A stretch of DNA of 64,000 nucleotides from Escherichia coli (GTDB taxonomy: Bacteria > Pseudomonadota > Gammaproteobacteria > Enterobacterales > Enterobacteriaceae): NCBI RefSeq assembly GCF_003334255.1, contig NZ_QOWU01000013.1; one strand, 5' to 3'. The position numbers and the translations under genes are program-made. Numbering within the stretch: the first letter of the stretch is position 1; every line of letters begins with the position of its first letter. This document shows, piece by piece, positions 1 through 64,000 of the stretch. Below the pieces are notes generated by a model. The model was not told the origin of the DNA. It did no database searches and saw nothing but the letters and a program-made list of their open reading frames with translations.

Positions 1-223
1 GATAATCTTCCACGCACCAGGCGGCAACAATCACCATCGCCGCACCCAGTTTGCTCTGGTATTGGGTCAGACGTTGTTTATCCAGCCCACGACCATACAG
101 CAGCCAGCCGCTACGACCTGCGTGGTAATCCAGTGGCATCACTTCATCACCACTTAATGAAAGAGGCAGACCCGGCCATAAAGAGACATCTTCAGGCAGG
201 TCGCACCAGGTAATGTTAGGCAT
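1..223 (-). CDS. serB: phosphoserine phosphatase SerB, N-terminal part only (gene runs off the left edge)
   Basis: Reverse-strand ATG at 221-223. Hand translation gives MPNITWCDLPEDVSLWPGLPLSLSGDEVMPLDYH..., the SerB N-terminus. Absent from the ORF track because there is no stop in the window. Confidence 0.85.
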   Translation of the reverse strand, partial: MPNITWCDLPEDVSLWPGLPLSLSGDEVMPLDYHAGRSGWLLYGRGLDKQRLTQYQSKLGAAMVIVAAWCVEDY

Positions 224-328
224 TAAGGCTCCTGTAAAATCGTTCGAAGCAGGGAAAATAACGCATGAGGCTACCTTGTATCCATTGCTTCTGGCAACAT
301 TAAGTCTCAAATTTTCAAAGGGTGGAAG

Positions 329-973
329 ATGGCTCGCACAAAACTGAAATTCCGGCTGCATCGGGCAGTGATTGTCCTGTTCTGTCTTGCCTTGTTAGTG
401 GCGCTGATGCAGGGAGCGTCATGGTTTAGTCAAAACCACCAGCGACAGCGTAATCCACAGCTGGAAGAACTGGCCCGCACCCTGGCGCGTCAGGTGACGC
501 TGAACGTTGCACCGCTGATGCGTACCGACTCACCGGATGAAAAACGCATTCAGGCGATCCTCGATCAGTTAACGGATGAAAGCCGTATCCTCGACGCGGG
601 TGTGTATGACGAACAAGGCGATCTTATCGCACGTTCTGGCGAAAGCGTCGAAGTGCGCGACCGGCTGGCGCTCGACGGTAAAAAAGCAGGCGGCTATTTT
701 AACCAGCAGATTGTCGAGCCAATTGCGGGTAAAAACGGACCGCTCGGCTATCTGCGCCTGACACTCGACACCCATACGCTCGCCACCGAAGCCCAACAGG
801 TGGATAACACCACTAACATTTTACGCCTGATGTTGCTGCTCTCACTGGCAATCGGTGTAGTGCTGACCCGCACGCTGCTACAGGGTAAACGCACCCGCTG
901 GCAGCAATCGCCCTTCCTGTTAACCGCCAGCAAACCGGTGCCGGAAGAGGAAGAAAGCGAGAAAAAAGAGTGA
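329..973 (+). CDS. ytjB: inner-membrane protein YtjB (Smp)
   Basis: 214-aa ORF with N-terminal and C-terminal hydrophobic helices. Sequence and position between serB and lplA match K-12 ytjB. Confidence 0.9.
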   Translation: MARTKLKFRLHRAVIVLFCLALLVALMQGASWFSQNHQRQRNPQLEELARTLARQVTLNVAPLMRTDSPDEKRIQAILDQLTDESRILDAGVYDEQGDLIARSGESVEVRDRLALDGKKAGGYFNQQIVEPIAGKNGPLGYLRLTLDTHTLATEAQQVDNTTNILRLMLLLSLAIGVVLTRTLLQGKRTRWQQSPFLLTASKPVPEEEESEKKE

Positions 974-1000
974 CCCATTACTACAAGAAAGGAAATCGTT

Positions 1001-2017
1001 ATGTCCACATTACGCCTGCTCATCTCTGACTCTTACGACCCGTGGTTTAACCTGGCGGTGGAAGAGTGTATTTTTCGCCAAATGCCCGCCACGCAGCGCG
1101 TTCTGTTTCTCTGGCGCAATGCCGACACGGTAGTAATTGGTCGCGCGCAGAACCCGTGGAAAGAGTGTAATACCCGGCGGATGGAAGAAGATAACGTCCG
1201 CCTGGCGCGGCGCAGTAGCGGTGGCGGCGCGGTGTTCCACGATCTCGGCAATACCTGCTTTACCTTTATGGCTGGCAAGCCGGAGTACGATAAAACTATC
1301 TCCACGTCGATTGTGCTCAATGCGCTGAACGCGCTCGGCGTCAGCGCCGAAGCGTCCGGACGTAACGATCTGGTGGTGAAAACCGTCGAAGGCGACCGCA
1401 AAGTCTCAGGCTCGGCCTATCGCGAAACCAAAGATCGCGGCTTCCACCACGGCACCTTGCTACTCAATGCCGACCTCAGCCGCCTGGCAAACTATCTCAA
1501 TCCGGATAAAAAGAAACTGGCGGCGAAAGGCATTACGTCGGTACGTTCCCGCGTGACCAACCTCACCGAGCTGTTGCCGGGGATCACCCATGAGCAGGTT
1601 TGCGAGGCCATAACCGAGGCCTTTTTCGCCCATTATGGCGAGCGCGTGGAAGCGGAAATCATCTCCCCGAACAAAACGCCAGACTTGCCAAACTTCGCCG
1701 AAACCTTTGCCCGCCAGAGTAGCTGGGAATGGAACTTCGGTCAGGCTCCGGCATTCTCGCATCTGCTGGATGAACGCTTTACCTGGGGCGGCGTGGAACT
1801 GCATTTCGACGTTGAAAAAGGCCATATCACCCGCGCCCAGGTGTTTACCGACAGCCTCAACCCCGCGCCGCTGGAAGCCCTCGCCGGACGACTGCAAGGC
1901 TGCCTGTACCGCGCAGATATGCTGCAACAGGAGTGCGAAGCGCTGTTGGTTGACTTCCCGGAACAGGAAAAAGAGCTACGGGAGTTATCGGCATGGATGG
2001 CGGGGGCTGTAAGGTAG
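1001..2017 (+). CDS. lplA: lipoate-protein ligase A
   Basis: 338-aa [28 protein letters not shown]... recognised as LplA. Confidence 0.97.
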
Positions 2018-3349
2018 TTACCCGCCCATGCGGGCAACTTTCTCTTCGATTTGCCGGATTTTTTCCGGCATTTCTTGCGCAATGTGGCGAAACGCCTCGC
2101 TGATACGCGGATCTCTGGCGACCGTTTGCCAGAACTGCTGCGCCAGCGGGATCGCCGTTAACCAAGCGCTTTTACTGACGTTAAGATCAAACTTCACCTC
2201 AATGGCAGCATCACGCAGCATTCCAGCGCTGTTTGGTGCATAGACCATCGGCAGCATGTCGTAGACGGGCGTCAGCGCAAATGGCGGTTCAGATAAATAA
2301 AACGATAAATTACCTGCGTGCATATCGCTGTTGGCGATAAGTCGCCCAAATGCCCAGATCACTTCTGTTTGCGCCACGCTCTGGTGAGTGACAAGTTGTT
2401 GCTCACACAAACGGCGCATTGCCTGCGGCCACGATCCCGGAGAAGAGATAAACTCACTCTGCACCGCCTCCAGCGACACAATAGGCAAGCGACCATCGTT
2501 ACCTTTGCAGTCAAAGCGTTCCGCTTCGAGGAATACCTGCCTGTTACTTGTTACAAGCACCGTTGACTCGATGGCGTGGATCCCACCGTCACGCAGGATT
2601 TGCGCGGCAATAGATTCAGCAATTAGCAGGTCACCCCAACGTTGGCTGACCGCGGTTTGCTGTGGTACGGTGAATTTCACCAACACATGTTTATTGCCTG
2701 ACGGCGTTTGTGCATAGTAGGTAAATTTTGGCTGCTCGCCGCCCGCAGAAGAACCCACAATTTCTCCTGCCAGTGCATCACTTGCCAGCTGTTCGTAATG
2801 GGTGAGTTTTTGATCCAGAGGAATTTCCGCAGGGTGTTGTGCAGTAATCCATCGCTGATAATTCCCCTCCCCGACCAACCAACCGCCAGTATATTCACCG
2901 TTAAATACGGTCAGGGCGTAGAGCACATCTTCTTCCTGCCAGAGACGTATATCATCAGTCAGATTCAGTTGCGCGGCTAACTTCCTGCCCCACGCGCGCC
3001 CTAAAAAGCCCTGCGGTCGGAGATCGGTCAAATACCAGGGCAAACCATCAAACCACTGTTCGTCGCCATCTGCGCCTGTTACCAGACAACTTCCCTGCGG
3101 CCAGCACAACCGGATGTCGGCGAATTTATGCGCCTTTCCGGTATCGTCCACCCGCCAGACGGGAATACGCTCAATTCCGCGATAAGGACGCAGCAGTGCA
3201 TATCGCGTTGCCCGTGCTTTACCAAAGCGAATCACCCGATCTTCTCTGGCAACAAGGCGTGAGAACGTCGCCTGACTGATTGCCAGACGCTGGCGCAATT
3301 CCGGGGCAGAACGCGGCCCTTGCAGTAAAAGATCAGTCAGCTCGCTCAT
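2018..3349 (-). CDS. yjjJ: HipA-like Ser/Thr kinase with fused N-terminal HTH (YjjJ)
   Basis: 443-aa ORF. The N-terminal HTH reads LTDLLLQGPRSAPELRQRLAISQATFSRL. The C-terminal HipA-type kinase core contains NSDMHAGNLSF. Confidence 0.9.
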   Translation of the reverse strand: MSELTDLLLQGPRSAPELRQRLAISQATFSRLVAREDRVIRFGKARATRYALLRPYRGIERIPVWRVDDTGKAHKFADIRLCWPQGSCLVTGADGDEQWFDGLPWYLTDLRPQGFLGRAWGRKLAAQLNLTDDIRLWQEEDVLYALTVFNGEYTGGWLVGEGNYQRWITAQHPAEIPLDQKLTHYEQLASDALAGEIVGSSAGGEQPKFTYYAQTPSGNKHVLVKFTVPQQTAVSQRWGDLLIAESIAAQILRDGGIHAIESTVLVTSNRQVFLEAERFDCKGNDGRLPIVSLEAVQSEFISSPGSWPQAMRRLCEQQLVTHQSVAQTEVIWAFGRLIANSDMHAGNLSFYLSEPPFALTPVYDMLPMVYAPNSAGMLRDAAIEVKFDLNVSKSAWLTAIPLAQQFWQTVARDPRISEAFRHIAQEMPEKIRQIEEKVARMGG

Positions 3350-3352
3350 TAA

Positions 3353-3385
3353 TGAATAGATTCGTGAATAGATACTTGAATAGAT
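3353..3385 (-). promoter_or_regulatory. three tandem 12-bp repeats (TGAATAGATnnn) abutting the yjjJ start, candidate operator
   Basis: TGAATAGAT occurs at 3353, 3365 and 3377 (period 12), with a fourth copy at 3442-3450. The last repeat ends 3 nt from the yjjJ ATG. Function is inferred only. Confidence 0.35.
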
Positions 3386-3453
3386 TTATTAACACATTTC
3401 ACTGAAAAGTATAGCGAAAATATTCAAGCTGGAGAGAAAAATGAATAGATACT

Positions 3454-3484
3454 AAAAAGCCGGAGCAGTCTCCCGCTCCGGCTT
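3454..3484 (-). terminator. rho-independent terminator of the deo operon
   Basis: Stem gccggagc (3459-3466) pairs with gctccggc (3475-3482). It is followed on the minus strand by a run of 5 T and lies about 30 nt after the deoD stop. Confidence 0.75.
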
Positions 3485-3515
3485 CACAAGGCAATCGCCT
3501 TGCAGCGAAACACAA

Positions 3516-4235
3516 TTACTCTTTATCGCCCAGCAGAACGGATTCCAGTGCGATTTTGATCATGTCGTTGAAGGTAGTCTGACGCTCAGCGGCAGTGGTC
3601 TGCTCGTGAGTGCGGATGTGGTCAGATACGGTGCAGATGGTCAGGGCTTTCGCGCCAAATTCTGCAGCGACGCCGTAGATACCAGCCGCTTCCATTTCCA
3701 CGCCGAGAATGCCGTATTTTTCCATCACGTCGAACATTTCGCCGTCCGGAGAGTAGAACAGGTCAGCGGAGAACAGGTTACCCACGCGAGCATCAATACC
3801 CAGTGCTTTAGCTGCATCTACTGCGTTACGCACCATGTCGAAGTCAGCGATAGCGGCAAAGTCATGGTCTTTAAAACGGATGCGGTTAACTTTGGAATCG
3901 GTGCAGGCACCCATACCGATAACGACGTCGCGCAGTTTTACGTGCGGCAGAACTGCGCCACAGGAACCCACGCGGATAATTTTCTTCACGCCGAAATCGG
4001 TGATCAGTTCTTTGGTGTAGATGGAGCAGGACGGGATACCCATACCGTGACCCATTACGGAAATTTTGCGGCCTTTGTAAGTACCGGTGAAGCCCAGCAT
4101 ACCGCGAACGTTGTTCACTTCACGGGCATCTTCAAGGAAAGTTTCAGCAATATACTTCGCACGCAGCGGGTCGCCTGGCATCAAAACTACGTCAGCGAAA
4201 TCGCCCATTTCTGCATTAATGTGTGGGGTAGCCAT
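3516..4235 (-). CDS. deoD: purine nucleoside phosphorylase DeoD
   Basis: ORF-track frame 3516..4292 trimmed to internal [28 protein letters not shown] (239 aa), the known DeoD N-terminus. Confidence 0.97.
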
Positions 4236-4291
4236 TGTTTTATCCTTTTTGTGACATAACAAAGGCGGAGTCAACGCTCCGCCCAAATCCA

Positions 4292-5536
<1,245 letters not shown>

Positions 5537-5566
5537 TCAAATTTAAATGATCAGATCAGTATACCG

Positions 5567-6889
5567 TTATTCGCTGATACGGCGATAGACAGTTGGTGTG
5601 CTTTCCGGTGCTTTATCGGCAAGTTTAATTGCCGCTTTCACCGCTTTCGCCGCTTCCTGCCAGTTGTTTTCGTCTTTCGCGTGGATAACCGCCAGCGGAC
5701 GCTGACCGTCTACCTGGTCGCCCAGACGCGCCATATCAGTAAAGCCGACGCTGTAATCGATGGTGTCAGATGCCTGACGGCGTCCGCCGCCCATTGCAAC
5801 CACTGCCATCCCCAGCGCGCGGGTATCCATTTCACTGACAAAACCTTCGGTATCAGCATAGACTGCTTTCGTCAGCATCGCTGTCGGCAGATACTTCGCG
5901 TAGTTCTCAACGAAGTCGGTCGGGCCTTTTTGTGCCGCTACCATACGACCAAAGACTTCTGCCGCTTTACCGTTGTCCAGCACCGCCTGCAATTTCGCGC
6001 GCGCTTCGGCGTCATCTTTCGCCAGTTTGCCGGAGATCAGCATCTCCACGCACAGCGCCATCGTGACATCAAACAGACGCGGGTTACGATATTCACCCGT
6101 CAGGAACTGCACCGCTTCACGAACTTCAACCGCGTTACCTGCACTGGAGGCCAGTACCTGATTCATGTCGGTGAGCAGCGCGGTGGTGCGCACGCCAGCG
6201 CCGTTAGCCACGCCAACAATCGCTTCGGCAAGGGCTTCAGAGAGTTCGTAGGTCGGCATAAACGCGCCGCTACCCACTTTCACGTCCATCACCAGCGCGT
6301 CCAGACCTTCCGCAAGTTTCTTCGCCAGAATAGAGGCGGTGATCAGCGGGATGGAGTCCACGGTTGCGGTAATATCACGGGTCGCGTAGAAACGTTTATC
6401 AGCCGGAGCCAGTGAACTGGTCTGACCGATAATCGCCACGCCGACGTCTTTAATAATTTCGCGGAAACGGTTGTCATCCGGGAAAATGTCGAAGCCAGGG
6501 ATGGATTCCAGTTTGTCGAGCGTACCGCCAGTATGACCGAGGCCGCGACCAGAGATCATCGGAATATAGCCGCCGCAGGCTGCGACCATCGGCCCCAACA
6601 TCAGCGAAGTCACATCGCCGACGCCACCGGTGGAGTGTTTATCAACAATCGGGCCATTCAGATGCAGGCTTTTCCAGTCGAGAACGGTTCCTGAATCTCG
6701 CATCGCCATGGTCAGCGAGACACGCTCAGGCATTGTCATATCGTGGAAGAAAATGGTCATCGCGAGGGCGGCAATCTGCCCTTCGGAGATAGTGTTGTCG
6801 CGAATACCGTTGATAAAGAAACGAATTTCTTCATCGCTCAGCGCATGACCATCACGTTTTTTACGAATAATTTCTTGTGCGAGAAACAA
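5567..6889 (-). CDS. deoA: thymidine phosphorylase DeoA
   Basis: 440-aa [31 protein letters not shown].... Confidence 0.97.
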
Positions 6890-6924
6890 GGTAACCTCCC
6901 GAGGAAAAGAGTATGAGGCGGCTT

Positions 6925-7003
6925 TTGCCGGATGCGTCTACGCCTTATCCGGCCTACGGGTAGATACGTCTCGTAGGCCTGATAAGCGCAGCGCATCAGG
7001 CGT
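6925..7003. repeat. BIME: pair of inverted REP elements between deoA and deoC
   Basis: gccggatgcgtctacgccttatccggcctac is followed by the inverted copy gtaggcctgataagcgcagcgcatcaggc. Confidence 0.8.
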
Positions 7004-7015
7004 AAAGCATCTTAC

Positions 7016-7795
7016 TTAGTAGCTGCTGGCGCTCTTACCGTCGCCGTGACCCAGCGCTTTCAGCAGGCTTGCCAGCAGGCTGGAAGCGCCAAAGCGGTAG
7101 TGACGCGCATCTGCCCAGTCAGCACCGAACAGTTCATCTGCAATGGCGAGATATTTCTGCGCATCTTCCGCAGTACGCACGCCGCCCGCCGGTTTGAAAC
7201 CAACGGTTTTTTCTACGCCCATATCACGGATCACTTCCATCATGATGCGCGCGCTTTCCGGCGTCGCGTTCACAGCCACTTTACCGGTAGAGGTTTTGAT
7301 GAAGTCCGCACCCGCTTTGATGGAGATTTCAGACGCTTTACGGATCAGCGCTTCGTCTTTCAGTTCGCCGGTTTCGATGATCACTTTCAGCAGTACATTC
7401 GCTGCCGCGCAAGCCTCTTTACAGGCTTTCACCAGGTCAAAACCAACCTGCTCGTTACCCGCCATCAGCGCGCGGTACGGGAACACAACGTCAACTTCAT
7501 CAGCACCGTAGGCGATTGCCGCACGGGTTTCTGCCAGCGCGATGTCGATGTCGTCGTTACCGTGTGGGAAGTTGGTTACCGTAGCGATACGGATTTCCGG
7601 GGTGCCCTGCTCTTTCAGAGTTTTGCGAGCAATCGGGATAAAGCGAGGATAGATACAGATAGCGGCGGTATTGCCGACCGGAGTTTTGGCCTGATGACAC
7701 AGGGCGATCACTTTCTCGTCGGTGTCGTCGTCATTCAGGGTGGTCAGGTCCATCAATTTCAGTGCACGCAGGCTGCTTGCTTTCAGATCAGTCAT
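7016..7795 (-). CDS. deoC: deoxyribose-phosphate aldolase DeoC
   Basis: ORF frame 7016..7819 trimmed to [29 protein letters not shown] (259 aa), the known N-terminus. Confidence 0.97.
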
Positions 7796-7839
7796 TTCAT
7801 TCTCCTGGCTTGTCGCCAATAAAATTCACCTTGCGAGTT

Positions 7840-7855
7840 TGTTAGTATTCTAACA
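7840..7855 (-). promoter_or_regulatory. DeoR operator O2 overlapping the deoP2 -10 element
   Basis: The minus strand reads TGTTAGAATACTAACA, a 14/16 palindrome containing TAGAAT. It lies exactly 599 bp from O1, as described for the deo operon. Confidence 0.85.
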
Positions 7856-7872
7856 TCTACTCCGCAACACAC

Positions 7873-7941
7873 TTCGATACACATCACAATTAAGGAAATC
7901 TACTTACAAGTTTGCATCACTGTAATGCGATCTGGTTCAAA
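7873..7941 (-). promoter_or_regulatory. deoP2 CRP-1 and CRP-2 sites (CytR-regulated region)
   Basis: The minus strand reads TGTGATGTGTATCGAA (7873-7888) and TTTGAACCAGATCGCA (7926-7941). Their centres lie 40.5 and 93.5 bp upstream of a start site placed 7 nt after the O2 TAGAAT. Confidence 0.8.
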
Positions 7942-8052
7942 TAATTCACTTTCAAATGAATGCGTCAGTGGTGGCAAACGCATCAGGATCAAAGTGAACA
8001 TCACGAAACTTCTTACAATGGCGCATCACCTTCGGCATAAAAGGAAAAGAAG

Positions 8053-9603
8053 ATGCCCACTTCTCATGAAAATGCACTGCAACAACGTTGCCAGCAAATT
8101 GTCACCAGCCCAGTGCTTAGCCCGGAGCAGAAGCGCCATTTTCTGGCACTGGAAGCAGAAAACAATCTGCCTTACCCACAGCTTCCTGCCGAAGCCCGCC
8201 GCGCGCTGGATGAAGGTGTAATCTGCGATATGTTTGAAGGTCATGCGCCGTACAAACCGCGCTATGTCTTACCCGATTACGCCCGTTTTCTGGCGAACGG
8301 TTCCGAATGGCTGGAGCTGGAAGGCGCGAAAGATCTTGATGACGCACTCTCTCTGCTGACCATTCTTTACCACCACGTACCGTCGGTCACATCGATGCCG
8401 GTCTACCTGGGGCAACTGGATGCGTTGTTGCAACCGTATGTTAGAATTCTAACACAAGACGAGATCGATGTTCGAATAAAACGTTTCTGGCGTTACCTCG
8501 ACAGAACCCTGCCAGACGCCTTTATGCACGCCAATATCGGCCCGTCTGATTCGCCCATTACCCGCGCGATCTTACGTGCAGATGCAGAGTTGAAGCAGGT
8601 TTCACCGAACCTGACCTTTATCTACGATCCTGAAATCACCCCTGATGACCTGCTGCTGGAAGTGGCGAAGAACATCTGTGAATGTAGCAAACCGCACATC
8701 GCCAACGGTCCGGTGCATGATAAAATTTTCACAAAAGGGGGCTACGGGATTGTGAGCTGTTACAACTCACTGCCGCTGGCGGGTGGTGGCAGCACGCTGG
8801 TACGCCTTAACCTGAAAGCCATTGCCGAGCGCAGCGAATCGCTGGATGACTTCTTTACGCGCACTCTACCGCACTACTGCCAGCAGCAGATCGCCATCAT
8901 CGATGCGCGGTGTGAATTCCTCTATCAACAATCACACTTCTTTGAGAATAGCTTCCTGGTGAAAGAAGGGCTGATTAACCCTGAACGTTTTGTGCCAATG
9001 TTTGGCATGTATGGGCTGGCGGAAGCGGTTAACTTGCTGTGTGAAAAAGAAGGGATTGCCGCGCGCTACGGTAAAGAAGCCGCCGCAAATGAAGTAGGTT
9101 ATCGCATCAGCGCGCAACTGGCGGAGTTTGTCGCCAATACCCCCGTGAAATATGGCTGGCAAAAACGCGCCATGTTACACGCACAGTCGGGGATCAGTTC
9201 CGATATCGGCACCACGCCGGGCGCGCGTTTGCCGTATGGCGATGAGCCAGATCCGATCACCCATCTGCAAACTGTCGCCCCGCATCATGCTTATTATTAT
9301 TCCGGCATCAGCGACATTCTGACGCTCGACGAAACCATCAAACGTAACCCGCAGGCACTGGTACAGCTTTGCCTCGGTGCCTTTAAAGCCGGAATGCGTG
9401 AATTTACCGCCAATGTCAGCGGTAACGATCTGGTTCGCGTTACCGGTTATATGGTGCGTTTGTCGGATTTAGAAAAATATCGCGCCGAAGGTTCACGCAC
9501 CAACACCACCTGGCTGGGCGAAGAAGCCGCACGCAACACTCGTATTCTGGAACGCCAGCCGCGCGTGATAAGCCATGAACAGCAGATGCGCTTTAGTCAG
9601 TAA
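8053..9603 (+). CDS. yjjI: YjjI-family glycyl-radical enzyme of unknown substrate
   Basis: 516-aa ORF with a C-terminal glycyl-radical-type motif ([12 protein letters not shown]). It is followed by an overlapping activase gene. Confidence 0.9.
8439..8454 (-). promoter_or_regulatory. DeoR operator O1 / deoP1 -10, located inside the yjjI reading frame
   Basis: Perfect 16-bp palindrome TGTTAGAATTCTAACA. It encodes YVRILT of YjjI and lies 599 bp from O2. Confidence 0.85.
8718..8733 (-). promoter_or_regulatory. DeoR distal operator OE (candidate)
   Basis: TGATAAAATTTTCACA matches 12/16 positions of the operator palindrome. It lies exactly 279 bp beyond O1, the published O1-OE spacing as I recall it. 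Confidence 0.6.
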
Positions 9604-10438
9604 GATTATCCCCTTCTCCTGCGTTGACGGGCCAGGCAGTCGTCTGGCTCTGTTTTTGCAGGGCTGCAATCTGCGCTGCAAAAACTGTCACAATCCGTGG
9701 ACGATGGGACGTTGCAATGACTGTGGGGAGTGCGTGCCACAGTGTCCGCATCAGGCGTTGCAGATTGTTGACGGCAAAGTGGTGTGGAACGCTGTGGTTT
9801 GCGAGCAGTGTGATACCTGCCTGAAGAGGTGTCCGCAACATGCCACGCCCATGGCGCAATCCATGAGCGTGGACGAAGTGCTTAGCCATGTCCGCAAAGC
9901 AGTGCTGTTTATCGAAGGGATAACGGTGAGTGGCGGTGAAGCCACGACCCAGCTGCCGTTTGTGGTGGCGCTGTTTACTGCTATCAAAAACGATCCGCAA
10001 CTGCGCCATCTCACCTGTCTGGTGGACAGTAACGGCATGTTGAGCGAAACCGGCTGGGAAAAATTGCTCCCGGTGTGCGACGGCGCAATGCTCGATCTCA
10101 AAGCGTGGGGGAGCGAATGTCATCAACAACTCACCGGACGCGATAATCAGCAGATTAAGCGCAGCATCTATTTGCTGGCAGAGCGCGGCAAGCTGGCGGA
10201 ACTGCGTTTGCTGGTGATCCCTGGCCAGGTGGATTATTTGCAACACATCGAAGAACTGGCGGCGTTTATCAAGGGACTCGGCGATGTTCCGGTACGCCTG
10301 AACGCGTTTCATGCCCACGGCGTGTATGGCGAGGCGCAAAGCTGGGCGAGCGCCACGCCGGAAGACGTTGAGCCGTTGGCTGATGCGTTAAAGGTGCGCG
10401 GGGTGAGCCGGTTGATATTTCCGGCGCTCTATTTGTGA
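9575..10438 (+). CDS. yjjW: glycyl-radical enzyme activating protein (radical SAM) YjjW
   Basis: 287-aa ORF with [12 protein letters not shown] (CxxxCxxC) and two ferredoxin-like motifs, [12 protein letters not shown] and [12 protein letters not shown]. It overlaps the yjjI end by 29 nt. Confidence 0.9.
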
Positions 10439-10439
10439 C

Positions 10440-10865
10440 ATGCCGGATACGGCCTACGGTTCGGCACAGACTTGTAGGCCTGATAAGACGCGTCAAGCGT
10501 CGCATCAGGCATTGTGCGCCAACTGCCGGATGCGGCGCGAACGCCTTATCCGGCCTACGGTTCGGCACAAACCTGTAGGCATGATAAGACGCGACAAGCG
10601 TCGCATCAGGCATTATGCGCCGACTGCCGGATGCGGCGTGAACGCCTTATCCGGCCTACGGTTCGGCACAGACTTGTAGGCATGATAAGACGCGACAAGC
10701 GTCGCATCAGGCATTGTGCGCCAACTGCCGGATGCGGCGTGAACGCCTTATCCGGCCTACGGTTCGGCACAAACCTGTAGGCATGATAAGACGCGTTAAG
10801 CGTCGCATCAGGCATTGTGCGCCAACTGCCGGATGCGGCGTGAACGCCTTATCCGGCCTACGGCA
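10440..10865. repeat. BIME-2-type cluster: about 4.2 tandem copies of a 101-bp unit, each holding two inverted REPs
   Basis: gccggatgcggcg recurs at 10525, 10626, 10727 and 10828 (period 101), with a partial copy at 10441. Units alternate gccggatgcggcgtgaacgccttatccggcctac and gtaggcatgataagacgcg..aagcgtcgcatcaggc. Confidence 0.9.
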
Positions 10866-11637
10866 CGTTAAACAACGTATACGTGTTATTAAGCAACGCT
10901 TGCGCAATCTCATCCGCCGGTTCCCGGCGCAACTCGCAAAGCACGGCAAACACACGGGCAGCCTGCTCCGGGCGGTTAGGCTGCCCCTGAAAACCGTTGA
11001 GCGGCATATCCGGCGCGTCGGTTTCCAGCAATAACGATGCCAGCGGTAATTTTGCGATGACATCGCGGGTTTTACTGGCGCGTGGATAGGTGATAGTACC
11101 GCCTACGCCAATTTTGTAGCCCAGCTGTACAAACCGTTCGGCCTGTTGCAGGCTGCCGGAAAAACCGTGAACCACGCCAGTGCGCGGTAAATCGTGGCGT
11201 TTAAGATGCATCGCCAGTTTGTCGTGCGTGCGCCGTGAATGCAGGATCACCGGCAGATCGTAGCGTTTCGCCAGTTTCAGTTGTTCGTCGAGTAACCACT
11301 GCTGCCTCTCAAATTGCGGATCGTCGCCAAAGAGATCCAGACCGATCTCCCCCACCGCCACCACCTTCGCCGGACGCCTTTCCAGCGCCTGCTGTAGCTG
11401 CTCAAGAGACACATCGCTATGTTTTTCCAACATACCAGGATGCAAGCCCAATGCGGCATACAGCGGTTGATAATTTTCCGCTAATGCCAACACACGGGCA
11501 AAATTTTCCGCCTCTGTTGCCGGAACAATGATCTTGCCTACGCCCGCTTGTGCCGCGCGTTGCAGGCTGGCCTCTTCATCGCCACTAAACGGCGGGAAAT
11601 CAAAATGGCAGTGGGTGTCGATAAAACGGCAAATCAA
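10858..11637 (-). CDS. yjjV: TatD-family metal-dependent hydrolase YjjV
   Basis: 259-aa ORF MICRFIDTHCHFDFPPF... with TatD-type HxH and later His/Asp motifs. Confidence 0.9.
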   Translation of the reverse strand: MICRFIDTHCHFDFPPFSGDEEASLQRAAQAGVGKIIVPATEAENFARVLALAENYQPLYAALGLHPGMLEKHSDVSLEQLQQALERRPAKVVAVGEIGLDLFGDDPQFERQQWLLDEQLKLAKRYDLPVILHSRRTHDKLAMHLKRHDLPRTGVVHGFSGSLQQAERFVQLGYKIGVGGTITYPRASKTRDVIAKLPLASLLLETDAPDMPLNGFQGQPNRPEQAARVFAVLCELRREPADEIAQALLNNTYTLFNVP

Positions 11638-12707
11638 GCCAGATCCTCATTGTTAAATGTCGGGTCGTTCGCCTGCGGAGCGTCGCTCACTTCGGCAACC
11701 AGCGTATCGTTGGCGACTGGCGCAGGCGGAATGACAATCGATTCCGGCGTCACCACTGGCACCAGATGGCGGGTAAGCGGCGCTTTTTCAGTTAATAGCT
11801 TGCCAACCGTGGCGAGGAAATAACGACCGCATAAACGCCCAAGTTTATAGTCTTCACGCAGCGCCGGAATCCGACTGCCAAGCGCGATACTATGTAATGG
11901 CTTCGGCGGATAAATTTCGAATATCCGCAGCTTGCCCGGTGGTTTCTCAATAAATTGCTGAATGTCACGATAGCTGGTTTCATGATGCTGCACCAGATTG
12001 ACCAGCGGCTGCAGGCTACTGTCACCCAGCCAGCGTTCCATGCGTTTGAACCACTGCGGCGTGTAGTACATTTGTGACGGCACAGTGCGAATGACGACCA
12101 ACGTTTTAGCGCCCTGCCTTGCCGCCTCTTTAACCGGAATCGCATCACTGATCCCGCCATCCAGGTAGTTAATGCCTTCCAGCGACACTCCGCTACGATA
12201 AAAGCCAGGTATCGCACTGGAGGCGCGAATCACATCCAGCCAGTTTTGTTTGGTTGGTAAAAAGTAATTCGGCGCGTAGTCATCCTGACGACAGGCGCAC
12301 ATATAAAACGATTTGCCGCTGTCAAACAACCGCGCGGCGGTATCCATTTGCAACGGCATCTGGCTTGCAGTGGCCTCCACCAGCCAGTCGAGATCGATAA
12401 GATTTCCTCCACGGACAAAGCGCAATGGATCGAAAAATTCGCGTTTTGTGGTATAGCGCATGATGACTTTGCGCGCGTAACCGGGCTGATTGCAGATAAA
12501 CGCCGAGAGGTTCTGCGCCCCGGCAGATGTGCCGAGATAAAGATCGAAAGGATTAAACTGCGCGCGCATAAACTCATCCAGCACGCCAGCCGTGAAAATT
12601 CCACGCTGTCCGCCGCCTTCGCACACCAGAGCTATTCGTCCAGGCTGGAACGGCCTTAGCGACAACGGCGCAATATTACCAAGCGTTACAGGTATTCGCT
12701 GCCCCAC
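11634..12707 (-). CDS. yjjU: patatin-like phospholipase YjjU
   Basis: GGGQRG and GTSAGA patatin motifs. I prefer the GTG start at 12707, preceded by AGGAAGG (357 aa), over the TTG start at 12743 used by the ORF track. Confidence 0.85.
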   Translation of the reverse strand: MGQRIPVTLGNIAPLSLRPFQPGRIALVCEGGGQRGIFTAGVLDEFMRAQFNPFDLYLGTSAGAQNLSAFICNQPGYARKVIMRYTTKREFFDPLRFVRGGNLIDLDWLVEATASQMPLQMDTAARLFDSGKSFYMCACRQDDYAPNYFLPTKQNWLDVIRASSAIPGFYRSGVSLEGINYLDGGISDAIPVKEAARQGAKTLVVIRTVPSQMYYTPQWFKRMERWLGDSSLQPLVNLVQHHETSYRDIQQFIEKPPGKLRIFEIYPPKPLHSIALGSRIPALREDYKLGRLCGRYFLATVGKLLTEKAPLTRHLVPVVTPESIVIPPAPVANDTLVAEVSDAPQANDPTFNNEDLA

Positions 12708-12775
12708 CTCTGCCTTCCTGTTTTTGTTGTGAAAGAATGACAAAGTAACGCAATTTATTATTCGCTAAAACCGCA

Positions 12776-12800
12776 AAAGCCAGTCCGCTGGACTGGCTTT
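12776..12800 (-). terminator. hairpin terminator downstream of ytjA
   Basis: aaagccagtcc pairs with ggactggcttt across a 3-nt loop. On the minus strand it is followed by tgcggtttt. Confidence 0.55.
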
Positions 12801-12828
12801 GGATAAAATTTTCTTAATGGTCTGAAAT

Positions 12829-12990
12829 CTAGGGTCGTTTTCGGCCCATGAACAAACTCACCAGGAACAGAATAATCCCGACGACAAAGACAATTTTAGC
12901 TGCGCCTGCAGCGGTACCGGCCAGACCACCAAACCCAAGTGCGGCGGCGATTAACGCGATAACCAGAAATATGATGCCCCAACGAAACAT
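12829..12990 (-). CDS. ytjA: small membrane protein YtjA (DUF1328)
   Basis: 53 aa, [53 protein letters not shown]. An AAGGAG Shine-Dalgarno precedes this internal ATG. Confidence 0.8.
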
Positions 12991-13116
12991 AAGCGTCTCC
13001 TTTACCATAGTTAATGTCACCGCTTGATATGAGCGTGAAAATCACTCAATGCGATATTTTTAGTGTGGTGCACATCGCGCCTCCCGACAAAGTTCGGGAG
13101 GACGAATTACGACGAA

Positions 13117-13722
13117 TTACTTAGTTTTCAGATCATTTTTAACGCTTTTCACACCATCTACCGCTTTGGCGATACTTTCAGCACGGTCACTTTGTGCCTG
13201 AGAATCGACGGTACCGGAGAGCTGAACCACGCCGTCGGTGGTTTCAACTTTCACATGACGGGAAGGGACGATATCGTCCGCCAGCAGTTTGGCTTTGATT
13301 TCACTGGTGGTGGCGGTGTCACCCGCGTAGCCCTTCACCGAGCCTTCTTTAGCGTCGCGAACGTGCAGTTTGTCGCTGACAGAGGTCACCCCTTCAACGC
13401 CTTTCGCCACTTTCACTGCCTCTTCGGCCTGGGCCTGGCTTTCAACGAAACCGCTCAGGGTCACGACTTTTTGATCGGTTTTTACAGAGATATCGGTGCT
13501 CTTGATGTTGTCATGATCCACCAGGGCCGCCTTCACTTTCGCGGTGATGGCGCTGTCATCCATGAAATTACCGACTTTATTCATAGAGCTATCGACTTTT
13601 TGCCCTGCGCTTTCATTGGTAGTCTGCGCGTTGTTTTCCGCGTAGGCAGAGCCGGTCGCGACGGCAGAGGTCAACATTACAGCCAGCAGAGTTTTCGAAA
13701 TCTTCAGTCTTGTCATAGTCAT
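13117..13722 (-). CDS. osmY: periplasmic osmotically inducible protein OsmY (two BON domains)
   Basis: ORF frame trimmed to [28 protein letters not shown] (signal peptide), 201 aa. Confidence 0.95.
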
Positions 13723-14078
13723 CGATTTATTCCTGTATGTTTGCTCGTAATTTGAGCCTGGCAACACGAGGTTGCATTGCTGAATAGGGAGAGACTTCAC
13801 CCTCTACAGAAGTCAATGGTCGCCATCACAAAAGCGATGAGTGATGAATAACGACCATTACAGCCTCTGAATCAGTTATTAATATCGGTAGAATGACAAT
13901 CGACGGCTTTAGATACTGATATCTACGCATTGAACGGTATTTAACGCCGTCAGAAATGTCATCACTTTGTTAAATATAGATCACAATTTTGAAACCGCTC
14001 GGGATATCAGCGAAAACATAAGCAAAAGTGAATGTTTTAAGAACATTCCGTAAGCGGCTAATAAGGAAGGGAAATTGA

Positions 14079-14104
14079 CAGGGCGCAGCGGCTACCGCGC
14101 CCTG
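14079..14104 (-). terminator. hairpin just downstream of prfC
   Basis: cagggcgc pairs with gcgccctg across a 10-nt loop, 11 nt after the prfC stop. The T tract is weak. Confidence 0.45.
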
Positions 14105-14114
14105 GAGGCAAGAA

Positions 14115-15704
14115 TTAATGCTCGCGGGTCTGGTGGAACTGAACGTCCGGATAACGTTCCTGTGCCAGGCGCAGGTTGACCATGCTGGTAGCGATGTAAG
14201 CGAGGTTATCGCCGCCATCAAGCGCCAGTTGGCTTTCGTTCTTACGCTTGAACTCTTCGAATTTCTTCGCGTCTGCACATTCTACCCAGCGGGCAGTGGC
14301 AACGTTGACTGACTCATACACTGCTTCAACGTTGTATTCGCTCTTCAGGCGCGCTACCACCACATCAAACTGCAGCACACCAACTGCACCAACGATCAGA
14401 TCGTTGTTGGAGATTGGACGGAACACCTGCACCGCGCCCTCTTCGGAAAGCTGTACCAGCCCTTTGAGCAGCTGTTTTTGCTTCAGCGGATCTTTCAGGC
14501 GGATACGACGGAACAGTTCTGGTGCGAAGTTCGGAATACCGGTGAACTTCATCATCTCACCCTGGGTAAAGGTGTCGCCGATCTGAATGGTGCCGTGGTT
14601 GTGCAGGCCGAGGATATCGCCCGGATACGCTTCTTCAACGTGCGAACGGTCACCCGCCATAAAGGTCAGCGCGTCGGAGATCACCACATCTTTCGCAGTG
14701 CGCACCTGGCGCAGTTTCATGCCTTTTTCATATTTACCGGACACCACACGCATAAACGCCACGCGGTCGCGGTGTTTCGGGTCCATGTTGGCCTGAATTT
14801 TAAATACGAAGCCGGTAAATTTATCTTCGCTCGCTTCTACGGTACGGGTATCAGTCTGACGCGGCATCGGCGCAGGTGCCCACTCCACCAGGCCATCCAA
14901 CATATGATCGACGCCGAAGTTACCCAGCGCAGTACCGAAGAATACCGGAGTGATTTCGCCCGCAAGGAACAGCTCTTTGTCGAACTCGTTAGACGCGCCT
15001 TTCACCAGTTCCAGTTCGTCACGCAGCTGCTGTGCCAGATCTTCACCAACCGCAGCATCGAGATCCGGGTTATTCAGCCCTTTAACAATGCGGACTTCCT
15101 GAATGGTGTGGCCTTTACCGCTCTGATAGAGATAGGTTTCGTCTTTATAAAGGTGGTAAACGCCTTTAAACAGCTTGCCGCAGCCAATCGGCCAGGTGAT
15201 CGGCGCACAGCCGATTTTCAGCTCGTTCTCAACTTCATCGAGCAGCTCCATCGGGTCGCGGATATCACGGTCAAGTTTGTTCATAAAGGTGAGGATCGGC
15301 GTGTCGCGCAGACGGGTAACTTCCATCAGCTTACGGGTACGATCTTCAACACCTTTTGCGGCGTCGATAACCATCAGGCAGCAGTCCACCGCCGTCAGGG
15401 TACGATAGGTATCTTCCGAGAAGTCTTCGTGCCCCGGGGTGTCGAGCAGGTTAACCAGGCAATCGTGATACGGAAACTGCATCACAGACGTAGTAATGGA
15501 GATCCCACGCTGCTTTTCCATCTCCATCCAGTCCGACTTAGCGTGCTGGTTGGAACCACGGCCTTTTACTGTACCGGCGGTCTGAATGGCCTGTCCGAAC
15601 AGCAGCACCTTCTCGGTGATGGTAGTCTTACCGGCGTCCGGGTGAGAAATAATGGCAAAAGTGCGGCGCTTCGCCACCTCTTGCAAATAAGGAGACAACG
15701 TCAT
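14115..15704 (-). CDS. prfC: peptide chain release factor 3
   Basis: ORF frame trimmed to [28 protein letters not shown] (529 aa) with a GTPase P-loop. Confidence 0.97.
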
Positions 15705-15794
15705 AATTCTTTCTTCTTGAGTAAGCGGCATCGCGCCGCGCTTGTTGAAAACGAAAAATTGCGGCTATTTTACCCATCAACGGGGGGGAGGCAA

Positions 15795-16472
15795 TCAGTG
15801 TTTACACAGGAGCTGCTCCAGTTCGTGCAACGAAGAAACGGTCCAGGTGGGCGCGATGCCTTCTGGTTGCTCGCGATGGTGTGCATTCAGCCAGCAGGTC
15901 GCAAGCCCGGCGTTGATGCCACCGAGAATATCGGACTCGGCAGTGTCGCCAACCATCAGCACGCGTGAACGGTCAGGATTGCCCGCCTGTTCCAGCGCAT
16001 AATCGAAAATTTTCTTATTCGGTTTGGCAACGCCAACTTCTTCGGAAATCACCAGCAAATCGAAGTAATCACGCAGGCCCGTGCGTTCCAGACGTACCTG
16101 TTGCAAGGCACTAAAGCCGTTGGTGATGATGCCGATTTTGGCGTTGCCACGAATGGCGTTAAGCAGAGAAACCGCGCCCGGCAGCGGCGTGCAGATTTCC
16201 GCCATCGCATTAATAAAGGCTTCGTTGAGTTTACCTGGCTCGACGTTCAGCCGTTCGGCCCAGCTCTCAAACCGCCCGTGCTGAAGCTGTAATGAAGTGA
16301 TCGCGCCGTTTTGATAATCCACCCACAGTGGCTTGTTAACGGCCTGATAGTCCTGAAAATCTTCAGCGGTAAAGGTGACGCTGTAATCAAGAAACATCCG
16401 CTGCAGGCCGGTGAATGAGTCAAAGGTAAACAGCGTTTCATCGGCATCAAAGAAAATCCAGTCCCACTTCAT
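15795..16472 (-). CDS. yjjG: HAD-family pyrimidine 5'-nucleotidase YjjG
   Basis: 225-aa ORF with the [12 protein letters not shown] motif I. Confidence 0.95.
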
Positions 16473-16486
16473 TATTCCACCTTGTA

Positions 16487-16933
16487 TTACATACTGATTG
16501 GCAACGCCATGATGATGGCGTCTTCGCGACCGTCCGTGGTGGGGTAGTAATTGCGGCGAATCGTCGCCTCGTTAAAGCCTAAACTTTCGTACAGGGCAAT
16601 GGCGGCAGCGTTTGAAGCACGGACTTCCAGCCATAGTGTCGCCACGCCGCGTTTTTCCAGTTCGTCGATCAGATGTTCCAGCAGCGCCCTTCCCAATCCC
16701 TGACGCTGATAGTCAGGATCGACCGCAATATTGAACAATGTAGCTTCATCCAGCACCACTTGCGTAATCGCAAACGCCGCCATTTTGCCGTTTTGCGTTA
16801 ACTGAAAGTTGAGATAACGCTCGCCCTGGTTGCTGGCAAACGTTTTTTCACTCCACGGAAAGGCGTGGGCGCGTTGTTCAATGTGGTAAGCCGCCGGTAA
16901 ATCAGTCGTTTCGAGGGAAGAAATCGTGTTCAT
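16487..16933 (-). CDS. rimI: ribosomal protein S18 alanine N-acetyltransferase RimI
   Basis: 148-aa GNAT ORF containing [13 protein letters not shown]. Confidence 0.95.
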
Positions 16934-17315
16934 ATGTGCAAATTTGTTGCCATAACGCGGCGCGTGCCGTTGGGTTTGCCCGTAAATCGGTGAGCGCCGG
17001 TGATGCCACCTGAGCGCCTTCCAGTGATAGCGGTTCGTCAGTACCCAACCGCCAACTGTTGCAGTGACTGCCTTGCGGCAGCATCGCGATTTTTTCTGGC
17101 GTCAGTTGCAGCACCTGGTCGGGGCTGACGGTTAATGCGCGCAGAACATCGCTCACTAAAGGATCAGTCAGGGCGGGAAGATCGTTTGCCACCATCACCA
17201 GACGGACGTGTGCCGGGATCGCAATGGCAATCTCCCCCTGCAACGCGCCAGGGCGACGCAGCGACCACTGGGTAATGCCCAGTTGCTGTAACTGCCAGTC
17301 TCGTCGGGATGTCAT
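16902..17315 (-). CDS. holD: DNA polymerase III psi subunit HolD
   Basis: 137-aa ORF MTSRRDWQLQQLGITQWSLRRP.... Its 3' end overlaps the rimI start by 32 nt. Confidence 0.95.
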   Translation of the reverse strand: MTSRRDWQLQQLGITQWSLRRPGALQGEIAIAIPAHVRLVMVANDLPALTDPLVSDVLRALTVSPDQVLQLTPEKIAMLPQGSHCNSWRLGTDEPLSLEGAQVASPALTDLRANPTARAALWQQICTYEHDFFPRND

Positions 17316-17417
17316 AGCGAATCGCTCCTGTTGTCAGGGGCGCAAATATAGCAAATTCGTCGATACCGCGCCAACATATGGCTATAATCGCCGCCAGTAT
17401 CAATTGAGGAGCATTCC

Positions 17418-18449
17418 ATGTCTGCATTTACCCCGGCAAGTGAAGTCTTGCTGCGTCACAGTGATGATTTCGAACAAAGCCGTATTCTGTTTGCCGGAGA
17501 CTTACAGGATGACCTGCCCGCGCGTTTAGATACCGCGGCCAGCCGTGCTCATACCCAGCAATTCCACCACTGGCAGGTATTAAGCCGCCAGATGGGGGAT
17601 AACGCCCGTTTCAGTCTGGTCGCCACGGCGGATGACGTCGCAGATTGCGATACGCTGATTTACTACTGGCCGAAGAACAAACCGGAAGCCCAGTTCCAGT
17701 TGATGAATTTACTTTCTCTGCTGCCAGTGGGGACAGATATTTTTGTCGTTGGCGAGAACCGCAGCGGCGTGCGCAGCGCCGAGCAGATGCTGGCAGATTA
17801 TGCGCCGTTGAATAAAGTCGACAGCGCTCGTCGCTGTGGCCTCTATTTTGGTCGTCTGGAAAAACAGCCGGTATTTGATGCGGAGAAATTCTGGGGCGAA
17901 TACAGCGTCGATGGCCTGACGGTCAAAACGCTGCCTGGCGTGTTTAGCCGCGACGGTCTGGATGTCGGTAGCCAGTTGCTGCTCTCGACGTTAACTCCGC
18001 ACACGAAAGGTAAAGTGCTGGATGTCGGCTGTGGCGCGGGCGTGCTTTCAGTTGCCTTTGCGCGCCATTCGCCGAAAATTCGTCTCACCTTGTGCGATGT
18101 CTCTGCCCCGGCGGTAGAAGCCAGCCGCGCAACACTTGCGGCCAACGGTGTTGAAGGTGAAGTCTTTGCCAGCAACGTCTTTTCCGAGGTGAAAGGTCGT
18201 TTTGATATGATCATCTCCAACCCGCCGTTCCACGATGGGATGCAAACCAGCCTGGATGCGGCGCAAACGCTGATTCGCGGTGCGGTGCGTCATCTTAATA
18301 GCGGCGGCGAGCTGCGAATTGTAGCGAACGCCTTCCTGCCTTATCCGGACGTGCTGGATGAGACATTTGGCTTCCACGAAGTGATCGCGCAAACAGGGCG
18401 CTTCAAGGTGTATCGCGCCATTATGACCCGCCAGGCGAAGAAAGGTTAA
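17418..18449 (+). CDS. rsmC: 16S rRNA m2G1207 methyltransferase RsmC
   Basis: 343-aa ORF with [12 protein letters not shown] and NPPFH motifs. Confidence 0.95.
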
Positions 18450-18467
18450 TTATCTCGCCGAATACCG

Positions 18468-18560
<93 letters not shown>

Positions 18561-18647
18561 ATCTGCCCCCGCATGCATACCAAACCTGCACGCTAGTTTC
18601 CTGATGGACATTTTTCCAGCAATTACACCTCTGTCGATAATTAACTA

Positions 18648-18675
18648 TTGACGAAAAGCTGAAAACCACTAGAAT
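18648..18675 (+). promoter_or_regulatory. sigma-70 promoter of the leu-tRNA gene
   Basis: TTGACG (18648-18653), a 16-nt spacer, then TAGAAT (18670-18675). A GC-rich discriminator (gcgcc) follows, and the site lies about 40 nt upstream of the tRNA. Confidence 0.7.
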
Positions 18676-18716
18676 GCGCCTCCGTGGTAGCAATTCTTTT
18701 TAAGAATTGATGGTAT

Positions 18717-18803
18717 GCGAAGGTGGCGGAATTGGTAGACGCGCTAGCTTCAGGTGTTAGTGTCCTTACGGACGTGGGGGTTCAAGTCCCCCCCCTCGCA
18801 CCA
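18717..18803 (+). tRNA. leuV: tRNA-Leu (anticodon CAG)
   Basis: 87 nt, GCGAAGGTGGCGGAATTGGTAGACGCGCTAGCTTCAGGTGTTAGTGTCCTTACGGACGTGGGGGTTCAAGTCCCCCCCCTCGCACCA. The anticodon CAG is at 18751-18753, with a long variable arm and an encoded CCA. Confidence 0.97.
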
Positions 18804-18841
18804 ATTATCTTTACTTCCTTTCTTGTTTCTTCCTTGATTTT

Positions 18842-19078
18842 TCATCCCTGATTCAAATTCATTATCATCAGCATGATGCCAGCAATAAGTGCCAGGCACG
18901 ATGGTAGCAAAATGTAATGCCGCAACTGTTTGTGATACAGCATCATCGGCGTCAATACTAATCCCATCAGAATGACAATCCGCCACTGATCTGACGATAA
19001 ATCCGCATACATCAGCCCTGCAATCAGCAATCCCGGCAGCAACACTCCCCAGCCACTGCCCAGCGTACGTTGCAACAT
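18842..19078 (-). CDS. yjjZ: small membrane protein YjjZ
   Basis: ORF frame trimmed to MLQRTLGSGWGVLLPGLLIAGLMY... (78 aa). It is divergent from fhuF and shares the Fur-box region with it. Confidence 0.7.
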   Translation of the reverse strand: MLQRTLGSGWGVLLPGLLIAGLMYADLSSDQWRIVILMGLVLTPMMLYHKQLRHYILLPSCLALIAGIMLMIMNLNQG

Positions 19079-19096
19079 GATTTCATCTCTTTCATT

Positions 19097-19115
19097 GATA
19101 ATGATAACCAATATC
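19097..19115. promoter_or_regulatory. Fur box in the yjjZ-fhuF divergent region
   Basis: GATAATGATAACCAATATC matches 17/19 positions of GATAATGATAATCATTATC. A second half-site, AATCATTATCAT, sits at 19188-19199. Confidence 0.7.
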
Positions 19116-19218
19116 ATATGATAATTTTTATCATTTGCAAGCCAGATAAATCCCTTGCTATCGGGTAAACCTATCGCTAGGATTAGCAATCATTATCATT
19201 TAGATTACTATCCCGATT

Positions 19219-20007
19219 ATGGCCTATCGTTCCGCACCGCTCTATGAAGATGTCATCTGGCGAACGCATCTCCAGCCGCAGGATCCCACGCTTGCGCAAG
19301 CCGTGCGGGCGACGATCGCAAAACATCGTGAACATTTGCTGGAGTTTATCCGCCTGGATGAACCTGCCCCACTTAACGCCATGACGCTGGCGCAATGGTC
19401 ATCACCGAATGTGCTAAGTTCTCTGCTGGCGGTCTATTCCGATCATATCTATCGCAACCAACCGATGATGATCCGCGAGAACAAACCGCTGATCTCACTA
19501 TGGGCACAATGGTATATCGGCCTGATGGTGCCACCATTAATGCTGGCGCTACTGACGCAGGAAAAGGCATTAGATGTGTCGCCGGAACATTTCCATGCTG
19601 AGTTTCACGAAACCGGACGCGTCGCCTGTTTCTGGGTCGATGTGTGTGAAGATAAAAACGCAACACCACATTCGCCGCAGCATCGAATGGAAACGTTAAT
19701 CAGCCAGGCGCTGGTTCCGGTTGTGCAAGCACTAGAAGCGACCGGAGAGATCAACGGCAAACTTATCTGGAGTAATACCGGTTATTTGATCAACTGGTAT
19801 CTCACTGAGATGAAGCAACTGCTCGGCGAGGCTACTGTTGAATCGCTGCGCCATGCCCTCTTTTTTGAGAAAACGCTCACGAACGGTGAAGATAATCCAC
19901 TCTGGCGTACCGTGGTACTGCGCGACGGCCTGCTGGTGCGCCGCACTTGCTGCCAGCGTTATCGCTTACCGGATGTGCAGCAATGTGGCGATTGTACGCT
20001 GAAATGA
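19219..20007 (+). CDS. fhuF: ferric-siderophore reductase FhuF (2Fe-2S)
   Basis: 262-aa ORF with the C-terminal cysteine motif CCQRYRLPDVQQCGDC. Confidence 0.95.
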   Translation: MAYRSAPLYEDVIWRTHLQPQDPTLAQAVRATIAKHREHLLEFIRLDEPAPLNAMTLAQWSSPNVLSSLLAVYSDHIYRNQPMMIRENKPLISLWAQWYIGLMVPPLMLALLTQEKALDVSPEHFHAEFHETGRVACFWVDVCEDKNATPHSPQHRMETLISQALVPVVQALEATGEINGKLIWSNTGYLINWYLTEMKQLLGEATVESLRHALFFEKTLTNGEDNPLWRTVVLRDGLLVRRTCCQRYRLPDVQQCGDCTLK

Positions 20008-20013
20008 AAGCAC

Positions 20014-20035
20014 TGCCGGGGAAGTAAACCCGGCA
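20014..20035. terminator. hairpin between convergent fhuF and bglJ
   Basis: tgccggg pairs with cccggca across an 8-nt loop. Confidence 0.45.
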
Positions 20036-20044
20036 TCATGCGGA

Positions 20045-20722
20045 TTAATAGGGATGCAACACATTACTTGTTTCGCAATGCCGCATACATAACAGAATAT
20101 CTGCGGCCTCCAACAACCCTGCGTCAGAACTGACGCCCAGTTTCGACATCACATTAAATTTATGTGCACGGATCGTTTTGATATTGCGTTTAAGCTGCTC
20201 GGCAATTTGTGTCATTGAGTAGCCACGCGACATAAAGCGCAATATTTCTCTCTCCGTCGGGCTTAACGTCCGGCTTTGGTTAATGTACCACTGATTGTTC
20301 AGTCGGTCGGTCGCCTGACGTACACCATTTAATGACAAAAAGAGTTCCTGATGAAAAATCTCCAGCGTTGACGCTTTACTTAATACACCGTCCAGCGGTG
20401 ATGGCGACAATGAACCAATCAGCCGAGCTTCAATATCATCATCCGCAATAACTAAACGCCGGGTACGCGGAAACTTAATCGCCAGTTCAGTCAGGCAAGA
20501 TAATCCCTCTCTGCGCTCACTTCTCATGGCAGAAAAAGAAAAAATGACCGCCGCAAACGAGATCCGCGACATGGCATCCTGAAATGACTCCTGACTGGTA
20601 TAGGTATGGAGCTTATAAGGGTTACCCGCAAACTTTCTGAATAAACTCTCAATACCGATACTACTCATGACGCATTTTTCTATGAGTGCGACATTTCTCT
20701 TCTTAATTCGGCTGTGTTCCAT
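20045..20722 (-). CDS. bglJ: LuxR/FixJ-type transcriptional activator BglJ
   Basis: 225-aa ORF with the C-terminal Lux[29 protein letters not shown]. Confidence 0.9.
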
Positions 20723-21405
20723 TCTGCGGCATCTCCATAAACAGAAGGCAAGTTAAGTTCTCTTGCACCCTGCGCGCTATTTATCCATGCATACATTTCA
20801 GCGTTGCTGTGAATTGCCAGTCGACGCATCGCACTGTTTTTTTGGGCGCTGATAGTTTTATTACTTTTCTTAAGCAATGAAGCTATCTGGTTGATGCCCC
20901 ATCCTTTACCTAATAGCCGCAGTACCTTGCGCTCTGAAAGAGTGAGAATGACGGAGCGATAGCTAAAATCATGAGTTTCAGTCATTGCCGGGGAGGTCAG
21001 CATGGCGCTGATACGCTCTGCGTGCGTATTGCCGGAACGTACGGTCTTGACCAGATTCTCAATGGGTTCAACATCAGACAATAACGTCGCCGTAGGGCAC
21101 ATGAGCAGTTCTACTGCCTGGGAATACCAGGAGCGTGACACCATGAAAACCCAGTGAATTTCCCGATATTGTGAGATTAAAGAATAATAATGTTCACAAA
21201 CAGAACGTGGATCTTCACTTTCACCGGCTAAATCAGCAATGACTAATCCGGAACGACGTAATTGTAATAAGGTAAGGTCCTCCGCAGAGGCGCTGGATAT
21301 TATTTCATATTCAGGGAAGTGAGTCCTCATGACCTCTTTTAACCCTGCTTGCATAACAGGTATTTTACTGATAACAATTCCATTTTTGCAGCATCCTGGC
21401 AACAT
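20680..21405 (-). CDS. yjjQ: LuxR-type regulator YjjQ
   Basis: 241-aa ORF with the Lux[27 protein letters not shown]. It overlaps the bglJ start by 43 nt. Confidence 0.9.
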
Positions 21406-22023
21406 ATTTCCTCCACATCCACTGTCTAAAAATTATGATGGTTTATTCAGGATATTCATTCCTTAAATGTTTCCAGCAAATTAATAGATTAAGCGAATAA
21501 ATTATCCTTAGCATTCACTTTCATATCAGCATACTCCTGCTGCACAACAACTCCACTGCATGTGTCAGAAGGTTAGCATCAAATGATAACCTGGTGAAAT
21601 AGCCTGGAGACATTTAAAATATCTACATTAAGTTGTTAGGAATACTTAATGAAAAACAGAAATCACATTCATTTAATTTATAATTAAATGATATCCCTTC
21701 CCGCAGAATGCAAAATCACACAACCAATATTTATTCAATGAAATCTGATGGTTTTAGCTTGTTAACATTAAAAAACGTGCCCGGTTATCTATTATCCTGA
21801 TTCGTAAAGGCCAAACAATAAATTCATTATGATGATAATATTCATGTGATAGTTTGTTTGCGGCGAGAGATAATTCGCTTTTTATCACCGAGCTTCTCCC
21901 GATAACCAGGATTAATCAGCGCAATTTTGATCTTAACCTACCGCAAAACAACCGTGCTTCATGATACAAATGGATTCTCATTATCTGAACAATACGCAGC
22001 ACGTCTATGACAAAGGGCGAGTT

Positions 22024-22794
22024 ATGCAAACTGAGCAACAGCGAGCCGTAACACGGCTTTGTATCCAGTGTGGATTATTTCTTTTGCAACATGGTGCGGA
22101 AAGCGCGTTGGTTGATGAGCTTTCCTCACGACTGGGTCGGGCACTGGGAATGGACAGCGTCGAAAGTTCTATCTCTTCGAACGCCATAGTGCTGACAACT
22201 ATTAAAGATGGGCAATGCCTGACATCGACACGTAAAAATCACGATCGCGGCATTAATATGCATGTGGTGACTGAAGTCCAGCACATTGTGATTCTTGCGG
22301 AGCATCATCTGCTGGATTACAAAGGCGTAGAGAAACGATTTAGCCAAATTCAGCCATTACGTTACCCAAGATGGCTGGTAGCCTTAATGGTTGGCCTTTC
22401 TTGCGCCTGTTTCTGTAAACTCAATAACGGTGGCTGGGATGGTGCCGTCATCACCTTCTTTGCCAGTACGACCGCGATGTATATCCGCCAGCTGCTGGCA
22501 CAACGTCATCTTCATCCACAGATCAACTTTTGCCTTACCGCTTTCGCCGCCACCACCATTTCCGGATTGCTTTTGCAACTCCCCACTTTCAGCAATACCC
22601 CCACCATTGCGATGGCCGCCAGCGTTCTGCTGCTAGTGCCGGGCTTTCCGTTGATTAATGCCGTCGCCGATATGTTTAAAGGCCACATCAATACCGGACT
22701 GGCACGCTGGGCGATCGCCAGTCTGCTGACACTGGCTACCTGCGTCGGCGTAGTGATGGCACTGACGATTTGGGGGCTACGCGGATGGGTGTGA
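22024..22794 (+). CDS. yjjP: ThrE-family membrane protein YjjP (putative dicarboxylate exporter subunit)
   Basis: ORF frame trimmed to [27 protein letters not shown] (256 aa). Confidence 0.85.
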
Positions 22795-23258
22795 TCGAAT
22801 TTCTGTTAGCGTTGGCGCAGGATATGATCCTCGCCGCCATTCCTGCGGTCGGCTTTGCGATGGTGTTCAACGTTCCCGTGCGGGCGTTACGCTGGTGTGC
22901 GCTGCTTGGCTCGATAGGTCATGGTTCCCGAATGATCTTGATGACCAGCGGGTTGAATATTGAGTGGTCAACCTTTATGGCTTCTATGCTGGTCGGTACC
23001 ATTGGTATTCAATGGTCGCGCTGGTATCTGGCGCATCCGAAAGTGTTTACCGTGGCGGCCGTTATCCCTATGTTCCCGGGCATATCGGCTTATACCGCAA
23101 TGATTTCGGCGGTAAAAATCAGCCAGTTAGGTTACAGCGAACCGTTGATGATTACCCTGTTAACCAACTTTCTTACAGCTTCATCGATTGTTGGTGCGTT
23201 ATCCATCGGTCTTTCCATTCCTGGATTATGGTTGTACCGCAAGCGCCCTCGCGTATAA
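22785..23258 (+). CDS. yjjB: membrane protein YjjB, partner of YjjP
   Basis: [24 protein letters not shown]... (157 aa). Its start overlaps the yjjP stop (ATGGGTGTGA). Confidence 0.85.
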
Positions 23259-23274
23259 AATTGCCTCGCTTAAG

Positions 23275-23310
23275 CACACGGATGAGAGACAGCCTCCTCT
23301 CCTCCGTGTG
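23275..23310 (+). terminator. long hairpin after yjjB
   Basis: cacacggatgagag pairs with ctctcctccgtgtg (13/14 bp) across an 8-nt loop. No clear T tract follows. Confidence 0.4.
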
Positions 23311-23364
23311 TTACTATAAAAGTTATCTCCCTTCTCGTTCATCGTTCCATATTTGAGAAACAGT

Positions 23365-23904
23365 ATGTCTTCCAGAGTTTTGACCCCGGACGTCGTTGGT
23401 ATTGACGCCCTGGTACACGATCACCAAACCGTTCTGGCAAAAGCTGAAGGCGGTGTGGTTGCCGTATTTGCTAACAATGCCCCGGCGTTTTATGCCGTCA
23501 CGCCTGCACGCCTGGCTGAACTGCTGGCGCTGGAAGAAAAGCTGGCGCGTCCGGGAAGCGATGTCGCTCTGGACGATCAACTCTATCAGGAACCGCAAGC
23601 CGCTCCCGTTGCTGTACCCATGGGGAAATTCGCCATGTATCCGGACTGGCAACCCGATGCCGATTTTATCCGCCTGGCGGCGCTATGGGGCGTGGCGCTA
23701 AGAGAGCCGGTGACCACCGAAGAACTGGCCTCATTCATTGCCTACTGGCAGGCGGAAGGTAAAGTCTTTCACCATGTGCAGTGGCAACAAAAACTGGCGC
23801 GCAGCCTGCAAATCGGTCGTGCCAGCAACGGCGGACTGCCGAAACGAGATGTGAATACGGTCAGCGAACCTGACAGCCAAATTCCACCAGGATTCAGAGG
23901 GTAA
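23365..23904 (+). CDS. dnaT: primosomal protein DnaT
   Basis: [30 protein letters not shown]... (179 aa). Confidence 0.95.
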
Positions 23905-23906
23905 CG

Positions 23907-24644
23907 ATGAAAAACGTTGGCGACCTGATGCAACGCCTGCAAAAAATGATGCCTGCCCATATCAAACCCGCATTCAAAACGGGTGAAGAACTACTGGCCT
24001 GGCAAAAAGAACAAGGAGCGATCCGCTCCGCCGCTCTCGAACGTGAAAATCGGGCGATGAAAATGCAGCGCACCTTTAACCGCTCCGGTATTCGTCCACT
24101 GCATCAGAACTGTTCCTTTGAGAACTATCGCGTTGAGTGTGAAGGGCAGATGAATGCGTTAAGCAAAGCGCGCCAGTATGTCGAAGAGTTTGACGGCAAC
24201 ATCGCCAGCTTCATCTTTTCTGGTAAGCCAGGAACCGGCAAAAACCATCTGGCGGCGGCAATCTGCAACGAGCTGCTGCTACGCGGTAAATCCGTATTGA
24301 TCATCACCGTGGCCGATATTATGTCGGCGATGAAAGATACCTTCAGGAATAGCGGTACCAGCGAAGAACAACTGCTTAACGATCTGAGCAACGTTGATCT
24401 GCTGGTGATCGATGAGATCGGCGTGCAGACCGAATCGAAATACGAAAAAGTGATCATCAACCAGATCGTCGATCGCCGCTCTTCTTCCAAACGCCCAACC
24501 GGGATGCTGACCAACAGTAATATGGAAGAGATGACCAAGTTGCTGGGCGAACGCGTGATGGACCGTATGCGCCTGGGTAACAGTTTGTGGGTGATCTTCA
24601 ACTGGGATAGCTACCGTAGCCGGGTAACAGGTAAAGAGTATTAA
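23907..24644 (+). CDS. dnaC: helicase loader DnaC
   Basis: 245-aa ORF with the Walker A motif GKPGTGKNHL. It begins 2 nt after the dnaT stop. Confidence 0.97.
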   Translation: MKNVGDLMQRLQKMMPAHIKPAFKTGEELLAWQKEQGAIRSAALERENRAMKMQRTFNRSGIRPLHQNCSFENYRVECEGQMNALSKARQYVEEFDGNIASFIFSGKPGTGKNHLAAAICNELLLRGKSVLIITVADIMSAMKDTFRNSGTSEEQLLNDLSNVDLLVIDEIGVQTESKYEKVIINQIVDRRSSSKRPTGMLTNSNMEEMTKLLGERVMDRMRLGNSLWVIFNWDSYRSRVTGKEY

Positions 24645-24689
24645 TCCCCGTTTCTGGCGGTATACTGCGACACAATTCCACCTTGAGTA

Positions 24690-25187
24690 ATGATGATGAA
24701 AACTGTTAAACATCTTCTGTGCTGTGCCATTGCCGCCAGCGCATTAATTTCCACCGGGGTGCATGCTGCGTCCTGGAAAGATGCGCTCTCCAGCGCCGCC
24801 AGCGAACTTGGCAACCAAAACAGCACGACACAGGAAGGCGGTTGGTCGCTCGCGTCATTAACTAACTTGCTTAGCAGCGGAAACCAGGCCTTAAGCGCAG
24901 ATAACATGAACAATGCCGCAGGCATTCTGCAATACTGCGCGAAGCAAAAGCTGGCGTCGGTAACCGATGCCGAAAACATCAAGAACCAGGTGCTGGAAAA
25001 GCTGGGCCTGAACAGTGAAGAGCAAAAAGAAGACACCAACTATCTGGACGGCATTCAGGGTTTGCTGAAAACCAAAGATGGTCAGCAACTCAATCTGGAT
25101 AACATCGGAACAACTCCGCTGGCAGAAAAGGTGAAAACCAAAGCCTGCGATCTGGTGTTAAAACAGGGGCTGAACTTCATTTCCTGA
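24690..25187 (+). CDS. yjjA: secreted protein YjjA (DUF2501)
   Basis: 165-aa ORF with the signal peptide KTVKHLLCCAIAASALISTGVHA. Which of the three consecutive ATG codons is the start remains uncertain. Confidence 0.8.
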   Translation: MMMKTVKHLLCCAIAASALISTGVHAASWKDALSSAASELGNQNSTTQEGGWSLASLTNLLSSGNQALSADNMNNAAGILQYCAKQKLASVTDAENIKNQVLEKLGLNSEEQKEDTNYLDGIQGLLKTKDGQQLNLDNIGTTPLAEKVKTKACDLVLKQGLNFIS

Positions 25188-25440
25188 ACCGCGAAACGCC
25201 GCGTTTTAGCTGTTACCCGGCTGACGCGGCTCTCTCCTGCCCTTTTCCCTGCTCCTGGACGGTTTTACCCCTGTTACACGGGAAGTGACCGTAATCAAAA
25301 AAGTCTGTTTATAAACTAATTCCTAACAACATCGCATTTTTTTGACACTAGAATTGCAGCAATATGGCGACGCCATTACATTGTGCTTCTCAAAAAGCTT
25401 AAACGTTGGCTAAACGGCCCGGTTTAGTGAGGATCGCCCG

Positions 25441-27732
25441 TTGTCAGAACTACTCTCTTTCGCCCTTTTTCTCGCCTCTGTGCTGATTTACGCATGGAAA
25501 GCGGGACGTAACACCTGGTGGTTTGCAGCCACGTTAACGGTGCTGGGGCTATTTGTCGTTTTAAATATCACCCTGTTTGCCAGCGACTATTTTACTGGCG
25601 ATGGTATTAACGACGCGGTTCTCTATACCTTAACCAACAGCCTGACCGGTGCTGGCGTCAGCAAATACATTTTGCCGGGTATCGGCATTGTGCTGGGGCT
25701 GACAGCGGTGTTCGGTGCGCTGGGCTGGATCCTGCGCCGTCGTCGCCATCATCCGCACCATTTTGGTTACAGCCTGCTGGCGCTCTTACTGGCGCTGGGT
25801 TCGGTGGACGCCAGCCCGGCATTTCGTCAGATAACGGAACTGGTGAAATCCCAGTCACGCGACGGCGACCCGGACTTTGCGGCTTATTATAAAGAGCCGT
25901 CGAAAACTATCCCTGACCCGAAACTCAACCTGGTTTATATCTACGGCGAAAGTCTCGAGCGGACCTATTTTGATAACGAGGCTTTCCCGGATCTCACGCC
26001 TGAACTGGGCGCGTTGAAAAATGAAGGCCTGGATTTCAGCCACACGCAGCAGCTGCCGGGAACAGATTACACGATTGCGGGCATGGTGGCTTCTCAGTGC
26101 GGCATACCGCTGTTTGCCCCCTTTGAAGGCAACGCCTCCGCCTCTGTCTCCAGCTTCTTCCCGCAGAACATCTGTCTGGGAGATATCCTGAAAAACTCGG
26201 GTTATCAGAACTATTTCGTGCAGGGCGCGAATCTGCGTTTTGCCGGTAAAGATGTGTTCCTGAAGTCGCATGGCTTCGACCACTTATACGGCTCAGAAGA
26301 GCTGAAAAGCGTGGTAGCCGACCCGCACTATCGCAACGACTGGGGATTCTACGACGATACCGTTCTCGATGAAGCGTGGAAAAAGTTTGAAGAGCTTTCC
26401 CGCTCAGGTCAGCGATTCTCACTGTTTACCCTGACAGTCGATACCCATCACCCGGATGGTTTTATCTCTCGTACCTGTAACCGCAAAAAATATGATTTTG
26501 ACGGTAAACCGAATCAGTCATTCAGCGCGGTAAGTTGCAGCCAGGAGAACATCGCGACGTTTATCAACAAAATCAAAGCGTCACCGTGGTTTAAAGATAC
26601 CGTCATCGTCGTCTCTTCTGACCATTTAGCGATGAACAACACGGCGTGGAAATACCTCAATAAGCAGGATCGCAATAACCTGTTTTTTGTCATTCGTGGC
26701 GACAAGCCGCAGCAAGAGACGCTGGCAGTGAAGCGTAACACGATGGATAACGGCGCGACGGTGCTGGACATTCTCGGTGGCGATAACTATCTCGGACTTG
26801 GTCGTAGCAGTTTATCCGGGCAGTCGATGTCGGAAATCTTCCTCAATATCAAAGAGAAAACATTGGCGTGGAAGCCAGATATCATCCGCCTGTGGAAATT
26901 CCCTAAAGAGATGAAAGAGTTCACCATCGACCAGCAGAAAAACATGATTGCCTTCTCGGGTAGCCATTTCCGTTTGCCGCTGCTGTTGCGGGTTTCAGAC
27001 AAACGCGTGGAACCGCTGCCGGAAAGCGAATACTCAGCACCGCTGCGTTTCCAGCTGGCCGATTTCGCTCCACGCGACAATTTCGTCTGGGTTGACCGTT
27101 GCTACAAGATGGCACAACTCTGGGCTCCGGAACTGGCACTTTCCACCGACTGGTGTGTCTCGCAAGGGCAGCTTGGCGGTCAGCAAATTGTTCAGCATGT
27201 TGACAAAACAACATGGCAGGGCAAAACGGCATTTAAAGATACGGTCATCGACATGGCGCGTTACAAAGGCAATGTCGATACGCTGAAGATTGTTGATAAC
27301 GATATTCGCTACAAAGCCGACAGTTTCATCTTTAACGTCGCCGGTGCGCCAGAAGAGGTGAAACAGTTTAGCGGGATTTCCCGTCCGGAGTCGTGGGGCC
27401 GCTGGTCCAACGCGCAGCTGGGCGATGAAGTAAAAATCGAGTACAAGCATCCGCTGCCGAAGAAATTTGACCTGGTGATTACCGCCAAAGCATACGGCAA
27501 TAACGCCAGCCGTCCTATTCCGGTACGCGTAGGCAATGAAGAACAAACTCTTGTGCTGGGCAATGAAGTGACCACCACCACACTGCATTTCGATAACCCA
27601 ACCGATGCCGACACACTGGTAATTGTGCCGCCGGAACCTGTCTCAACCAACGAAGGGAATATCCTCGGACACTCGCCGCGTAAGCTCGGGATCGGCATGG
27701 TGGAAATTAAAGTGGTAGAACGTGAAGGGTAA
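25441..27732 (+). CDS. opgB: phosphoglycerol transferase I (OPG biosynthesis)
   Basis: 763-aa ORF with a TTG start, an N-terminal membrane domain and a sulfatase-type domain. Confidence 0.95.
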
Positions 27733-27744
27733 TTCCTGACTGAT

Positions 27745-27773
27745 GTGTAGGTCGCATAGGGTGCGACCTACAC
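27745..27773. terminator. hairpin between convergent opgB and lgoD
   Basis: gtgtaggtcgca pairs with tgcgacctacac, a 12-bp perfect stem with a 5-nt loop. Confidence 0.6.
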
Positions 27774-27869
27774 GCCTTCTACGGCTTACAACACATTATT
27801 AAGAAACAAAAAAAACAGCGCCCAACACTTCCCCGGACGCTGCATGGCAACTTTAATAATCTCGCCTTA

Positions 27870-28892
27870 TCAGAAAGTAATTACGCCTTTAATTAACTCA
27901 CGATTGTTAATCACATCGCGCTCGTAGGTTTCTGCCAGCGTGGCGAACGGATAGCGATGGGTTAACATCATGTCAGCAGTGATTTTTCCTTCCGCCATCA
28001 GTCGACCGACTTTAGCAAAATCTTCCGGCGTGGCGTTGCGGCTGCCCATCATCGTCGTTTCTTTTTTATGGAATTCCGGATCGGAGAACTGCAACTCACC
28101 TTTAAACAGGCCGACAAATACCACCGTGCCGCCGTGACGAATCAAATTCACGGTGTTATTCATCGCATGTTGATTACCTGTCGCGTCGATCACTTTCTGC
28201 GCCAGCGAACCACCAAACTGCGCCCGTAGCTGCGCGTCAAAATCTTCGGCTGACGGGTCCAGTAAAGGTAATTCCAGACGCGTTGCCACATGTTCACGGC
28301 GCGCCGGACTGGTATCCGCCACCACCACCTGTGCGCCATCGGCTTTAGCGATTGCCGCCGCGCCCAGACCGATTGGCCCCGCCCCGACCACCAGCACCTG
28401 CTCGCCGGGAGCAATGGCTGCGCGACGCACCGCATGAGCGCTAATAGCGAAAGGTTCAATCAATGCTGCCGCCTGCGGGTCAATACCGTCTGCGGGCAAA
28501 ATGTTCGCCACCGGCACGCTCAAATACTCACTAAAACCGCCATCCTGATGCACGCCAATGACTGAAATTTTTTCACAGCAATTGGTACGCCCGCTTTTAC
28601 ACGCCGGGCATTGCTGACAGGCAACATAAGGGATCACAGCAACTTGCTGACCATTTTTAAGATCAGCAATATTTTTACCCAGCCCAACAATCTCCCCACA
28701 TATTTCATGGCCTAAAACACGTGGATAACTAAAAAATGGTTGATTTCCACCCCAGGCATGAATATCGGTACCGCAAATCCCGACAGACTTAATTTTTATT
28801 AATGCTTCATTGTCACCCGGAATAGGTATCTCGCGTTGTTTCCAGACTAATTCTTTCGGCTGCTGGCAAATTAAAACATTCATCGTAGACAT
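27870..28892 (-). CDS. lgoD: L-galactonate 5-dehydrogenase (Zn-dependent MDR family)
   Basis: ORF frame trimmed to MSTMNVLICQQPKELVWKQREIP (340 aa). It carries GHEICGEIV and GAGPIGLG motifs. Confidence 0.9.
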   Translation of the reverse strand: MSTMNVLICQQPKELVWKQREIPIPGDNEALIKIKSVGICGTDIHAWGGNQPFFSYPRVLGHEICGEIVGLGKNIADLKNGQQVAVIPYVACQQCPACKSGRTNCCEKISVIGVHQDGGFSEYLSVPVANILPADGIDPQAAALIEPFAISAHAVRRAAIAPGEQVLVVGAGPIGLGAAAIAKADGAQVVVADTSPARREHVATRLELPLLDPSAEDFDAQLRAQFGGSLAQKVIDATGNQHAMNNTVNLIRHGGTVVFVGLFKGELQFSDPEFHKKETTMMGSRNATPEDFAKVGRLMAEGKITADMMLTHRYPFATLAETYERDVINNRELIKGVITF

Positions 28893-29030
28893 GATTCGGC
28901 TCTCCACTTTTTGTTGCCTTAGATATCAATGAAAATGAAAAATGGCAGCGGAACGGAAAATCTTTTTTGTGAAAACACACGCATAAAAATGTTTTAAATC
29001 GGGTTTTAATGGACTCACAAGGAGGAAAAT

Positions 29031-29945
29031 ATGAGTCGTTCACAAAATTTACGCCACAATGTGATTAACCAGGTCATTGATGATATGGCGCGGGGTCATA
29101 TCCCTTCCCCACTTCCATCGCAAAGTGCGCTGGCGGAAATGTACAACATCAGCCGCACCACAGTGCGTCATATTCTCAGCCACTTACGCGAATGCGGCGT
29201 CTTGACGCAGGTTGGAAACGACTATGTTATTGCGCGTAAACCTGACCATGATGACGGTTTCGCCTGTACTACCGCTTCAATGAGTGAACAAAACAAAGTG
29301 TTTGAGCAGGCTTTTTTCACGATGATAAACCAGCGCCAGTTACGCCCAGGGGAAACGTTTTCTGAACTGCAACTGGCTCGGGCCGCGGGTGTCAGCCCGG
29401 TTGTAGTAAGAGAATATCTTTTAAAATTCGGCCGTTATAATCTTATTCACAGCGAAAAGCGCGGCCAGTGGAGCATGAAGCAATTCGATCAATCCTACGC
29501 CGAGCAGCTGTTTGAGCTACGCGAAATGCTCGAAACACATTCACTTCAGCACTTTCTCAACCTGCCTGATCATGATCCCCGCTGGCTGCAGGCGAAAACC
29601 ATGCTCGAACGTCATCGGCTACTGCGTGACAACATCGGCAATAGCTTTCGCATGTTCTCGCAACTTGACAGAGATTTTCACTCCTTACTGCTTTCAGCTG
29701 CCGACAATATCTTTTTTGATCAATCGCTTGAGATCATCTCAGTCATCTTTCATTTTCACTATCAATGGGACGAAAGCGATCTTAAACAGCGCAATATCAT
29801 TGCCGTCGATGAGCATATGACCATTCTCAGCGCTCTGATTTGCCGCAGTGACCTTGATGCCACCCTTGCGCTCCGTAACCATTTGAATTCAGCTAAACAA
29901 TCAATGATTCGATCCATTAATGAGAACACGCGTTATGCTCATTAA
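29031..29945 (+). CDS. lgoR: GntR/FadR-family regulator LgoR
   Basis: 304-aa ORF with the N-terminal GntR HTH LPSQSALAEMYNISRTTVRHIL. Confidence 0.9.
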   Translation: MSRSQNLRHNVINQVIDDMARGHIPSPLPSQSALAEMYNISRTTVRHILSHLRECGVLTQVGNDYVIARKPDHDDGFACTTASMSEQNKVFEQAFFTMINQRQLRPGETFSELQLARAAGVSPVVVREYLLKFGRYNLIHSEKRGQWSMKQFDQSYAEQLFELREMLETHSLQHFLNLPDHDPRWLQAKTMLERHRLLRDNIGNSFRMFSQLDRDFHSLLLSAADNIFFDQSLEIISVIFHFHYQWDESDLKQRNIIAVDEHMTILSALICRSDLDATLALRNHLNSAKQSMIRSINENTRYAH

Positions 29946-30159
29946 GTACGGATTAAAAACAGCAAACTATTAGCGGGTGCACGGTTTTATCAAAAGATAA
30001 ATACCGGGAAATTCCCGCTTACCTATGCTCACAATCAGTCGACTAAAAATGTTTTTGTGAGCGGTAGTAAAGTCCTAAAACTTTAACCTGCCGTTAATGT
30101 CAACCTTGCGTAATGCACAATTACGTAAACAATTAAAATTATAAATACAGGAGTCCGGC

Positions 30160-31521
30160 GTGGAAAAAGAAAATATCACCATCGATCCGCGTTCTTCATT
30201 TACTCCATCTTCGTCGGCAGATATTCCCGTGCCACCAGATGGATTAGTTCAACGCAGTACCCGAATTAAACGCATTCAAACCACCGCCATGTTGTTATTA
30301 TTTTTTGCGGCGGTAATCAATTATCTCGACCGCAGTTCGCTGTCGGTAGCAAATTTAACGATTCGTGAAGAATTGGGATTAAGTGCCACCGAAATCGGCG
30401 CTTTGCTCTCCGTGTTTTCACTCGCTTACGGGATTGCGCAACTTCCTTGCGGCCCACTATTGGATCGTAAAGGCCCACGCCTGATGCTGGGACTGGGGAT
30501 GTTCTTCTGGTCACTGTTCCAGGCAATGTCTGGCATGGTGCACAACTTTACGCAGTTCGTGTTGGTGCGTATCGGTATGGGGATTGGTGAAGCGCCGATG
30601 AACCCATGCGGTGTAAAAGTCATTAACGACTGGTTCAACATCAAAGAGCGCGGACGCCCGATGGGCTTCTTCAACGCAGCTTCTACCATTGGCGTTGCCG
30701 TAAGCCCACCGATTCTGGCGGCGATGATGCTGGTGATGGGCTGGCGCGGGATGTTTATTACCATTGGTGTACTGGGGATTTTTCTCGCCATCGGCTGGTA
30801 TATGCTCTATCGCAACCGCGAGCACGTAGAACTGACTGCCGTTGAGCAAGCTTATCTCAATGCAGGTAGCGTCAATGCCCGCCGAGATCCGCTCAGTTTT
30901 GCCGAATGGCGCAGCCTGTTCCGTAACCGTACAATGTGGGGAATGATGCTCGGATTCAGTGGCATCAACTACACTGCGTGGCTGTATCTGGCCTGGCTTC
31001 CTGGTTACCTGCAAACAGCCTATAACCTGGATTTAAAAAGCACAGGGTTGATGGCGGCTATCCCTTTCCTGTTTGGGGCTGCCGGGATGCTGGTCAACGG
31101 TTACGTTACCGACTGGCTGGTCAAAGGGGGAATGGCTCCGATTAAAAGCCGTAAGATCTGCATTATTGCCGGGATGTTCTGTTCTGCCGCCTTTACGCTG
31201 ATAGTACCACAAGCGACAACATCCATGACGGCGGTTCTGCTGATTGGCATGGCACTGTTCTGTATTCACTTTGCCGGAACATCCTGCTGGGGCTTGATCC
31301 ACGTCGCAGTTGCTTCTCGCATGACTGCGTCGGTGGGCAGTATCCAGAACTTTGCCAGCTTCATCTGCGCCTCTTTTGCGCCGATCATTACTGGTTTTAT
31401 TGTTGATACCACCCACTCATTCCGTCTGGCACTAATCATCTGCGGTTGCGTCACCGCAGCGGGGGCACTGGCGTACATCTTCCTGGTTCGTCAGCCGATC
31501 AACGACCCACGTAAAGATTAA
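30160..31521 (+). CDS. lgoT: MFS L-galactonate:H+ symporter
   Basis: 453-aa ORF with a GTG start, 12-TM MFS features and the LLDRKGPR loop motif. Confidence 0.9.
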   Translation: MEKENITIDPRSSFTPSSSADIPVPPDGLVQRSTRIKRIQTTAMLLLFFAAVINYLDRSSLSVANLTIREELGLSATEIGALLSVFSLAYGIAQLPCGPLLDRKGPRLMLGLGMFFWSLFQAMSGMVHNFTQFVLVRIGMGIGEAPMNPCGVKVINDWFNIKERGRPMGFFNAASTIGVAVSPPILAAMMLVMGWRGMFITIGVLGIFLAIGWYMLYRNREHVELTAVEQAYLNAGSVNARRDPLSFAEWRSLFRNRTMWGMMLGFSGINYTAWLYLAWLPGYLQTAYNLDLKSTGLMAAIPFLFGAAGMLVNGYVTDWLVKGGMAPIKSRKICIIAGMFCSAAFTLIVPQATTSMTAVLLIGMALFCIHFAGTSCWGLIHVAVASRMTASVGSIQNFASFICASFAPIITGFIVDTTHSFRLALIICGCVTAAGALAYIFLVRQPINDPRKD

Positions 31522-31528
31522 TCTCCTT

Positions 31529-31558
31529 ATGCCCGATAACATTTTGCTTATCGGGCAT
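31529..31558. terminator. bidirectional terminator between lgoT and tsr
   Basis: atgcccgataa pairs with ttatcgggcat across an 8-nt loop. A T run follows on the plus strand. Confidence 0.7.
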
Positions 31559-31569
31559 TTTCATGGCGA

Positions 31570-33225
31570 TTAAAATGTTTCCCAGTTCTCCTCGCTATCT
31601 GCCACGGCCATTTTACGCGGCGCAGCTGGCGTCACGGTTTTTACCACAGCCGATGTTTCACGCTGCTGTTGCTGAATCCGGAACACTGCCACTGCTTCGG
31701 TCAGGCGACTGGCCTGCTCTTCCAGCGCGGCGGCGGCAGCGGCAGACTCTTCCACCAGCGCGGCGTTCTGTTGAGTTACCCGGTCCATCTCAGCAACCGC
31801 TAAGCCAACCTGATCGATACCACGGCTCTGCTCATCAGAAGCAGAAGCAATTTCGCCCATAATGTCCGTCACGCGGGTCACGGCGCTGACAATCTCCGCC
31901 ATTGTTTCCCCGGCGCTTTCGACCAGCGTAGAGCCAACATCCACTTTCCCCACCGAGTCTTCAATCAGGCTTTTAATTTCACGAGCCGCCTGGGCGCTGC
32001 GCTGGGCCAGATTACGCACTTCTCCCGCGACCACCGCAAAACCGCGCCCTTGCTCACCCGCACGCGCAGCCTCAACCGCCGCGTTCAAAGCCAGAATATT
32101 GGTCTGGAAGGCAATGCCGTCAATTACGCTGATAATATCGGCGATTTTCTGCGAACTGGTGGAGATATCGCGCATAGTCTGCACCACGTTATCTACCACT
32201 TTACCGCCGCGTTGCGCCGTTTCAGAAGCACTTAACGCCAGATGGCTGGCCTGGCGCGCATTTTCGGCGTTCTGCTTCACCGTTGCGGTCAGTTGCTCCA
32301 TGCTGGCTGCCGTCTCTTCCAGCGAAGCGGCCTGTTGCTCGGTGCGCGAAGAGAGATCGTTATTGCCGGTGGCGATTTCGCTGGCACCGCTATAGATGGC
32401 ATTGGCCCCGTTGCGCACATCACCGACGGTACGCATCAGCTCTCCCTGCATATGGCGCAAACTCTCTGCCAGTTGCCCCATCTCATTAGAGCCATCCACC
32501 TCAATCGGTTTCACCAGATCGCCGCCTGCAATATGACGAATGCTGTCAATCAGGCGATTCATTGGCGCTACCAGCGAGGCTTTAATACCGAACCAGACGG
32601 CGAAGATGACCGCCAGTACGACGATCATCACGCCCACCAGAATCCACATCGCCTGGCTGTAGGAGGCATTGTTATCGCTGACGGCGATATCATGGAGCCG
32701 ATCGTTTTGCTCCATGTAAGCCACATACTGCTTCTCGAAACCGTCCTGATATCCCTGGGTCGGCTGATCAAAGAACTCGTTGATTTTGCCTGCACCTAAC
32801 AGTTGGATCAGCTCCGCCAGCGCATTGTGATAAATATCGTAATTACGTTTGATCTCTGCCGCTGCGGCGGTGCTCTGACGCGGGTCACGCGGCAACGCTT
32901 CGTAATCCGCCCAGTTTTTTTCCGCCTGTTTCAGCGAAATACTGGCACTCTCCATCAGCTCAGCAACGGTTGAACCGCTACCAATATTATTCTGATCCAT
33001 CATGTAGCGGATACCCGCGCGGTTGAGGGTGTTACGCGTCTGCAACAACGCGACCCAGCTGCCATTCAGCGTGGATTGCTGCTGGCGAATGGTTTGTAAA
33101 ACAGTGAAATTTTCTTTGTCATTCTTTAAGGCATTAAAGAACAGACCGCCTGATGTCAGTTGTAAAAGGCCAAAAACGGCCAAAACCAGCAGTAAGCTGG
33201 TCACAATTTTGATACGTTTTAACAT
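31570..33225 (-). CDS. tsr: serine chemoreceptor Tsr (MCP I)
   Basis: 551-aa [26 protein letters not shown]... ending in the NWETF pentapeptide. Confidence 0.97.
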
Positions 33226-33255
33226 GGTTTCTCTTTCCTGTGGACCGATGCAAGA

Positions 33256-33282
33256 TTTTCGGCCTGGAAAGGAAAAACTTTA
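33256..33282 (-). promoter_or_regulatory. sigma-28 (FliA) promoter of tsr
   Basis: The minus strand reads TAAAGTTT, 11 nt, then GCCGAAAA, against the consensus TAAAGTTT-N11-GCCGATAA. It lies about 30-55 nt upstream of the tsr ATG. Confidence 0.75.
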
Positions 33283-33418
33283 TGAATATCCCGCGGAGAT
33301 TACGCCGAGTGAATTTTATTCACACTCTGAATTTAAAAAGCCATTATTTACATAAATTATTCACAATATAAATATGTGATATGAATCACATATTTATCGT
33401 CACTTAAACGACGCCTTT

Positions 33419-33446
33419 GCCGCTCAACCGCAAAACTGACCGCTTA
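33419..33446 (+). promoter_or_regulatory. direct repeats resembling the BtsR (YehT, LytTR) site of the btsT promoter
   Basis: gCCGCTCA at 33419 and ACCGCTTA at 33439 are 20 bp apart and about 160 nt upstream of btsT. They resemble the ACC[G/T]CT[C/T]A direct repeat as I recall it. Confidence 0.45.
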
Positions 33447-33602
33447 CATCCCTAAAATAACCACTCAGTTATTTACCTTACTTTACGCGCGCGTAACTCT
33501 GGCAACATCACTACAGGATAGCGGTCAATTTACCTCCTCAAACGCAACGCAAACCTAGAACGGCTTCGGCCAACTATTAATCAATACATGCCAGGTTTTA
33601 CT

Positions 33603-35753
33603 ATGGATACTAAAAAGATATTCAAGCACATACCCTGGGTGATTCTCGGAATCATCGGTGCATTCTGCCTCGCGGTAGTTGCATTACGTCGGGGGGAGCA
33701 CATCAGCGCCCTGTGGATCGTGGTCGCCTCTGTATCGGTGTATCTGGTGGCGTATCGCTACTACAGTCTGTACATCGCCCAGAAGGTGATGAAACTCGAC
33801 CCCACGCGCGCGACGCCTGCGGTTATTAACAACGACGGTCTGAACTACGTTCCGACCAACCGTTACGTGTTGTTTGGTCACCACTTCGCCGCTATCGCCG
33901 GTGCTGGTCCGCTGGTGGGTCCGGTTCTCGCCGCGCAGATGGGCTACCTGCCTGGCACGCTGTGGCTGCTGGCGGGGGTCGTGCTGGCCGGTGCGGTTCA
34001 GGACTTTATGGTGCTGTTTATCTCCTCTCGCCGTAATGGCGCATCTCTTGGTGAGATGATCAAAGAAGAGATGGGACCAGTACCGGGGACTATCGCGCTG
34101 TTTGGCTGTTTCTTAATCATGATCATCATCCTCGCCGTCCTGGCGCTGATTGTGGTTAAAGCCCTGGCCGAAAGTCCGTGGGGTGTCTTCACCGTTTGCT
34201 CAACCGTACCGATTGCGCTGTTTATGGGTATCTACATGCGCTTTATTCGTCCGGGGCGTGTGGGTGAAGTCTCTGTCATTGGTATCGTGCTGCTGGTTGC
34301 CTCTATCTACTTCGGTGGCGTGATTGCTCACGATCCGTACTGGGGTCCGGCACTGACCTTTAAAGACACCACCATTACCTTCGCGCTGATTGGCTATGCG
34401 TTTGTTTCCGCACTGCTGCCAGTGTGGCTGATCCTCGCACCGCGCGACTATCTGGCAACCTTCCTGAAAATCGGCGTTATCGTCGGCCTGGCGCTGGGTA
34501 TCGTGGTGCTGAACCCGGAACTGAAAATGCCTGCCATGACCCAGTACATTGACGGTACTGGCCCGCTGTGGAAAGGCGCTCTGTTCCCGTTCCTGTTCAT
34601 CACCATCGCCTGTGGTGCGGTATCTGGCTTCCACGCGCTGATCTCTTCCGGTACGACGCCAAAACTGCTGGCTAATGAAACCGACGCGCGTTTCATCGGC
34701 TACGGCGCAATGCTGATGGAGTCCTTCGTGGCGATTATGGCGCTGGTTGCTGCGTCCATCATCGAACCGGGTCTTTACTTCGCGATGAACACCCCGCCTG
34801 CTGGCCTTGGCATCACCATGCCTAACCTGCATGAAATGGGTGGCGAGAACGCGCCGATCATCATGGCGCAGCTGAAAGACGTTACCGCACACGCGGCAGC
34901 GACCGTCAGCTCCTGGGGCTTCGTGATTTCGCCAGGGCAGATCCTGCAAACCGCGAAAGACATTGGTGAGCCTTCTGTCCTGAACCGTGCAGGTGGCGCG
35001 CCGACGCTGGCGGTAGGTATCGCGCACGTGTTCCACAAAGTGCTGCCGATGGCTGACATGGGCTTCTGGTATCACTTCGGTATTCTGTTCGAAGCCCTGT
35101 TCATCCTGACCGCGCTGGATGCGGGTACCCGTTCTGGCCGCTTTATGCTGCAAGACCTGCTGGGTAACTTTATCCCGTTCCTGAAAAAAACCGACTCTCT
35201 GGTTGCCGGTATCATTGGTACTGCGGGCTGTGTGGGTCTGTGGGGCTACCTGCTGTATCAGGGCGTGGTCGATCCGCTGGGCGGCGTTAAGAGCCTGTGG
35301 CCGCTGTTCGGTATCTCCAACCAGATGCTGGCAGCCGTAGCGCTGGTACTGGGCACCGTTGTGCTGATTAAGATGAAGCGCACCCAATACATCTGGGTAA
35401 CTGTTGTTCCGGCTGTATGGCTGCTTATCTGCACCACCTGGGCGCTGGGCCTGAAACTGTTCAGCACCAACCCGCAGATGGAAGGCTTCTTCTACATGGC
35501 AAGCCAGTACAAAGAGAAGATTGCTAACGGTACTGACCTGACGGCGCAGCAGATTGCCAATATGAACCACATCGTTGTGAACAACTACACCAACGCAGGT
35601 CTGAGTATTCTGTTCCTGATTGTGGTGTACAGCATCATCTTCTACGGTTTCAAAACCTGGCTTGCGGTGCGTAACAGCGACAAACGTACTGACAAAGAAA
35701 CACCGTACGTTCCAATCCCGGAAGGCGGCGTGAAGATCTCTTCGCACCACTAA
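33603..35753 (+). CDS. btsT: CstA-family pyruvate:H+ symporter BtsT (YjiY)
   Basis: ORF frame trimmed to MDTKKIFKHIPWVILGIIGAF (716 aa), a polytopic membrane protein. Confidence 0.95.
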   Translation: MDTKKIFKHIPWVILGIIGAFCLAVVALRRGEHISALWIVVASVSVYLVAYRYYSLYIAQKVMKLDPTRATPAVINNDGLNYVPTNRYVLFGHHFAAIAGAGPLVGPVLAAQMGYLPGTLWLLAGVVLAGAVQDFMVLFISSRRNGASLGEMIKEEMGPVPGTIALFGCFLIMIIILAVLALIVVKALAESPWGVFTVCSTVPIALFMGIYMRFIRPGRVGEVSVIGIVLLVASIYFGGVIAHDPYWGPALTFKDTTITFALIGYAFVSALLPVWLILAPRDYLATFLKIGVIVGLALGIVVLNPELKMPAMTQYIDGTGPLWKGALFPFLFITIACGAVSGFHALISSGTTPKLLANETDARFIGYGAMLMESFVAIMALVAASIIEPGLYFAMNTPPAGLGITMPNLHEMGGENAPIIMAQLKDVTAHAAATVSSWGFVISPGQILQTAKDIGEPSVLNRAGGAPTLAVGIAHVFHKVLPMADMGFWYHFGILFEALFILTALDAGTRSGRFMLQDLLGNFIPFLKKTDSLVAGIIGTAGCVGLWGYLLYQGVVDPLGGVKSLWPLFGISNQMLAAVALVLGTVVLIKMKRTQYIWVTVVPAVWLLICTTWALGLKLFSTNPQMEGFFYMASQYKEKIANGTDLTAQQIANMNHIVVNNYTNAGLSILFLIVVYSIIFYGFKTWLAVRNSDKRTDKETPYVPIPEGGVKISSHH

Positions 35754-35761
35754 CCGTGTTT

Positions 35762-35789
35762 AGCCCCGCTTCGGCGGGGCTTTGTTCTT
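35762..35789 (+). terminator. hairpin plus T tract after btsT
   Basis: agccccgc, ttcg loop, gcggggct, followed by ttgttctt. Confidence 0.7.
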
Positions 35790-35802
35790 ATCAGAGTGAA
35801 CT

Positions 35803-36006
35803 ATGTTTGGTAACTTAGGACAGGCAAAAAAATATCTCGGCCAGGCGGCGAAGATGTTGATTGGCATTCCAGACTACGACAACTACGTCGAGCATATGAA
35901 GACCAACCATCCCGACAAGCCGTACATGAGCTATGAAGAATTCTTCCGCGAACGCCAGAACGCGCGCTACGGCGGCGATGGTAAAGGCGGTATGCGCTGT
36001 TGTTAA
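35803..36006 (+). CDS. yjiX: YbdD/YjiX-family small protein (DUF466), CstA-associated
   Basis: 67-aa [36 protein letters not shown].... Confidence 0.85.
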
Positions 36007-36016
36007 TGGAGAGAGC

Positions 36017-36973
36017 ATGAACCCGATTGCAGTTACCCTACTCACCGGTTTTTTAGGCGCAGGAAAAACCACCCTGCTGCGCCATATTCTTAACGAACAG
36101 CACGGCTACAAGATTGCCGTGATTGAAAACGAATTCGGCGAAGTCTCTGTTGATGATCAACTGATTGGCGACCGCGCCACGCAGATCAAAACGCTGACCA
36201 ACGGCTGCATCTGCTGTTCGCGCTCCAACGAGCTGGAGGACGCGCTACTCGACCTGCTGGACAATCTCGACAAGGGCAATATTCAGTTCGACCGTCTGGT
36301 CATTGAATGCACCGGTATGGCCGATCCCGGCCCGATTATTCAGACCTTTTTCTCCCATGAGATTTTATGCCAGCGCTACCTGCTGGATGGCGTGATTGCG
36401 CTGGTGGATGCGGTACATGCCGATGAGCAGATGAACCAGTTCACCATCGCCCAGTCCCAGGTGGGCTACGCTGACCGTATTCTGCTGACTAAAACCGACG
36501 TCGCAGGCGAAGTAGAGAAACTGCGTGAACGCCTGGCGCGCATCAACGCCCGCGCACCGGTCTACACCGTCACCCACGGTGACATCGACCTGGGCCTGTT
36601 GTTCAACACCAACGGTTTTATGCTGGAAGAAAACGTCGTCAGCACCAAACCGCGTTTCCACTTTATCGCGGATAAACAAAACGATATTTCGTCGATTGTG
36701 GTGGAACTGGATTACCCGGTAGATATCAGCGAAGTTTCCCGCGTGATGGAAAACCTGCTGCTGGAATCGGCAGATAAACTGCTGCGTTACAAAGGGATGC
36801 TGTGGATTGACGGCGAACCTAACCGCCTGCTGTTCCAGGGCGTCCAGCGCCTCTACAGCGCCGACTGGGACAGGCCATGGGGCGATGAAAAACCGCATAG
36901 CACCATGGTGTTTATCGGGATTCAGCTGCCGGAGGATAAGATTCGGGCGGCGTTTGCTGGGTTGAGGAAGTAA
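36017..36973 (+). CDS. yjiA: COG0523 metal-chaperone GTPase YjiA
   Basis: ORF frame trimmed to MNPIAVTLLTGFLGAGKTTLLRHIL (318 aa). It has a CICC motif, and GGAGAG precedes the ATG. Confidence 0.95.
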   Translation: MNPIAVTLLTGFLGAGKTTLLRHILNEQHGYKIAVIENEFGEVSVDDQLIGDRATQIKTLTNGCICCSRSNELEDALLDLLDNLDKGNIQFDRLVIECTGMADPGPIIQTFFSHEILCQRYLLDGVIALVDAVHADEQMNQFTIAQSQVGYADRILLTKTDVAGEVEKLRERLARINARAPVYTVTHGDIDLGLLFNTNGFMLEENVVSTKPRFHFIADKQNDISSIVVELDYPVDISEVSRVMENLLLESADKLLRYKGMLWIDGEPNRLLFQGVQRLYSADWDRPWGDEKPHSTMVFIGIQLPEDKIRAAFAGLRK

Positions 36974-36991
36974 TTTTGGATGATGGATGAT

Positions 36992-37009
36992 GGCCGCCAT
37001 GTGGCGGCC
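36992..37009. terminator. GC hairpin between convergent yjiA and brnA
   Basis: ggccgc, catgtg loop, gcggcc, followed by tgaattatttttt on the plus strand. Confidence 0.5.
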
Positions 37010-37013
37010 TGAA

Positions 37014-37316
37014 TTATTTTTTGTTCTGATCGCGCAGCATCGCTTCACGTAAAATTGCGTTCAGGCGAGTTTGATAGCCTTTACCAGGTCGCTTCAGCCA
37101 TTCCATCACATCAGCATCAATACGCACCGAAGCCTGGGTTTTCAATGGCCGATAAAACTTACCGCGTTCTGCGTTAGACCATTGCTCATCGCTGGAAGGT
37201 GGGATATCGCTGTAATCAATCTCTTCGTCGGATTTATTCGCCAGCGCCTTCAATTCGGCCTCATGCTGCACATCGAGTGTAGAGGAGGTCCCTCGTTTAT
37301 GTTTAACCATGCTCAT
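37014..37316 (-). CDS. brnA: BrnA-family antitoxin
   Basis: 100 aa from the internal ATG. MSMVKHKRG...EIDYSDIPPSSDEQWSNAERGKFYRPLKTQASVRIDADVMEWLKRPGKGYQTRLNAILREAM matches the BrnA/DUF4415 signature. The start overlaps the brnT stop by 14 nt. Confidence 0.85.
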   Translation of the reverse strand: MSMVKHKRGTSSTLDVQHEAELKALANKSDEEIDYSDIPPSSDEQWSNAERGKFYRPLKTQASVRIDADVMEWLKRPGKGYQTRLNAILREAMLRDQNKK

Positions 37317-37599
37317 AGCGACTCCTCTCTTTACGATCTGCTTTTCGTGCACTGATGATTCGAATAATTTCATTTCCGCTTTCGAAACGGATGGTATGCG
37401 CAACCAGAATAACCACGATACCGTGAACCACGCCGATAGTCTGCCAGCGATACTCACCGTTTTCTATGCGATCTTGCTGTGACAAATGTTGTGGATCATC
37501 AAACACCAACACCGCATCTTCAAAGCGGATGCCATGTTTCACCCGATTACTTTTGGCCTTGTTTGCATCCCATTCAAACTCCATTGGCATAGTTGCCAT
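37303..37599 (-). CDS. brnT: BrnT-family (DUF497) ribonuclease toxin
   Basis: MEFEWDANKAKSNRVKHGIRFEDAVLVFDDP...IIRIISARKADRKERSRY matches the DUF497 signature. The start is one of the ATGs at 37599, 37590 or 37584. The TTG at 37617 in the ORF track is unlikely. Confidence 0.85.
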   Translation of the reverse strand: MATMPMEFEWDANKAKSNRVKHGIRFEDAVLVFDDPQHLSQQDRIENGEYRWQTIGVVHGIVVILVAHTIRFESGNEIIRIISARKADRKERSRYEHG

Positions 37600-37605
37600 C
37601 CCTAA

Positions 37606-37647
37606 TTGTATATACAAAAATGTATCTACAATTATTCTGCAATTATA
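37606..37647 (-). promoter_or_regulatory. candidate brnTA promoter/operator
   Basis: A perfect 12-bp palindrome TTGTATATACAA (37606-37617) lies just upstream of the brnT ATG. A perfect TATAAT -10 sits on the minus strand at 37642-37647. Confidence 0.4.
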
Positions 37648-37786
37648 GCGTTGATGTTGGAAATAGCATCACGTTTTGGATAATCAACCATGAAATTGAC
37701 AATGAGTAAGTTGGACTTGATTCATCCAATAGAATTTCTCGCCTGACATGGCACACTAAACACCTCGCTGTCGTTAAGGGATTACC

Positions 37787-38953
37787 GTGAAAAACTATAA
37801 AGTTATTACCCCGCTTTTTCCTACCTATGCACAGGTTAAAGCTATGATGAAAGCCGTCTCAGGCTATTCCCTGAAAGCGGTACGCAATATGATTACCGCC
37901 ATTCACGAGCAAACCGGTACGCCGCAAAAACCCGTTGACTGGTCGGAACCCGACCTGTGGATCAGCGAGCGCTTAACGGGTGAAGATGCCGACATCGCCC
38001 GTCGTATTTGGGATACCGATAATCACATCTTGAACCCGCGCCACAGCTACGGCTGCTACTTATTCCTCAACTATCCCCAGTTTGATCTGATGGAAAGCAC
38101 ACCAGATGATACCTGGCAGCCCACCTCGCACGGGCAAAAATTCCTGCAAGATGACGAAAAAACGCTGCGTTCACTGGACGATCAGGAAGGCATTCTGCAA
38201 CTTCTTGAACTATTAGCTGGCCGCGAAATGTCGCGCCGCGCCGATTTATTGCCGGAATGGCAGGCCTTTTTGCATCAGCATTCGAAATTCGCGTCTGCAA
38301 GTTCAGTGAAAAGCACGCTCTACTCCCGTCTCTATAACCTTATCGACCGTGACATGGTTAACCGTGAAGGCATGAGCTATCGCATCACCGATACCGGGCG
38401 CGCCTGACTTGGAAAAGCGTTACCTGCACGAAAAAGCGATCCGCGTAAAGAGCTGTTGGAAGCGGTAAAACGCTATAACGAACAGCAAAAAGAGCTGCTG
38501 CGCGAACAAATCAGCACGATGAACCCGTACAAATTTGAACAACTGGTCGGTCAATTACTGGAAGCAATGGGCTACGAGCAGGTCGAAGTGACCAAAGCCT
38601 CTGGCGATAAAGGCGTGGACGTGATTGGTCAGGTGCAGGTCGGCATCACCACCATTACAGAAGTGGTGCAGGTCAAAAGAATGCAGAACACTATCACTCG
38701 CCCGTATATCGACCAGTTGCGCGGGGCGTTGCCTTACCACAAAGCCATTCGCGGTACGCTCATCACCACCGGGAAATTTGCGGCGAAATGTGCAGAAGCG
38801 GCGCTCTTTCCGGGTGCCGCGCCCATTACGCTTATCGACGGCGATCGTTTACTGGAACTGTTAATCGAAAATAACGTCGGCATTCGCCGCAGCAATGCAG
38901 TGGAATTGCTGGATGTAGATTTGCAGTTGTTTGATGAGCTGGAGATGGATTAA
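37787..38953 (+). pseudogene. Mrr-type (type IV-like) restriction endonuclease gene interrupted by one in-frame TGA (38405-38407)
   Basis: ORFs 37787..38407 and 38456..38953 are in the same frame, and only the TGA separates them. The upstream part ends in an Mrr_N-like winged helix (ILQLLELLAGREMSRRADLL...GMSYRITDTGRA). The downstream part is an Mrr_cat PD-(D/E)xK domain (SGDKGVDVIG...VVQVKR). Confidence 0.7.
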
Positions 38954-39016
38954 AGGGCGAAATCCGCCGCCTCAACCATTACAATAGCGACCCAATTTAT
39001 CTGAACAGAGTTCATC

Positions 39017-40625
<1,609 letters not shown>

Positions 40626-40636
<11 letters not shown>

Positions 40637-42017
40637 TGGCTTCAAGTTACCTCTAGGATGGAATTGTAAAAAACTGGTTGATTGTACAAAGGAGGGAAAT
40701 ATCTCTTATGGTATTGTTCAACCAGGTCAGCATCAAGAAGATGGCATTGGTATTATTCGTGTAAATAATATACAAAATGGAAATATTTACATAGACGATG
40801 TTCTGAAGGTTTCTCATGAAATAGAAAGTAAATTTGCCAAAACTAGGTTAGAAGGAGGAGAAGTACTTTTAACACTAGTGGGTTCCACTGGAATTAGCGC
40901 CATTACAACTAAAGCACTACAGGGATGGAATGTTGCTCGTGCCGTAGCCGTAATTAAGCCATGCGATGAAATAAGTGCAGAGTGGATACATATTTGCCTC
41001 CAATCACCTTTTACAAAATATTTTTTGGATTCCAGAGCTAATACTACTGTTCAGAAAACTCTCAATCTCAAAGACGTGAAAGAAATTCCATTACCAATTC
41101 CTCCACATGAGGAAAGAGTAAGTCTTGAGAAAATTTACTTCAATTTTGAGAATAGAATAAACTTAAATATAAAAATTAATAAAATCCTAGAAGAAATGTC
41201 ACAAAACCTGTTCAAATCCTGGTTTGTAGATTTTGATCCGGTGGTTGATAACGCTCTGGATGCAGGAAACCCAATTCCGGAAGCCCTGCAATCTCGCGCC
41301 GAATTGCGTCAAAAAGTACGTAATAGTGCAGATTTTAAACCGCTTCCGGCGGAAATCCGCTCGCTTTTCCCAAGTGAATTTGAAGAAACGGAGTTGGGTT
41401 GGATGCCAAAGGGATGGCAAATTAAATCATTAGATCATATTGCTAATTTCCAGAATGGTTTGGCTTTACAAAAATTTAGGCCGAAGAATATGGAGGATGA
41501 TTATTTACCTGTATTAAAAATAGCAGATCTCCGAGCAGGACAAATAACTAATGACGAACGAGCAAGAACTGATATTTCTGATAGTTGTAAGGTGTATGAC
41601 GGCGATATGATTTTCTCATGGTCGGGGACTTTGATGATCGATATTTGGACTGGTGGGAATGCTGCATTAAATCAGCATTTATATAAGGTCACATCAAAAA
41701 AATACCCACAATCTTTTTATTTTATGTGGACAATACAGCATCTTTCAAGATTTCAACATATTGCAGAGGCAAAAGCGGTAACAATGGGGCACATCAAAAA
41801 AGGAGATTTAAGTAACTCTTTCTGTCTAATTCCTACTTCATCGTTGATTACTAAATATGATAATATCGTTGGAGGATATTTAGCGAAGATTAAAAATCAA
41901 AGATTGTTAAATAACCAAATGACCGCCCTACGCGACACCCTGCTCCCGAAACTCATCTCCGGCGAGCTATCCCTGGACGATATTCCGGATCTCAACACCG
42001 ATACAGAAGCTGCATAA
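40626..42017 (+). CDS. hsdS: type I R-M specificity subunit HsdS
   Basis: 463-aa ORF overlapping hsdM by 11 nt. It has a conserved central helix (LFKSWFVDFDPV) and C-terminal helix (LRDTLLPKLISGEL) flanking two AT-rich variable domains. Confidence 0.9.
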
Positions 42018-42025
42018 CGCATTTT

Positions 42026-42050
42026 GCCCCTGTAAAATCAGGGGCTTTCT
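42026..42050 (+). terminator. terminator-like hairpin between hsdS and hsdR
   Basis: gcccctg, taaaat loop, caggggc, followed by tttct. A second inverted repeat pairs ctggtaag (42049-42056) with cttaccag (42079-42086). Confidence 0.5.
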
Positions 42051-42111
42051 GGTAAGGTTTTCTACTGATACGGGAATGCTTACCAGAAATTAGCCAGGGT
42101 TGGAGCGCGAT

Positions 42112-45100
42112 ATGAGTCTCTCTTTCAGTGAAGCAAAATTAGAACAAGCGATCATTGAACTGTTACAGGATCAGGGATATCAACACCTGATCGGCGATAA
42201 TGTCCCACGTTCGACTCTCGATCAGGTCATTATCGAAGACGATCTCCGTCATTATTTAGCGGCACGCTACCAGCCTGATGGCATTACTGAAGAAGAGATT
42301 CAGCGACTGATCAAACAGTTCACCACGCTTCCGGCCTCCGATCTTTATGAAAGCAACAAAACATTTTGTCGCTGGCTGGCAAATGGTTTTCTGTTCAAAC
42401 GCGACGATCGGCAAAAAAAAGATCTCTATATTGAATTGCTCGACACCCGGCATCTACCTGCCGCACTGCGCCAGATATTTGACGCTGAAGATGTCCCGTT
42501 GCAACAGGCGGCGGAACTCCCGCCCTCCTATATTAATCCGCCGCTTAACCGGATTAAGATTGTTAACCAGCTTAAAATCTCCGGTAAAGATAATCAGACT
42601 CGTATTCCTGACGGCATTCTCTATATCAACGGTCTGCCACTGGTCGTCTTTGAATTTAAAAGCGCGGTGCGCGAGCAGGAAGCCAATATAGGCGATGCCT
42701 GGAAGCAGCTCTGCAAACGCTATCGCCGGGATATTCCGCAACTGTTTATCTACAACGCGCTCTGCATTATTAGCGATGGTGTAAATAACCGGATGGGCAA
42801 CCTGTTTGCGCCCTATGAATACTTTTACTCATGGCGCAAAGTCACCGGTAATGAAAACCGTGAACAGGACGGAATTCCATCATTGCACTCAATGATTCAG
42901 GGACTGTTTCATCCGGTACGTCTGTTGGATGTGATTAAAAACTTTATCTGCTTCCCGGATAAAGCCAAGCACGAAGTAAAAATTTGCTGCCGATATCCGC
43001 AGTACTATGCCGCCCGCAAACTCTATTACAGCATCAAGCAAGCGCGTAAACCTTTCGGTAGCGGTAAAGGCGGTACCTACTTTGGCGCAACGGGCTGCGG
43101 AAAAAGCTACACCATGCAATTTTTAACCCGCCTGTTAATGAAAAGCGTGGAGTTTGCCAGCCCGACCATTGTTTTGATCACCGACCGTACCGATCTGGAC
43201 GATCAGCTTTCTGCGCAAATGTGCAACGCCAAAAATTACATTGGCGATGACACCATCGTTCCCGTTACCAGCCGTGAAGATTTGCGTAATCAACTGGCGG
43301 GACGCAATAGTGGCGGTGTATTCCTGACAACGATCCATAAATTCACCGAAGACACCGAACTCCTTTCTGAACGCAGCAATATCATTTGCATCTCGGACGA
43401 AGCACATCGCAGTCAGGTTAACCTCGACCAGAAAGTCATCGTCGATAAAGAAAGCGGAAAAGTGCGCAAAACTTATGGCTTTGCGAAATACCTGCACGAT
43501 TCACTGCCAAACGCCACCTATGTTGGCTTTACCGGAACTCCGATTGACGCAACACTCGATGTCTTCGGTGAGGTGATCGACAGTTACACCATGACCGAAT
43601 CCGTTCAGGATGAAATCACTGTACGCATCGTGTACGAAGGCCGTGCGGCTAAAGTGATCCTGGACTCCAGCAAACTGGAAGAAGTCGAAAAGTATTACGA
43701 AGAGTGCGCAAACGCAGGCACCAATGAGTGGCAAATCGACGAAAGCAAAAAAGCCACCGCAACCATGAATGCGGTACTGGGTGATGAAGATCGGTTAAAA
43801 GCCCTCGCGGAAGATTTTGCCAAACATTATGAAAAACGCGTAGCCGAAGGTTCCACCGTAAAAGGCAAAGCCATGTTTGTTTGTGCCAGCCGTGAAATTG
43901 CCTGGGATTTCTACCGCCAGCTTAAAGTTATTCGCCCTGCCTGGTTTGAAGTGAAGCAAGCCCCCGATGGCGTCGTCCTGACGGAACAGGAGCAGAAAGA
44001 GTTACCGCCTTCTGAAATGGTGAAGATGGTCATGACGCGCGGTAAAGATGACGACGAGGCGCTTTATGATTTACTGGGCACAAAAGAATATCGCAAAGAG
44101 CTGGATAAGCAGTTCAAAAACGCTAAATCGAATTTCAAAATTGCCATTGTTGTTGATATGTGGCTGACCGGTTTTGATGTTCCTGAACTGGATACCATCT
44201 ATATTGATAAGCCCTTACAAAAACATAACCTTATCCAGACTATTTCTCGCGTTAACCGTAAACTGGAAGGCAAAAGCAAAGGGTTAGTAGTGGACTACAT
44301 CGGCATTAAGAGTCAGATGAACCAGGCACTGGCAATGTATTCCCGCATTGATGCCACCAACTTTGAAGATATTCAGCAATCGGTAATAGAAGTTAAAAAC
44401 CATCTCGATTTGTTGGGGCAAGTATTTTATGAATTCGACAGTCGGGATTATTTTAGTGGTGAGCCACAAGCGCAATTATCCTGCCTCAACCGCGCGGCGG
44501 AATTTGTTCTGCGCACTCAGAAAGTTGAACGTCGTTTTATGGGACTGGTTAAACGCATGAAAGCCGCCTACGACGTCTGCTGCGGCAGTGAAGCACTATC
44601 ACAGACAGAACGTGATCATATTCACTATTATCTTGCTGTTCGTTCAATTGTTTTCAAACTGACGAAAGGTGACGCACCGGATGTCACCCAGATGAATGCA
44701 CGCGTTCGTGAAATGATTGCAGAAGCGCTAAAAGCTGATGGCGTAGAAGAAATTTATTTTCTTGGCGATAAAAAAGCGGAATCCATCGATATTTTTGACG
44801 AAGATTATCTGGCGCGAATTAACAAGATCAAACTTCCGGCAACGAAGATCCAGTTATTACAAAAATTACTGGAAAAAGCGATCAGCGACTTCAAGAAAGT
44901 GAACCAGTTGCAAGGGATTAACTTCACCCGCCGCTTCCAGGCGATTATAGATCGTTATAATGAGCGGCGAGAAGATGATGTACTCAACGGTGAAGAATTC
45001 GATACATTCAGTCAGGAAATGACCGATATTATCTATGATATTAAAACCGAAATGGGCACATGGGCCGATTTAGGTATTGATATTGAAGAAAAAGCGTTTT

Positions 45101-45375
45101 TCGACATTCTTGCTCATATGCGCGATAAATATCAGTTCACCTATGACGATGAAAAAATGCTGTCACTGGCAAAAGAGATGAAAAGCGTGGTTGACAACAC
45201 ATCGAAATATCCTGACTGGAGTAAACGCGATGATATTAAAGCGAAACTGAAAGTTGAACTTATTCTGCTTCTACACAAGCATAAGTTCCCGCCAGTAGCA
45301 AATGATGATGTTTATATGGGTGTGCTGGCACAGGCAGAGAATTTTAAAGAACATCATATGAGTGCTTTAAATTAA
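42112..45375 (+). CDS. hsdR: type I restriction enzyme R subunit HsdR
   Basis: 1087 aa from the ATG at 42112, preceded by GGAG. It has a PD-(D/E)xK nuclease motif (DGILYINGLPLVVFEFK), a helicase Walker A (GATGCGKS) and a DEAH box (SDEAHRSQ). Confidence 0.95.
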   Translation: MSLSFSEAKLEQAIIELLQDQGYQHLIGDNVPRSTLDQVIIEDDLRHYLAARYQPDGITEEEIQRLIKQFTTLPASDLYESNKTFCRWLANGFLFKRDDRQKKDLYIELLDTRHLPAALRQIFDAEDVPLQQAAELPPSYINPPLNRIKIVNQLKISGKDNQTRIPDGILYINGLPLVVFEFKSAVREQEANIGDAWKQLCKRYRRDIPQLFIYNALCIISDGVNNRMGNLFAPYEYFYSWRKVTGNENREQDGIPSLHSMIQGLFHPVRLLDVIKNFICFPDKAKHEVKICCRYPQYYAARKLYYSIKQARKPFGSGKGGTYFGATGCGKSYTMQFLTRLLMKSVEFASPTIVLITDRTDLDDQLSAQMCNAKNYIGDDTIVPVTSREDLRNQLAGRNSGGVFLTTIHKFTEDTELLSERSNIICISDEAHRSQVNLDQKVIVDKESGKVRKTYGFAKYLHDSLPNATYVGFTGTPIDATLDVFGEVIDSYTMTESVQDEITVRIVYEGRAAKVILDSSKLEEVEKYYEECANAGTNEWQIDESKKATATMNAVLGDEDRLKALAEDFAKHYEKRVAEGSTVKGKAMFVCASREIAWDFYRQLKVIRPAWFEVKQAPDGVVLTEQEQKELPPSEMVKMVMTRGKDDDEALYDLLGTKEYRKELDKQFKNAKSNFKIAIVVDMWLTGFDVPELDTIYIDKPLQKHNLIQTISRVNRKLEGKSKGLVVDYIGIKSQMNQALAMYSRIDATNFEDIQQSVIEVKNHLDLLGQVFYEFDSRDYFSGEPQAQLSCLNRAAEFVLRTQKVERRFMGLVKRMKAAYDVCCGSEALSQTERDHIHYYLAVRSIVFKLTKGDAPDVTQMNARVREMIAEALKADGVEEIYFLGDKKAESIDIFDEDYLARINKIKLPATKIQLLQKLLEKAISDFKKVNQLQGINFTRRFQAIIDRYNERREDDVLNGEEFDTFSQEMTDIIYDIKTEMGTWADLGIDIEEKAFFDILAHMRDKYQFTYDDEKMLSLAKEMKSVVDNTSKYPDWSKRDDIKAKLKVELILLLHKHKFPPVANDDVYMGVLAQAENFKEHHMSALN

Positions 45376-45382
45376 TTATGAA

Positions 45383-45408
45383 GGCCGGATACACTTTGTT
45401 ATCCGGCC
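45383..45408 (+). terminator. hairpin just after hsdR (REP-like arms)
   Basis: ggccggata pairs with tatccggcc across an 8-nt loop, 8 nt after the hsdR stop. Confidence 0.45.
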
Positions 45409-45495
45409 ATTCTGAATTAACGTTAATTTCTCTTCCAGATCTTTCCAGTAACGCTTTTATTATTTTCTATTTTTAGCTGGACTTCCCCCCATATT

Positions 45496-45515
45496 TACTG
45501 ATGATATATCCAGGT
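45496..45515. promoter_or_regulatory. LexA (SOS) box upstream of symE
   Basis: TACTGATGATATATCCAGGT fits CTG-N10-CAG with an AT-rich centre, about 75 nt upstream of the symE ATG. symE is known to be SOS-inducible. Confidence 0.65.
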
Positions 45516-45519
45516 ATTT

Positions 45520-45596
45520 AGCGCGGTGCGGATGTGCGCCAACACACCCGCACCGCTCATCACAATCACTATTTATGGAGAATAGTAATCATGACT
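45520..45596 (-). ncRNA. symR: SymR antisense RNA (type I antitoxin of SymE)
   Basis: By analogy with K-12, the start lies 6 nt inside symE. The minus strand has TTCTGG, 17 nt, TAGAAT, 7 nt, then AGTCAT... starting at 45596. The long GC hairpin gcggtgcgg...ccgcaccgc (45523-45556) would form its 3' end. Ends are approximate. Confidence 0.55.
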
Positions 45597-45929
45597 GACA
45601 CGCATTCTATTGCACAACCGTTCGAACCAGAAGTCTCTCCTGCAAATAACCGTCAATTAACCGTGAGCTATGCGAGCCGCTACCCGGATTACAGCCGTAT
45701 TCCCGCCATCACCCTGAAAGGTCAGTGGCTGGAAGCCGCCGGTTTTGCCACCGGCACTGTGGTAGATGTCAAAGTGATGGAAGGCTGTATTGTCCTCACC
45801 GCCCAACCACCCGCCGCCGAAGAGGGCGAACTGATGCAGTCGCTGCGCCAGGTGTGCAAACTGTCGGCGCGTAAACAAAGGCAGGTGCAGGATTTTATTG
45901 GGGTGATTAGTAGCAAAACGCCACGCTAA
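45591..45929 (+). CDS. symE: SOS-induced toxin-like endoribonuclease SymE (AbrB/SpoVT fold)
   Basis: ORF frame trimmed to [52 protein letters not shown]... (112 aa). Confidence 0.9.
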
Positions 45930-45938
45930 GTTTCTCTC

Positions 45939-45959
45939 CCCTTCCCCATACGGGAAGGG
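45939..45959. terminator. hairpin between convergent symE and yjiS
   Basis: cccttccc pairs with gggaaggg across a 5-nt loop. Confidence 0.5.
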
Positions 45960-45970
45960 AAATTGCCCCC

Positions 45971-46135
45971 TCACTCCACATCCTCCCTGCGTAACCCGAT
46001 ATCCCTCAACCGCTCATCACTCATCTGCTGTAACACCCGCCGGGCCTGCATTTGCCGCCGCCAACGCCTCACCGCCTGCCAGAGTTGCACGAAGCCGATA
46101 AACGGCGCGTTGGCTTTGTTTTCGTGAAATTCCAT
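45971..46135 (-). CDS. yjiS: DUF1127 small protein YjiS
   Basis: Absent from the ORF track because it is under 60 aa. Hand translation gives MEFHENKANAPFIGFVQLWQAVRRWRRQMQARRVLQQMSDERLRDIGLRREDVE (54 aa). A GAGGAGG Shine-Dalgarno lies 6 nt upstream of the ATG (46133-46135). Confidence 0.8.
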   Translation of the reverse strand: MEFHENKANAPFIGFVQLWQAVRRWRRQMQARRVLQQMSDERLRDIGLRREDVE

Positions 46136-46311
46136 CTGCTGCCTCCTCATCTTTCAGAGGCTTCATCATCCGCCTTCTGGCAGTTCACAATACAGATGCA
46201 AATATTAGTTTTATTTAACATACAGACAGGTTAAAACAGCATCTGCATCCGGTTTTTTAGCCTCATCTGTACCGGTTTTTCTCTCTGTATGGTCCAAATA
46301 AGGAATACAGC

Positions 46312-47724
46312 ATGACGCGTTATCAACATCTGGCAACTCTGCTTGCCGAGCGGATTGAGCAAGGGCTGTATCGTCACGGGGAGAAATTGCCGTCGGTGCG
46401 CAGCTTAAGTCAGGAGCACGGCGTCAGCATCAGCACCGTGCAGCAGGCGTATCAGACGCTGGAGACGATGAAGCTCATCACTCCGCAGCCGCGTTCGGGG
46501 TATTTTGTCGCACAACGTAAAGCCCAGCCGCCAGTGCCGCCGATGACGCGTCCGGTGCAGCGCCCGGTGGAAATTACCCAGTGGGATCAGGTGCTGGATA
46601 TGCTGGAGGCGCATAGCGACAGTTCCATTGTTCCGTTAAGCAAAAGCACGCCGGATGTCGAAACGCCCAGCCTGAAACCGCTCTGGCGGGAGCTAAGCCG
46701 GGTGGTGCAGCATAATCTGCAAACCGTTCTCGGTTATGACTTGTTAGCCGGTCAGCGAGTGTTGCGGGAGCAGATTGCCCGCCTGATGCTCGACAGTGGC
46801 TCGGTGGTCACCGCCGATGACATCATCATCACCAGCGGCTGCCATAACTCGATGTCGCTGGCGTTAATGGCGGTGTGTAAACCGGGCGATATTGTCGCGG
46901 TCGAATCCCCCTGTTATTACGGTTCGATGCAGATGCTGCGTGGCATGGGCGTGAAAGTGATTGAAATCCCAACCGATCCAGAAACAGGCATCAGCGTTGA
47001 AGCGCTGGAACTGGCGCTGGAACAGTGGCCGATTAAAGGCATCATTCTGGTGCCAAACTGTAATAATCCGCTGGGATTTATTATGCCGGACGCGCGCAAA
47101 CGGGCCGTTCTCTCTCTCGCTCAGCGTCATGATATTGTGATTTTTGAAGATGATGTCTACGGCGAACTGGCAACGGAGTATCCGCGCCCGCGGACCATTC
47201 ATTCCTGGGATATCGACGGGCGAGTGCTGTTGTGCAGCTCGTTCAGTAAAAGCATTGCACCTGGCCTGCGCGTGGGTTGGGTCGCACCGGGGCGTTATCA
47301 CGATAAACTGATGCATATGAAATACGCCATCAGCAGCTTTAATGTGCCGTCCACGCAAATGGCGGCGGCAACGTTTGTGCTGGAAGGTCACTATCATCGC
47401 CATATCCGGCGGATGCGGCAGACTTATCAGCGCAATCTGGCACTTTATACCTGCTGGATACGGGAATATTTTCCCTGCGAAATCTGTATTACGCGCCCGA
47501 AAGGCGGATTTTTACTGTGGATAGAATTGCCTGAACAGGTCGATATGGTCTGCGTCGCGCGGCAGCTGTGCCGCATGAAAATCCAGGTGGCGGCAGGCTC
47601 GATTTTCTCGGCTTCCGGCAAATACCGTAATTGTCTGCGCATCAACTGCGCTTTGCCGCTCAGCGAAACCTATCGCGAAGCACTGAAGCAAATTGGCGAA
47701 GCCGTGTATCGGGCAATGGAATGA
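46312..47724 (+). CDS. yjiR: MocR-family regulator (GntR HTH fused to a PLP aminotransferase-like domain) YjiR
   Basis: 470-aa ORF with the N-terminal GntR HTH LPSVRSLSQEHGVSISTVQQAY and a fold-type I aminotransferase-like C-terminal domain containing SFSKSIAPGLRVG. Confidence 0.9.
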   Translation: MTRYQHLATLLAERIEQGLYRHGEKLPSVRSLSQEHGVSISTVQQAYQTLETMKLITPQPRSGYFVAQRKAQPPVPPMTRPVQRPVEITQWDQVLDMLEAHSDSSIVPLSKSTPDVETPSLKPLWRELSRVVQHNLQTVLGYDLLAGQRVLREQIARLMLDSGSVVTADDIIITSGCHNSMSLALMAVCKPGDIVAVESPCYYGSMQMLRGMGVKVIEIPTDPETGISVEALELALEQWPIKGIILVPNCNNPLGFIMPDARKRAVLSLAQRHDIVIFEDDVYGELATEYPRPRTIHSWDIDGRVLLCSSFSKSIAPGLRVGWVAPGRYHDKLMHMKYAISSFNVPSTQMAAATFVLEGHYHRHIRRMRQTYQRNLALYTCWIREYFPCEICITRPKGGFLLWIELPEQVDMVCVARQLCRMKIQVAAGSIFSASGKYRNCLRINCALPLSETYREALKQIGEAVYRAME

Positions 47725-47841
47725 ATTCGAAATAGTGGCGAGCCCCCTGATTTCCTCTCACGAATAGCGTGTGACTCGTTTTATCTTTGCAGGGTCATCT
47801 CCACGTTCCAGCATGGCTTAGGCAAAATGCGCTTTGTTCAT

Positions 47842-47939
47842 GCCGGATGCCATGTGAACGCCTTACCAAGTCTACAAAATCTTTAAAGTTCAATATAGTG
47901 AATGGGTTATGTAGACCTGATAAGCGTAGCACATCAGGC
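47842..47939. repeat. degenerate REP pair
   Basis: gccggatgccatgtgaacgccttaccaagtctac is paired with the inverted copy gtagacctgataagcgtagcacatcaggc. Confidence 0.7.
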
Positions 47940-47966
47940 TGCTTTGCGTTTGTCATCAGTCTCTGA

Positions 47967-48911
47967 TTAGTACTCGATCCATGGATCGCGCTTGCTTTCA
48001 GGCAAGGGTTGCTCTAATGCCTGCATTTGCTCTGCCGAAAGTCCGGTAATCTTTTGTATCCATTCAGGATCTGCCCCATTCTGCAACAACAATCGGAGGA
48101 GGTGCTGTTCCCCTTCTTCTTTCCCTTTTTCCATCCCCAACAGCCATCCATCATTATAAATTCGCTCTGCAATCGTCATTATTCGCTCCCTGTGTTGTGG
48201 CATTCGACGGGTAAGTTCGCTGATAAACTTCTTAAAACGCGCTTCATCGCCAGTCAGTAAAATGTAATTTAACAGCGCGGTTATCTGGCTGTCATTAGCA
48301 CACTCTGTAACCAGTAATAGTACCAGTTGATCGATAAGCCCCATCAGATCGCGCTGGCGAATATGCTTTTGGATCAACTCCAACAGGGCGACTCTGCGAT
48401 GCTGCACAATCTCGTCGTCTGGCACGACAGTGACATCCACCAGCGGGAACGCTGCGGTATAAAGCTTCCGTGCGGTGGTCGGGTCAGCAAATTCGTCCAG
48501 CCAGCACAGGGACCAGGGATAAGGACTACGGCTACCGTGATAAAACAGCATCGGGATGACCAGCGGTAGCGGCCGGCGTTTATCATGCTCGATATGGCGC
48601 TGCATCACCGCCATGGAATATCGCATCAGGCGAAAGGCCATATGGATATCCTCGCGGCTCTGATGTTCAATCACCACATAAATATAGCCATCGCCTTCGC
48701 GGGTCTTTACCGACCACAGAATATCGGAATGTAGCGCCCGCAATTTTTCATCGACAAAGCTGGCGGATTCCAGTTTTAAGCTGTCGAGATCGCACAGTTC
48801 ACGTAAATCTTTGGGTAAGTGGATCTCCATAAAATCCCGCGCGGTGTCAGGGTGCGTGAGAAAGGATTTAAATAATGCGTCATGCGGCGTGCTGGTTGTG
48901 AAGTTTGTCAT
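47967..48911 (-). CDS. rpnD: Rpn-family recombination-promoting nuclease (PD-(D/E)xK, transposase_31-like), apparently intact
   Basis: 314-aa [36 protein letters not shown]...IEHQS.... It sits at the yjiP/yjiQ position next to mdtM. Confidence 0.85.
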
Positions 48912-49377
48912 GGCGATCCGTCACCTGTAGATAAGATGGCCCGACTGTAGCGACTAACAAAACCATTCTCACCCGGCAATTTCCCATTCCCCGAGGTGCT
49001 TTCCAGGCTATTTTTGTTCCTCTGCAAACGATACATTTTTCCGGAAACAGGCTCGCGTTTTACATTTCCTGTACCCGGCAGATATTCCCCTTTCCACCGC
49101 ACTCTTTTGATTAACCGCAAATTTTAATTACACTTAAGGTGTATATTTTCTATGCAACCCATCAATTCAAGAGGTGTAATGTGCTGATGACTATTTGTAA
49201 TCGTTATACATTCTGACCTGGAGTCAGAAGGTATTTCTCTGTCTGTGTGTTCACAGGCAGTGTGGTTGATTACATGAAATTCAGTACATTTGTCCTTCTC
49301 GCCTGCCTTTCGTCATTACCGACGGTATTGAATTTCGTTTTCCCCATTGGGGTTCTCCGGACAAGGAGTTGTTTGTT

Positions 49378-50610
49378 ATGCCACGTTTTTTTGCCCGCCA
49401 TGCCGCCACGCTGTTTTTCCCGATGGCGTTGATTTTGTATGACTTTGCTGCGTATCTGTCGACGGACCTGATCCAGCCAGGGATCATTAATGTGGTCCGT
49501 GATTTTAATGCCGATGTCAGTCTGGCCCCTGCTGCCGTCAGTCTCTATCTTGCTGGCGGTATGGCGTTACAGTGGCTGCTGGGGCCGCTTTCCGACAGAA
49601 TTGGCCGCAGGCCGGTGCTGATTACCGGGGCGTTAATTTTTACCCTTGCCTGCGCCGCGACAATGTTCACCACGTCAATGACACAATTTCTTATCGCGCG
49701 TGCAATTCAGGGCACCAGTATCTGTTTTATTGCCACCGTTGGTTATGTCACGGTGCAGGAGGCGTTCGGACAGACAAAAGGGATCAAGTTGATGGCGATT
49801 ATCACCTCCATCGTACTGATTGCGCCGATTATCGGCCCGCTTTCCGGCGCAGCTCTGATGCACTTTGTGCACTGGAAAGTCCTTTTTGCCATCATTGCGG
49901 TTATGGGTTTTATCTCATTTGTTGGCTTACTGCTGGCGATGCCAGAGACGGTGAAGCGCGGCGCGGTTCCATTTAGCGCCAAAAGCGTCTTGCGCGATTT
50001 TCGTAATGTCTTTTGCAATCGGCTGTTCCTCTTTGGCGCAGCAACCATCTCTTTAAGCTATATCCCCATGATGAGTTGGGTGGCTGTCTCGCCGGTGATC
50101 CTGATCGACGCGGGCGGCTTAACAACTTCGCAGTTCGCCTGGACACAGGTTCCGGTGTTCGGCGCGGTGATTGTCGCGAATGCCATCGTGGCGCGTTTCG
50201 TTAAAGATCCGACCGAACCGCGGTTTATGTGGCGTGCCGTACCCCTTCAACTGGTTGGCCTCGCGCTGTTGATTATCGGCAATCTGCTGTCACCGCACGT
50301 CTGGCTGTGGTCGGTGCTGGGCACCAGTCTGTATGCTTTCGGGATTGGTTTGATTTTCCCGACCTTATTCCGCTTTACGCTGTTTTCCAATAACTTACCG
50401 AAAGGGACCGTCTCCGCATCGCTGAATATGGTGATCCTGATGGTGATGTCTGTCTCGGTCGAAATCGGCCGCTGGCTGTGGTTTAACGGCGGTCGCTTGC
50501 CGTTTCATCTATTAGCCGTCGTGGCGGGCGTTATCGTCGTTTTCACCCTGGCGGGATTGCTCAATCGCGTGCGCCAACATCAGGCTGCCGAGCTGGCGGA
50601 GGAGCGGTGA
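49378..50610 (+). CDS. mdtM: MFS multidrug efflux pump MdtM
   Basis: ORF frame trimmed to [30 protein letters not shown] (410 aa). Confidence 0.92.
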
Positions 50611-50650
50611 TTTTTGCGCGATCCTGCCGTCAGGCTCTATTCTTAACGTT

Positions 50651-51931
50651 ATGAATAAACTCATTGAACTCAGACGCGCCAAAATGTTGGCGCTCTCTTT
50701 ACTGCTTATCGCCGCTGCTACCTTTGTCGTTACGCTGTTTTTGCCGCCCAATTTTTGGGTGAGCGGCGTGAAGGCGATTGCTGAAGCGGCGATGGTCGGC
50801 GCGCTGGCGGACTGGTTTGCGGTGGTGGCGCTGTTTCGCCGCGTGCCAATTCCGATCATTTCTCGTCATACGGCGATTATCCCGCGTAATAAAGACCGGA
50901 TTGGCGAAAATCTCGGTCAGTTCGTGCAGGAAAAATTTCTCGATACCCAGTCGCTGGTGGCATTGATTCGACGCCACGAACCGGCGTTGTTGATTGGCAA
51001 CTGGTTTAGTCAGCCAGAAAACGCCCGCCGCGTTGGTCAGCATCTGTTGCAGATCATGAGTGGTTTTCTTGAACTGACCGATGATGCGCGTATTCAGCGC
51101 CTGCTTAAGCGCGCGGTCCATCGGGCGATTGATAAAGTCGATCTTTCCGGCACCAGTGCGTTGATGCTGGAGAGTATGACCAAAAACGATCGTCATCAGG
51201 TGCTGCTGGATACGCTGATCGCGCAGTTGATTGCTCTTCTCCAGCGCGATAAATCGCGCAAGTTTATTGCCCAGCAAATTGTTCGCTGGCTGGAGAGCGA
51301 GCATCCGCTGAAAGCCAAAATTTTGCCTACTGAATGGCTGGGCGAACATAGCGCGGAGTTGGTTTCTGACGCGGTGAATTCTTTGCTTGATGATATCAGC
51401 CGCGATCGTGCGCATCAGATCCGTCATGCGTTTGATCGCGCCACTTTTGCCCTGATCGACAAGTTGAAAAACGATCCGGAAATGGCAGCGCGAGCCGATG
51501 CCGTAAAAAGTTATCTGAAAGAAGATGAAGCTTTTAACCGCTATCTCAGTGAATTGTGGGGGGATTTACGGGAATGGCTGAAAGCGGATATCGACAGTGA
51601 AGATTCTCGTGTGAAAGAACGTATCGCGCGGGCGGGTCAATGGTTTGGCGAAACGTTAATTGCCGATGATGCCTTGCGGGCGTCGTTAAATGGTCATCTG
51701 GAACAAGCCGCGCACCGCGTCGCGCCTGAGTTTTCTGCATTCCTGACGCGCCATATCAGCGATACGGTAAAAAGCTGGGATGCGCGGGATATGTCGCGGC
51801 AAATCGAGTTAAATATCGGCAAAGATCTGCAGTTTATTCGTGTCAACGGTACGCTGGTTGGCGGTTGTATTGGGCTAATTTTGTATTTGCTTTCGCAGCT
51901 CCCGGCCTTGTTCCCCCTCGGCAATTTTTAG
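50651..51931 (+). CDS. yjiN: DUF445 membrane protein YjiN
   Basis: 426-aa ORF with N-terminal and C-terminal transmembrane helices. Confidence 0.88.
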
Positions 51932-52046
51932 AAATCCATGAAAAACTAAGTGGCTAACCGCGAGAGAGATCAAATAAACCATACTAAAAGAATGGTAATA
52001 ATGTGGCCTCTTTTCATTATCTCCCGTGGTACGGGGAAGGAAAATC

Positions 52047-53198
52047 ATGTCACTTGTCACCGATCTACCCGCCATTTTCGATCAGTTCTCTGAAGCTCGC
52101 CAGAAAGGCTTTCTCACCGTCATGGATCTCAAGGAGCGCGGCATTCCGCTGGTTGGCACCTACTGCACCTTTATGCCGCAAGAGATCCCGATGGCAGCCG
52201 GTGCAGTTGTGGTTTCGCTCTGTTCCACCTCTGATGAAACCATTGAAGAAGCCGAGAAAGATCTGCCGCGCAACCTCTGCCCGCTGATTAAAAGCAGCTA
52301 CGGCTTCGGCAAAACCGATAAATGCCCCTACTTCTACTTTTCTGATCTGGTGGTCGGTGAAACCACCTGCGACGGCAAAAAGAAAATGTATGAATACATG
52401 GCGGAGTTTAAGCCTGTTCATGTGATGCAGTTACCGAACAGCGTTAAGGACGATGCCTCGCGTGCATTGTGGAAAGCCGAGATGCTGCGCTTGCAAAAAA
52501 CGGTAGAAGAACGTTTTGGGCACGAAATTAGCGAAGATGCTCTGCGCGATGCCATTGCGCTGAAAAACCGCGAACGTCGCGCACTGGCTAATTTTTATCA
52601 TCTTGGGCAGTTAAATCCTCCGGCGCTTAGCGGCAGCGACATTCTGAAAGTGGTTTACGGCGCAACCTTCCGGTTCGATAAAGAGGCGTTGATCAATGAA
52701 CTGGATGCAATGACCGCCCGCGTTCGTCAGCAGTGGGAAGAAGGCCAGCGACTGGACCCGCGTCCGCGCATTTTAATCACCGGCTGCCCGATTGGCGGCG
52801 CAGCAGAAAAAGTGGTGCGCGCGATTGAAGAGAATGGCGGCTGGGTTGTCGGTTATGAAAACTGCACCGGGGCGAAAGCGACCGAGCAATGCGTGGCAGA
52901 AACGGGCGATGTCTACGACGCGCTGGCGGATAAATATCTGGCGATTGGCTGCTCCTGTGTTTCGCCGAACGATCAGCGCCTGAAAATGCTCAGCCAGATG
53001 GTGGAAGAATATCAGGTCGATGGCGTAGTTGATGTGATTTTGCAGGCGTGCCATACCTACGCGGTGGAATCGCTGGCGATTAAACGTCATGTGCGCCAGC
53101 AGCACAACATTCCTTATATCGCTATTGAAACAGACTACTCCACCTCGGATGTCGGGCAGCTCAGCACCCGCGTCGCGGCCTTTATTGAGATGCTGTAA
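52047..53198 (+). CDS. yjiM: 2-hydroxyacyl-CoA dehydratase / double-cubane-cluster-type Fe-S protein YjiM
   Basis: ORF frame trimmed to MSLVTDLPAIFDQF (383 aa). Several conserved-looking cysteines are present (GTYCTF, NLCPLIK, ETTCDGKKK, TGCPIGG, ENCTGAK, QACHTY). Confidence 0.9.
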   Translation: MSLVTDLPAIFDQFSEARQKGFLTVMDLKERGIPLVGTYCTFMPQEIPMAAGAVVVSLCSTSDETIEEAEKDLPRNLCPLIKSSYGFGKTDKCPYFYFSDLVVGETTCDGKKKMYEYMAEFKPVHVMQLPNSVKDDASRALWKAEMLRLQKTVEERFGHEISEDALRDAIALKNRERRALANFYHLGQLNPPALSGSDILKVVYGATFRFDKEALINELDAMTARVRQQWEEGQRLDPRPRILITGCPIGGAAEKVVRAIEENGGWVVGYENCTGAKATEQCVAETGDVYDALADKYLAIGCSCVSPNDQRLKMLSQMVEEYQVDGVVDVILQACHTYAVESLAIKRHVRQQHNIPYIAIETDYSTSDVGQLSTRVAAFIEML

Positions 53199-53207
53199 GG
53201 AGTGGCA

Positions 53208-53971
<764 letters not shown>

Positions 53972-53975
<4 letters not shown>

Positions 53976-54238
53976 AAGAGTTTTTATTTTTATTTCACTC
54001 CACGGTCGGCGTCATACAAACCCGTAAGGCGTTGCAGGCAGCGGGCATGACTTTTCGCGTCAGCGATATTCCCCGTGATTTACGCGGCGGCTGCGGGTTA
54101 TGCATTTGGCTGACCTGTCCGCCCGGCGAGGAAATACAATGGGTGATCCCTGGGCAGACCGAAGCGATATATTGCCAGCAGGGCAGCGACTGGCAGTGCG
54201 TGGTGCATTACGATTCAGAAGCGTCAACCAGGCAATAA
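53972..54238 (+). CDS. DUF3343-like small protein, translationally coupled to yjiL
   Basis: 88-aa ORF whose ATG overlaps the yjiL stop (ATGA). FLFLFHSTVGVIQTRKALQAAGMTFRVSDIPRDLRGGCGLCI fits the DUF3343 pattern (F.ST..a...K.L...G......P......CG..I). Confidence 0.7.
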
Positions 54239-54443
54239 GACCTTTAAATATAACGCCCGGATATTTGGCTGCACATAATCCTCATGAAGTAAGTTGTATT
54301 AAATATCTCGCCTGCCGTGAAATATTTCCCATCCACAAAATGAGCGATTTTTGATAGCACCTTGCTATTGCGCGTCTAAAATACAATATACATTGTATTA
54401 TACTTAAACCCATAATTATACATAGAGCAATAAAATGATTACC

Positions 54444-54499
54444 GGGTGTGGTAATGATAAAGATAAGTTTCAGTGTGAAGCTTATCTTTACCCACACCC
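54444..54499. other. 56-bp compound inverted repeat upstream of the pentapeptide-repeat gene
   Basis: gggtgtgg (54444-54451) pairs with ccacaccc (54492-54499). Inside it, taaagataag (54458-54467) pairs with cttatcttta (54481-54490). The structure ends 50 nt before the ATG at 54550. Confidence 0.4.
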
Positions 54500-54549
54500 C
54501 CTGATTATTTTAGATTTAGAAGAACATTTCACAATTCAAGGATAAAAAT

Positions 54550-64000: not shown

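Follow-up and report, generated by a model that had tools for sequence, protein, structure and literature searches.

Among the three HipA-type kinases under study in E. coli, HipH (YjjJ) has been associated with growth arrest, with defects in cell division, and, in biofilms, with persistence that depends on c-di-GMP. To our knowledge, its helix-turn-helix (HTH) has no known target, and one genome-wide study concluded that HipH is not a DNA-binding protein. No antitoxin gene has been reported for the HipH clade, and the restraint of the kinase without such a gene is a standing question of the field; the HTH "may function to bind DNA", conserved serines sit beside the Gly-rich loop, and control by autophosphorylation has been suggested (PMC8262856). 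The toxicity of HipH requires the HTH and is abolished by its deletion, the protein is nucleoid-associated and binds c-di-GMP with a KD of 7.6 µM, and c-di-GMP induces hipH via its promoter region (PMC11452175). When provided in trans, HipB can still relieve the toxicity of YjjJ (PMC9948734), and an action in trans has likewise been reported for c-di-GMP. ChIP-exo with chromosomal 8-myc-tagged YjjJ in MG1655 (M9 glucose, mid-log phase) yielded no binding site, the protein's own promoter included (PMC8464067); possible explanations are the C-terminal tag or a native level of expression that is very low, and the result still counts as a real negative.

The hipBA system likewise couples a HipA-family kinase to an HTH directed at several copies of an operator in the system's own promoter, the arrangement predicted here for HipH. 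The presumed purpose is also shared, namely that a growth-arresting kinase is held at a very low level and kept on DNA (PMC8262856). hipBA employs a separate labile antitoxin, HipB, with a Cro/Xre-type HTH, whereas the HTH of HipH is fused to the kinase and is an ArsR/MarR-type winged helix. The operators of hipBA are palindromic, whereas the units described below are direct repeats with a 12-bp period in one orientation. An adjacent antitoxin gene, characteristic of type II toxin–antitoxin (TA) systems, was not found beside hipH in the window, i.e., the whole stretch of 64,000 nucleotides of E. coli DNA analyzed in this work.

The comparisons presented below indicate that the repeats preceding hipH are very probably HipH's own, so far undescribed, candidate binding sites, because their layout follows the kinase across two bacterial classes and their sequence shifts with the DNA-reading helix. 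No description of ATCTATTCA repeats or of HipH direct repeats was found in the literature searched, which returned only unrelated primers and papers.

The hipH Gene and Its Product

Reading of the window placed hipH as a monocistronic gene between deoD and the convergent lplA. The following features were assigned:

2018..3349, minus strand: yjjJ/hipH coding sequence, 443 aa plus stop (ORF list; NF007297; orthologues aligned from Met1)
3185..3349, minus strand: N-terminal winged helix-turn-helix, codons 1–55
2930..3172, minus strand: beta-rich HipS-like/HipA N-subdomain-1-like module, codons ~60–140
2021..2767, minus strand: HipA-type kinase core, codons ~195–443

The ORF matched the NCBIfam equivalog NF007297 (YjjJ; E = 2.7e-203) and Pfam HipA_C (E = 8e-21) and was 100% identical to yjjJ of E. 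coli ER1709. The annotated ATG (3349..3347) is the true start because orthologues of 442–443 aa align from residue 1. The features of HipA-family kinases were all present, comprising the HipA_C core, the Gly-rich loop (SSAGGEQPKF), the catalytic D-x-H-x-x-N motif (NSDMHAGN, with D342, H344, and N347), and the Mg-binding Asp (D364 in YDMLP). An N-terminal extension of ~100 aa with an HTH, together with the monocistronic operon, places the protein in the HipH/YjjJ clade (clade X of PMC8262856).

According to the full-length model, from which the fold assignment was taken, the N-terminal domain is a genuine ArsR/MarR-type winged helix with three helices (residues 3–8, 15–22, and the recognition helix 26–35, 'SQATFSRLV') and a beta-hairpin wing (strands 39–42 and 49–53). 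The HTH fused to a HipA-type kinase core, recognized earlier from the sequence, was thus specified as a winged helix joined to a HipA_C core. A single-sequence AlphaFold model of residues 1–67 as all-helix was discarded as meaningless (pLDDT 68). A phmmer search of YjjJ against the PDB gave zero matches, and structural relatives were reached only by profile search; the best fold matches of HipH were HipA–HipB–operator structures.

Repeat Array Upstream of hipH

A pattern search of the 64-kb window found four exact copies of ATCTATTCA, confined to 98 bp and to one strand, and none elsewhere in the window. Matches with one mismatch numbered seven elsewhere in the window, which is chance level (11 matches in all versus 12.8 expected). 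The 36 nt preceding the ATG on the coding (minus) strand read ATCTATTCAagtATCTATTCAcgaATCTATTCAtta. The features of this region were as follows:

3353..3385, minus strand: proximal array, three ATCTATTCA units with a 12-bp period (3385..3377, 3373..3365, 3361..3353)
3385..3390, minus strand: predicted weak -10 AATAAA, placed from alignment A2, sharing one base with unit 1
3408..3413, minus strand: predicted weak -35 TATACT, placed from alignment A2, 17 bp upstream of the -10
3442..3450, minus strand: distal ATCTATTCA unit in the same orientation as the proximal units, directly 3' of the T-tract of the deoD terminator
3454..3482, minus strand: deoD intrinsic terminator read from the sequence, GCCGGAGC/8-nt loop/GCTCCGGC followed by TTTTT

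The proximal array stops 3 nt short of the ATG, and Tandem Repeats Finder described it with a period of 12 and 2.8 copies. The distal unit lies 65 bp from proximal unit 1 (start to start), and its 3' end precedes the ATG by 92 nt. The description in the earlier note, with three exact 9-mers at 12-bp spacing and a fourth about 90 nt upstream, proved exact. The deoD terminator insulates hipH from the deo operon; it was missed by a simple promoter/terminator scan and was visible by direct reading. A hidden palindrome in unit 3 (GAAT-NN-ATTC) was considered and rejected, as it needs bases of the spacer, which are uninformative across loci.

Translation Start and Predicted Promoter and Leader

A consensus promoter/terminator scan of positions 3250–3600, with the K-12 sequence itself, detected nothing. 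Since the K-12 hexamers AATAAA and TATACT are weak, the placement of the array as the leader was drawn from other species. The counterparts of the -10 were TATAAA in most Enterobacterales and TATAAT, TACAAT, or TATACT in Betaproteobacteria, and TTTAC(C/A) of other genera aligned with the predicted -35. Among sources of transcription-start data, the supplements of PMC3415461 make no mention of yjjJ; a Reg-Seq preprint lists yjjJ among the promoters studied. A leaderless mRNA was rejected, as no -10-like hexamer lies 6–8 nt before the ATG and the good hexamers precede unit 1.

The best duplex of nucleotides -20 to -3 with the 3' end of 16S rRNA had an energy of +0.1 kcal/mol, whereas 32 long ORFs in the window had a median of -3.35. 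The missing Shine-Dalgarno sequence remarked on before was thus confirmed, and it is a conserved property of the hipH family, with a median of +0.6 kcal/mol and 93% of values weaker than -3.5. The predicted K-12 leader with the first codons was under-structured relative to shuffled sequences (z = +2.2), 198 of 200 of which folded at least as well. A scan of the deoD–yjjJ gap gave no plausible ORF, only a 38-aa ORF with a TTG start that crosses the deoD terminator and one of 20 aa within the repeats, which bears out the earlier statement that no antitoxin ORF lies upstream.

Conservation across hipH Loci

A total of 81 hipH loci from Gamma- and Betaproteobacteria were compared, 80 of the 591 detected relatives being retrieved. 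At least two ATTCA-core units at a 12-bp period on the coding strand were present in 71 of the 81, with three units in 46 of the array loci and four in 11. Lack of conservation of the repeats where yjjJ is conserved had been set beforehand as grounds for refutation, and the outcome was decisively the opposite. Autocorrelation of the 60 nt before the start gave a best lag of 12 in 62 of the 81 loci, and successive ATTCA cores were spaced by 12 in 109 cases. The core density was 3.05 per locus upstream versus 0.17 per equal length of coding sequence. Across the 81 loci, the core occurred 247 times on the coding strand and 23 times on the opposite strand, and the spacer positions that a dyad would need carried about 0 bits, which is not the pattern of a palindromic operator.

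A hexamer matching TATAAT in at least five of six positions adjoined unit 1 in 50 of the 71 arrays (3.6 in control windows), and the array ended at most 8 nt from the start codon in 57 of them. The logo across loci resembles a footprint, with unit positions 1–9 conserved (0.65–0.86 bits at positions 1–4 and 1.6–2.0 bits at positions 5–9) and the 3-nt spacers not (0.06–0.30 bits at positions 10–12). In alignment A2, comprising 18 enterobacterial upstream regions, the invariant columns were essentially the four units, while the surroundings varied.

The distal-to-array spacing of 63–66 bp recurred in 16 loci. In Pantoea multigeneris, one variant unit, ATCGTTTCA, was shared by the distal copy and all four proximal ones, and in Pantoea species the distal unit lay upstream even of the terminator of the preceding gene. 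The array was located ~80 nt from the start in Rheinheimera and Chromatiaceae. Period-12 arrays of the ATCTATTCA-type unit were found ahead of hipH in both Enterobacterales and Betaproteobacteria and also on plasmids, and the neighboring genes differed in Betaproteobacteria and on plasmids. A paralogue on the E. coli plasmid pE2-2, only 35% identical, showed TATTGT followed by three units at a 12-bp period.

Covariation with the Recognition Helix

Position 26 in the recognition helix was Gln in 75 of 81 HipH proteins. The six exceptions (five Arg, one Pro) were exactly the loci with ATCG/ATTG-type rather than ATCT units:

L031, L038, and L048: helix 'DRST', units ATCGATGCA/ATCGTTGCA/ATTGATGCA
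L032 ('SRPT') and L081 ('TRPT'): units ATCGTTTCA/ATCGTTACA
L017: helix 'SPAT', four proximal and one distal ATCGTTTCA-type units

Within one genome, all unit copies changed together when the recognition helix of HipH changed. The exceptions span at least three lineages, and the covariation is based on six loci in about three lineages. If the correspondence is true, Gln26 would read unit position 4 and be the predicted specificity determinant, and a Q26R HipH would favor ATCGATTCA or ATCGTTTCA units over ATCTATTCA.

Arrays without hipH

In E. coli, hipH is missing through loss from about three quarters of the genomes, with the array left as an orphan, and ~3,660 complete E. coli genomes retain the array although hipH has been replaced. 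BLAST detected one array per E. coli genome. The hipH-less allele is a precise within-species ORF replacement beginning right after the ATG, with a diverged but homologous promoter. It was for this reason rejected as an argument against the link to HipH, and we read the orphan array as a recent relic rather than as evidence for another binding factor. Retention of the array in these strains is compatible with a relic and would also fit a host factor. Within E. coli, the repeats are not bound to the presence of yjjJ.

In the reverse test, metagenomes were searched for (CTATTCA N5)x3, which gave 120 matches. In 13 of these stretches, a HipH ORF started at most 24 nt downstream. The other 107 were without a HipH ORF, and 74 of them were perfect 12-bp minisatellites unrelated to hipH. 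Among the stretches lacking the ORF, 23 differed at two or more spacer positions, and nine of the 23 were hipH-linked, namely five copies of the E. coli hipH-less allele, three HipH N-termini at contig edges, and one HipH fragment. The statement that arrays occur only at hipH was consequently dropped, as many perfect 12-bp minisatellites and coding repeats of metagenomes fit the bare pattern as well; the specificity of the array for hipH holds only for arrays with heterogeneous spacers.

Discussion

We consider it likely that the HipH winged helix has its cognate operator in the four ATCTATTCA units and that these provide negative autoregulation. One HipH molecule would read one unit, presumably as a monomer, contacting positions 1–4 (ATCT) and 5–9 (ATTCA) and leaving the three spacer bases unread, and monomers would line up head to tail every 12 bp along the three adjacent units. 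As these run from the edge of the predicted -10 to the start codon, neither the transcription start nor any part of the leader would be left uncovered; the fourth unit of Enterobacterales, 65 bp upstream, would flank the promoter from the opposite side. With HipH bound, RNA polymerase would be blocked and the single-gene hipH operon repressed, so that HipH would play in cis the part of HipB in hipBA. It is only from the position of the sites that we read repression rather than activation, and we infer both the physical binding of HipH and the position of the transcription start from sequence comparison. With regard to the autoregulation typical of hipBA-type TA systems, what was found is a conserved and co-varying candidate array between the -10 and the ATG, together with a negative ChIP-exo result. 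A point against the model is that the position of the distal site is approximately that used by class I activators. The 12-bp period exceeds one helical turn, and side-by-side packing of three 49-kDa HipH molecules is a difficulty for the model.

With the leader taken up by the array, the mRNA would lack a Shine-Dalgarno sequence and begin with an A/U-rich, unstructured 5' end, so that translation of a growth-inhibiting kinase should stay low. Binding of c-di-GMP combined with raised hipH transcription is what a ligand-released autorepressor would produce. The earlier note's reading of the repeats as candidate operators for the protein's own HTH gained support from the conservation, the helix covariation, and the winged-helix fold, and its further suggestion that such autoregulation replaces HipB may be correct, with the reservation that HipB in trans can still relieve YjjJ toxicity (PMC9948734).

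The array might instead be bound mainly for control of the kinase, as a scaffold for trans-autophosphorylation or as an inactive nucleoprotein, with DNA and c-di-GMP as the antitoxin and the effect on transcription a by-product. Such a role would agree with the lack of an antitoxin gene in the HipH family (PMC8262856; gap scan in this work), with the conserved serines and the suggested control by autophosphorylation, with nucleoid localization and the loss of toxicity upon HTH deletion (PMC11452175), with the HipS-like module fused in cis, and with the persistence of the array as a single genomic site per genome. We regard it as unlikely, as three to four sites per chromosome hold only a few molecules and the fixed position from -10 to ATG is needed by a transcriptional operator but not by a scaffold. 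A related and bolder version, in which three or four HipH molecules polymerize head to tail on the array as a short filament that keeps the kinase inactive, the DNA being the "antitoxin", c-di-GMP the releasing signal, and the leader perhaps read as RNA, appears rather unlikely. If true, it would account in one step for two effects of c-di-GMP, the derepression of hipH and the change in HipH activity, a single cis element would act on both DNA and RNA, and plasmid HipH paralogues of the same specificity could cross-talk with chromosomal arrays, orphans included.

It is quite unlikely that the repeats act mainly in RNA, through initiation independent of Shine-Dalgarno pairing (e.g., via ribosomal protein S1) or through binding of HipH or another protein to the mRNA to gate translation. 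In 57 of 71 loci, the array does directly precede the start codon, with essentially no anti-Shine-Dalgarno pairing, and the K-12 leader is less structured than its shuffles; however, a role in RNA leaves unexplained the distal unit, which lies upstream of the promoter, keeps both its sequence and its distance of 63–66 bp, and is placed beyond the preceding gene's terminator in Pantoea, as well as the covariation with a DNA-type recognition helix and the arrays far from the start in Rheinheimera and Chromatiaceae. Such a role could also hold in addition to that in DNA. Sites of a different host protein, or a neutral slippage minisatellite adjoining yjjJ by chance, are very improbable. The orphan arrays of E. 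coli, the ChIP-exo result without YjjJ binding, and the frequency of metagenomic 12-bp minisatellites with the same core (74 perfect among 120 matches) speak for such readings. The array nevertheless accompanies hipH into Betaproteobacteria and onto plasmids among differing neighbors, its cores are kept while the spacers drift, which is the opposite of slippage, and the unit copies of a genome switch together with the recognition helix. As the hipH-less allele is a within-species replacement, there has been too little time for the orphan arrays to decay.

The autoregulatory operator proposed here offers a simple hypothesis for promoter-level induction by c-di-GMP, and the very low native expression of hipH would be explicable by a weak promoter, an operator over +1, and the lack of a Shine-Dalgarno sequence. 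The consensus A-T-C-T-A-T-T-C-A plus 3 nt, in three to four copies, provides a DNA probe, and a putative orphan operator copy is present in most E. coli strains.

The cis grammar of StbA/stbDR of plasmid R388 is nearly that of the 9 + 3 bp HipH units; the likeness is one of layout, and StbA has an 11-bp period, regulates plasmid segregation and conjugation, has no kinase, and belongs to another HTH family. TubR is a winged-helix protein that binds as a dimer in an unusual mode. TubR–tubC of pBtoxis has the same 12-bp period and a similar two-cluster layout, a resemblance of layout only, whereas its function is plasmid partition, not gene autoregulation, and its units are more numerous. The hipH promoter has the layout of these systems, with at least three same-orientation units of ~9 bp and 2–3-bp spacers.

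The N-terminus of HipH superposes on ArsR/SmtB and MarR repressors at 1.5–2.3 Å over ~55 residues and matches their Pfam models. These repressors are typically autoregulatory and ligand-released, which would fit the binding of c-di-GMP to HipH. They act as homodimers on inverted repeats, whereas HipH has no dimerization helices, its ~55-residue domain running directly into the HipS-like beta module followed by the kinase, and is associated with direct repeats. If the proposed autoregulation is true, a TA-like kinase family would use head-to-tail reading of direct repeats by a fused winged helix, in contrast to the palindrome-plus-dimer arrangement of hipBA.

Repeat units upstream of hipH

The window is K-12-like E. 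coli DNA, and its region 1900-3600 was 100% identical to strain ER1709. The features around yjjJ (hipH) were arranged as follows:

1001..2017, plus strand: lplA, convergent to yjjJ
3349..2018, minus strand: yjjJ/hipH, 443 aa
3482..3454, minus strand: deoD terminator hairpin, read by eye
3516..4292, minus strand: deoD
deoD-yjjJ intergenic region: 166 nt

The annotated yjjJ ATG was accepted as the real start because the alignment with orthologues (442-443 aa) begins at Met1. The sequence ATCTATTCAagtATCTATTCAcgaATCTATTCAtta, reported before this ATG in an earlier note, was confirmed letter for letter, and the fourth copy of ATCTATTCA claimed upstream was present at 3450..3442. In a pattern search of the 64 kb, exact copies of ATCTATTCA were limited to these four, all on the same strand, while copies with one mismatch occurred elsewhere in the window at chance level. 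Tandem Repeats Finder assigned a period of 12 to the proximal array. Two further claims of the same note also held: the search for upstream ORFs gave no credible separate antitoxin gene, and yjjJ lacked a Shine-Dalgarno sequence, its anti-SD duplex reaching +0.1 kcal/mol compared to a median of -3.35 for the long ORFs of the window.

Conservation of the array was evaluated in 80 retrieved hipH loci, one genome per species (Enterobacterales, Betaproteobacteria and a few Chromatiales and Alteromonadales), giving 81 with the window. At least two in-phase units were found at 71 of the 81 loci, three in 46 cases and four in 11, which answers positively the question of whether the repeats are conserved where yjjJ occurs. 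Autocorrelation of the 60 nt before the start gave 12 as the best lag in 62/81. In the 172-nt upstream regions, the ATTCA core was counted 247 times on the coding strand versus 23 on the opposite one; this amounts to 3.05 cores per locus, compared to 0.17 in an equal length of coding sequence. Consecutive cores were mostly 12 bp apart (n = 109), less often 11 bp (n = 10) or 63-66 bp (n = 16), the last class corresponding to the distal site.

In the 12-nt logo, ATTCA (positions 5-9) carried 1.6-2.0 bits, A-T-C-T (positions 1-4) 0.65-0.86 and the three spacer positions 0.06-0.30, a profile that resembles a footprint. Across 18 aligned enterobacterial upstream regions, the invariant columns were essentially the four units, and the 56 nt separating the distal and proximal sites varied freely in sequence at nearly constant length. 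In several betaproteobacterial loci (L034, L036, L053, L058 and L078-L080, e.g., Comamonadaceae, Limnohabitans, Gallionella and Burkholderiales), the cores were 11 bp apart or just one or two clear units were present; the family thus shows some departure from the 12-bp period.

Predicted promoter and leader

A hexamer with at least five matches to TATAAT adjoined unit 1 in 50 of the 71 arrays, compared to 3.6 in control windows farther upstream. It usually ended exactly at unit 1 or one base inside it, typical junctions being cTATAATATCTATTCA in Betaproteobacteria and gcTATAAATCTATTCA in Enterobacterales. In 57/71 loci the array ended no more than 8 nt from the start codon. From this -10-like hexamer and the position of the array end, we infer that transcription would begin within unit 1 and that the leader would be built of units. 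Such a leader would agree with the weak anti-SD pairing of hipH starts, 93% of which were weaker than -3.5 kcal/mol (median +0.6). Compared with shuffled controls, the predicted K-12 hipH leader had less structure (z +2.2). The K-12 promoter elements predicted from the enterobacterial alignment were weak (TATACT and AATAAA, 17 bp apart), and for this reason a consensus promoter scan of the K-12-like region found nothing.

Six betaproteobacterial hipH promoters (L049, L054, L061, L067, L070 and L072) had in common a block similar to gcgatattttt…tgaacctcaaatc(g/a)cc, which lay approximately 20-60 nt 5' of the array and directly before the -10 hexamer. This block may represent a conserved -35/UP region, or another factor may bind there.

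N-terminal domain and covariation with the units

When 24 diverse HipH N-terminal domains were scanned one by one, 14-20 of them matched HTH_5, HTH_20 or MarR models (best E 1.5e-9). These matches support the N-terminal HTH proposed earlier for YjjJ and make its 'non-HTH' label in a ChIP-exo survey (PMC8464067) untenable. No solved HipH structure was found.

In 75 of the 81 HipH proteins, residue 26 in the recognition helix was Gln (motif S-Q-(A/P)-T-x-S-R). The six remaining proteins belonged to exactly those loci whose units start with ATCG or ATTG rather than ATCT. The helix was D-R-S-T in Rheinheimera, Alishewanella and a Chromatiaceae bacterium, with units ATCGATGCA, ATTGATGCA and ATCGTTGCA, and two Burkholderiales had S-R-P-T and T-R-P-T with ATCGTTTCA and ATCGTTACA. 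Pantoea multigeneris had S-P-A-T with three ATCGTTTCA and one ATCATTTCA as proximal units and ATCGTTTCA as the distal one. With Gln proteins, G at unit position 4 was found in just 12 of 210 tallied units. The change was concerted, every copy within one genome being altered, including the distal copy. The pairing of Arg-for-Gln with G-for-T is what direct base readout would predict; the sample is small, comprising about three independent lineages, and the partition is without exceptions.

In Rheinheimera and Alishewanella (ATCGATGCA / ATTGATGCA units), the main array lay about 80 nt upstream of the hipH start. An extra exact unit, encoding I-D-A, was observed within the first hipH codons of two loci (L031, about 3001-3012; L048, about 2992-3003).

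Arrays without hipH

Most of yjjJ was present in only 1,346 of 5,425 matching complete E. coli genomes, about three quarters being without hipH. In the hipH-less allele (e.g., E. coli LAU-OXA, L001 1651-2040, corresponding to window 2018-3450), approximately 290 bp replaced the ORF from just past the ATG to the lplA stop and contained, on the opposite strand, a pseudogene of the Xre HTH type (Pfam HTH_3) with an internal stop. This allele retained the four units at unchanged spacing, together with a promoter that was diverged yet alignable. The 49-nt array region was found in 5,008/5,426 E. coli genomes, nearly always once per genome. We read the array of hipH-less E. coli as a predicted, recently orphaned operator. 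Since the array tracks hipH into unrelated neighbourhoods in species other than E. coli, its persistence here does not speak for a different binding factor. In metagenome contig OBWK01000401.1 (L138), a K-12-type hipH promoter (…cagtgaaatgtgttaataa) was joined to the hipH-less downstream segment, a recombinant allele which suggests that the two E. coli haplotypes exchange at or inside the repeat array.

In the reverse test, metagenome contigs were scanned for (CTATTCA N5)x3, yielding 120 stretches; in 13 of them a HipH ORF began no more than 24 nt downstream. Among the other 107, 74 were perfect 12-bp minisatellites with identical spacers, 10 differed at one spacer position and 23 at two or more; thus the bare pattern is not unique to hipH. 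Of the 23 heterogeneous stretches, five were the hipH-less E. coli allele, three stood at contig ends that contained the beginning of a HipH-like N-terminus, and one was followed by a HipH fragment, so heterogeneous-spacer arrays appear to be largely hipH-linked. Environmental metagenomes commonly contained perfect 12-bp minisatellites that include CTATTCA, reach up to 23 units and are unrelated to hipH (L083, L100, L108, L115, L128, L166 and others). Pattern-only searches for the hipH operator will also gather them.

Plasmid homologues

The E. coli plasmid pE2-2 (NZ_CP048917.1; L203 1420-1510) encoded a HipH paralogue with 35% identity to chromosomal HipH and the same Gln-type recognition helix. 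Its upstream region consisted of TATTGT, three ATCTATTCA units at a 12-bp period, a 17-nt gap and the ATG. Paralogues of this type were noted on about 30 plasmids of E. coli, which measured roughly 92-98 kb and were typed as non-mobilizable. Plasmid HipH could conceivably cross-talk with arrays on the chromosome, orphan arrays among them. The HipH homologue of Aeromonas caviae plasmid pKAM329_1 (L204 1440-1500; 38% identical, helix ISQPTLSR) had ATCCATTCA as the only clear unit before its ATG, perhaps accompanied by a degenerate second one. This locus seems to depart from the general pattern, and the array is therefore not universal.

Proposed regulation and known systems

The best-supported reading is a predicted negative autoregulation of hipH by HipH through the units. 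HipH molecules would bind the 12-bp-spaced units head to tail, covering +1 and the leader; the distal unit 65 bp upstream would assist binding in Enterobacterales, and the SD-less leader would keep translation low. HipH, a clade named by Gerdes et al., is nucleoid-associated, requires its HTH for toxicity and binds c-di-GMP with a KD of 7.6 uM (eLife 2024, PMC11452175); kinase activity of YjjJ and its rescue by HipB in trans were shown by Gratani et al. (PMC9948734). Transcription of hipH increases with c-di-GMP, an effect lost after replacement of the native promoter (PMC11452175). Should HipH bind its predicted operator less tightly in the presence of c-di-GMP, as we infer, this promoter-level induction would follow directly.

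The one direct test, ChIP-exo of chromosomally 8-myc-tagged YjjJ in M9 glucose, gave zero sites (PMC8464067). Native expression is likely very low (weak promoter, no SD), so this result weakens the autoregulation model and does not refute it. As a rival, the array may be a scaffold or sequestration site controlling the HipH kinase. A leader acting at the RNA level may well coexist with a DNA role, but it cannot account for the distal unit or for the covariation between helix and units. If the units were instead bound by some unrelated host factor, or formed a minisatellite that is neutral, their association with hipH across classes, the drift of the spacers and the change of all units in concert would be difficult to explain.

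The gene hipH and its family are already known. The repeats are not mentioned in Gerdes et al., PMC9948734 or PMC11452175, and literature searches for the repeat sequence or 'direct repeats' gave nothing relevant; judged by the searchable literature, the predicted operator is new, and so are its architecture and the predicted specificity determinant. Functionally, hipH would resemble hipBA in its predicted autoregulation, but the antitoxin gene, Cro-type HTH and palindromes of hipBA are absent. In its cis grammar the array comes nearest to the direct-repeat arrays that HTH proteins read, a likeness of layout only. One preprint (bioRxiv 10.1101/2022.04.29.490116) describes two of these: the autoregulatory StbA/stbDR system, with 9-bp units and 2-bp spacers in arrays of 2-5, and TubR/tubC, with seven 12-bp repeats in two sets.

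Follow-up and report, generated by a model that had tools for sequence, protein, structure and literature searches.

The yjiA-yjiR interval of an Escherichia coli contig as a probable type ID haplotype of the ICR

Overview

The interval between yjiA and yjiR in the window, the 64,000-nucleotide stretch of Escherichia coli DNA analysed here, is best read as the immigration control region (ICR, defence hotspot 36) of E. coli in a type ID haplotype whose modules act independently of one another, a reading to which we assign a probability of about 0.9. According to this explanation, an 8.5-kb cassette (36974-45458), comprising brnTA, an Mrr-like gene and hsdM-hsdS-hsdR genes of the StySBLI family, fills the slot held by mrr-hsdRMS in K-12, and the breakpoints suggest that such cassettes are swapped between strains via homologous recombination in the shared flanks. 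From its family and intact motifs, HsdM2S would be expected to methylate a bipartite target, and HsdR2M2S to translocate and cut unmodified incoming DNA. In this haplotype, W207* inactivates the Mrr-like modification-dependent nuclease, while BrnT/BrnA, by family knowledge, would work as an autonomous type II pair. SymE would be held off by LexA and antisense SymR as in K-12, where the function was worked out and whose regulatory elements are conserved here. The interval is a common ICR variant that has already been described.

Structure of the locus and extent of the cassette

The features of the interval and its flanks, with the evidence for each, are as follows.

36017..36973, + strand: yjiA, GTPase gene (CobW/CobW_C Pfam matches, RefSeq annotation), left anchor of the ICR
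37014..37316, - strand: brnA, predicted type II antitoxin (PF14384, 63.7 bits, cut-off 26.1; RefSeq WP_000063159.1)
37303..37590, - strand: brnT, predicted ribonuclease toxin (PF04365, 87.1 bits, cut-off 34.5; RefSeq WP_001299718.1)
37787..38953, + strand: pseudogene of an Mrr-like type IV restriction endonuclease, PADLOC candidate PDC-S02 (Mrr_cat, E = 3e-30; RefSeq 'internal stop')
39017..40636, + strand: hsdM, predicted type ID methyltransferase subunit (HsdM_N and N6_Mtase)
40626..42017, + strand: hsdS, predicted specificity subunit (Methylase_S, two stretches)
42112..45375, + strand: hsdR, predicted type ID restriction/translocase subunit, 1087 aa (HSDR_N, SWI2_SNF2, T1R_D3-like, T1RH-like_C)
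45496..45513, + strand: LexA-box-like site in the symE promoter, TACTGATGATATATCCAG, fitting TACTG-N10-CAG
45520..45596, - strand: symR, predicted antisense RNA antitoxin (Rfam RF01809, 95.3 bits, gathering score 61, E = 3e-18, full length 1-77)
45591..45929, + strand: symE, predicted SOS-induced type I toxin / nucleoid-associated protein (PF08845, 75.4 bits, cut-off 29; RefSeq symE)
45971..46135, - strand: yjiS (DUF1127), framework gene (PF06568, RefSeq)
46312..47724, + strand: yjiR, conserved right neighbour (RefSeq; 95.6% identity to K-12)

The order from yjiA to yjiR is thus brnA/brnT, the Mrr-like pseudogene, hsdM-hsdS-hsdR, the LexA box with symR/symE, and yjiS. In blastn comparisons, K-12 homology on the yjiA side (99.1%) stops precisely at 36973, and it is found again at 45459-45908 (symE/symR, 92.9%) and from 45966 onward (yjiS and yjiR, 95.6%), which puts its breakpoints at 36973/36974 and 45458/45459. 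With homology to K-12 in both right-hand stretches, the replacement is confined to 36974-45458 and does not take in the entire interval. The left anchor itself, yjiA, is found in 5383 of 5426 complete E. coli genomes.

An earlier note on this DNA, made from the sequence, had placed the end of yjiA at 36973, the start of yjiR at 46312 and each element between them (brnA/brnT, the Mrr_cat gene, hsdMSR, the LexA box with symR/symE, yjiS) where they are indeed found; the LexA box and its two genes are borne out by the site at 45496-45513, RF01809 and PF08845. Its proposal of a whole-cassette replacement at the ICR stands for 36974-45458 and falls for the interval as a whole, in which symE/symR and yjiS are homologous to K-12. 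Nor can symE/symR and yjiS be called re-assorted, as the note had it, since a conserved symE promoter, LexA box and symR adjoin cassettes of IA (K-12), IB (CFT073) and ID type; judged by these alignments, symE/symR and yjiS are shared framework and not part of the variable cassette.

The LexA-box-like site is one base off that of K-12 and is conserved in CFT073 and Nissle, and symR overlaps the 5' end of symE, which starts at 45591. With a SymE_toxin domain, a cis-antisense SymR and a LexA box upstream, the locus has every sequence feature predicted of a SymE/SymR type I toxin-antitoxin pair.

Could the interval instead be a recently integrated mobile element, such as an integrative island or a transposon, and not an allelic cassette? 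In favour of such an origin, hsdS and the ends of the cassette show dips in G+C to 0.34-0.44, and some strains have the region interrupted or truncated by copies of IS1. However, searches at the cassette found no tRNA genes, no direct or inverted repeats at its borders, and no integrase or transposase among the RefSeq-annotated genes of the interval. The breakpoints lie at conserved anchor genes, in a slot held by three alternative cassettes, and low G+C (0.34-0.41 in hsdS) is restricted to the recognition domains of that gene. Recognition domains of low G+C are usual in type I specificity genes. A mobile element is therefore extremely unlikely on these counterpoints, and the allelic cassette is retained.

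The type I restriction-modification genes

All three hsd genes lie on the + strand in the order M-S-R (starts at 39017, 40626 and 42112), with an 11-nt overlap of hsdM and hsdS and a 94-nt gap between hsdS and hsdR. A scan for promoters and terminators returned no more sites than shuffled sequence and is therefore uninformative on operon structure. HsdM, whose N-terminus is MAKAPTKKAKAKKGFEETLWDTANQLRG, keeps its NPPF and DPCCGSAG motifs, and HsdR keeps PD...ExK (166-183), GCGKS (328-332) and DEAH (429-432). With the catalytic motifs intact and two recognition domains in HsdS (approximately residues 26-164 and 264-456), the genes are predicted to encode a functional type I enzyme.

The defining test of a type I family is subunit exchange or complementation with its members. 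By sequence, HsdM is 99.3% identical to the HsdM of Nissle (WP_001029745.1, the same protein in EC958), and HsdR shows the same 99.3% identity to WP_000058884.1, which hsdR encodes at this locus in EC958. The system of EC958, EcoMII, is reported to have an R subunit 92% identical to StySBLI HsdR (Forde 2015, PMC4659465). These two identities, to EcoMII and from EcoMII to StySBLI, point to the type ID (StySBLI) family, and the cassette lies between yjiA and symE, at a locus for which a 2025 review gives ID as one of three type I families. Methylated adenines are 6 bp apart in type ID, with which both EcoMII AAC(N4)CTTT (PMC4659465) and the ID entries of a 2025 review are consistent.

Alleles of EcoKI or EcoAI were rejected as candidates, HsdM being only 24% identical to EcoKI (IA) and 26.5% to IB. 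HsdR matches EcoKI HsdR over 219 residues only (E = 7e-5), and both subunits are unrelated to those of IA and IB and distant relatives of the IC ones. A type IC system like EcoR124I or EcoprrI might be suggested by the M-S-R order with its separate hsdR, the 11-nt overlap of hsdM with hsdS and the 94-nt gap before hsdR, and EcoR124I HsdR is the best solved-structure match for HsdR; against this, the EcoR124I matches are weak and partial (87.8 bits over residues 144-511 of HsdR; E = 1.3e-38 for HsdM), the 99.3% identity to EcoMII leads to StySBLI, and type IC systems are absent at the ICR in 9,040 genomes (2025 review). Type IC is thus scarcely credible, and the type ID assignment is kept. The earlier note was right that HsdR is 1087 aa long with a DEAH box, that the order is M-S-R and that neither HsdM nor HsdR is the EcoKI protein.

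The HsdS allele and its predicted target

HsdS (WP_000535334.1) is identical in sequence to UniProt/UniRef Q9ZEK7_ECOLX. The complete hsdS allele occurs in 31 of the 5426 genomes, the conserved parts of the gene in 868. For recognition domain 1, identity to the TGCT-reading domain 2 of EcoBI is 36% (E = 1e-23), and recognition domain 2 matches the TGA-reading domain 1 of EcoBI (E = 7e-11). The target is likely AGCA(N6)TGA, which a 2025 review table gives as the site of EcoR9I; the call is tentative because the second match amounts to just 26% identity. Strict transfer from EcoBI predicts TCA, not TGA, as the second half-site.

Q9ZEK7 would, on this prediction, be the HsdS of EcoR9I, and the protein has probably been catalogued already with a known site, since the entry exists and fits the published EcoR9I specificity. 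In the literature on EcoR9I and Q9ZEK7, the 2025 review was the one match; a search for AGCANNNNNNTGA and its variants gave no match, and one for the Nissle 1917 methylome gave nothing useful.

The Mrr-like pseudogene

One nonsense codon, W207* (TGG to TGA, at 38405-38407), interrupts the frame of the Mrr-like gene, so that what the earlier note had described as a split Mrr_cat nuclease gene is one frame with one stop, annotated by RefSeq as a pseudogene. Nissle 1917 carries the intact 388-aa allele, from which TGG to TGA is the sole frame-breaking difference. The two fragments hit the PDLC04796 profile (390 positions) at 1-203 and 223-383, with W207* falling between the N-terminal and Mrr_cat domains. 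The D...QxK motif is kept (38606-38677), and a winged helix has a sub-threshold signal only (HTH_45, E = 0.0023). The gene is a pseudogene of a member of the Mrr family and not a working type IV enzyme.

An internal stop is present in all carriers of the haplotype whose annotation was read (ATCC 11775, S88, G1/2, NCTC9008 and EC21Z-063). FDAARGOS_1284 and TUM10008 share just one of the two HsdS recognition domains and have an intact Mrr-like gene. It is conceivable, but quite unlikely, that W207* has been selected because the m6A pattern laid down by this HsdS is attacked by the neighbouring Mrr-like nuclease, a type I/type IV conflict; if true, the two halves of the cassette would carry a built-in conflict. 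The basis of this idea is a single lineage with two comparisons, and the pattern would be explained equally well by one neutral change passed on along with the cassette.

Comparison with known systems

The closest characterised system is EcoMII with its 'Mrr' in EC958 (PMC4659465), which shares the full order yjiA, brnA, brnT, Mrr-like, hsdM, hsdS, hsdR, symE, yjiS, yjiR. While HsdM and HsdR are each 99.3% identical between the two, HsdS is only 37% identical overall and has other recognition domains, and its target therefore differs from AAC(N4)CTTT, the sequence methylated by EcoMII (Forde 2015, PMC4659465). The Mrr-like gene is intact in EC958, whereas it is a nonsense pseudogene here. The type ID prototypes StySBLI (Salmonella Blegdam), EcoR9I (E. 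coli) and KpnAI (Klebsiella) hold the allelic ICR position. The likeness to EcoR9I would lie in the Q9ZEK7 recognition domains, which fit AGCA(N6)TGA. K. pneumoniae ATCC 13883 has counterparts of the window's HsdM (94% identity) and HsdR (91%).

With the K-12 ICR, the interval has in common the anchors yjiA, symE/symR, yjiS and yjiR and the logic of type IV plus type I R-M plus SymE/SymR. K-12 carries mrr, hsdR-hsdM-hsdS, symE/symR, mcrBC, yjiV and yjiT, in line with the earlier note, and mcrBC is absent here as it had said; the K-12 mcrBC block is a separate insertion. Unlike the cassette of the window, that of K-12 is type IA (HsdM 24%) in the order R-M-S rather than M-S-R. The Mrr-like protein is 31% identical to EcoKMrr, in the nuclease domain only; brnTA is present here, and the mcrBC-yjiV-yjiT block is missing. 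CFT073, with type IB EcoCFTI and DUF262/GmrSD genes, uses the same slot and the same symE framework. However, its HsdR belongs to the EcoAI family (810 aa), its HsdM is 26.5% identical to that of the window, it is without brnTA and its type IV partner is GmrSD-type.

Probable independence of the modules

BrnT, a predicted RNase toxin, would form with BrnA an autonomous type II toxin-antitoxin pair. In the window, brnT and brnA overlap by 14 nt with the toxin gene first, and both are intact and score above the Pfam gathering thresholds, as predicted for such a pair. No PADLOC model matched BrnT, BrnA, SymE or YjiS.

The earlier note had further suggested that the four adjacent modules might be functionally linked. 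That BrnTA, the Mrr-like gene, the type I genes and SymE/SymR form one integrated, interdependent defence system might be read from their adjacency, from the nearly one-to-one occurrence of the Mrr-like gene and this hsd family in E. coli (881 against 872-952 genomes), and from the position of symE immediately 3' of the type I genes, whichever of the three families is present. Yet the idea fails the co-occurrence test: among 5426 complete E. coli genomes, brnTA DNA occurs in 2112, well above the 881 for the Mrr-like gene, with this hsdM in 952, and brnTA persists beside an otherwise empty ICR. The same hsdMSR family also occupies a second chromosomal locus without the Mrr-like gene or brnTA. 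Across 15 enterobacterial species representatives with Mrr-like loci, ID hsdMSR comes next after the Mrr-like gene in just 6, another type I family likewise in 6, and no type I genes in 4 (locus L028 stands under two headings), and brnTA accompanies 5 of the 15; Klebsiella loci are without symE and brnTA. Decay, too, is piecemeal, the Mrr-like gene being dead here beside an apparently intact hsdMSR and brnT being a remnant in FDAARGOS_1284 with the remainder intact, and the symE framework is common to IA and IB haplotypes. Since different genomes and genera carry the modules in independent combinations, functional linkage is unsupported and an integrated system very unlikely.

Distribution of the haplotype

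The interval is 100% identical to that of the E. coli type strain ATCC 11775, S88 and others, and 789 of the 5426 complete genomes cover at least 80% of it; approximately 16% carry the Mrr-like gene together with this hsdM. Annotations of ST131 (EC958, JJ1886) and of Nissle 1917 show this layout too. According to the 2025 review, the ICR holds IA, IB and ID systems, type IV enzymes, brnAT, symE/symR and rpn, and PMC12255300 treats gene-order classes in general rather than this locus. The gene set is thus not the novelty that the earlier note had considered, given these identical and annotated strains, the characterised EcoMII and 'Mrr', and the review.

Significance

Beyond correct annotation, the significance of the locus is small. 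It is a textbook defence island, whose fixed anchors enclose interchangeable type I, type IV and toxin-antitoxin cassettes, in a haplotype carried by the type strain and about one-sixth of complete E. coli genomes. In this description symE/symR are best treated as conserved framework, outside the variable cassette. The Mrr-like type IV enzyme is inactive in this strain. Its hsd genes suggest probable restriction of DNA that lacks modification at a type ID site, likely AGCA(N6)TGA, a property relevant to transformation and phage work.

Gene content of the interval and extent of the exchange

The immigration control region (ICR), lying between yjiA and yjiR, was mapped in the window by ORF calling, a Pfam scan and the RefSeq annotation of identical DNA, and every element in the gene list of the earlier note was borne out.

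Elements of the yjiA-yjiR interval
end at 36973, + strand, yjiA, left anchor
37014-37316, - strand, brnA
37303-37590, - strand, brnT, overlapping brnA by 14 nt
37787-38953, + strand, Mrr_cat gene, in two pieces
39017-40636, + strand, hsdM
40626-42017, + strand, hsdS, overlapping hsdM by 11 nt
42112-45375, + strand, hsdR (1087 aa; DEAH at residues 429-432)
45496-45513, + strand, LexA-box-like site
45520-45596, - strand, symR (Rfam RF01809, 95.3 bits against a gathering score of 61)
45591-45929, + strand, symE
45971-46135, - strand, yjiS
start at 46312, + strand, yjiR, right neighbour

Local blastn of window positions 33000-50000 against the K-12 locus gave three homology blocks: 33000-36973 (99.1%), the end of which coincides exactly with the stop codon of yjiA; 45459-45908 (92.9%), spanning the symE promoter, symR and symE; and 45966-50000 (95.6%), spanning yjiS, yjiR, rpn and mdtM. 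Since homology stops at 36973 and restarts at 45459, the segment diverging from K-12 is 36974-45458 (8.5 kb), and it occupies the place of K-12 mrr-hsdR-hsdM-hsdS. The gap between symE and yjiS is approximately 7.6 kb in K-12 (mcrB, mcrC, yjiV, yjiT) versus 57 bp in the window. When the region upstream of symE was aligned among the window, K-12 (type IA), CFT073 (type IB) and Nissle (type ID), the symE promoter, LexA box and symR were conserved in all four, with divergence starting only 5' of the promoter, at the 3' end of the particular hsd gene found there. Because of this conservation across families, SymE/SymR and yjiS belong to the framework outside the swapped cassette; replacement of the whole interval, as previously proposed, is thus right as to a cassette exchange but has to be limited to 36974-45458.

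No tRNA gene and no annotated integrase gene was found in the interval, nor any repeats at its borders, which favours allelic exchange via the conserved flanks over site-specific integration. The yjiA allele of the window (35933-36973) is present at ≥99% identity in only 36 of 5383 genomes, nearly equal to the 37 genomes carrying the cassette at ≥99% identity. The sources of these carriers are humans, pigs, ducks, chickens, cattle and fish meat. Anchor allele and cassette seem to move as a unit, which is what exchange by homologous recombination in the flanks would predict.

Sequence reading also revealed a perfect 9-bp G+C-rich hairpin (GGCCGGATA...TATCCGGCC) at 45383-45408, directly 3' of the hsdR stop codon, in cassette-specific DNA shortly 5' of the restart of K-12 homology at 45459; a terminator scan missed it because no T-run follows. 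Farther along, 47967-48911 (- strand) encodes an intact 314-aa Rpn-family recombination-promoting nuclease (RefSeq WP_000181173.1), whereas K-12 has the rpnD pseudogene at this position; rpn is one of three ICR toxin-antitoxin systems (EcoSal Plus review, PMC12707154). In strain G1/2, genes for a 697-aa pentapeptide-repeat protein and a 5.2-kb inverse autotransporter (iatD) lie 3' of yjiL, matching window 54550-64000 by colinearity. Both are absent from the K-12 stretch examined and add to the variable content around the ICR.

The type ID system and its predicted specificity

The HsdM is 24% identical to EcoKI HsdM (type IA) and 26.5% to CFT073 HsdM (type IB), while the HsdR has practically no similarity to its EcoKI or CFT073 counterparts. 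Searches of solved structures yielded weak matches to EcoR124I (type IC), for HsdR at 87.8 bits over residues 144-511 and for HsdM at E = 1.3e-38. Both proteins share 99.3% identity with their counterparts in Nissle, JJ1886 and EC958 (WP_001029745.1, WP_000058884.1). The EC958 system has been characterised as EcoMII, with an hsdM-hsdS-hsdR operon adjoining a gene named 'Mrr', an R subunit 92% identical to StySBLI HsdR, and loss of m6A at AAC(N4)CTTT upon knockout (Forde et al. 2015, PMC4659465). As StySBLI is the founder of type ID (PMC12707154), these identities assign hsdMSR of the window to type ID, in agreement with the earlier claim that the genes are not EcoKI. The ICRs of 9,040 enterobacterial genomes hold type IA in 14%, IB in 11%, ID in 12%, and no type IC (2025 EcoSal Plus review, PMC12707154). 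The catalytic motifs of HsdM (DPCCGSAG, NPPF) and HsdR (PD...EFK, GCGKS, DEAH) are intact, so the enzyme is probably active.

The exact HsdS sequence is already public as UniRef entry Q9ZEK7_ECOLX ('HsdS protein'), presumably deposited around 1998-1999 judging from its numbering, and its site is probably known. Compared with EcoBI HsdS from REL606, which recognizes TGA(N8)TGCT, recognition domain 1 (residues 26-164) shares 36% identity with EcoBI domain 2, the TGCT reader (E = 1e-23), and domain 2 (residues 264-456) shares 26% with EcoBI domain 1, the TGA reader (E = 7e-11). In type I S subunits, rotational symmetry relates the two recognition domains, and in the StySKI/EcoR124I precedent, credited to Thorpe in 1997 and among the references of PMC12707154, a domain shifted from position 2 to position 1 reportedly reads the reverse complement. 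Given the swapped position, the first half-site is predicted to be AGCA and the second a T-N-A triplet. This prediction fits AGCA(N6)TGA, the site of the type ID enzyme EcoR9I (Table 1, PMC12707154), and the system is likely to be EcoR9I or an isospecific enzyme.

Distribution of the cassette and decay of the Mrr-like gene

The whole window is 99.99% identical to strain G1/2, and the 9338-bp interval is 100% identical in G1/2, S88, MS7163, ATCC 11775 (the species type strain) and others; at least 80% of it is covered in 789 of 5426 complete genomes. Within the same 5426 genomes, matches were found to brnTA in 2112, the Mrr-like gene in 881, the window-type hsdM in 952 (872 near full length), the conserved parts of hsdS in 864-868, and the exact hsdS allele in 31. 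Some other genomes match hsdS in the first recognition domain only and others in the second only, which is classical recognition-domain reassortment of type I specificity genes. Nissle 1917, JJ1886 and EC958 are annotated with the same gene order; in these strains the Mrr-like gene is intact and hsdS differs.

The Mrr_cat gene, described earlier as split, does lie in two pieces, yet it is one reading frame; compared with the unbroken 388-aa Nissle 1917 allele, it has a single nonsense codon, at W207 (TGG to TGA, 38405-38407). PADLOC places it in candidate family PDC-S02 (model PDLC04796, 390 positions), of which the fragments span positions 1-203 and 223-383. In the intact allele the Mrr_cat domain is C-terminal (residues 243-359), and winged-helix signals (residues ~150-208) stay below threshold. 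The stop sits between the nuclease domain and the part that putatively binds DNA; identity to EcoKMrr, 31%, is confined to the nuclease domain. An internal stop occurs in all five carriers of the cassette haplotype whose annotation was examined, and the gene is intact in two haplotypes, FDAARGOS_1284 and TUM10008, sharing only one recognition domain with the window hsdS. Conflict between the methylation pattern of this HsdS and an Mrr-like type IV enzyme could produce such a distribution, but we consider it quite improbable; a single neutral mutation inherited with the cassette explains the pattern equally well.

Assortment of the modules

Functional linkage among the four modules, suggested by the earlier note, is not supported, and several lines of evidence speak against it. 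brnTA is 2.4 times commoner than the Mrr-like/hsd pair and still stands beside yjiA in strains where deletion has reduced the rest of the ICR to IS1-mdtM. Strain 13E0767 carries a type ID hsdM-hsdS-hsdR at another chromosomal site (NZ_CP020107.1, 4104105-4110364). Among 15 enterobacterial Mrr-like loci, one genome per species with flanks scored by tblastn, six (E. coli, E. albertii, K. grimontii, K. pneumoniae, Pluralibacter, Enterobacter nematophilus) have ID hsdMSR after the Mrr-like gene, six have an unrelated type I family nearby (HsdM identity 23-26%), and four have no type I system inside 10 kb, one locus being scored under two headings; brnTA is present at five, and the Klebsiella loci have neither brnTA nor symE. 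The modules also decay independently: in the window the Mrr-like gene is dead and hsdMSR intact, brnT is a remnant in FDAARGOS_1284, and hsdS is broken in NCTC9008 and cut short by IS1 in EC21Z-063. Moreover, symE stands beside all three type I families (IA, IB and ID). Within E. coli the Mrr-like gene does co-occur with ID hsdMSR, for which physical linkage in one cassette is an adequate explanation.

The second-site hsdMSR of 13E0767 lies beside lutBC and island genes of the YagK/YfjJ type; none of brnTA, the Mrr-like gene and symE accompanies it, and its hsdS has the second recognition domain in common with the window allele (97.6% DNA identity). IS1 lies at the deletion edges in STEC367, EF7-18-51 and EC21Z-063, where everything from the Mrr-like gene (or mid-hsdS) through rpn is lost and yjiA-brnA-brnT-IS1-mdtM is left; the ICR defence island appears to be emptied recurrently by IS1-mediated deletion.

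The yjiA-yjiR arrangement is already described in the literature, and cassette replacement at the ICR has been known since Murray, Raleigh and colleagues (cited in PMC12707154). Neither the arrangement nor the HsdS sequence is new, and the reading of this interval as a replaced cassette is right, yet long known.

What the first reader, a model, noticed from the sequence alone, without database searches (positions are those of the whole stretch)
37787..38953. Mrr-type nuclease split by a single in-frame TGA in the weak TGA-C context
Seen: ORFs 37787..38407 and 38456..38953 share one reading frame, and the only interruption is TGA at 38405-38407. The codons after it read straight on (LGKALPARKSDPRKELLEAVKRYNEQQ...). 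The stop falls exactly between an Mrr_N-like winged helix and the Mrr_cat PD-(D/E)xK domain (GDKGVD ... QVK). About 130 aa of unrecognised sequence precede the winged helix. The downstream part has no convincing start of its own: TTG at 38456 has a weak Shine-Dalgarno, and the first ATG is at 38519. Known: the base after a stop codon modulates termination in E. coli, and UGA-C is reported as the weakest tetranucleotide. Inference: this is one of three things. It may be a recently inactivated type IV restriction gene. It may be a leaky stop that keeps a toxic nuclease at very low full-length dosage. Or it may be a sequencing error.
Basis: partly seen in the sequence, partly recalled or inferred. 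Interest (0 to 1): 0.6.

Follow-up and report, generated by a model that had tools for sequence, protein, structure and literature searches.

The report
Nonsense-mutated Mrr-like nuclease pseudogene
An E. coli restriction-type nuclease gene beside a type I restriction system has been cut short by one recent TGG-to-TGA mutation; this is an ordinary pseudogene that public annotation already flags.

Summary
ORFs 37787..38407 and 38456..38953 share one frame, and the only interruption is TGA at 38405-38407, followed by C. The window is the E. coli immigration control region (yjiA, brnTA, this gene, hsdM-S-R).

The gene occurs in 881 of 5,426 complete E. coli genomes. Exactly 34 carry this TGA, and in the eight of them whose records I opened RefSeq marks the gene 'pseudo, internal stop'. 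That rules out a sequencing error. All 11 other E. coli alleles inspected (95.8-99.2% identical) read TGG (Trp) there and encode one 388-aa protein. In 79 species-level orthologues the aligned residue is Tyr, Trp or His, never a stop.

The TGA haplotype is very young: 2-15 mismatches over 13-37 kb among carriers. The C after the stop is inherited from TGG-C, and no RNA structure follows it. Changes since the stop lean non-synonymous (E100D, A38S, L340F), and one strain has deleted the 3' half.

The best reading is a recent W207* inactivation. Low-level readthrough by Trp-tRNA would rebuild the wild-type protein, but nothing indicates selection for it.

The protein has a winged-helix N-terminal region and an Mrr_cat nuclease domain. 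It matches PADLOC candidate PDC-S02 and shows no Pfam Mrr_N match. Whether it needs modified DNA was not tested. Interest is low.

The parts
37787..38953 (+). Whole disrupted gene: 388-codon 'restriction endonuclease' (winged-helix N-terminal region plus Mrr_cat; PADLOC PDC-S02 family) with one premature stop
   Evidence: frame and translation. PGAP annotates the same interval in ATCC 11775 and S88 as 'restriction endonuclease', pseudo, 'internal stop'; the intact allele matches PDC-S02 over its full length, E=2.2e-206.
37787..38404 (+). Codons 1-206, the part still translated: helical N-terminal region with winged-helix-like units
38405..38407 (+). Premature stop TGA (W207*), followed by C at 38408
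   Evidence: TGG in all 11 intact E. coli alleles inspected, each also followed by C. TGA in exactly 34 of 5,426 genomes; the aligned residue is W, Y or H in all homologues.
38408..38953 (+). Untranslated remnant: linker, long helix and Mrr_cat PD-(D/E)xK nuclease domain (Pfam match corresponds to nt 38513-38863), ending at the natural TAA
38422..38422 (+). Synonymous A private to the window (G in every other allele examined), downstream of the stop
39017..40636 (+). hsdM of the linked type I R-M system, 63 nt downstream on the same strand
   Evidence: WP_001029740.1.
40626..42017 (+). hsdS. The full-length form of this specificity allele is found only in genomes that carry the TGA
42112..45375 (+). 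hsdR of the linked type I system
37014..37590 (-). brnA/brnT toxin-antitoxin pair, divergent from the nuclease gene (context only)

Best explanation
This is a recent, lineage-specific nonsense allele (TGG to TGA, W207*) of a single-polypeptide nuclease gene. The gene sits at the head of the hsdMSR cassette in the E. coli immigration control region. The intact protein (388 aa) joins an N-terminal winged-helix DNA-binding region to a C-terminal Mrr_cat PD-(D/E)xK nuclease. Inferred: it is a solitary restriction or defence nuclease. In the window, translation ends after residue 206, so the nuclease domain is not made, or is made only in trace amounts. The allele is a null or severe hypomorph riding on a young haplotype that has moved between strain backgrounds by recombination. 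Shown: the ancestral codon, the distribution of the stop, the domain content and the youth of the haplotype. Inferred: loss of function, and that the loss is neutral or mildly advantageous rather than programmed.
For: Frame and single stop.

Ancestral state: all 11 intact alleles inspected have TGG-C and one 388-aa CDS. The nearest intact protein differs from the window only by E100D, R115H and W207*. R115H already exists in an intact allele.

Distribution: the gene is in 881 of 5,426 genomes. The TGA is in exactly 34, and E100D is in the same 34. PGAP marks the gene pseudo, 'internal stop', in the eight carriers I opened.

Orthologues: 909 homologues, with full-length ones from many genera. 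In 79 species-level loci residue 207 is Y in 49, W in 27 and H in 1, and no locus has a stop there.

Haplotype age: carriers differ from the window by 2-15 mismatches over 13-37 kb. Strain 99RCEF has a different left flank, which indicates recombination.

Relaxed constraint: among 10 intact alleles, 87 codons vary and 12 change an amino acid. Downstream of codon 207 the figures are 40 and 1. On the TGA lineage the changes other than the stop are E100D, A38S and L340F against one synonymous change. Fisher's test of 3:1 against 12:75 gives p=0.013.

Further decay: strain B-1109 has deleted everything from about codon 228 into hsdR.

Recurrent loss: other E. coli alleles carry independent frameshifts and in-frame deletions.

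No recoding signal: the RNA downstream of the stop folds less stably than its shuffles (z=+1.6).
Against: UGA followed by C is a documented weak terminator in E. coli (PMC5289835, citing Poole et al. 1995). UGA readthrough in K-12 reporters is about 2% at 37 C and about 4% at 25 C, set by Trp-tRNATrp competing with RF2 (PMC10570021). Readthrough would insert Trp, the ancestral residue, so some fully wild-type protein is probably made and the allele may not be a strict null.

Apart from the stop, the downstream half is still perfect in the window.

The haplotype is too young for decay to have been expected, so the relaxed-constraint signal rests on only four substitutions.

No expression or activity data exist.
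Confidence: 0.85

Rival explanations
1. Selected leaky stop. The UGA-C is kept because near-cognate decoding by Trp-tRNATrp gives a low, safe dose of the exact wild-type nuclease.
For: UGA with +4 C terminates poorly. Reporter readthrough of UGA is about 2-4% in K-12, through Trp-tRNATrp. The ancestral residue is Trp, so the readthrough product would be wild type. The downstream ORF is intact in the window.
Against: The +4 C was not acquired: all intact alleles read TGG-C. The stop is absent from the other 847 E. coli carriers and from 79 other species. No downstream structure is present. L340F arose at a mostly-Leu position (27 of 38 homologues) of the nuclease domain in three TGA strains, and the 3' half is deleted in another. 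The cited work names +4 A, not +4 C, as the context that favours tRNATrp misreading in E. coli. The reporter figures come from K-12 only.
Confidence: 0.06
2. Adaptive inactivation to resolve an epigenetic conflict. The haplotype's own HsdS specificity creates methylated sites that the nuclease attacks, so W207* was selected. This is a variant of the best explanation that differs only in the cause.
For: The full-length hsdS allele of the window occurs only in TGA genomes (31 intact and 2 damaged copies). The nearest haplotypes with an intact nuclease share only 64% of hsdS, which indicates that one target-recognition domain was exchanged. Conflicts between methylation systems and methyl-dependent nucleases are documented (PMC8989522; PMC3152355, title and abstract).
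Against: Complete linkage is expected anyway for a haplotype this young. The nuclease is intact beside many different hsdS alleles in E. coli, and it sits inside type I loci in many phyla, so it generally tolerates type I m6A methylation. Methyl-dependence of this nuclease has not been shown.
Confidence: 0.1
3. Two functional genes: a 206-aa DNA-binding protein plus a separately initiated nuclease starting at TTG 38456 or ATG 38519.
For: Both ORFs are open. Gene callers elsewhere have called C-terminal fragments of other damaged alleles as proteins (P0075, P0048).
Against: There is no usable Shine-Dalgarno sequence before either start. The promoter scan finds nothing inside the gene and is no richer than shuffled sequence. 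Orthologues are fused everywhere. The split is confined to one young haplotype.
Confidence: 0.02
4. Sequencing or assembly error, or selenocysteine recoding at the TGA.
For: A single-base difference from TGG. TGA is also the Sec codon.
Against: The same base is found in 34 independently sequenced complete genomes. The ancestral residue is Trp or Tyr, never Cys or Sec. No SECIS-like hairpin is present.
Confidence: 0.01

Closest known systems
PADLOC candidate defence family PDC-S02
   Same: The intact allele matches model PDLC04796 end to end (residues 1-386 against profile positions 1-383 of 390, E=2.2e-206).
   Different: The window copy is truncated at codon 207. PDC-S02 is only a computational candidate: the papers that mention it are surveys, and no activity has been demonstrated.
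E. coli K-12 Mrr (type IV, methyl-dependent; Mrr_N plus Mrr_cat) in the same immigration control region
   Same: C-terminal Mrr_cat domain with the D...QxK catalytic residues. A winged-helix N-terminal DNA-binding part. Location next to hsd genes between yjiA and yjiS.
   Different: Mrr_N is not detected by Pfam (1 of 38 members at E=0.005). An extra N-terminal region of about 130-150 aa has no Pfam family. The protein is 388 aa long and lies on the same strand as hsdM, upstream of it. Modification dependence is untested.
MspJI / AspBHI modification-dependent endonucleases and AF1548
   Different: Sequence identity is 14-21%. Their DNA-recognition domains are SRA-like, not winged helix. No PDB sequence reaches E<=0.01 against the family profile.
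Ordinary nonsense pseudogenes flagged by NCBI PGAP as 'internal stop'
   Same: One transition from a sense codon, intact orthologues, a shallow clade, and the pseudogene flag in RefSeq on this same allele (window and ATCC 11775/S88 differ by one synonymous base, 38422).
   Different: Nothing material. The only distinctive point is that near-cognate readthrough would restore the original residue.

Membership tests
Mrr_cat (PF04471) PD-(D/E)xK nuclease domain | HMM match above Pfam's gathering score | tested here: met
   104.7 bits (cut-off 21) for window residues 208-388; all 38 family members match.
Mrr_cat (PF04471) PD-(D/E)xK nuclease domain | Catalytic acidic residues and (Q/E)xK lysine conserved | tested here: met
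   E251, D274, D278, E292, Q295 and K297 are invariant in 38 homologues. The window encodes GDKGVD...EVVQVK.
Mrr_cat (PF04471) PD-(D/E)xK nuclease domain | Restriction-endonuclease-like alpha/beta fold | tested here: met
EcoKMrr-type type IV restriction enzyme | Mrr_N (PF14338) N-terminal domain | tested here: not met
   no hit for this protein; 1 of 38 members at E=0.0054. Generic wHTH families match instead (HVO_A0261_N in 21 of 38, HTH_45 in 14 of 38).
EcoKMrr-type type IV restriction enzyme | Cleaves only modified (methylated) DNA and has no cognate methyltransferase | not testable with these tools
   No biochemical data. The gene is often adjacent to type I hsdM genes, so its solitary status is ambiguous.
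PADLOC PDC-S02 candidate defence gene | Full-length match to the PDC-S02 profile | tested here: met
   E=2.2e-206, residues 1-386 (intact allele P0001).
PADLOC PDC-S02 candidate defence gene | Protects against phage or plasmid | not testable with these tools
   Only survey mentions were found.
Programmed stop-codon readthrough / recoding gene | The stop is conserved at the same position across orthologues | tested here: not met
   a sense codon (W, Y or H) in every locus with a residue aligned there (77 of 79; the other 2 have an alignment gap) and in all 11 intact E. coli alleles. The stop is in only 34 near-identical genomes.
Programmed stop-codon readthrough / recoding gene | Stimulatory downstream RNA structure, SECIS, or a specially acquired context | tested here: not met
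   MFE -17.8 against a shuffle mean of -22.5 (z=+1.6). The +4 C is ancestral.
Programmed stop-codon readthrough / recoding gene | Purifying selection on the sequence downstream of the stop within stop-bearing lineages | tested here: inconclusive
   Only two downstream substitutions (one synonymous, one L340F) and one deletion. This leans towards relaxed constraint, but the numbers are tiny.
Nonsense pseudogene | Sense codon one mutation away in close relatives; intact orthologues; shallow distribution | tested here: met
   PGAP 'internal stop'.

The most novel reading that the evidence does not exclude
The TGA is an attenuating allele rather than a null. Trp-tRNATrp readthrough of the weak UGA-C regenerates the exact wild-type nuclease at roughly 0.1-2% dosage. 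This attenuation was selected because the haplotype's unique HsdS specificity (one target-recognition domain swapped relative to the nearest intact haplotype) methylates sites that the nuclease attacks. It would be a natural case of a defence-system conflict resolved by translational leakiness.
Probability: 0.04. Interest if true: 0.55.

Novelty: already known. Interest (0 to 1): 0.12.

Why it matters
It matters little in itself. It is one more example of restriction genes in the E. coli immigration control region being lost by point mutation, and RefSeq already marks this allele as a pseudogene.

Three minor points have some value. First, strains such as the E. coli type strain ATCC 11775 and S88 lack this nuclease, which may affect what DNA they accept. 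Second, the intact gene belongs to an uncharacterised candidate defence family (PDC-S02) that lies inside or beside type I R-M operons in at least half of the species loci examined, which is worth experimental study. Third, TGG-to-TGA alleles are a special class in which natural readthrough restores the original protein, so 'pseudogene' may mean a hypomorph here.

Tried and rejected
Sequencing error: rejected. The same TGA is in 34 independent complete genomes.

Selenocysteine or structured readthrough signal: rejected. Folding 38395-38475 gives z=+1.6 against shuffles, and the ancestral residue is Trp or Tyr.

Two-gene architecture in orthologues: rejected.

Internal promoter or terminator: the scan found no more than shuffled sequence gives.

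NCBIfam: no family above cut-off.

PDB sequence search with the family profile: no hit at E<=0.01.

R115H as a degenerative change on the TGA lineage: dropped, because an intact allele (strain EC15) already has H115.

First hsdM adjacency count (10 of 79): it used only the window's HsdM as query and underestimated linkage. I redid it with diverse HsdM, HsdR and HsdS queries and found at least 39 of 79.

Literature on the E. coli A0 34/86 and E2348/69 hsd loci: neither mentions this nuclease.

Phylogroup assignment of the carrier strains: not possible with these tools. I report only mosaicism of the flanks.

Full report
**1. Observation.** Reading the window confirms the finding as described. 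A GTG at 37787 opens a frame that runs 206 codons to TGA at 38405-38407. The next base is C. The same frame then continues without interruption (LGKALPARKSDPRKELLEAVKRYNEQQ...) to TAA at 38951-38953. The listed ORFs 37787..38407 and 38456..38953 are in one frame. After the stop, the first in-frame start codons are TTG 38456 and ATG 38519. Neither has a credible Shine-Dalgarno sequence: the best is AAGAG only 3 nt upstream of the TTG.

**2. Where we are.** The window is Escherichia coli, in the variable 'immigration control region' between yjiA and yjiS. The local order is btsT, yjiX, yjiA, brnA/brnT (minus strand), this gene, hsdM (39017), hsdS (40626), hsdR (42112), symE. The literature describes this region as a replaceable cassette of restriction genes flanked by yjiA and yjiS (PMC2481252).

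**3. Is the stop real, and how widespread is it?**
- Against 5,426 complete E. coli genomes, the gene is present in 881.
- A 63-nt probe centred on the stop is matched perfectly by exactly 34 genomes. These include the type strain ATCC 11775, S88, MS7163, E110019 and F8704-2.
- A second probe covering codons 100-115 is matched perfectly by the same 34 genomes.
- In every one of these genomes that I opened, NCBI's annotation calls the gene 'restriction endonuclease', pseudo, 'internal stop'.
- A sequencing error is therefore excluded.

**4. What occupies the position elsewhere?**
- Eleven other E. coli alleles, 95.8-99.2% identical at the DNA level, all read TGG-C there and are annotated as one intact 388-aa CDS.
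- The closest intact protein (WP_000800829.1) differs from the window's conceptual product only by E100D, R115H and W207*.
- H115 also occurs in an intact allele. D100 is confined to the 34 TGA genomes.
- Beyond E. coli, a protein search returned 909 homologues. Full-length single polypeptides of about 385-400 aa come from Citrobacter, Klebsiella, Serratia, Halomonas, Thiocystis and others.
- In a 38-sequence alignment, residue 207 is W in 24, Y in 13 and H in 1.
- In 79 species-level genomic loci it is Y in 49, W in 27, H in 1 and gapped in 2. It is never a stop.
The ancestral state is unambiguous: a single G-to-A transition, TGG to TGA.

**5. Age and spread of the allele.**
- Carriers are almost identical to the window over long tracts: ATCC 11775 has 2 mismatches in 13.3 kb, E110019 has 8 in 37.3 kb, F8704-2 has 10 and 99RCEF has 15 in 23.4 kb.
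- 99RCEF has a different left flank (an hpa operon, and 98.3% identity in tsr). ATCC 11775 diverges from the window by 0.5% to the left of about 18.7 kb.
- So a young haplotype has been shuffled among backgrounds by recombination, which is typical for this region.

**6. Selection.**
- Among ten intact alleles, 87 codons vary and only 12 change the protein. Downstream of codon 207, 40 codons vary and just 1 changes the protein. The nuclease half is therefore under strong purifying selection when intact.
- Three non-synonymous changes to one synonymous, against 12:75, gives Fisher p=0.013. This is suggestive of relaxed constraint but rests on very few events.
- Strain B-1109 has deleted everything from about codon 228 into hsdR.
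- Other E. coli alleles of the gene carry independent frameshifts (P0068, representing 133 member sequences; P0078, 46; P0081). Others carry in-frame deletions, one of which removes GITTITEVVQV from the catalytic core.
- Recurrent loss is evidently the common fate of this gene.

**7. The leaky-stop idea.**
- Poor termination with a C at +4, especially after UGA, is well documented in bacteria (PMC5289835, citing Poole et al. 1995).
- UGA readthrough in K-12 reporters is about 2% at 37 C and about 4% at 25 C. It is governed by competition between Trp-tRNATrp and RF2 (PMC10570021).
- An appealing corollary follows: readthrough would insert Trp, the ancestral residue, so any full-length product would be wild type.

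Nothing, however, indicates that this is selected.
- The C at +4 is simply what follows TGG in every intact allele.
- The RNA after the stop is less structured than its shuffles (z=+1.6).
- The stop is absent outside one shallow haplotype.
- The downstream half has already taken a non-conservative hit and a deletion in some carriers.
- The cited work names +4 A, not +4 C, as the context that favours tRNATrp misreading in E. coli.
- The reporter figures come from K-12 only. From my own knowledge, K-12 carries an unusually weak RF2 variant (Thr246), so natural isolates should read through less. I did not verify this here.

I rate a selected leaky stop at about 6%.

**8. What the protein is.**
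- Pfam finds Mrr_cat at residues 243-359 (E about 1e-29) in all 38 members, with the catalytic residues invariant.
- The region at residues 150-208 is a winged helix. Within the family it matches HVO_A0261_N in 21 of 38 members and HTH_45 in 14 of 38, but the hits are sub-threshold for this protein. Pfam Mrr_N matches only 1 of 38 members, at E=0.005.
- Residues 1-150 have no Pfam family.
- An AlphaFold2 model of the intact ST131 allele (mean pLDDT 80) gives a confident helical N-terminal region (residues about 10-210) with two wing-like hairpins. A disordered linker follows at 214-217, then a long helix at 219-244, then the nuclease domain. W207 sits in the last helix of the N-terminal region.
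- Fold searches match the catalytic domain to AspBHI, AF1548 and MspJI, and the N-terminal part to MarR/PadR-type winged helices and FokI/BpuJI-like recognition modules.
- PADLOC's candidate family PDC-S02 matches the protein end to end (E=2e-206). The papers that mention PDC-S02 are surveys only.
- Hence 'Mrr-type' is right for the catalytic domain. Membership of the EcoKMrr family fails on the Mrr_N feature. 'Type IV' (modification-dependent) is an untested inference.

**9. Context across bacteria (a side finding).** In Serratia, Kushneria and Thiocystis the gene lies immediately beside or inside a type I R-M operon, in three different arrangements. A tblastn screen with several HsdM, HsdR and HsdS queries finds a type I subunit within 4 kb in at least 39 of 79 species loci. 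The order hsdR, nuclease, hsdM, hsdS recurs in Pseudomonas, Polaromonas, Thiocystis and others. This count is a lower bound.

**10. A speculative cause.** The full-length hsdS allele of the window occurs only in TGA genomes. The nearest haplotypes with an intact nuclease share only 64% of hsdS, which is consistent with one swapped target-recognition domain. Conflicts between methylation systems and methyl-dependent nucleases are known (PMC8989522; PMC3152355). Inactivation could therefore have been favoured by a new type I specificity. But complete linkage is expected for so young a haplotype, and the nuclease coexists with many other hsdS alleles. I give this about 10%.

**11. Verdict.** The best explanation is an ordinary, recent W207* pseudogene of a candidate defence nuclease, already flagged as such in RefSeq (confidence 0.85). 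Novelty: already known. Interest: low.

Noticed in passing
L041, L049, L054, L058, L061, L065-L067, L069, L075, L101-L105 (gene at about 4001-5150 or 5001-6200 of each locus); window 37787-45375: The wHTH plus Mrr_cat nuclease family (PADLOC PDC-S02) lies beside or inside type I R-M operons in at least 39 of 79 species-level loci from many phyla. The order is often hsdR, nuclease, hsdM, hsdS. This suggests a functional link with type I systems that I did not find described.
   Followed up: partly
window 40626-42017 (hsdS): The full-length form of this hsdS allele is found only in genomes carrying the TGA nuclease allele: 31 intact copies, one with an IS1 insertion (C10) and one partial copy (EC21Z-063); B-1109, whose deletion runs from the nuclease into hsdR, shows no match in the rows listed. 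The nearest haplotypes with an intact nuclease share only 64% of hsdS, so one target-recognition domain appears to have been exchanged.
   Followed up: partly
window 18717-18803: There is a single tRNA-Leu(CAG) where both K-12 MG1655 and ATCC 11775 have three tandem copies (three annotated tRNA-Leu genes in each). This is either a real recombinational collapse or an assembly collapse.
   Followed up: partly
window 1-22764 versus 18716-64000: The window is a mosaic. Positions 1-22764 are essentially K-12 MG1655 (3 mismatches). Positions 18716-64000 are essentially ATCC 11775 (9 mismatches in all over the three compared tracts, which overlap slightly). ATCC 11775 differs from the window by 0.5% (91 mismatches) in 1-18804.
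   Followed up: partly
L018 4001-6597 (strain B-1109); proteins P0068, P0078, P0081, P0003, P0006: The same nuclease gene has suffered independent damage elsewhere in E. coli: a deletion fusing codon ~228 to hsdR, at least three different frameshift alleles (one representing 133 member sequences), and in-frame deletions, one between short direct repeats in the catalytic core.
   Followed up: partly
window 37014-37590 (minus strand): A BrnT/BrnA toxin-antitoxin pair lies divergently just upstream of the nuclease gene. brnT is truncated in several strains with other alleles (for example strain 64.1, FDAARGOS_1284 and VCSW7).
   Followed up: no
L013 10467-13527 (E110019), L014 13905-16054 (F8704-2): Neighbouring core genes are annotated as pseudogenes in single carriers of the haplotype: lgoT frameshifted and tsr with an internal stop in E110019, and btsT frameshifted in F8704-2. 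These may be real decay or errors in those particular assemblies.
   Followed up: no
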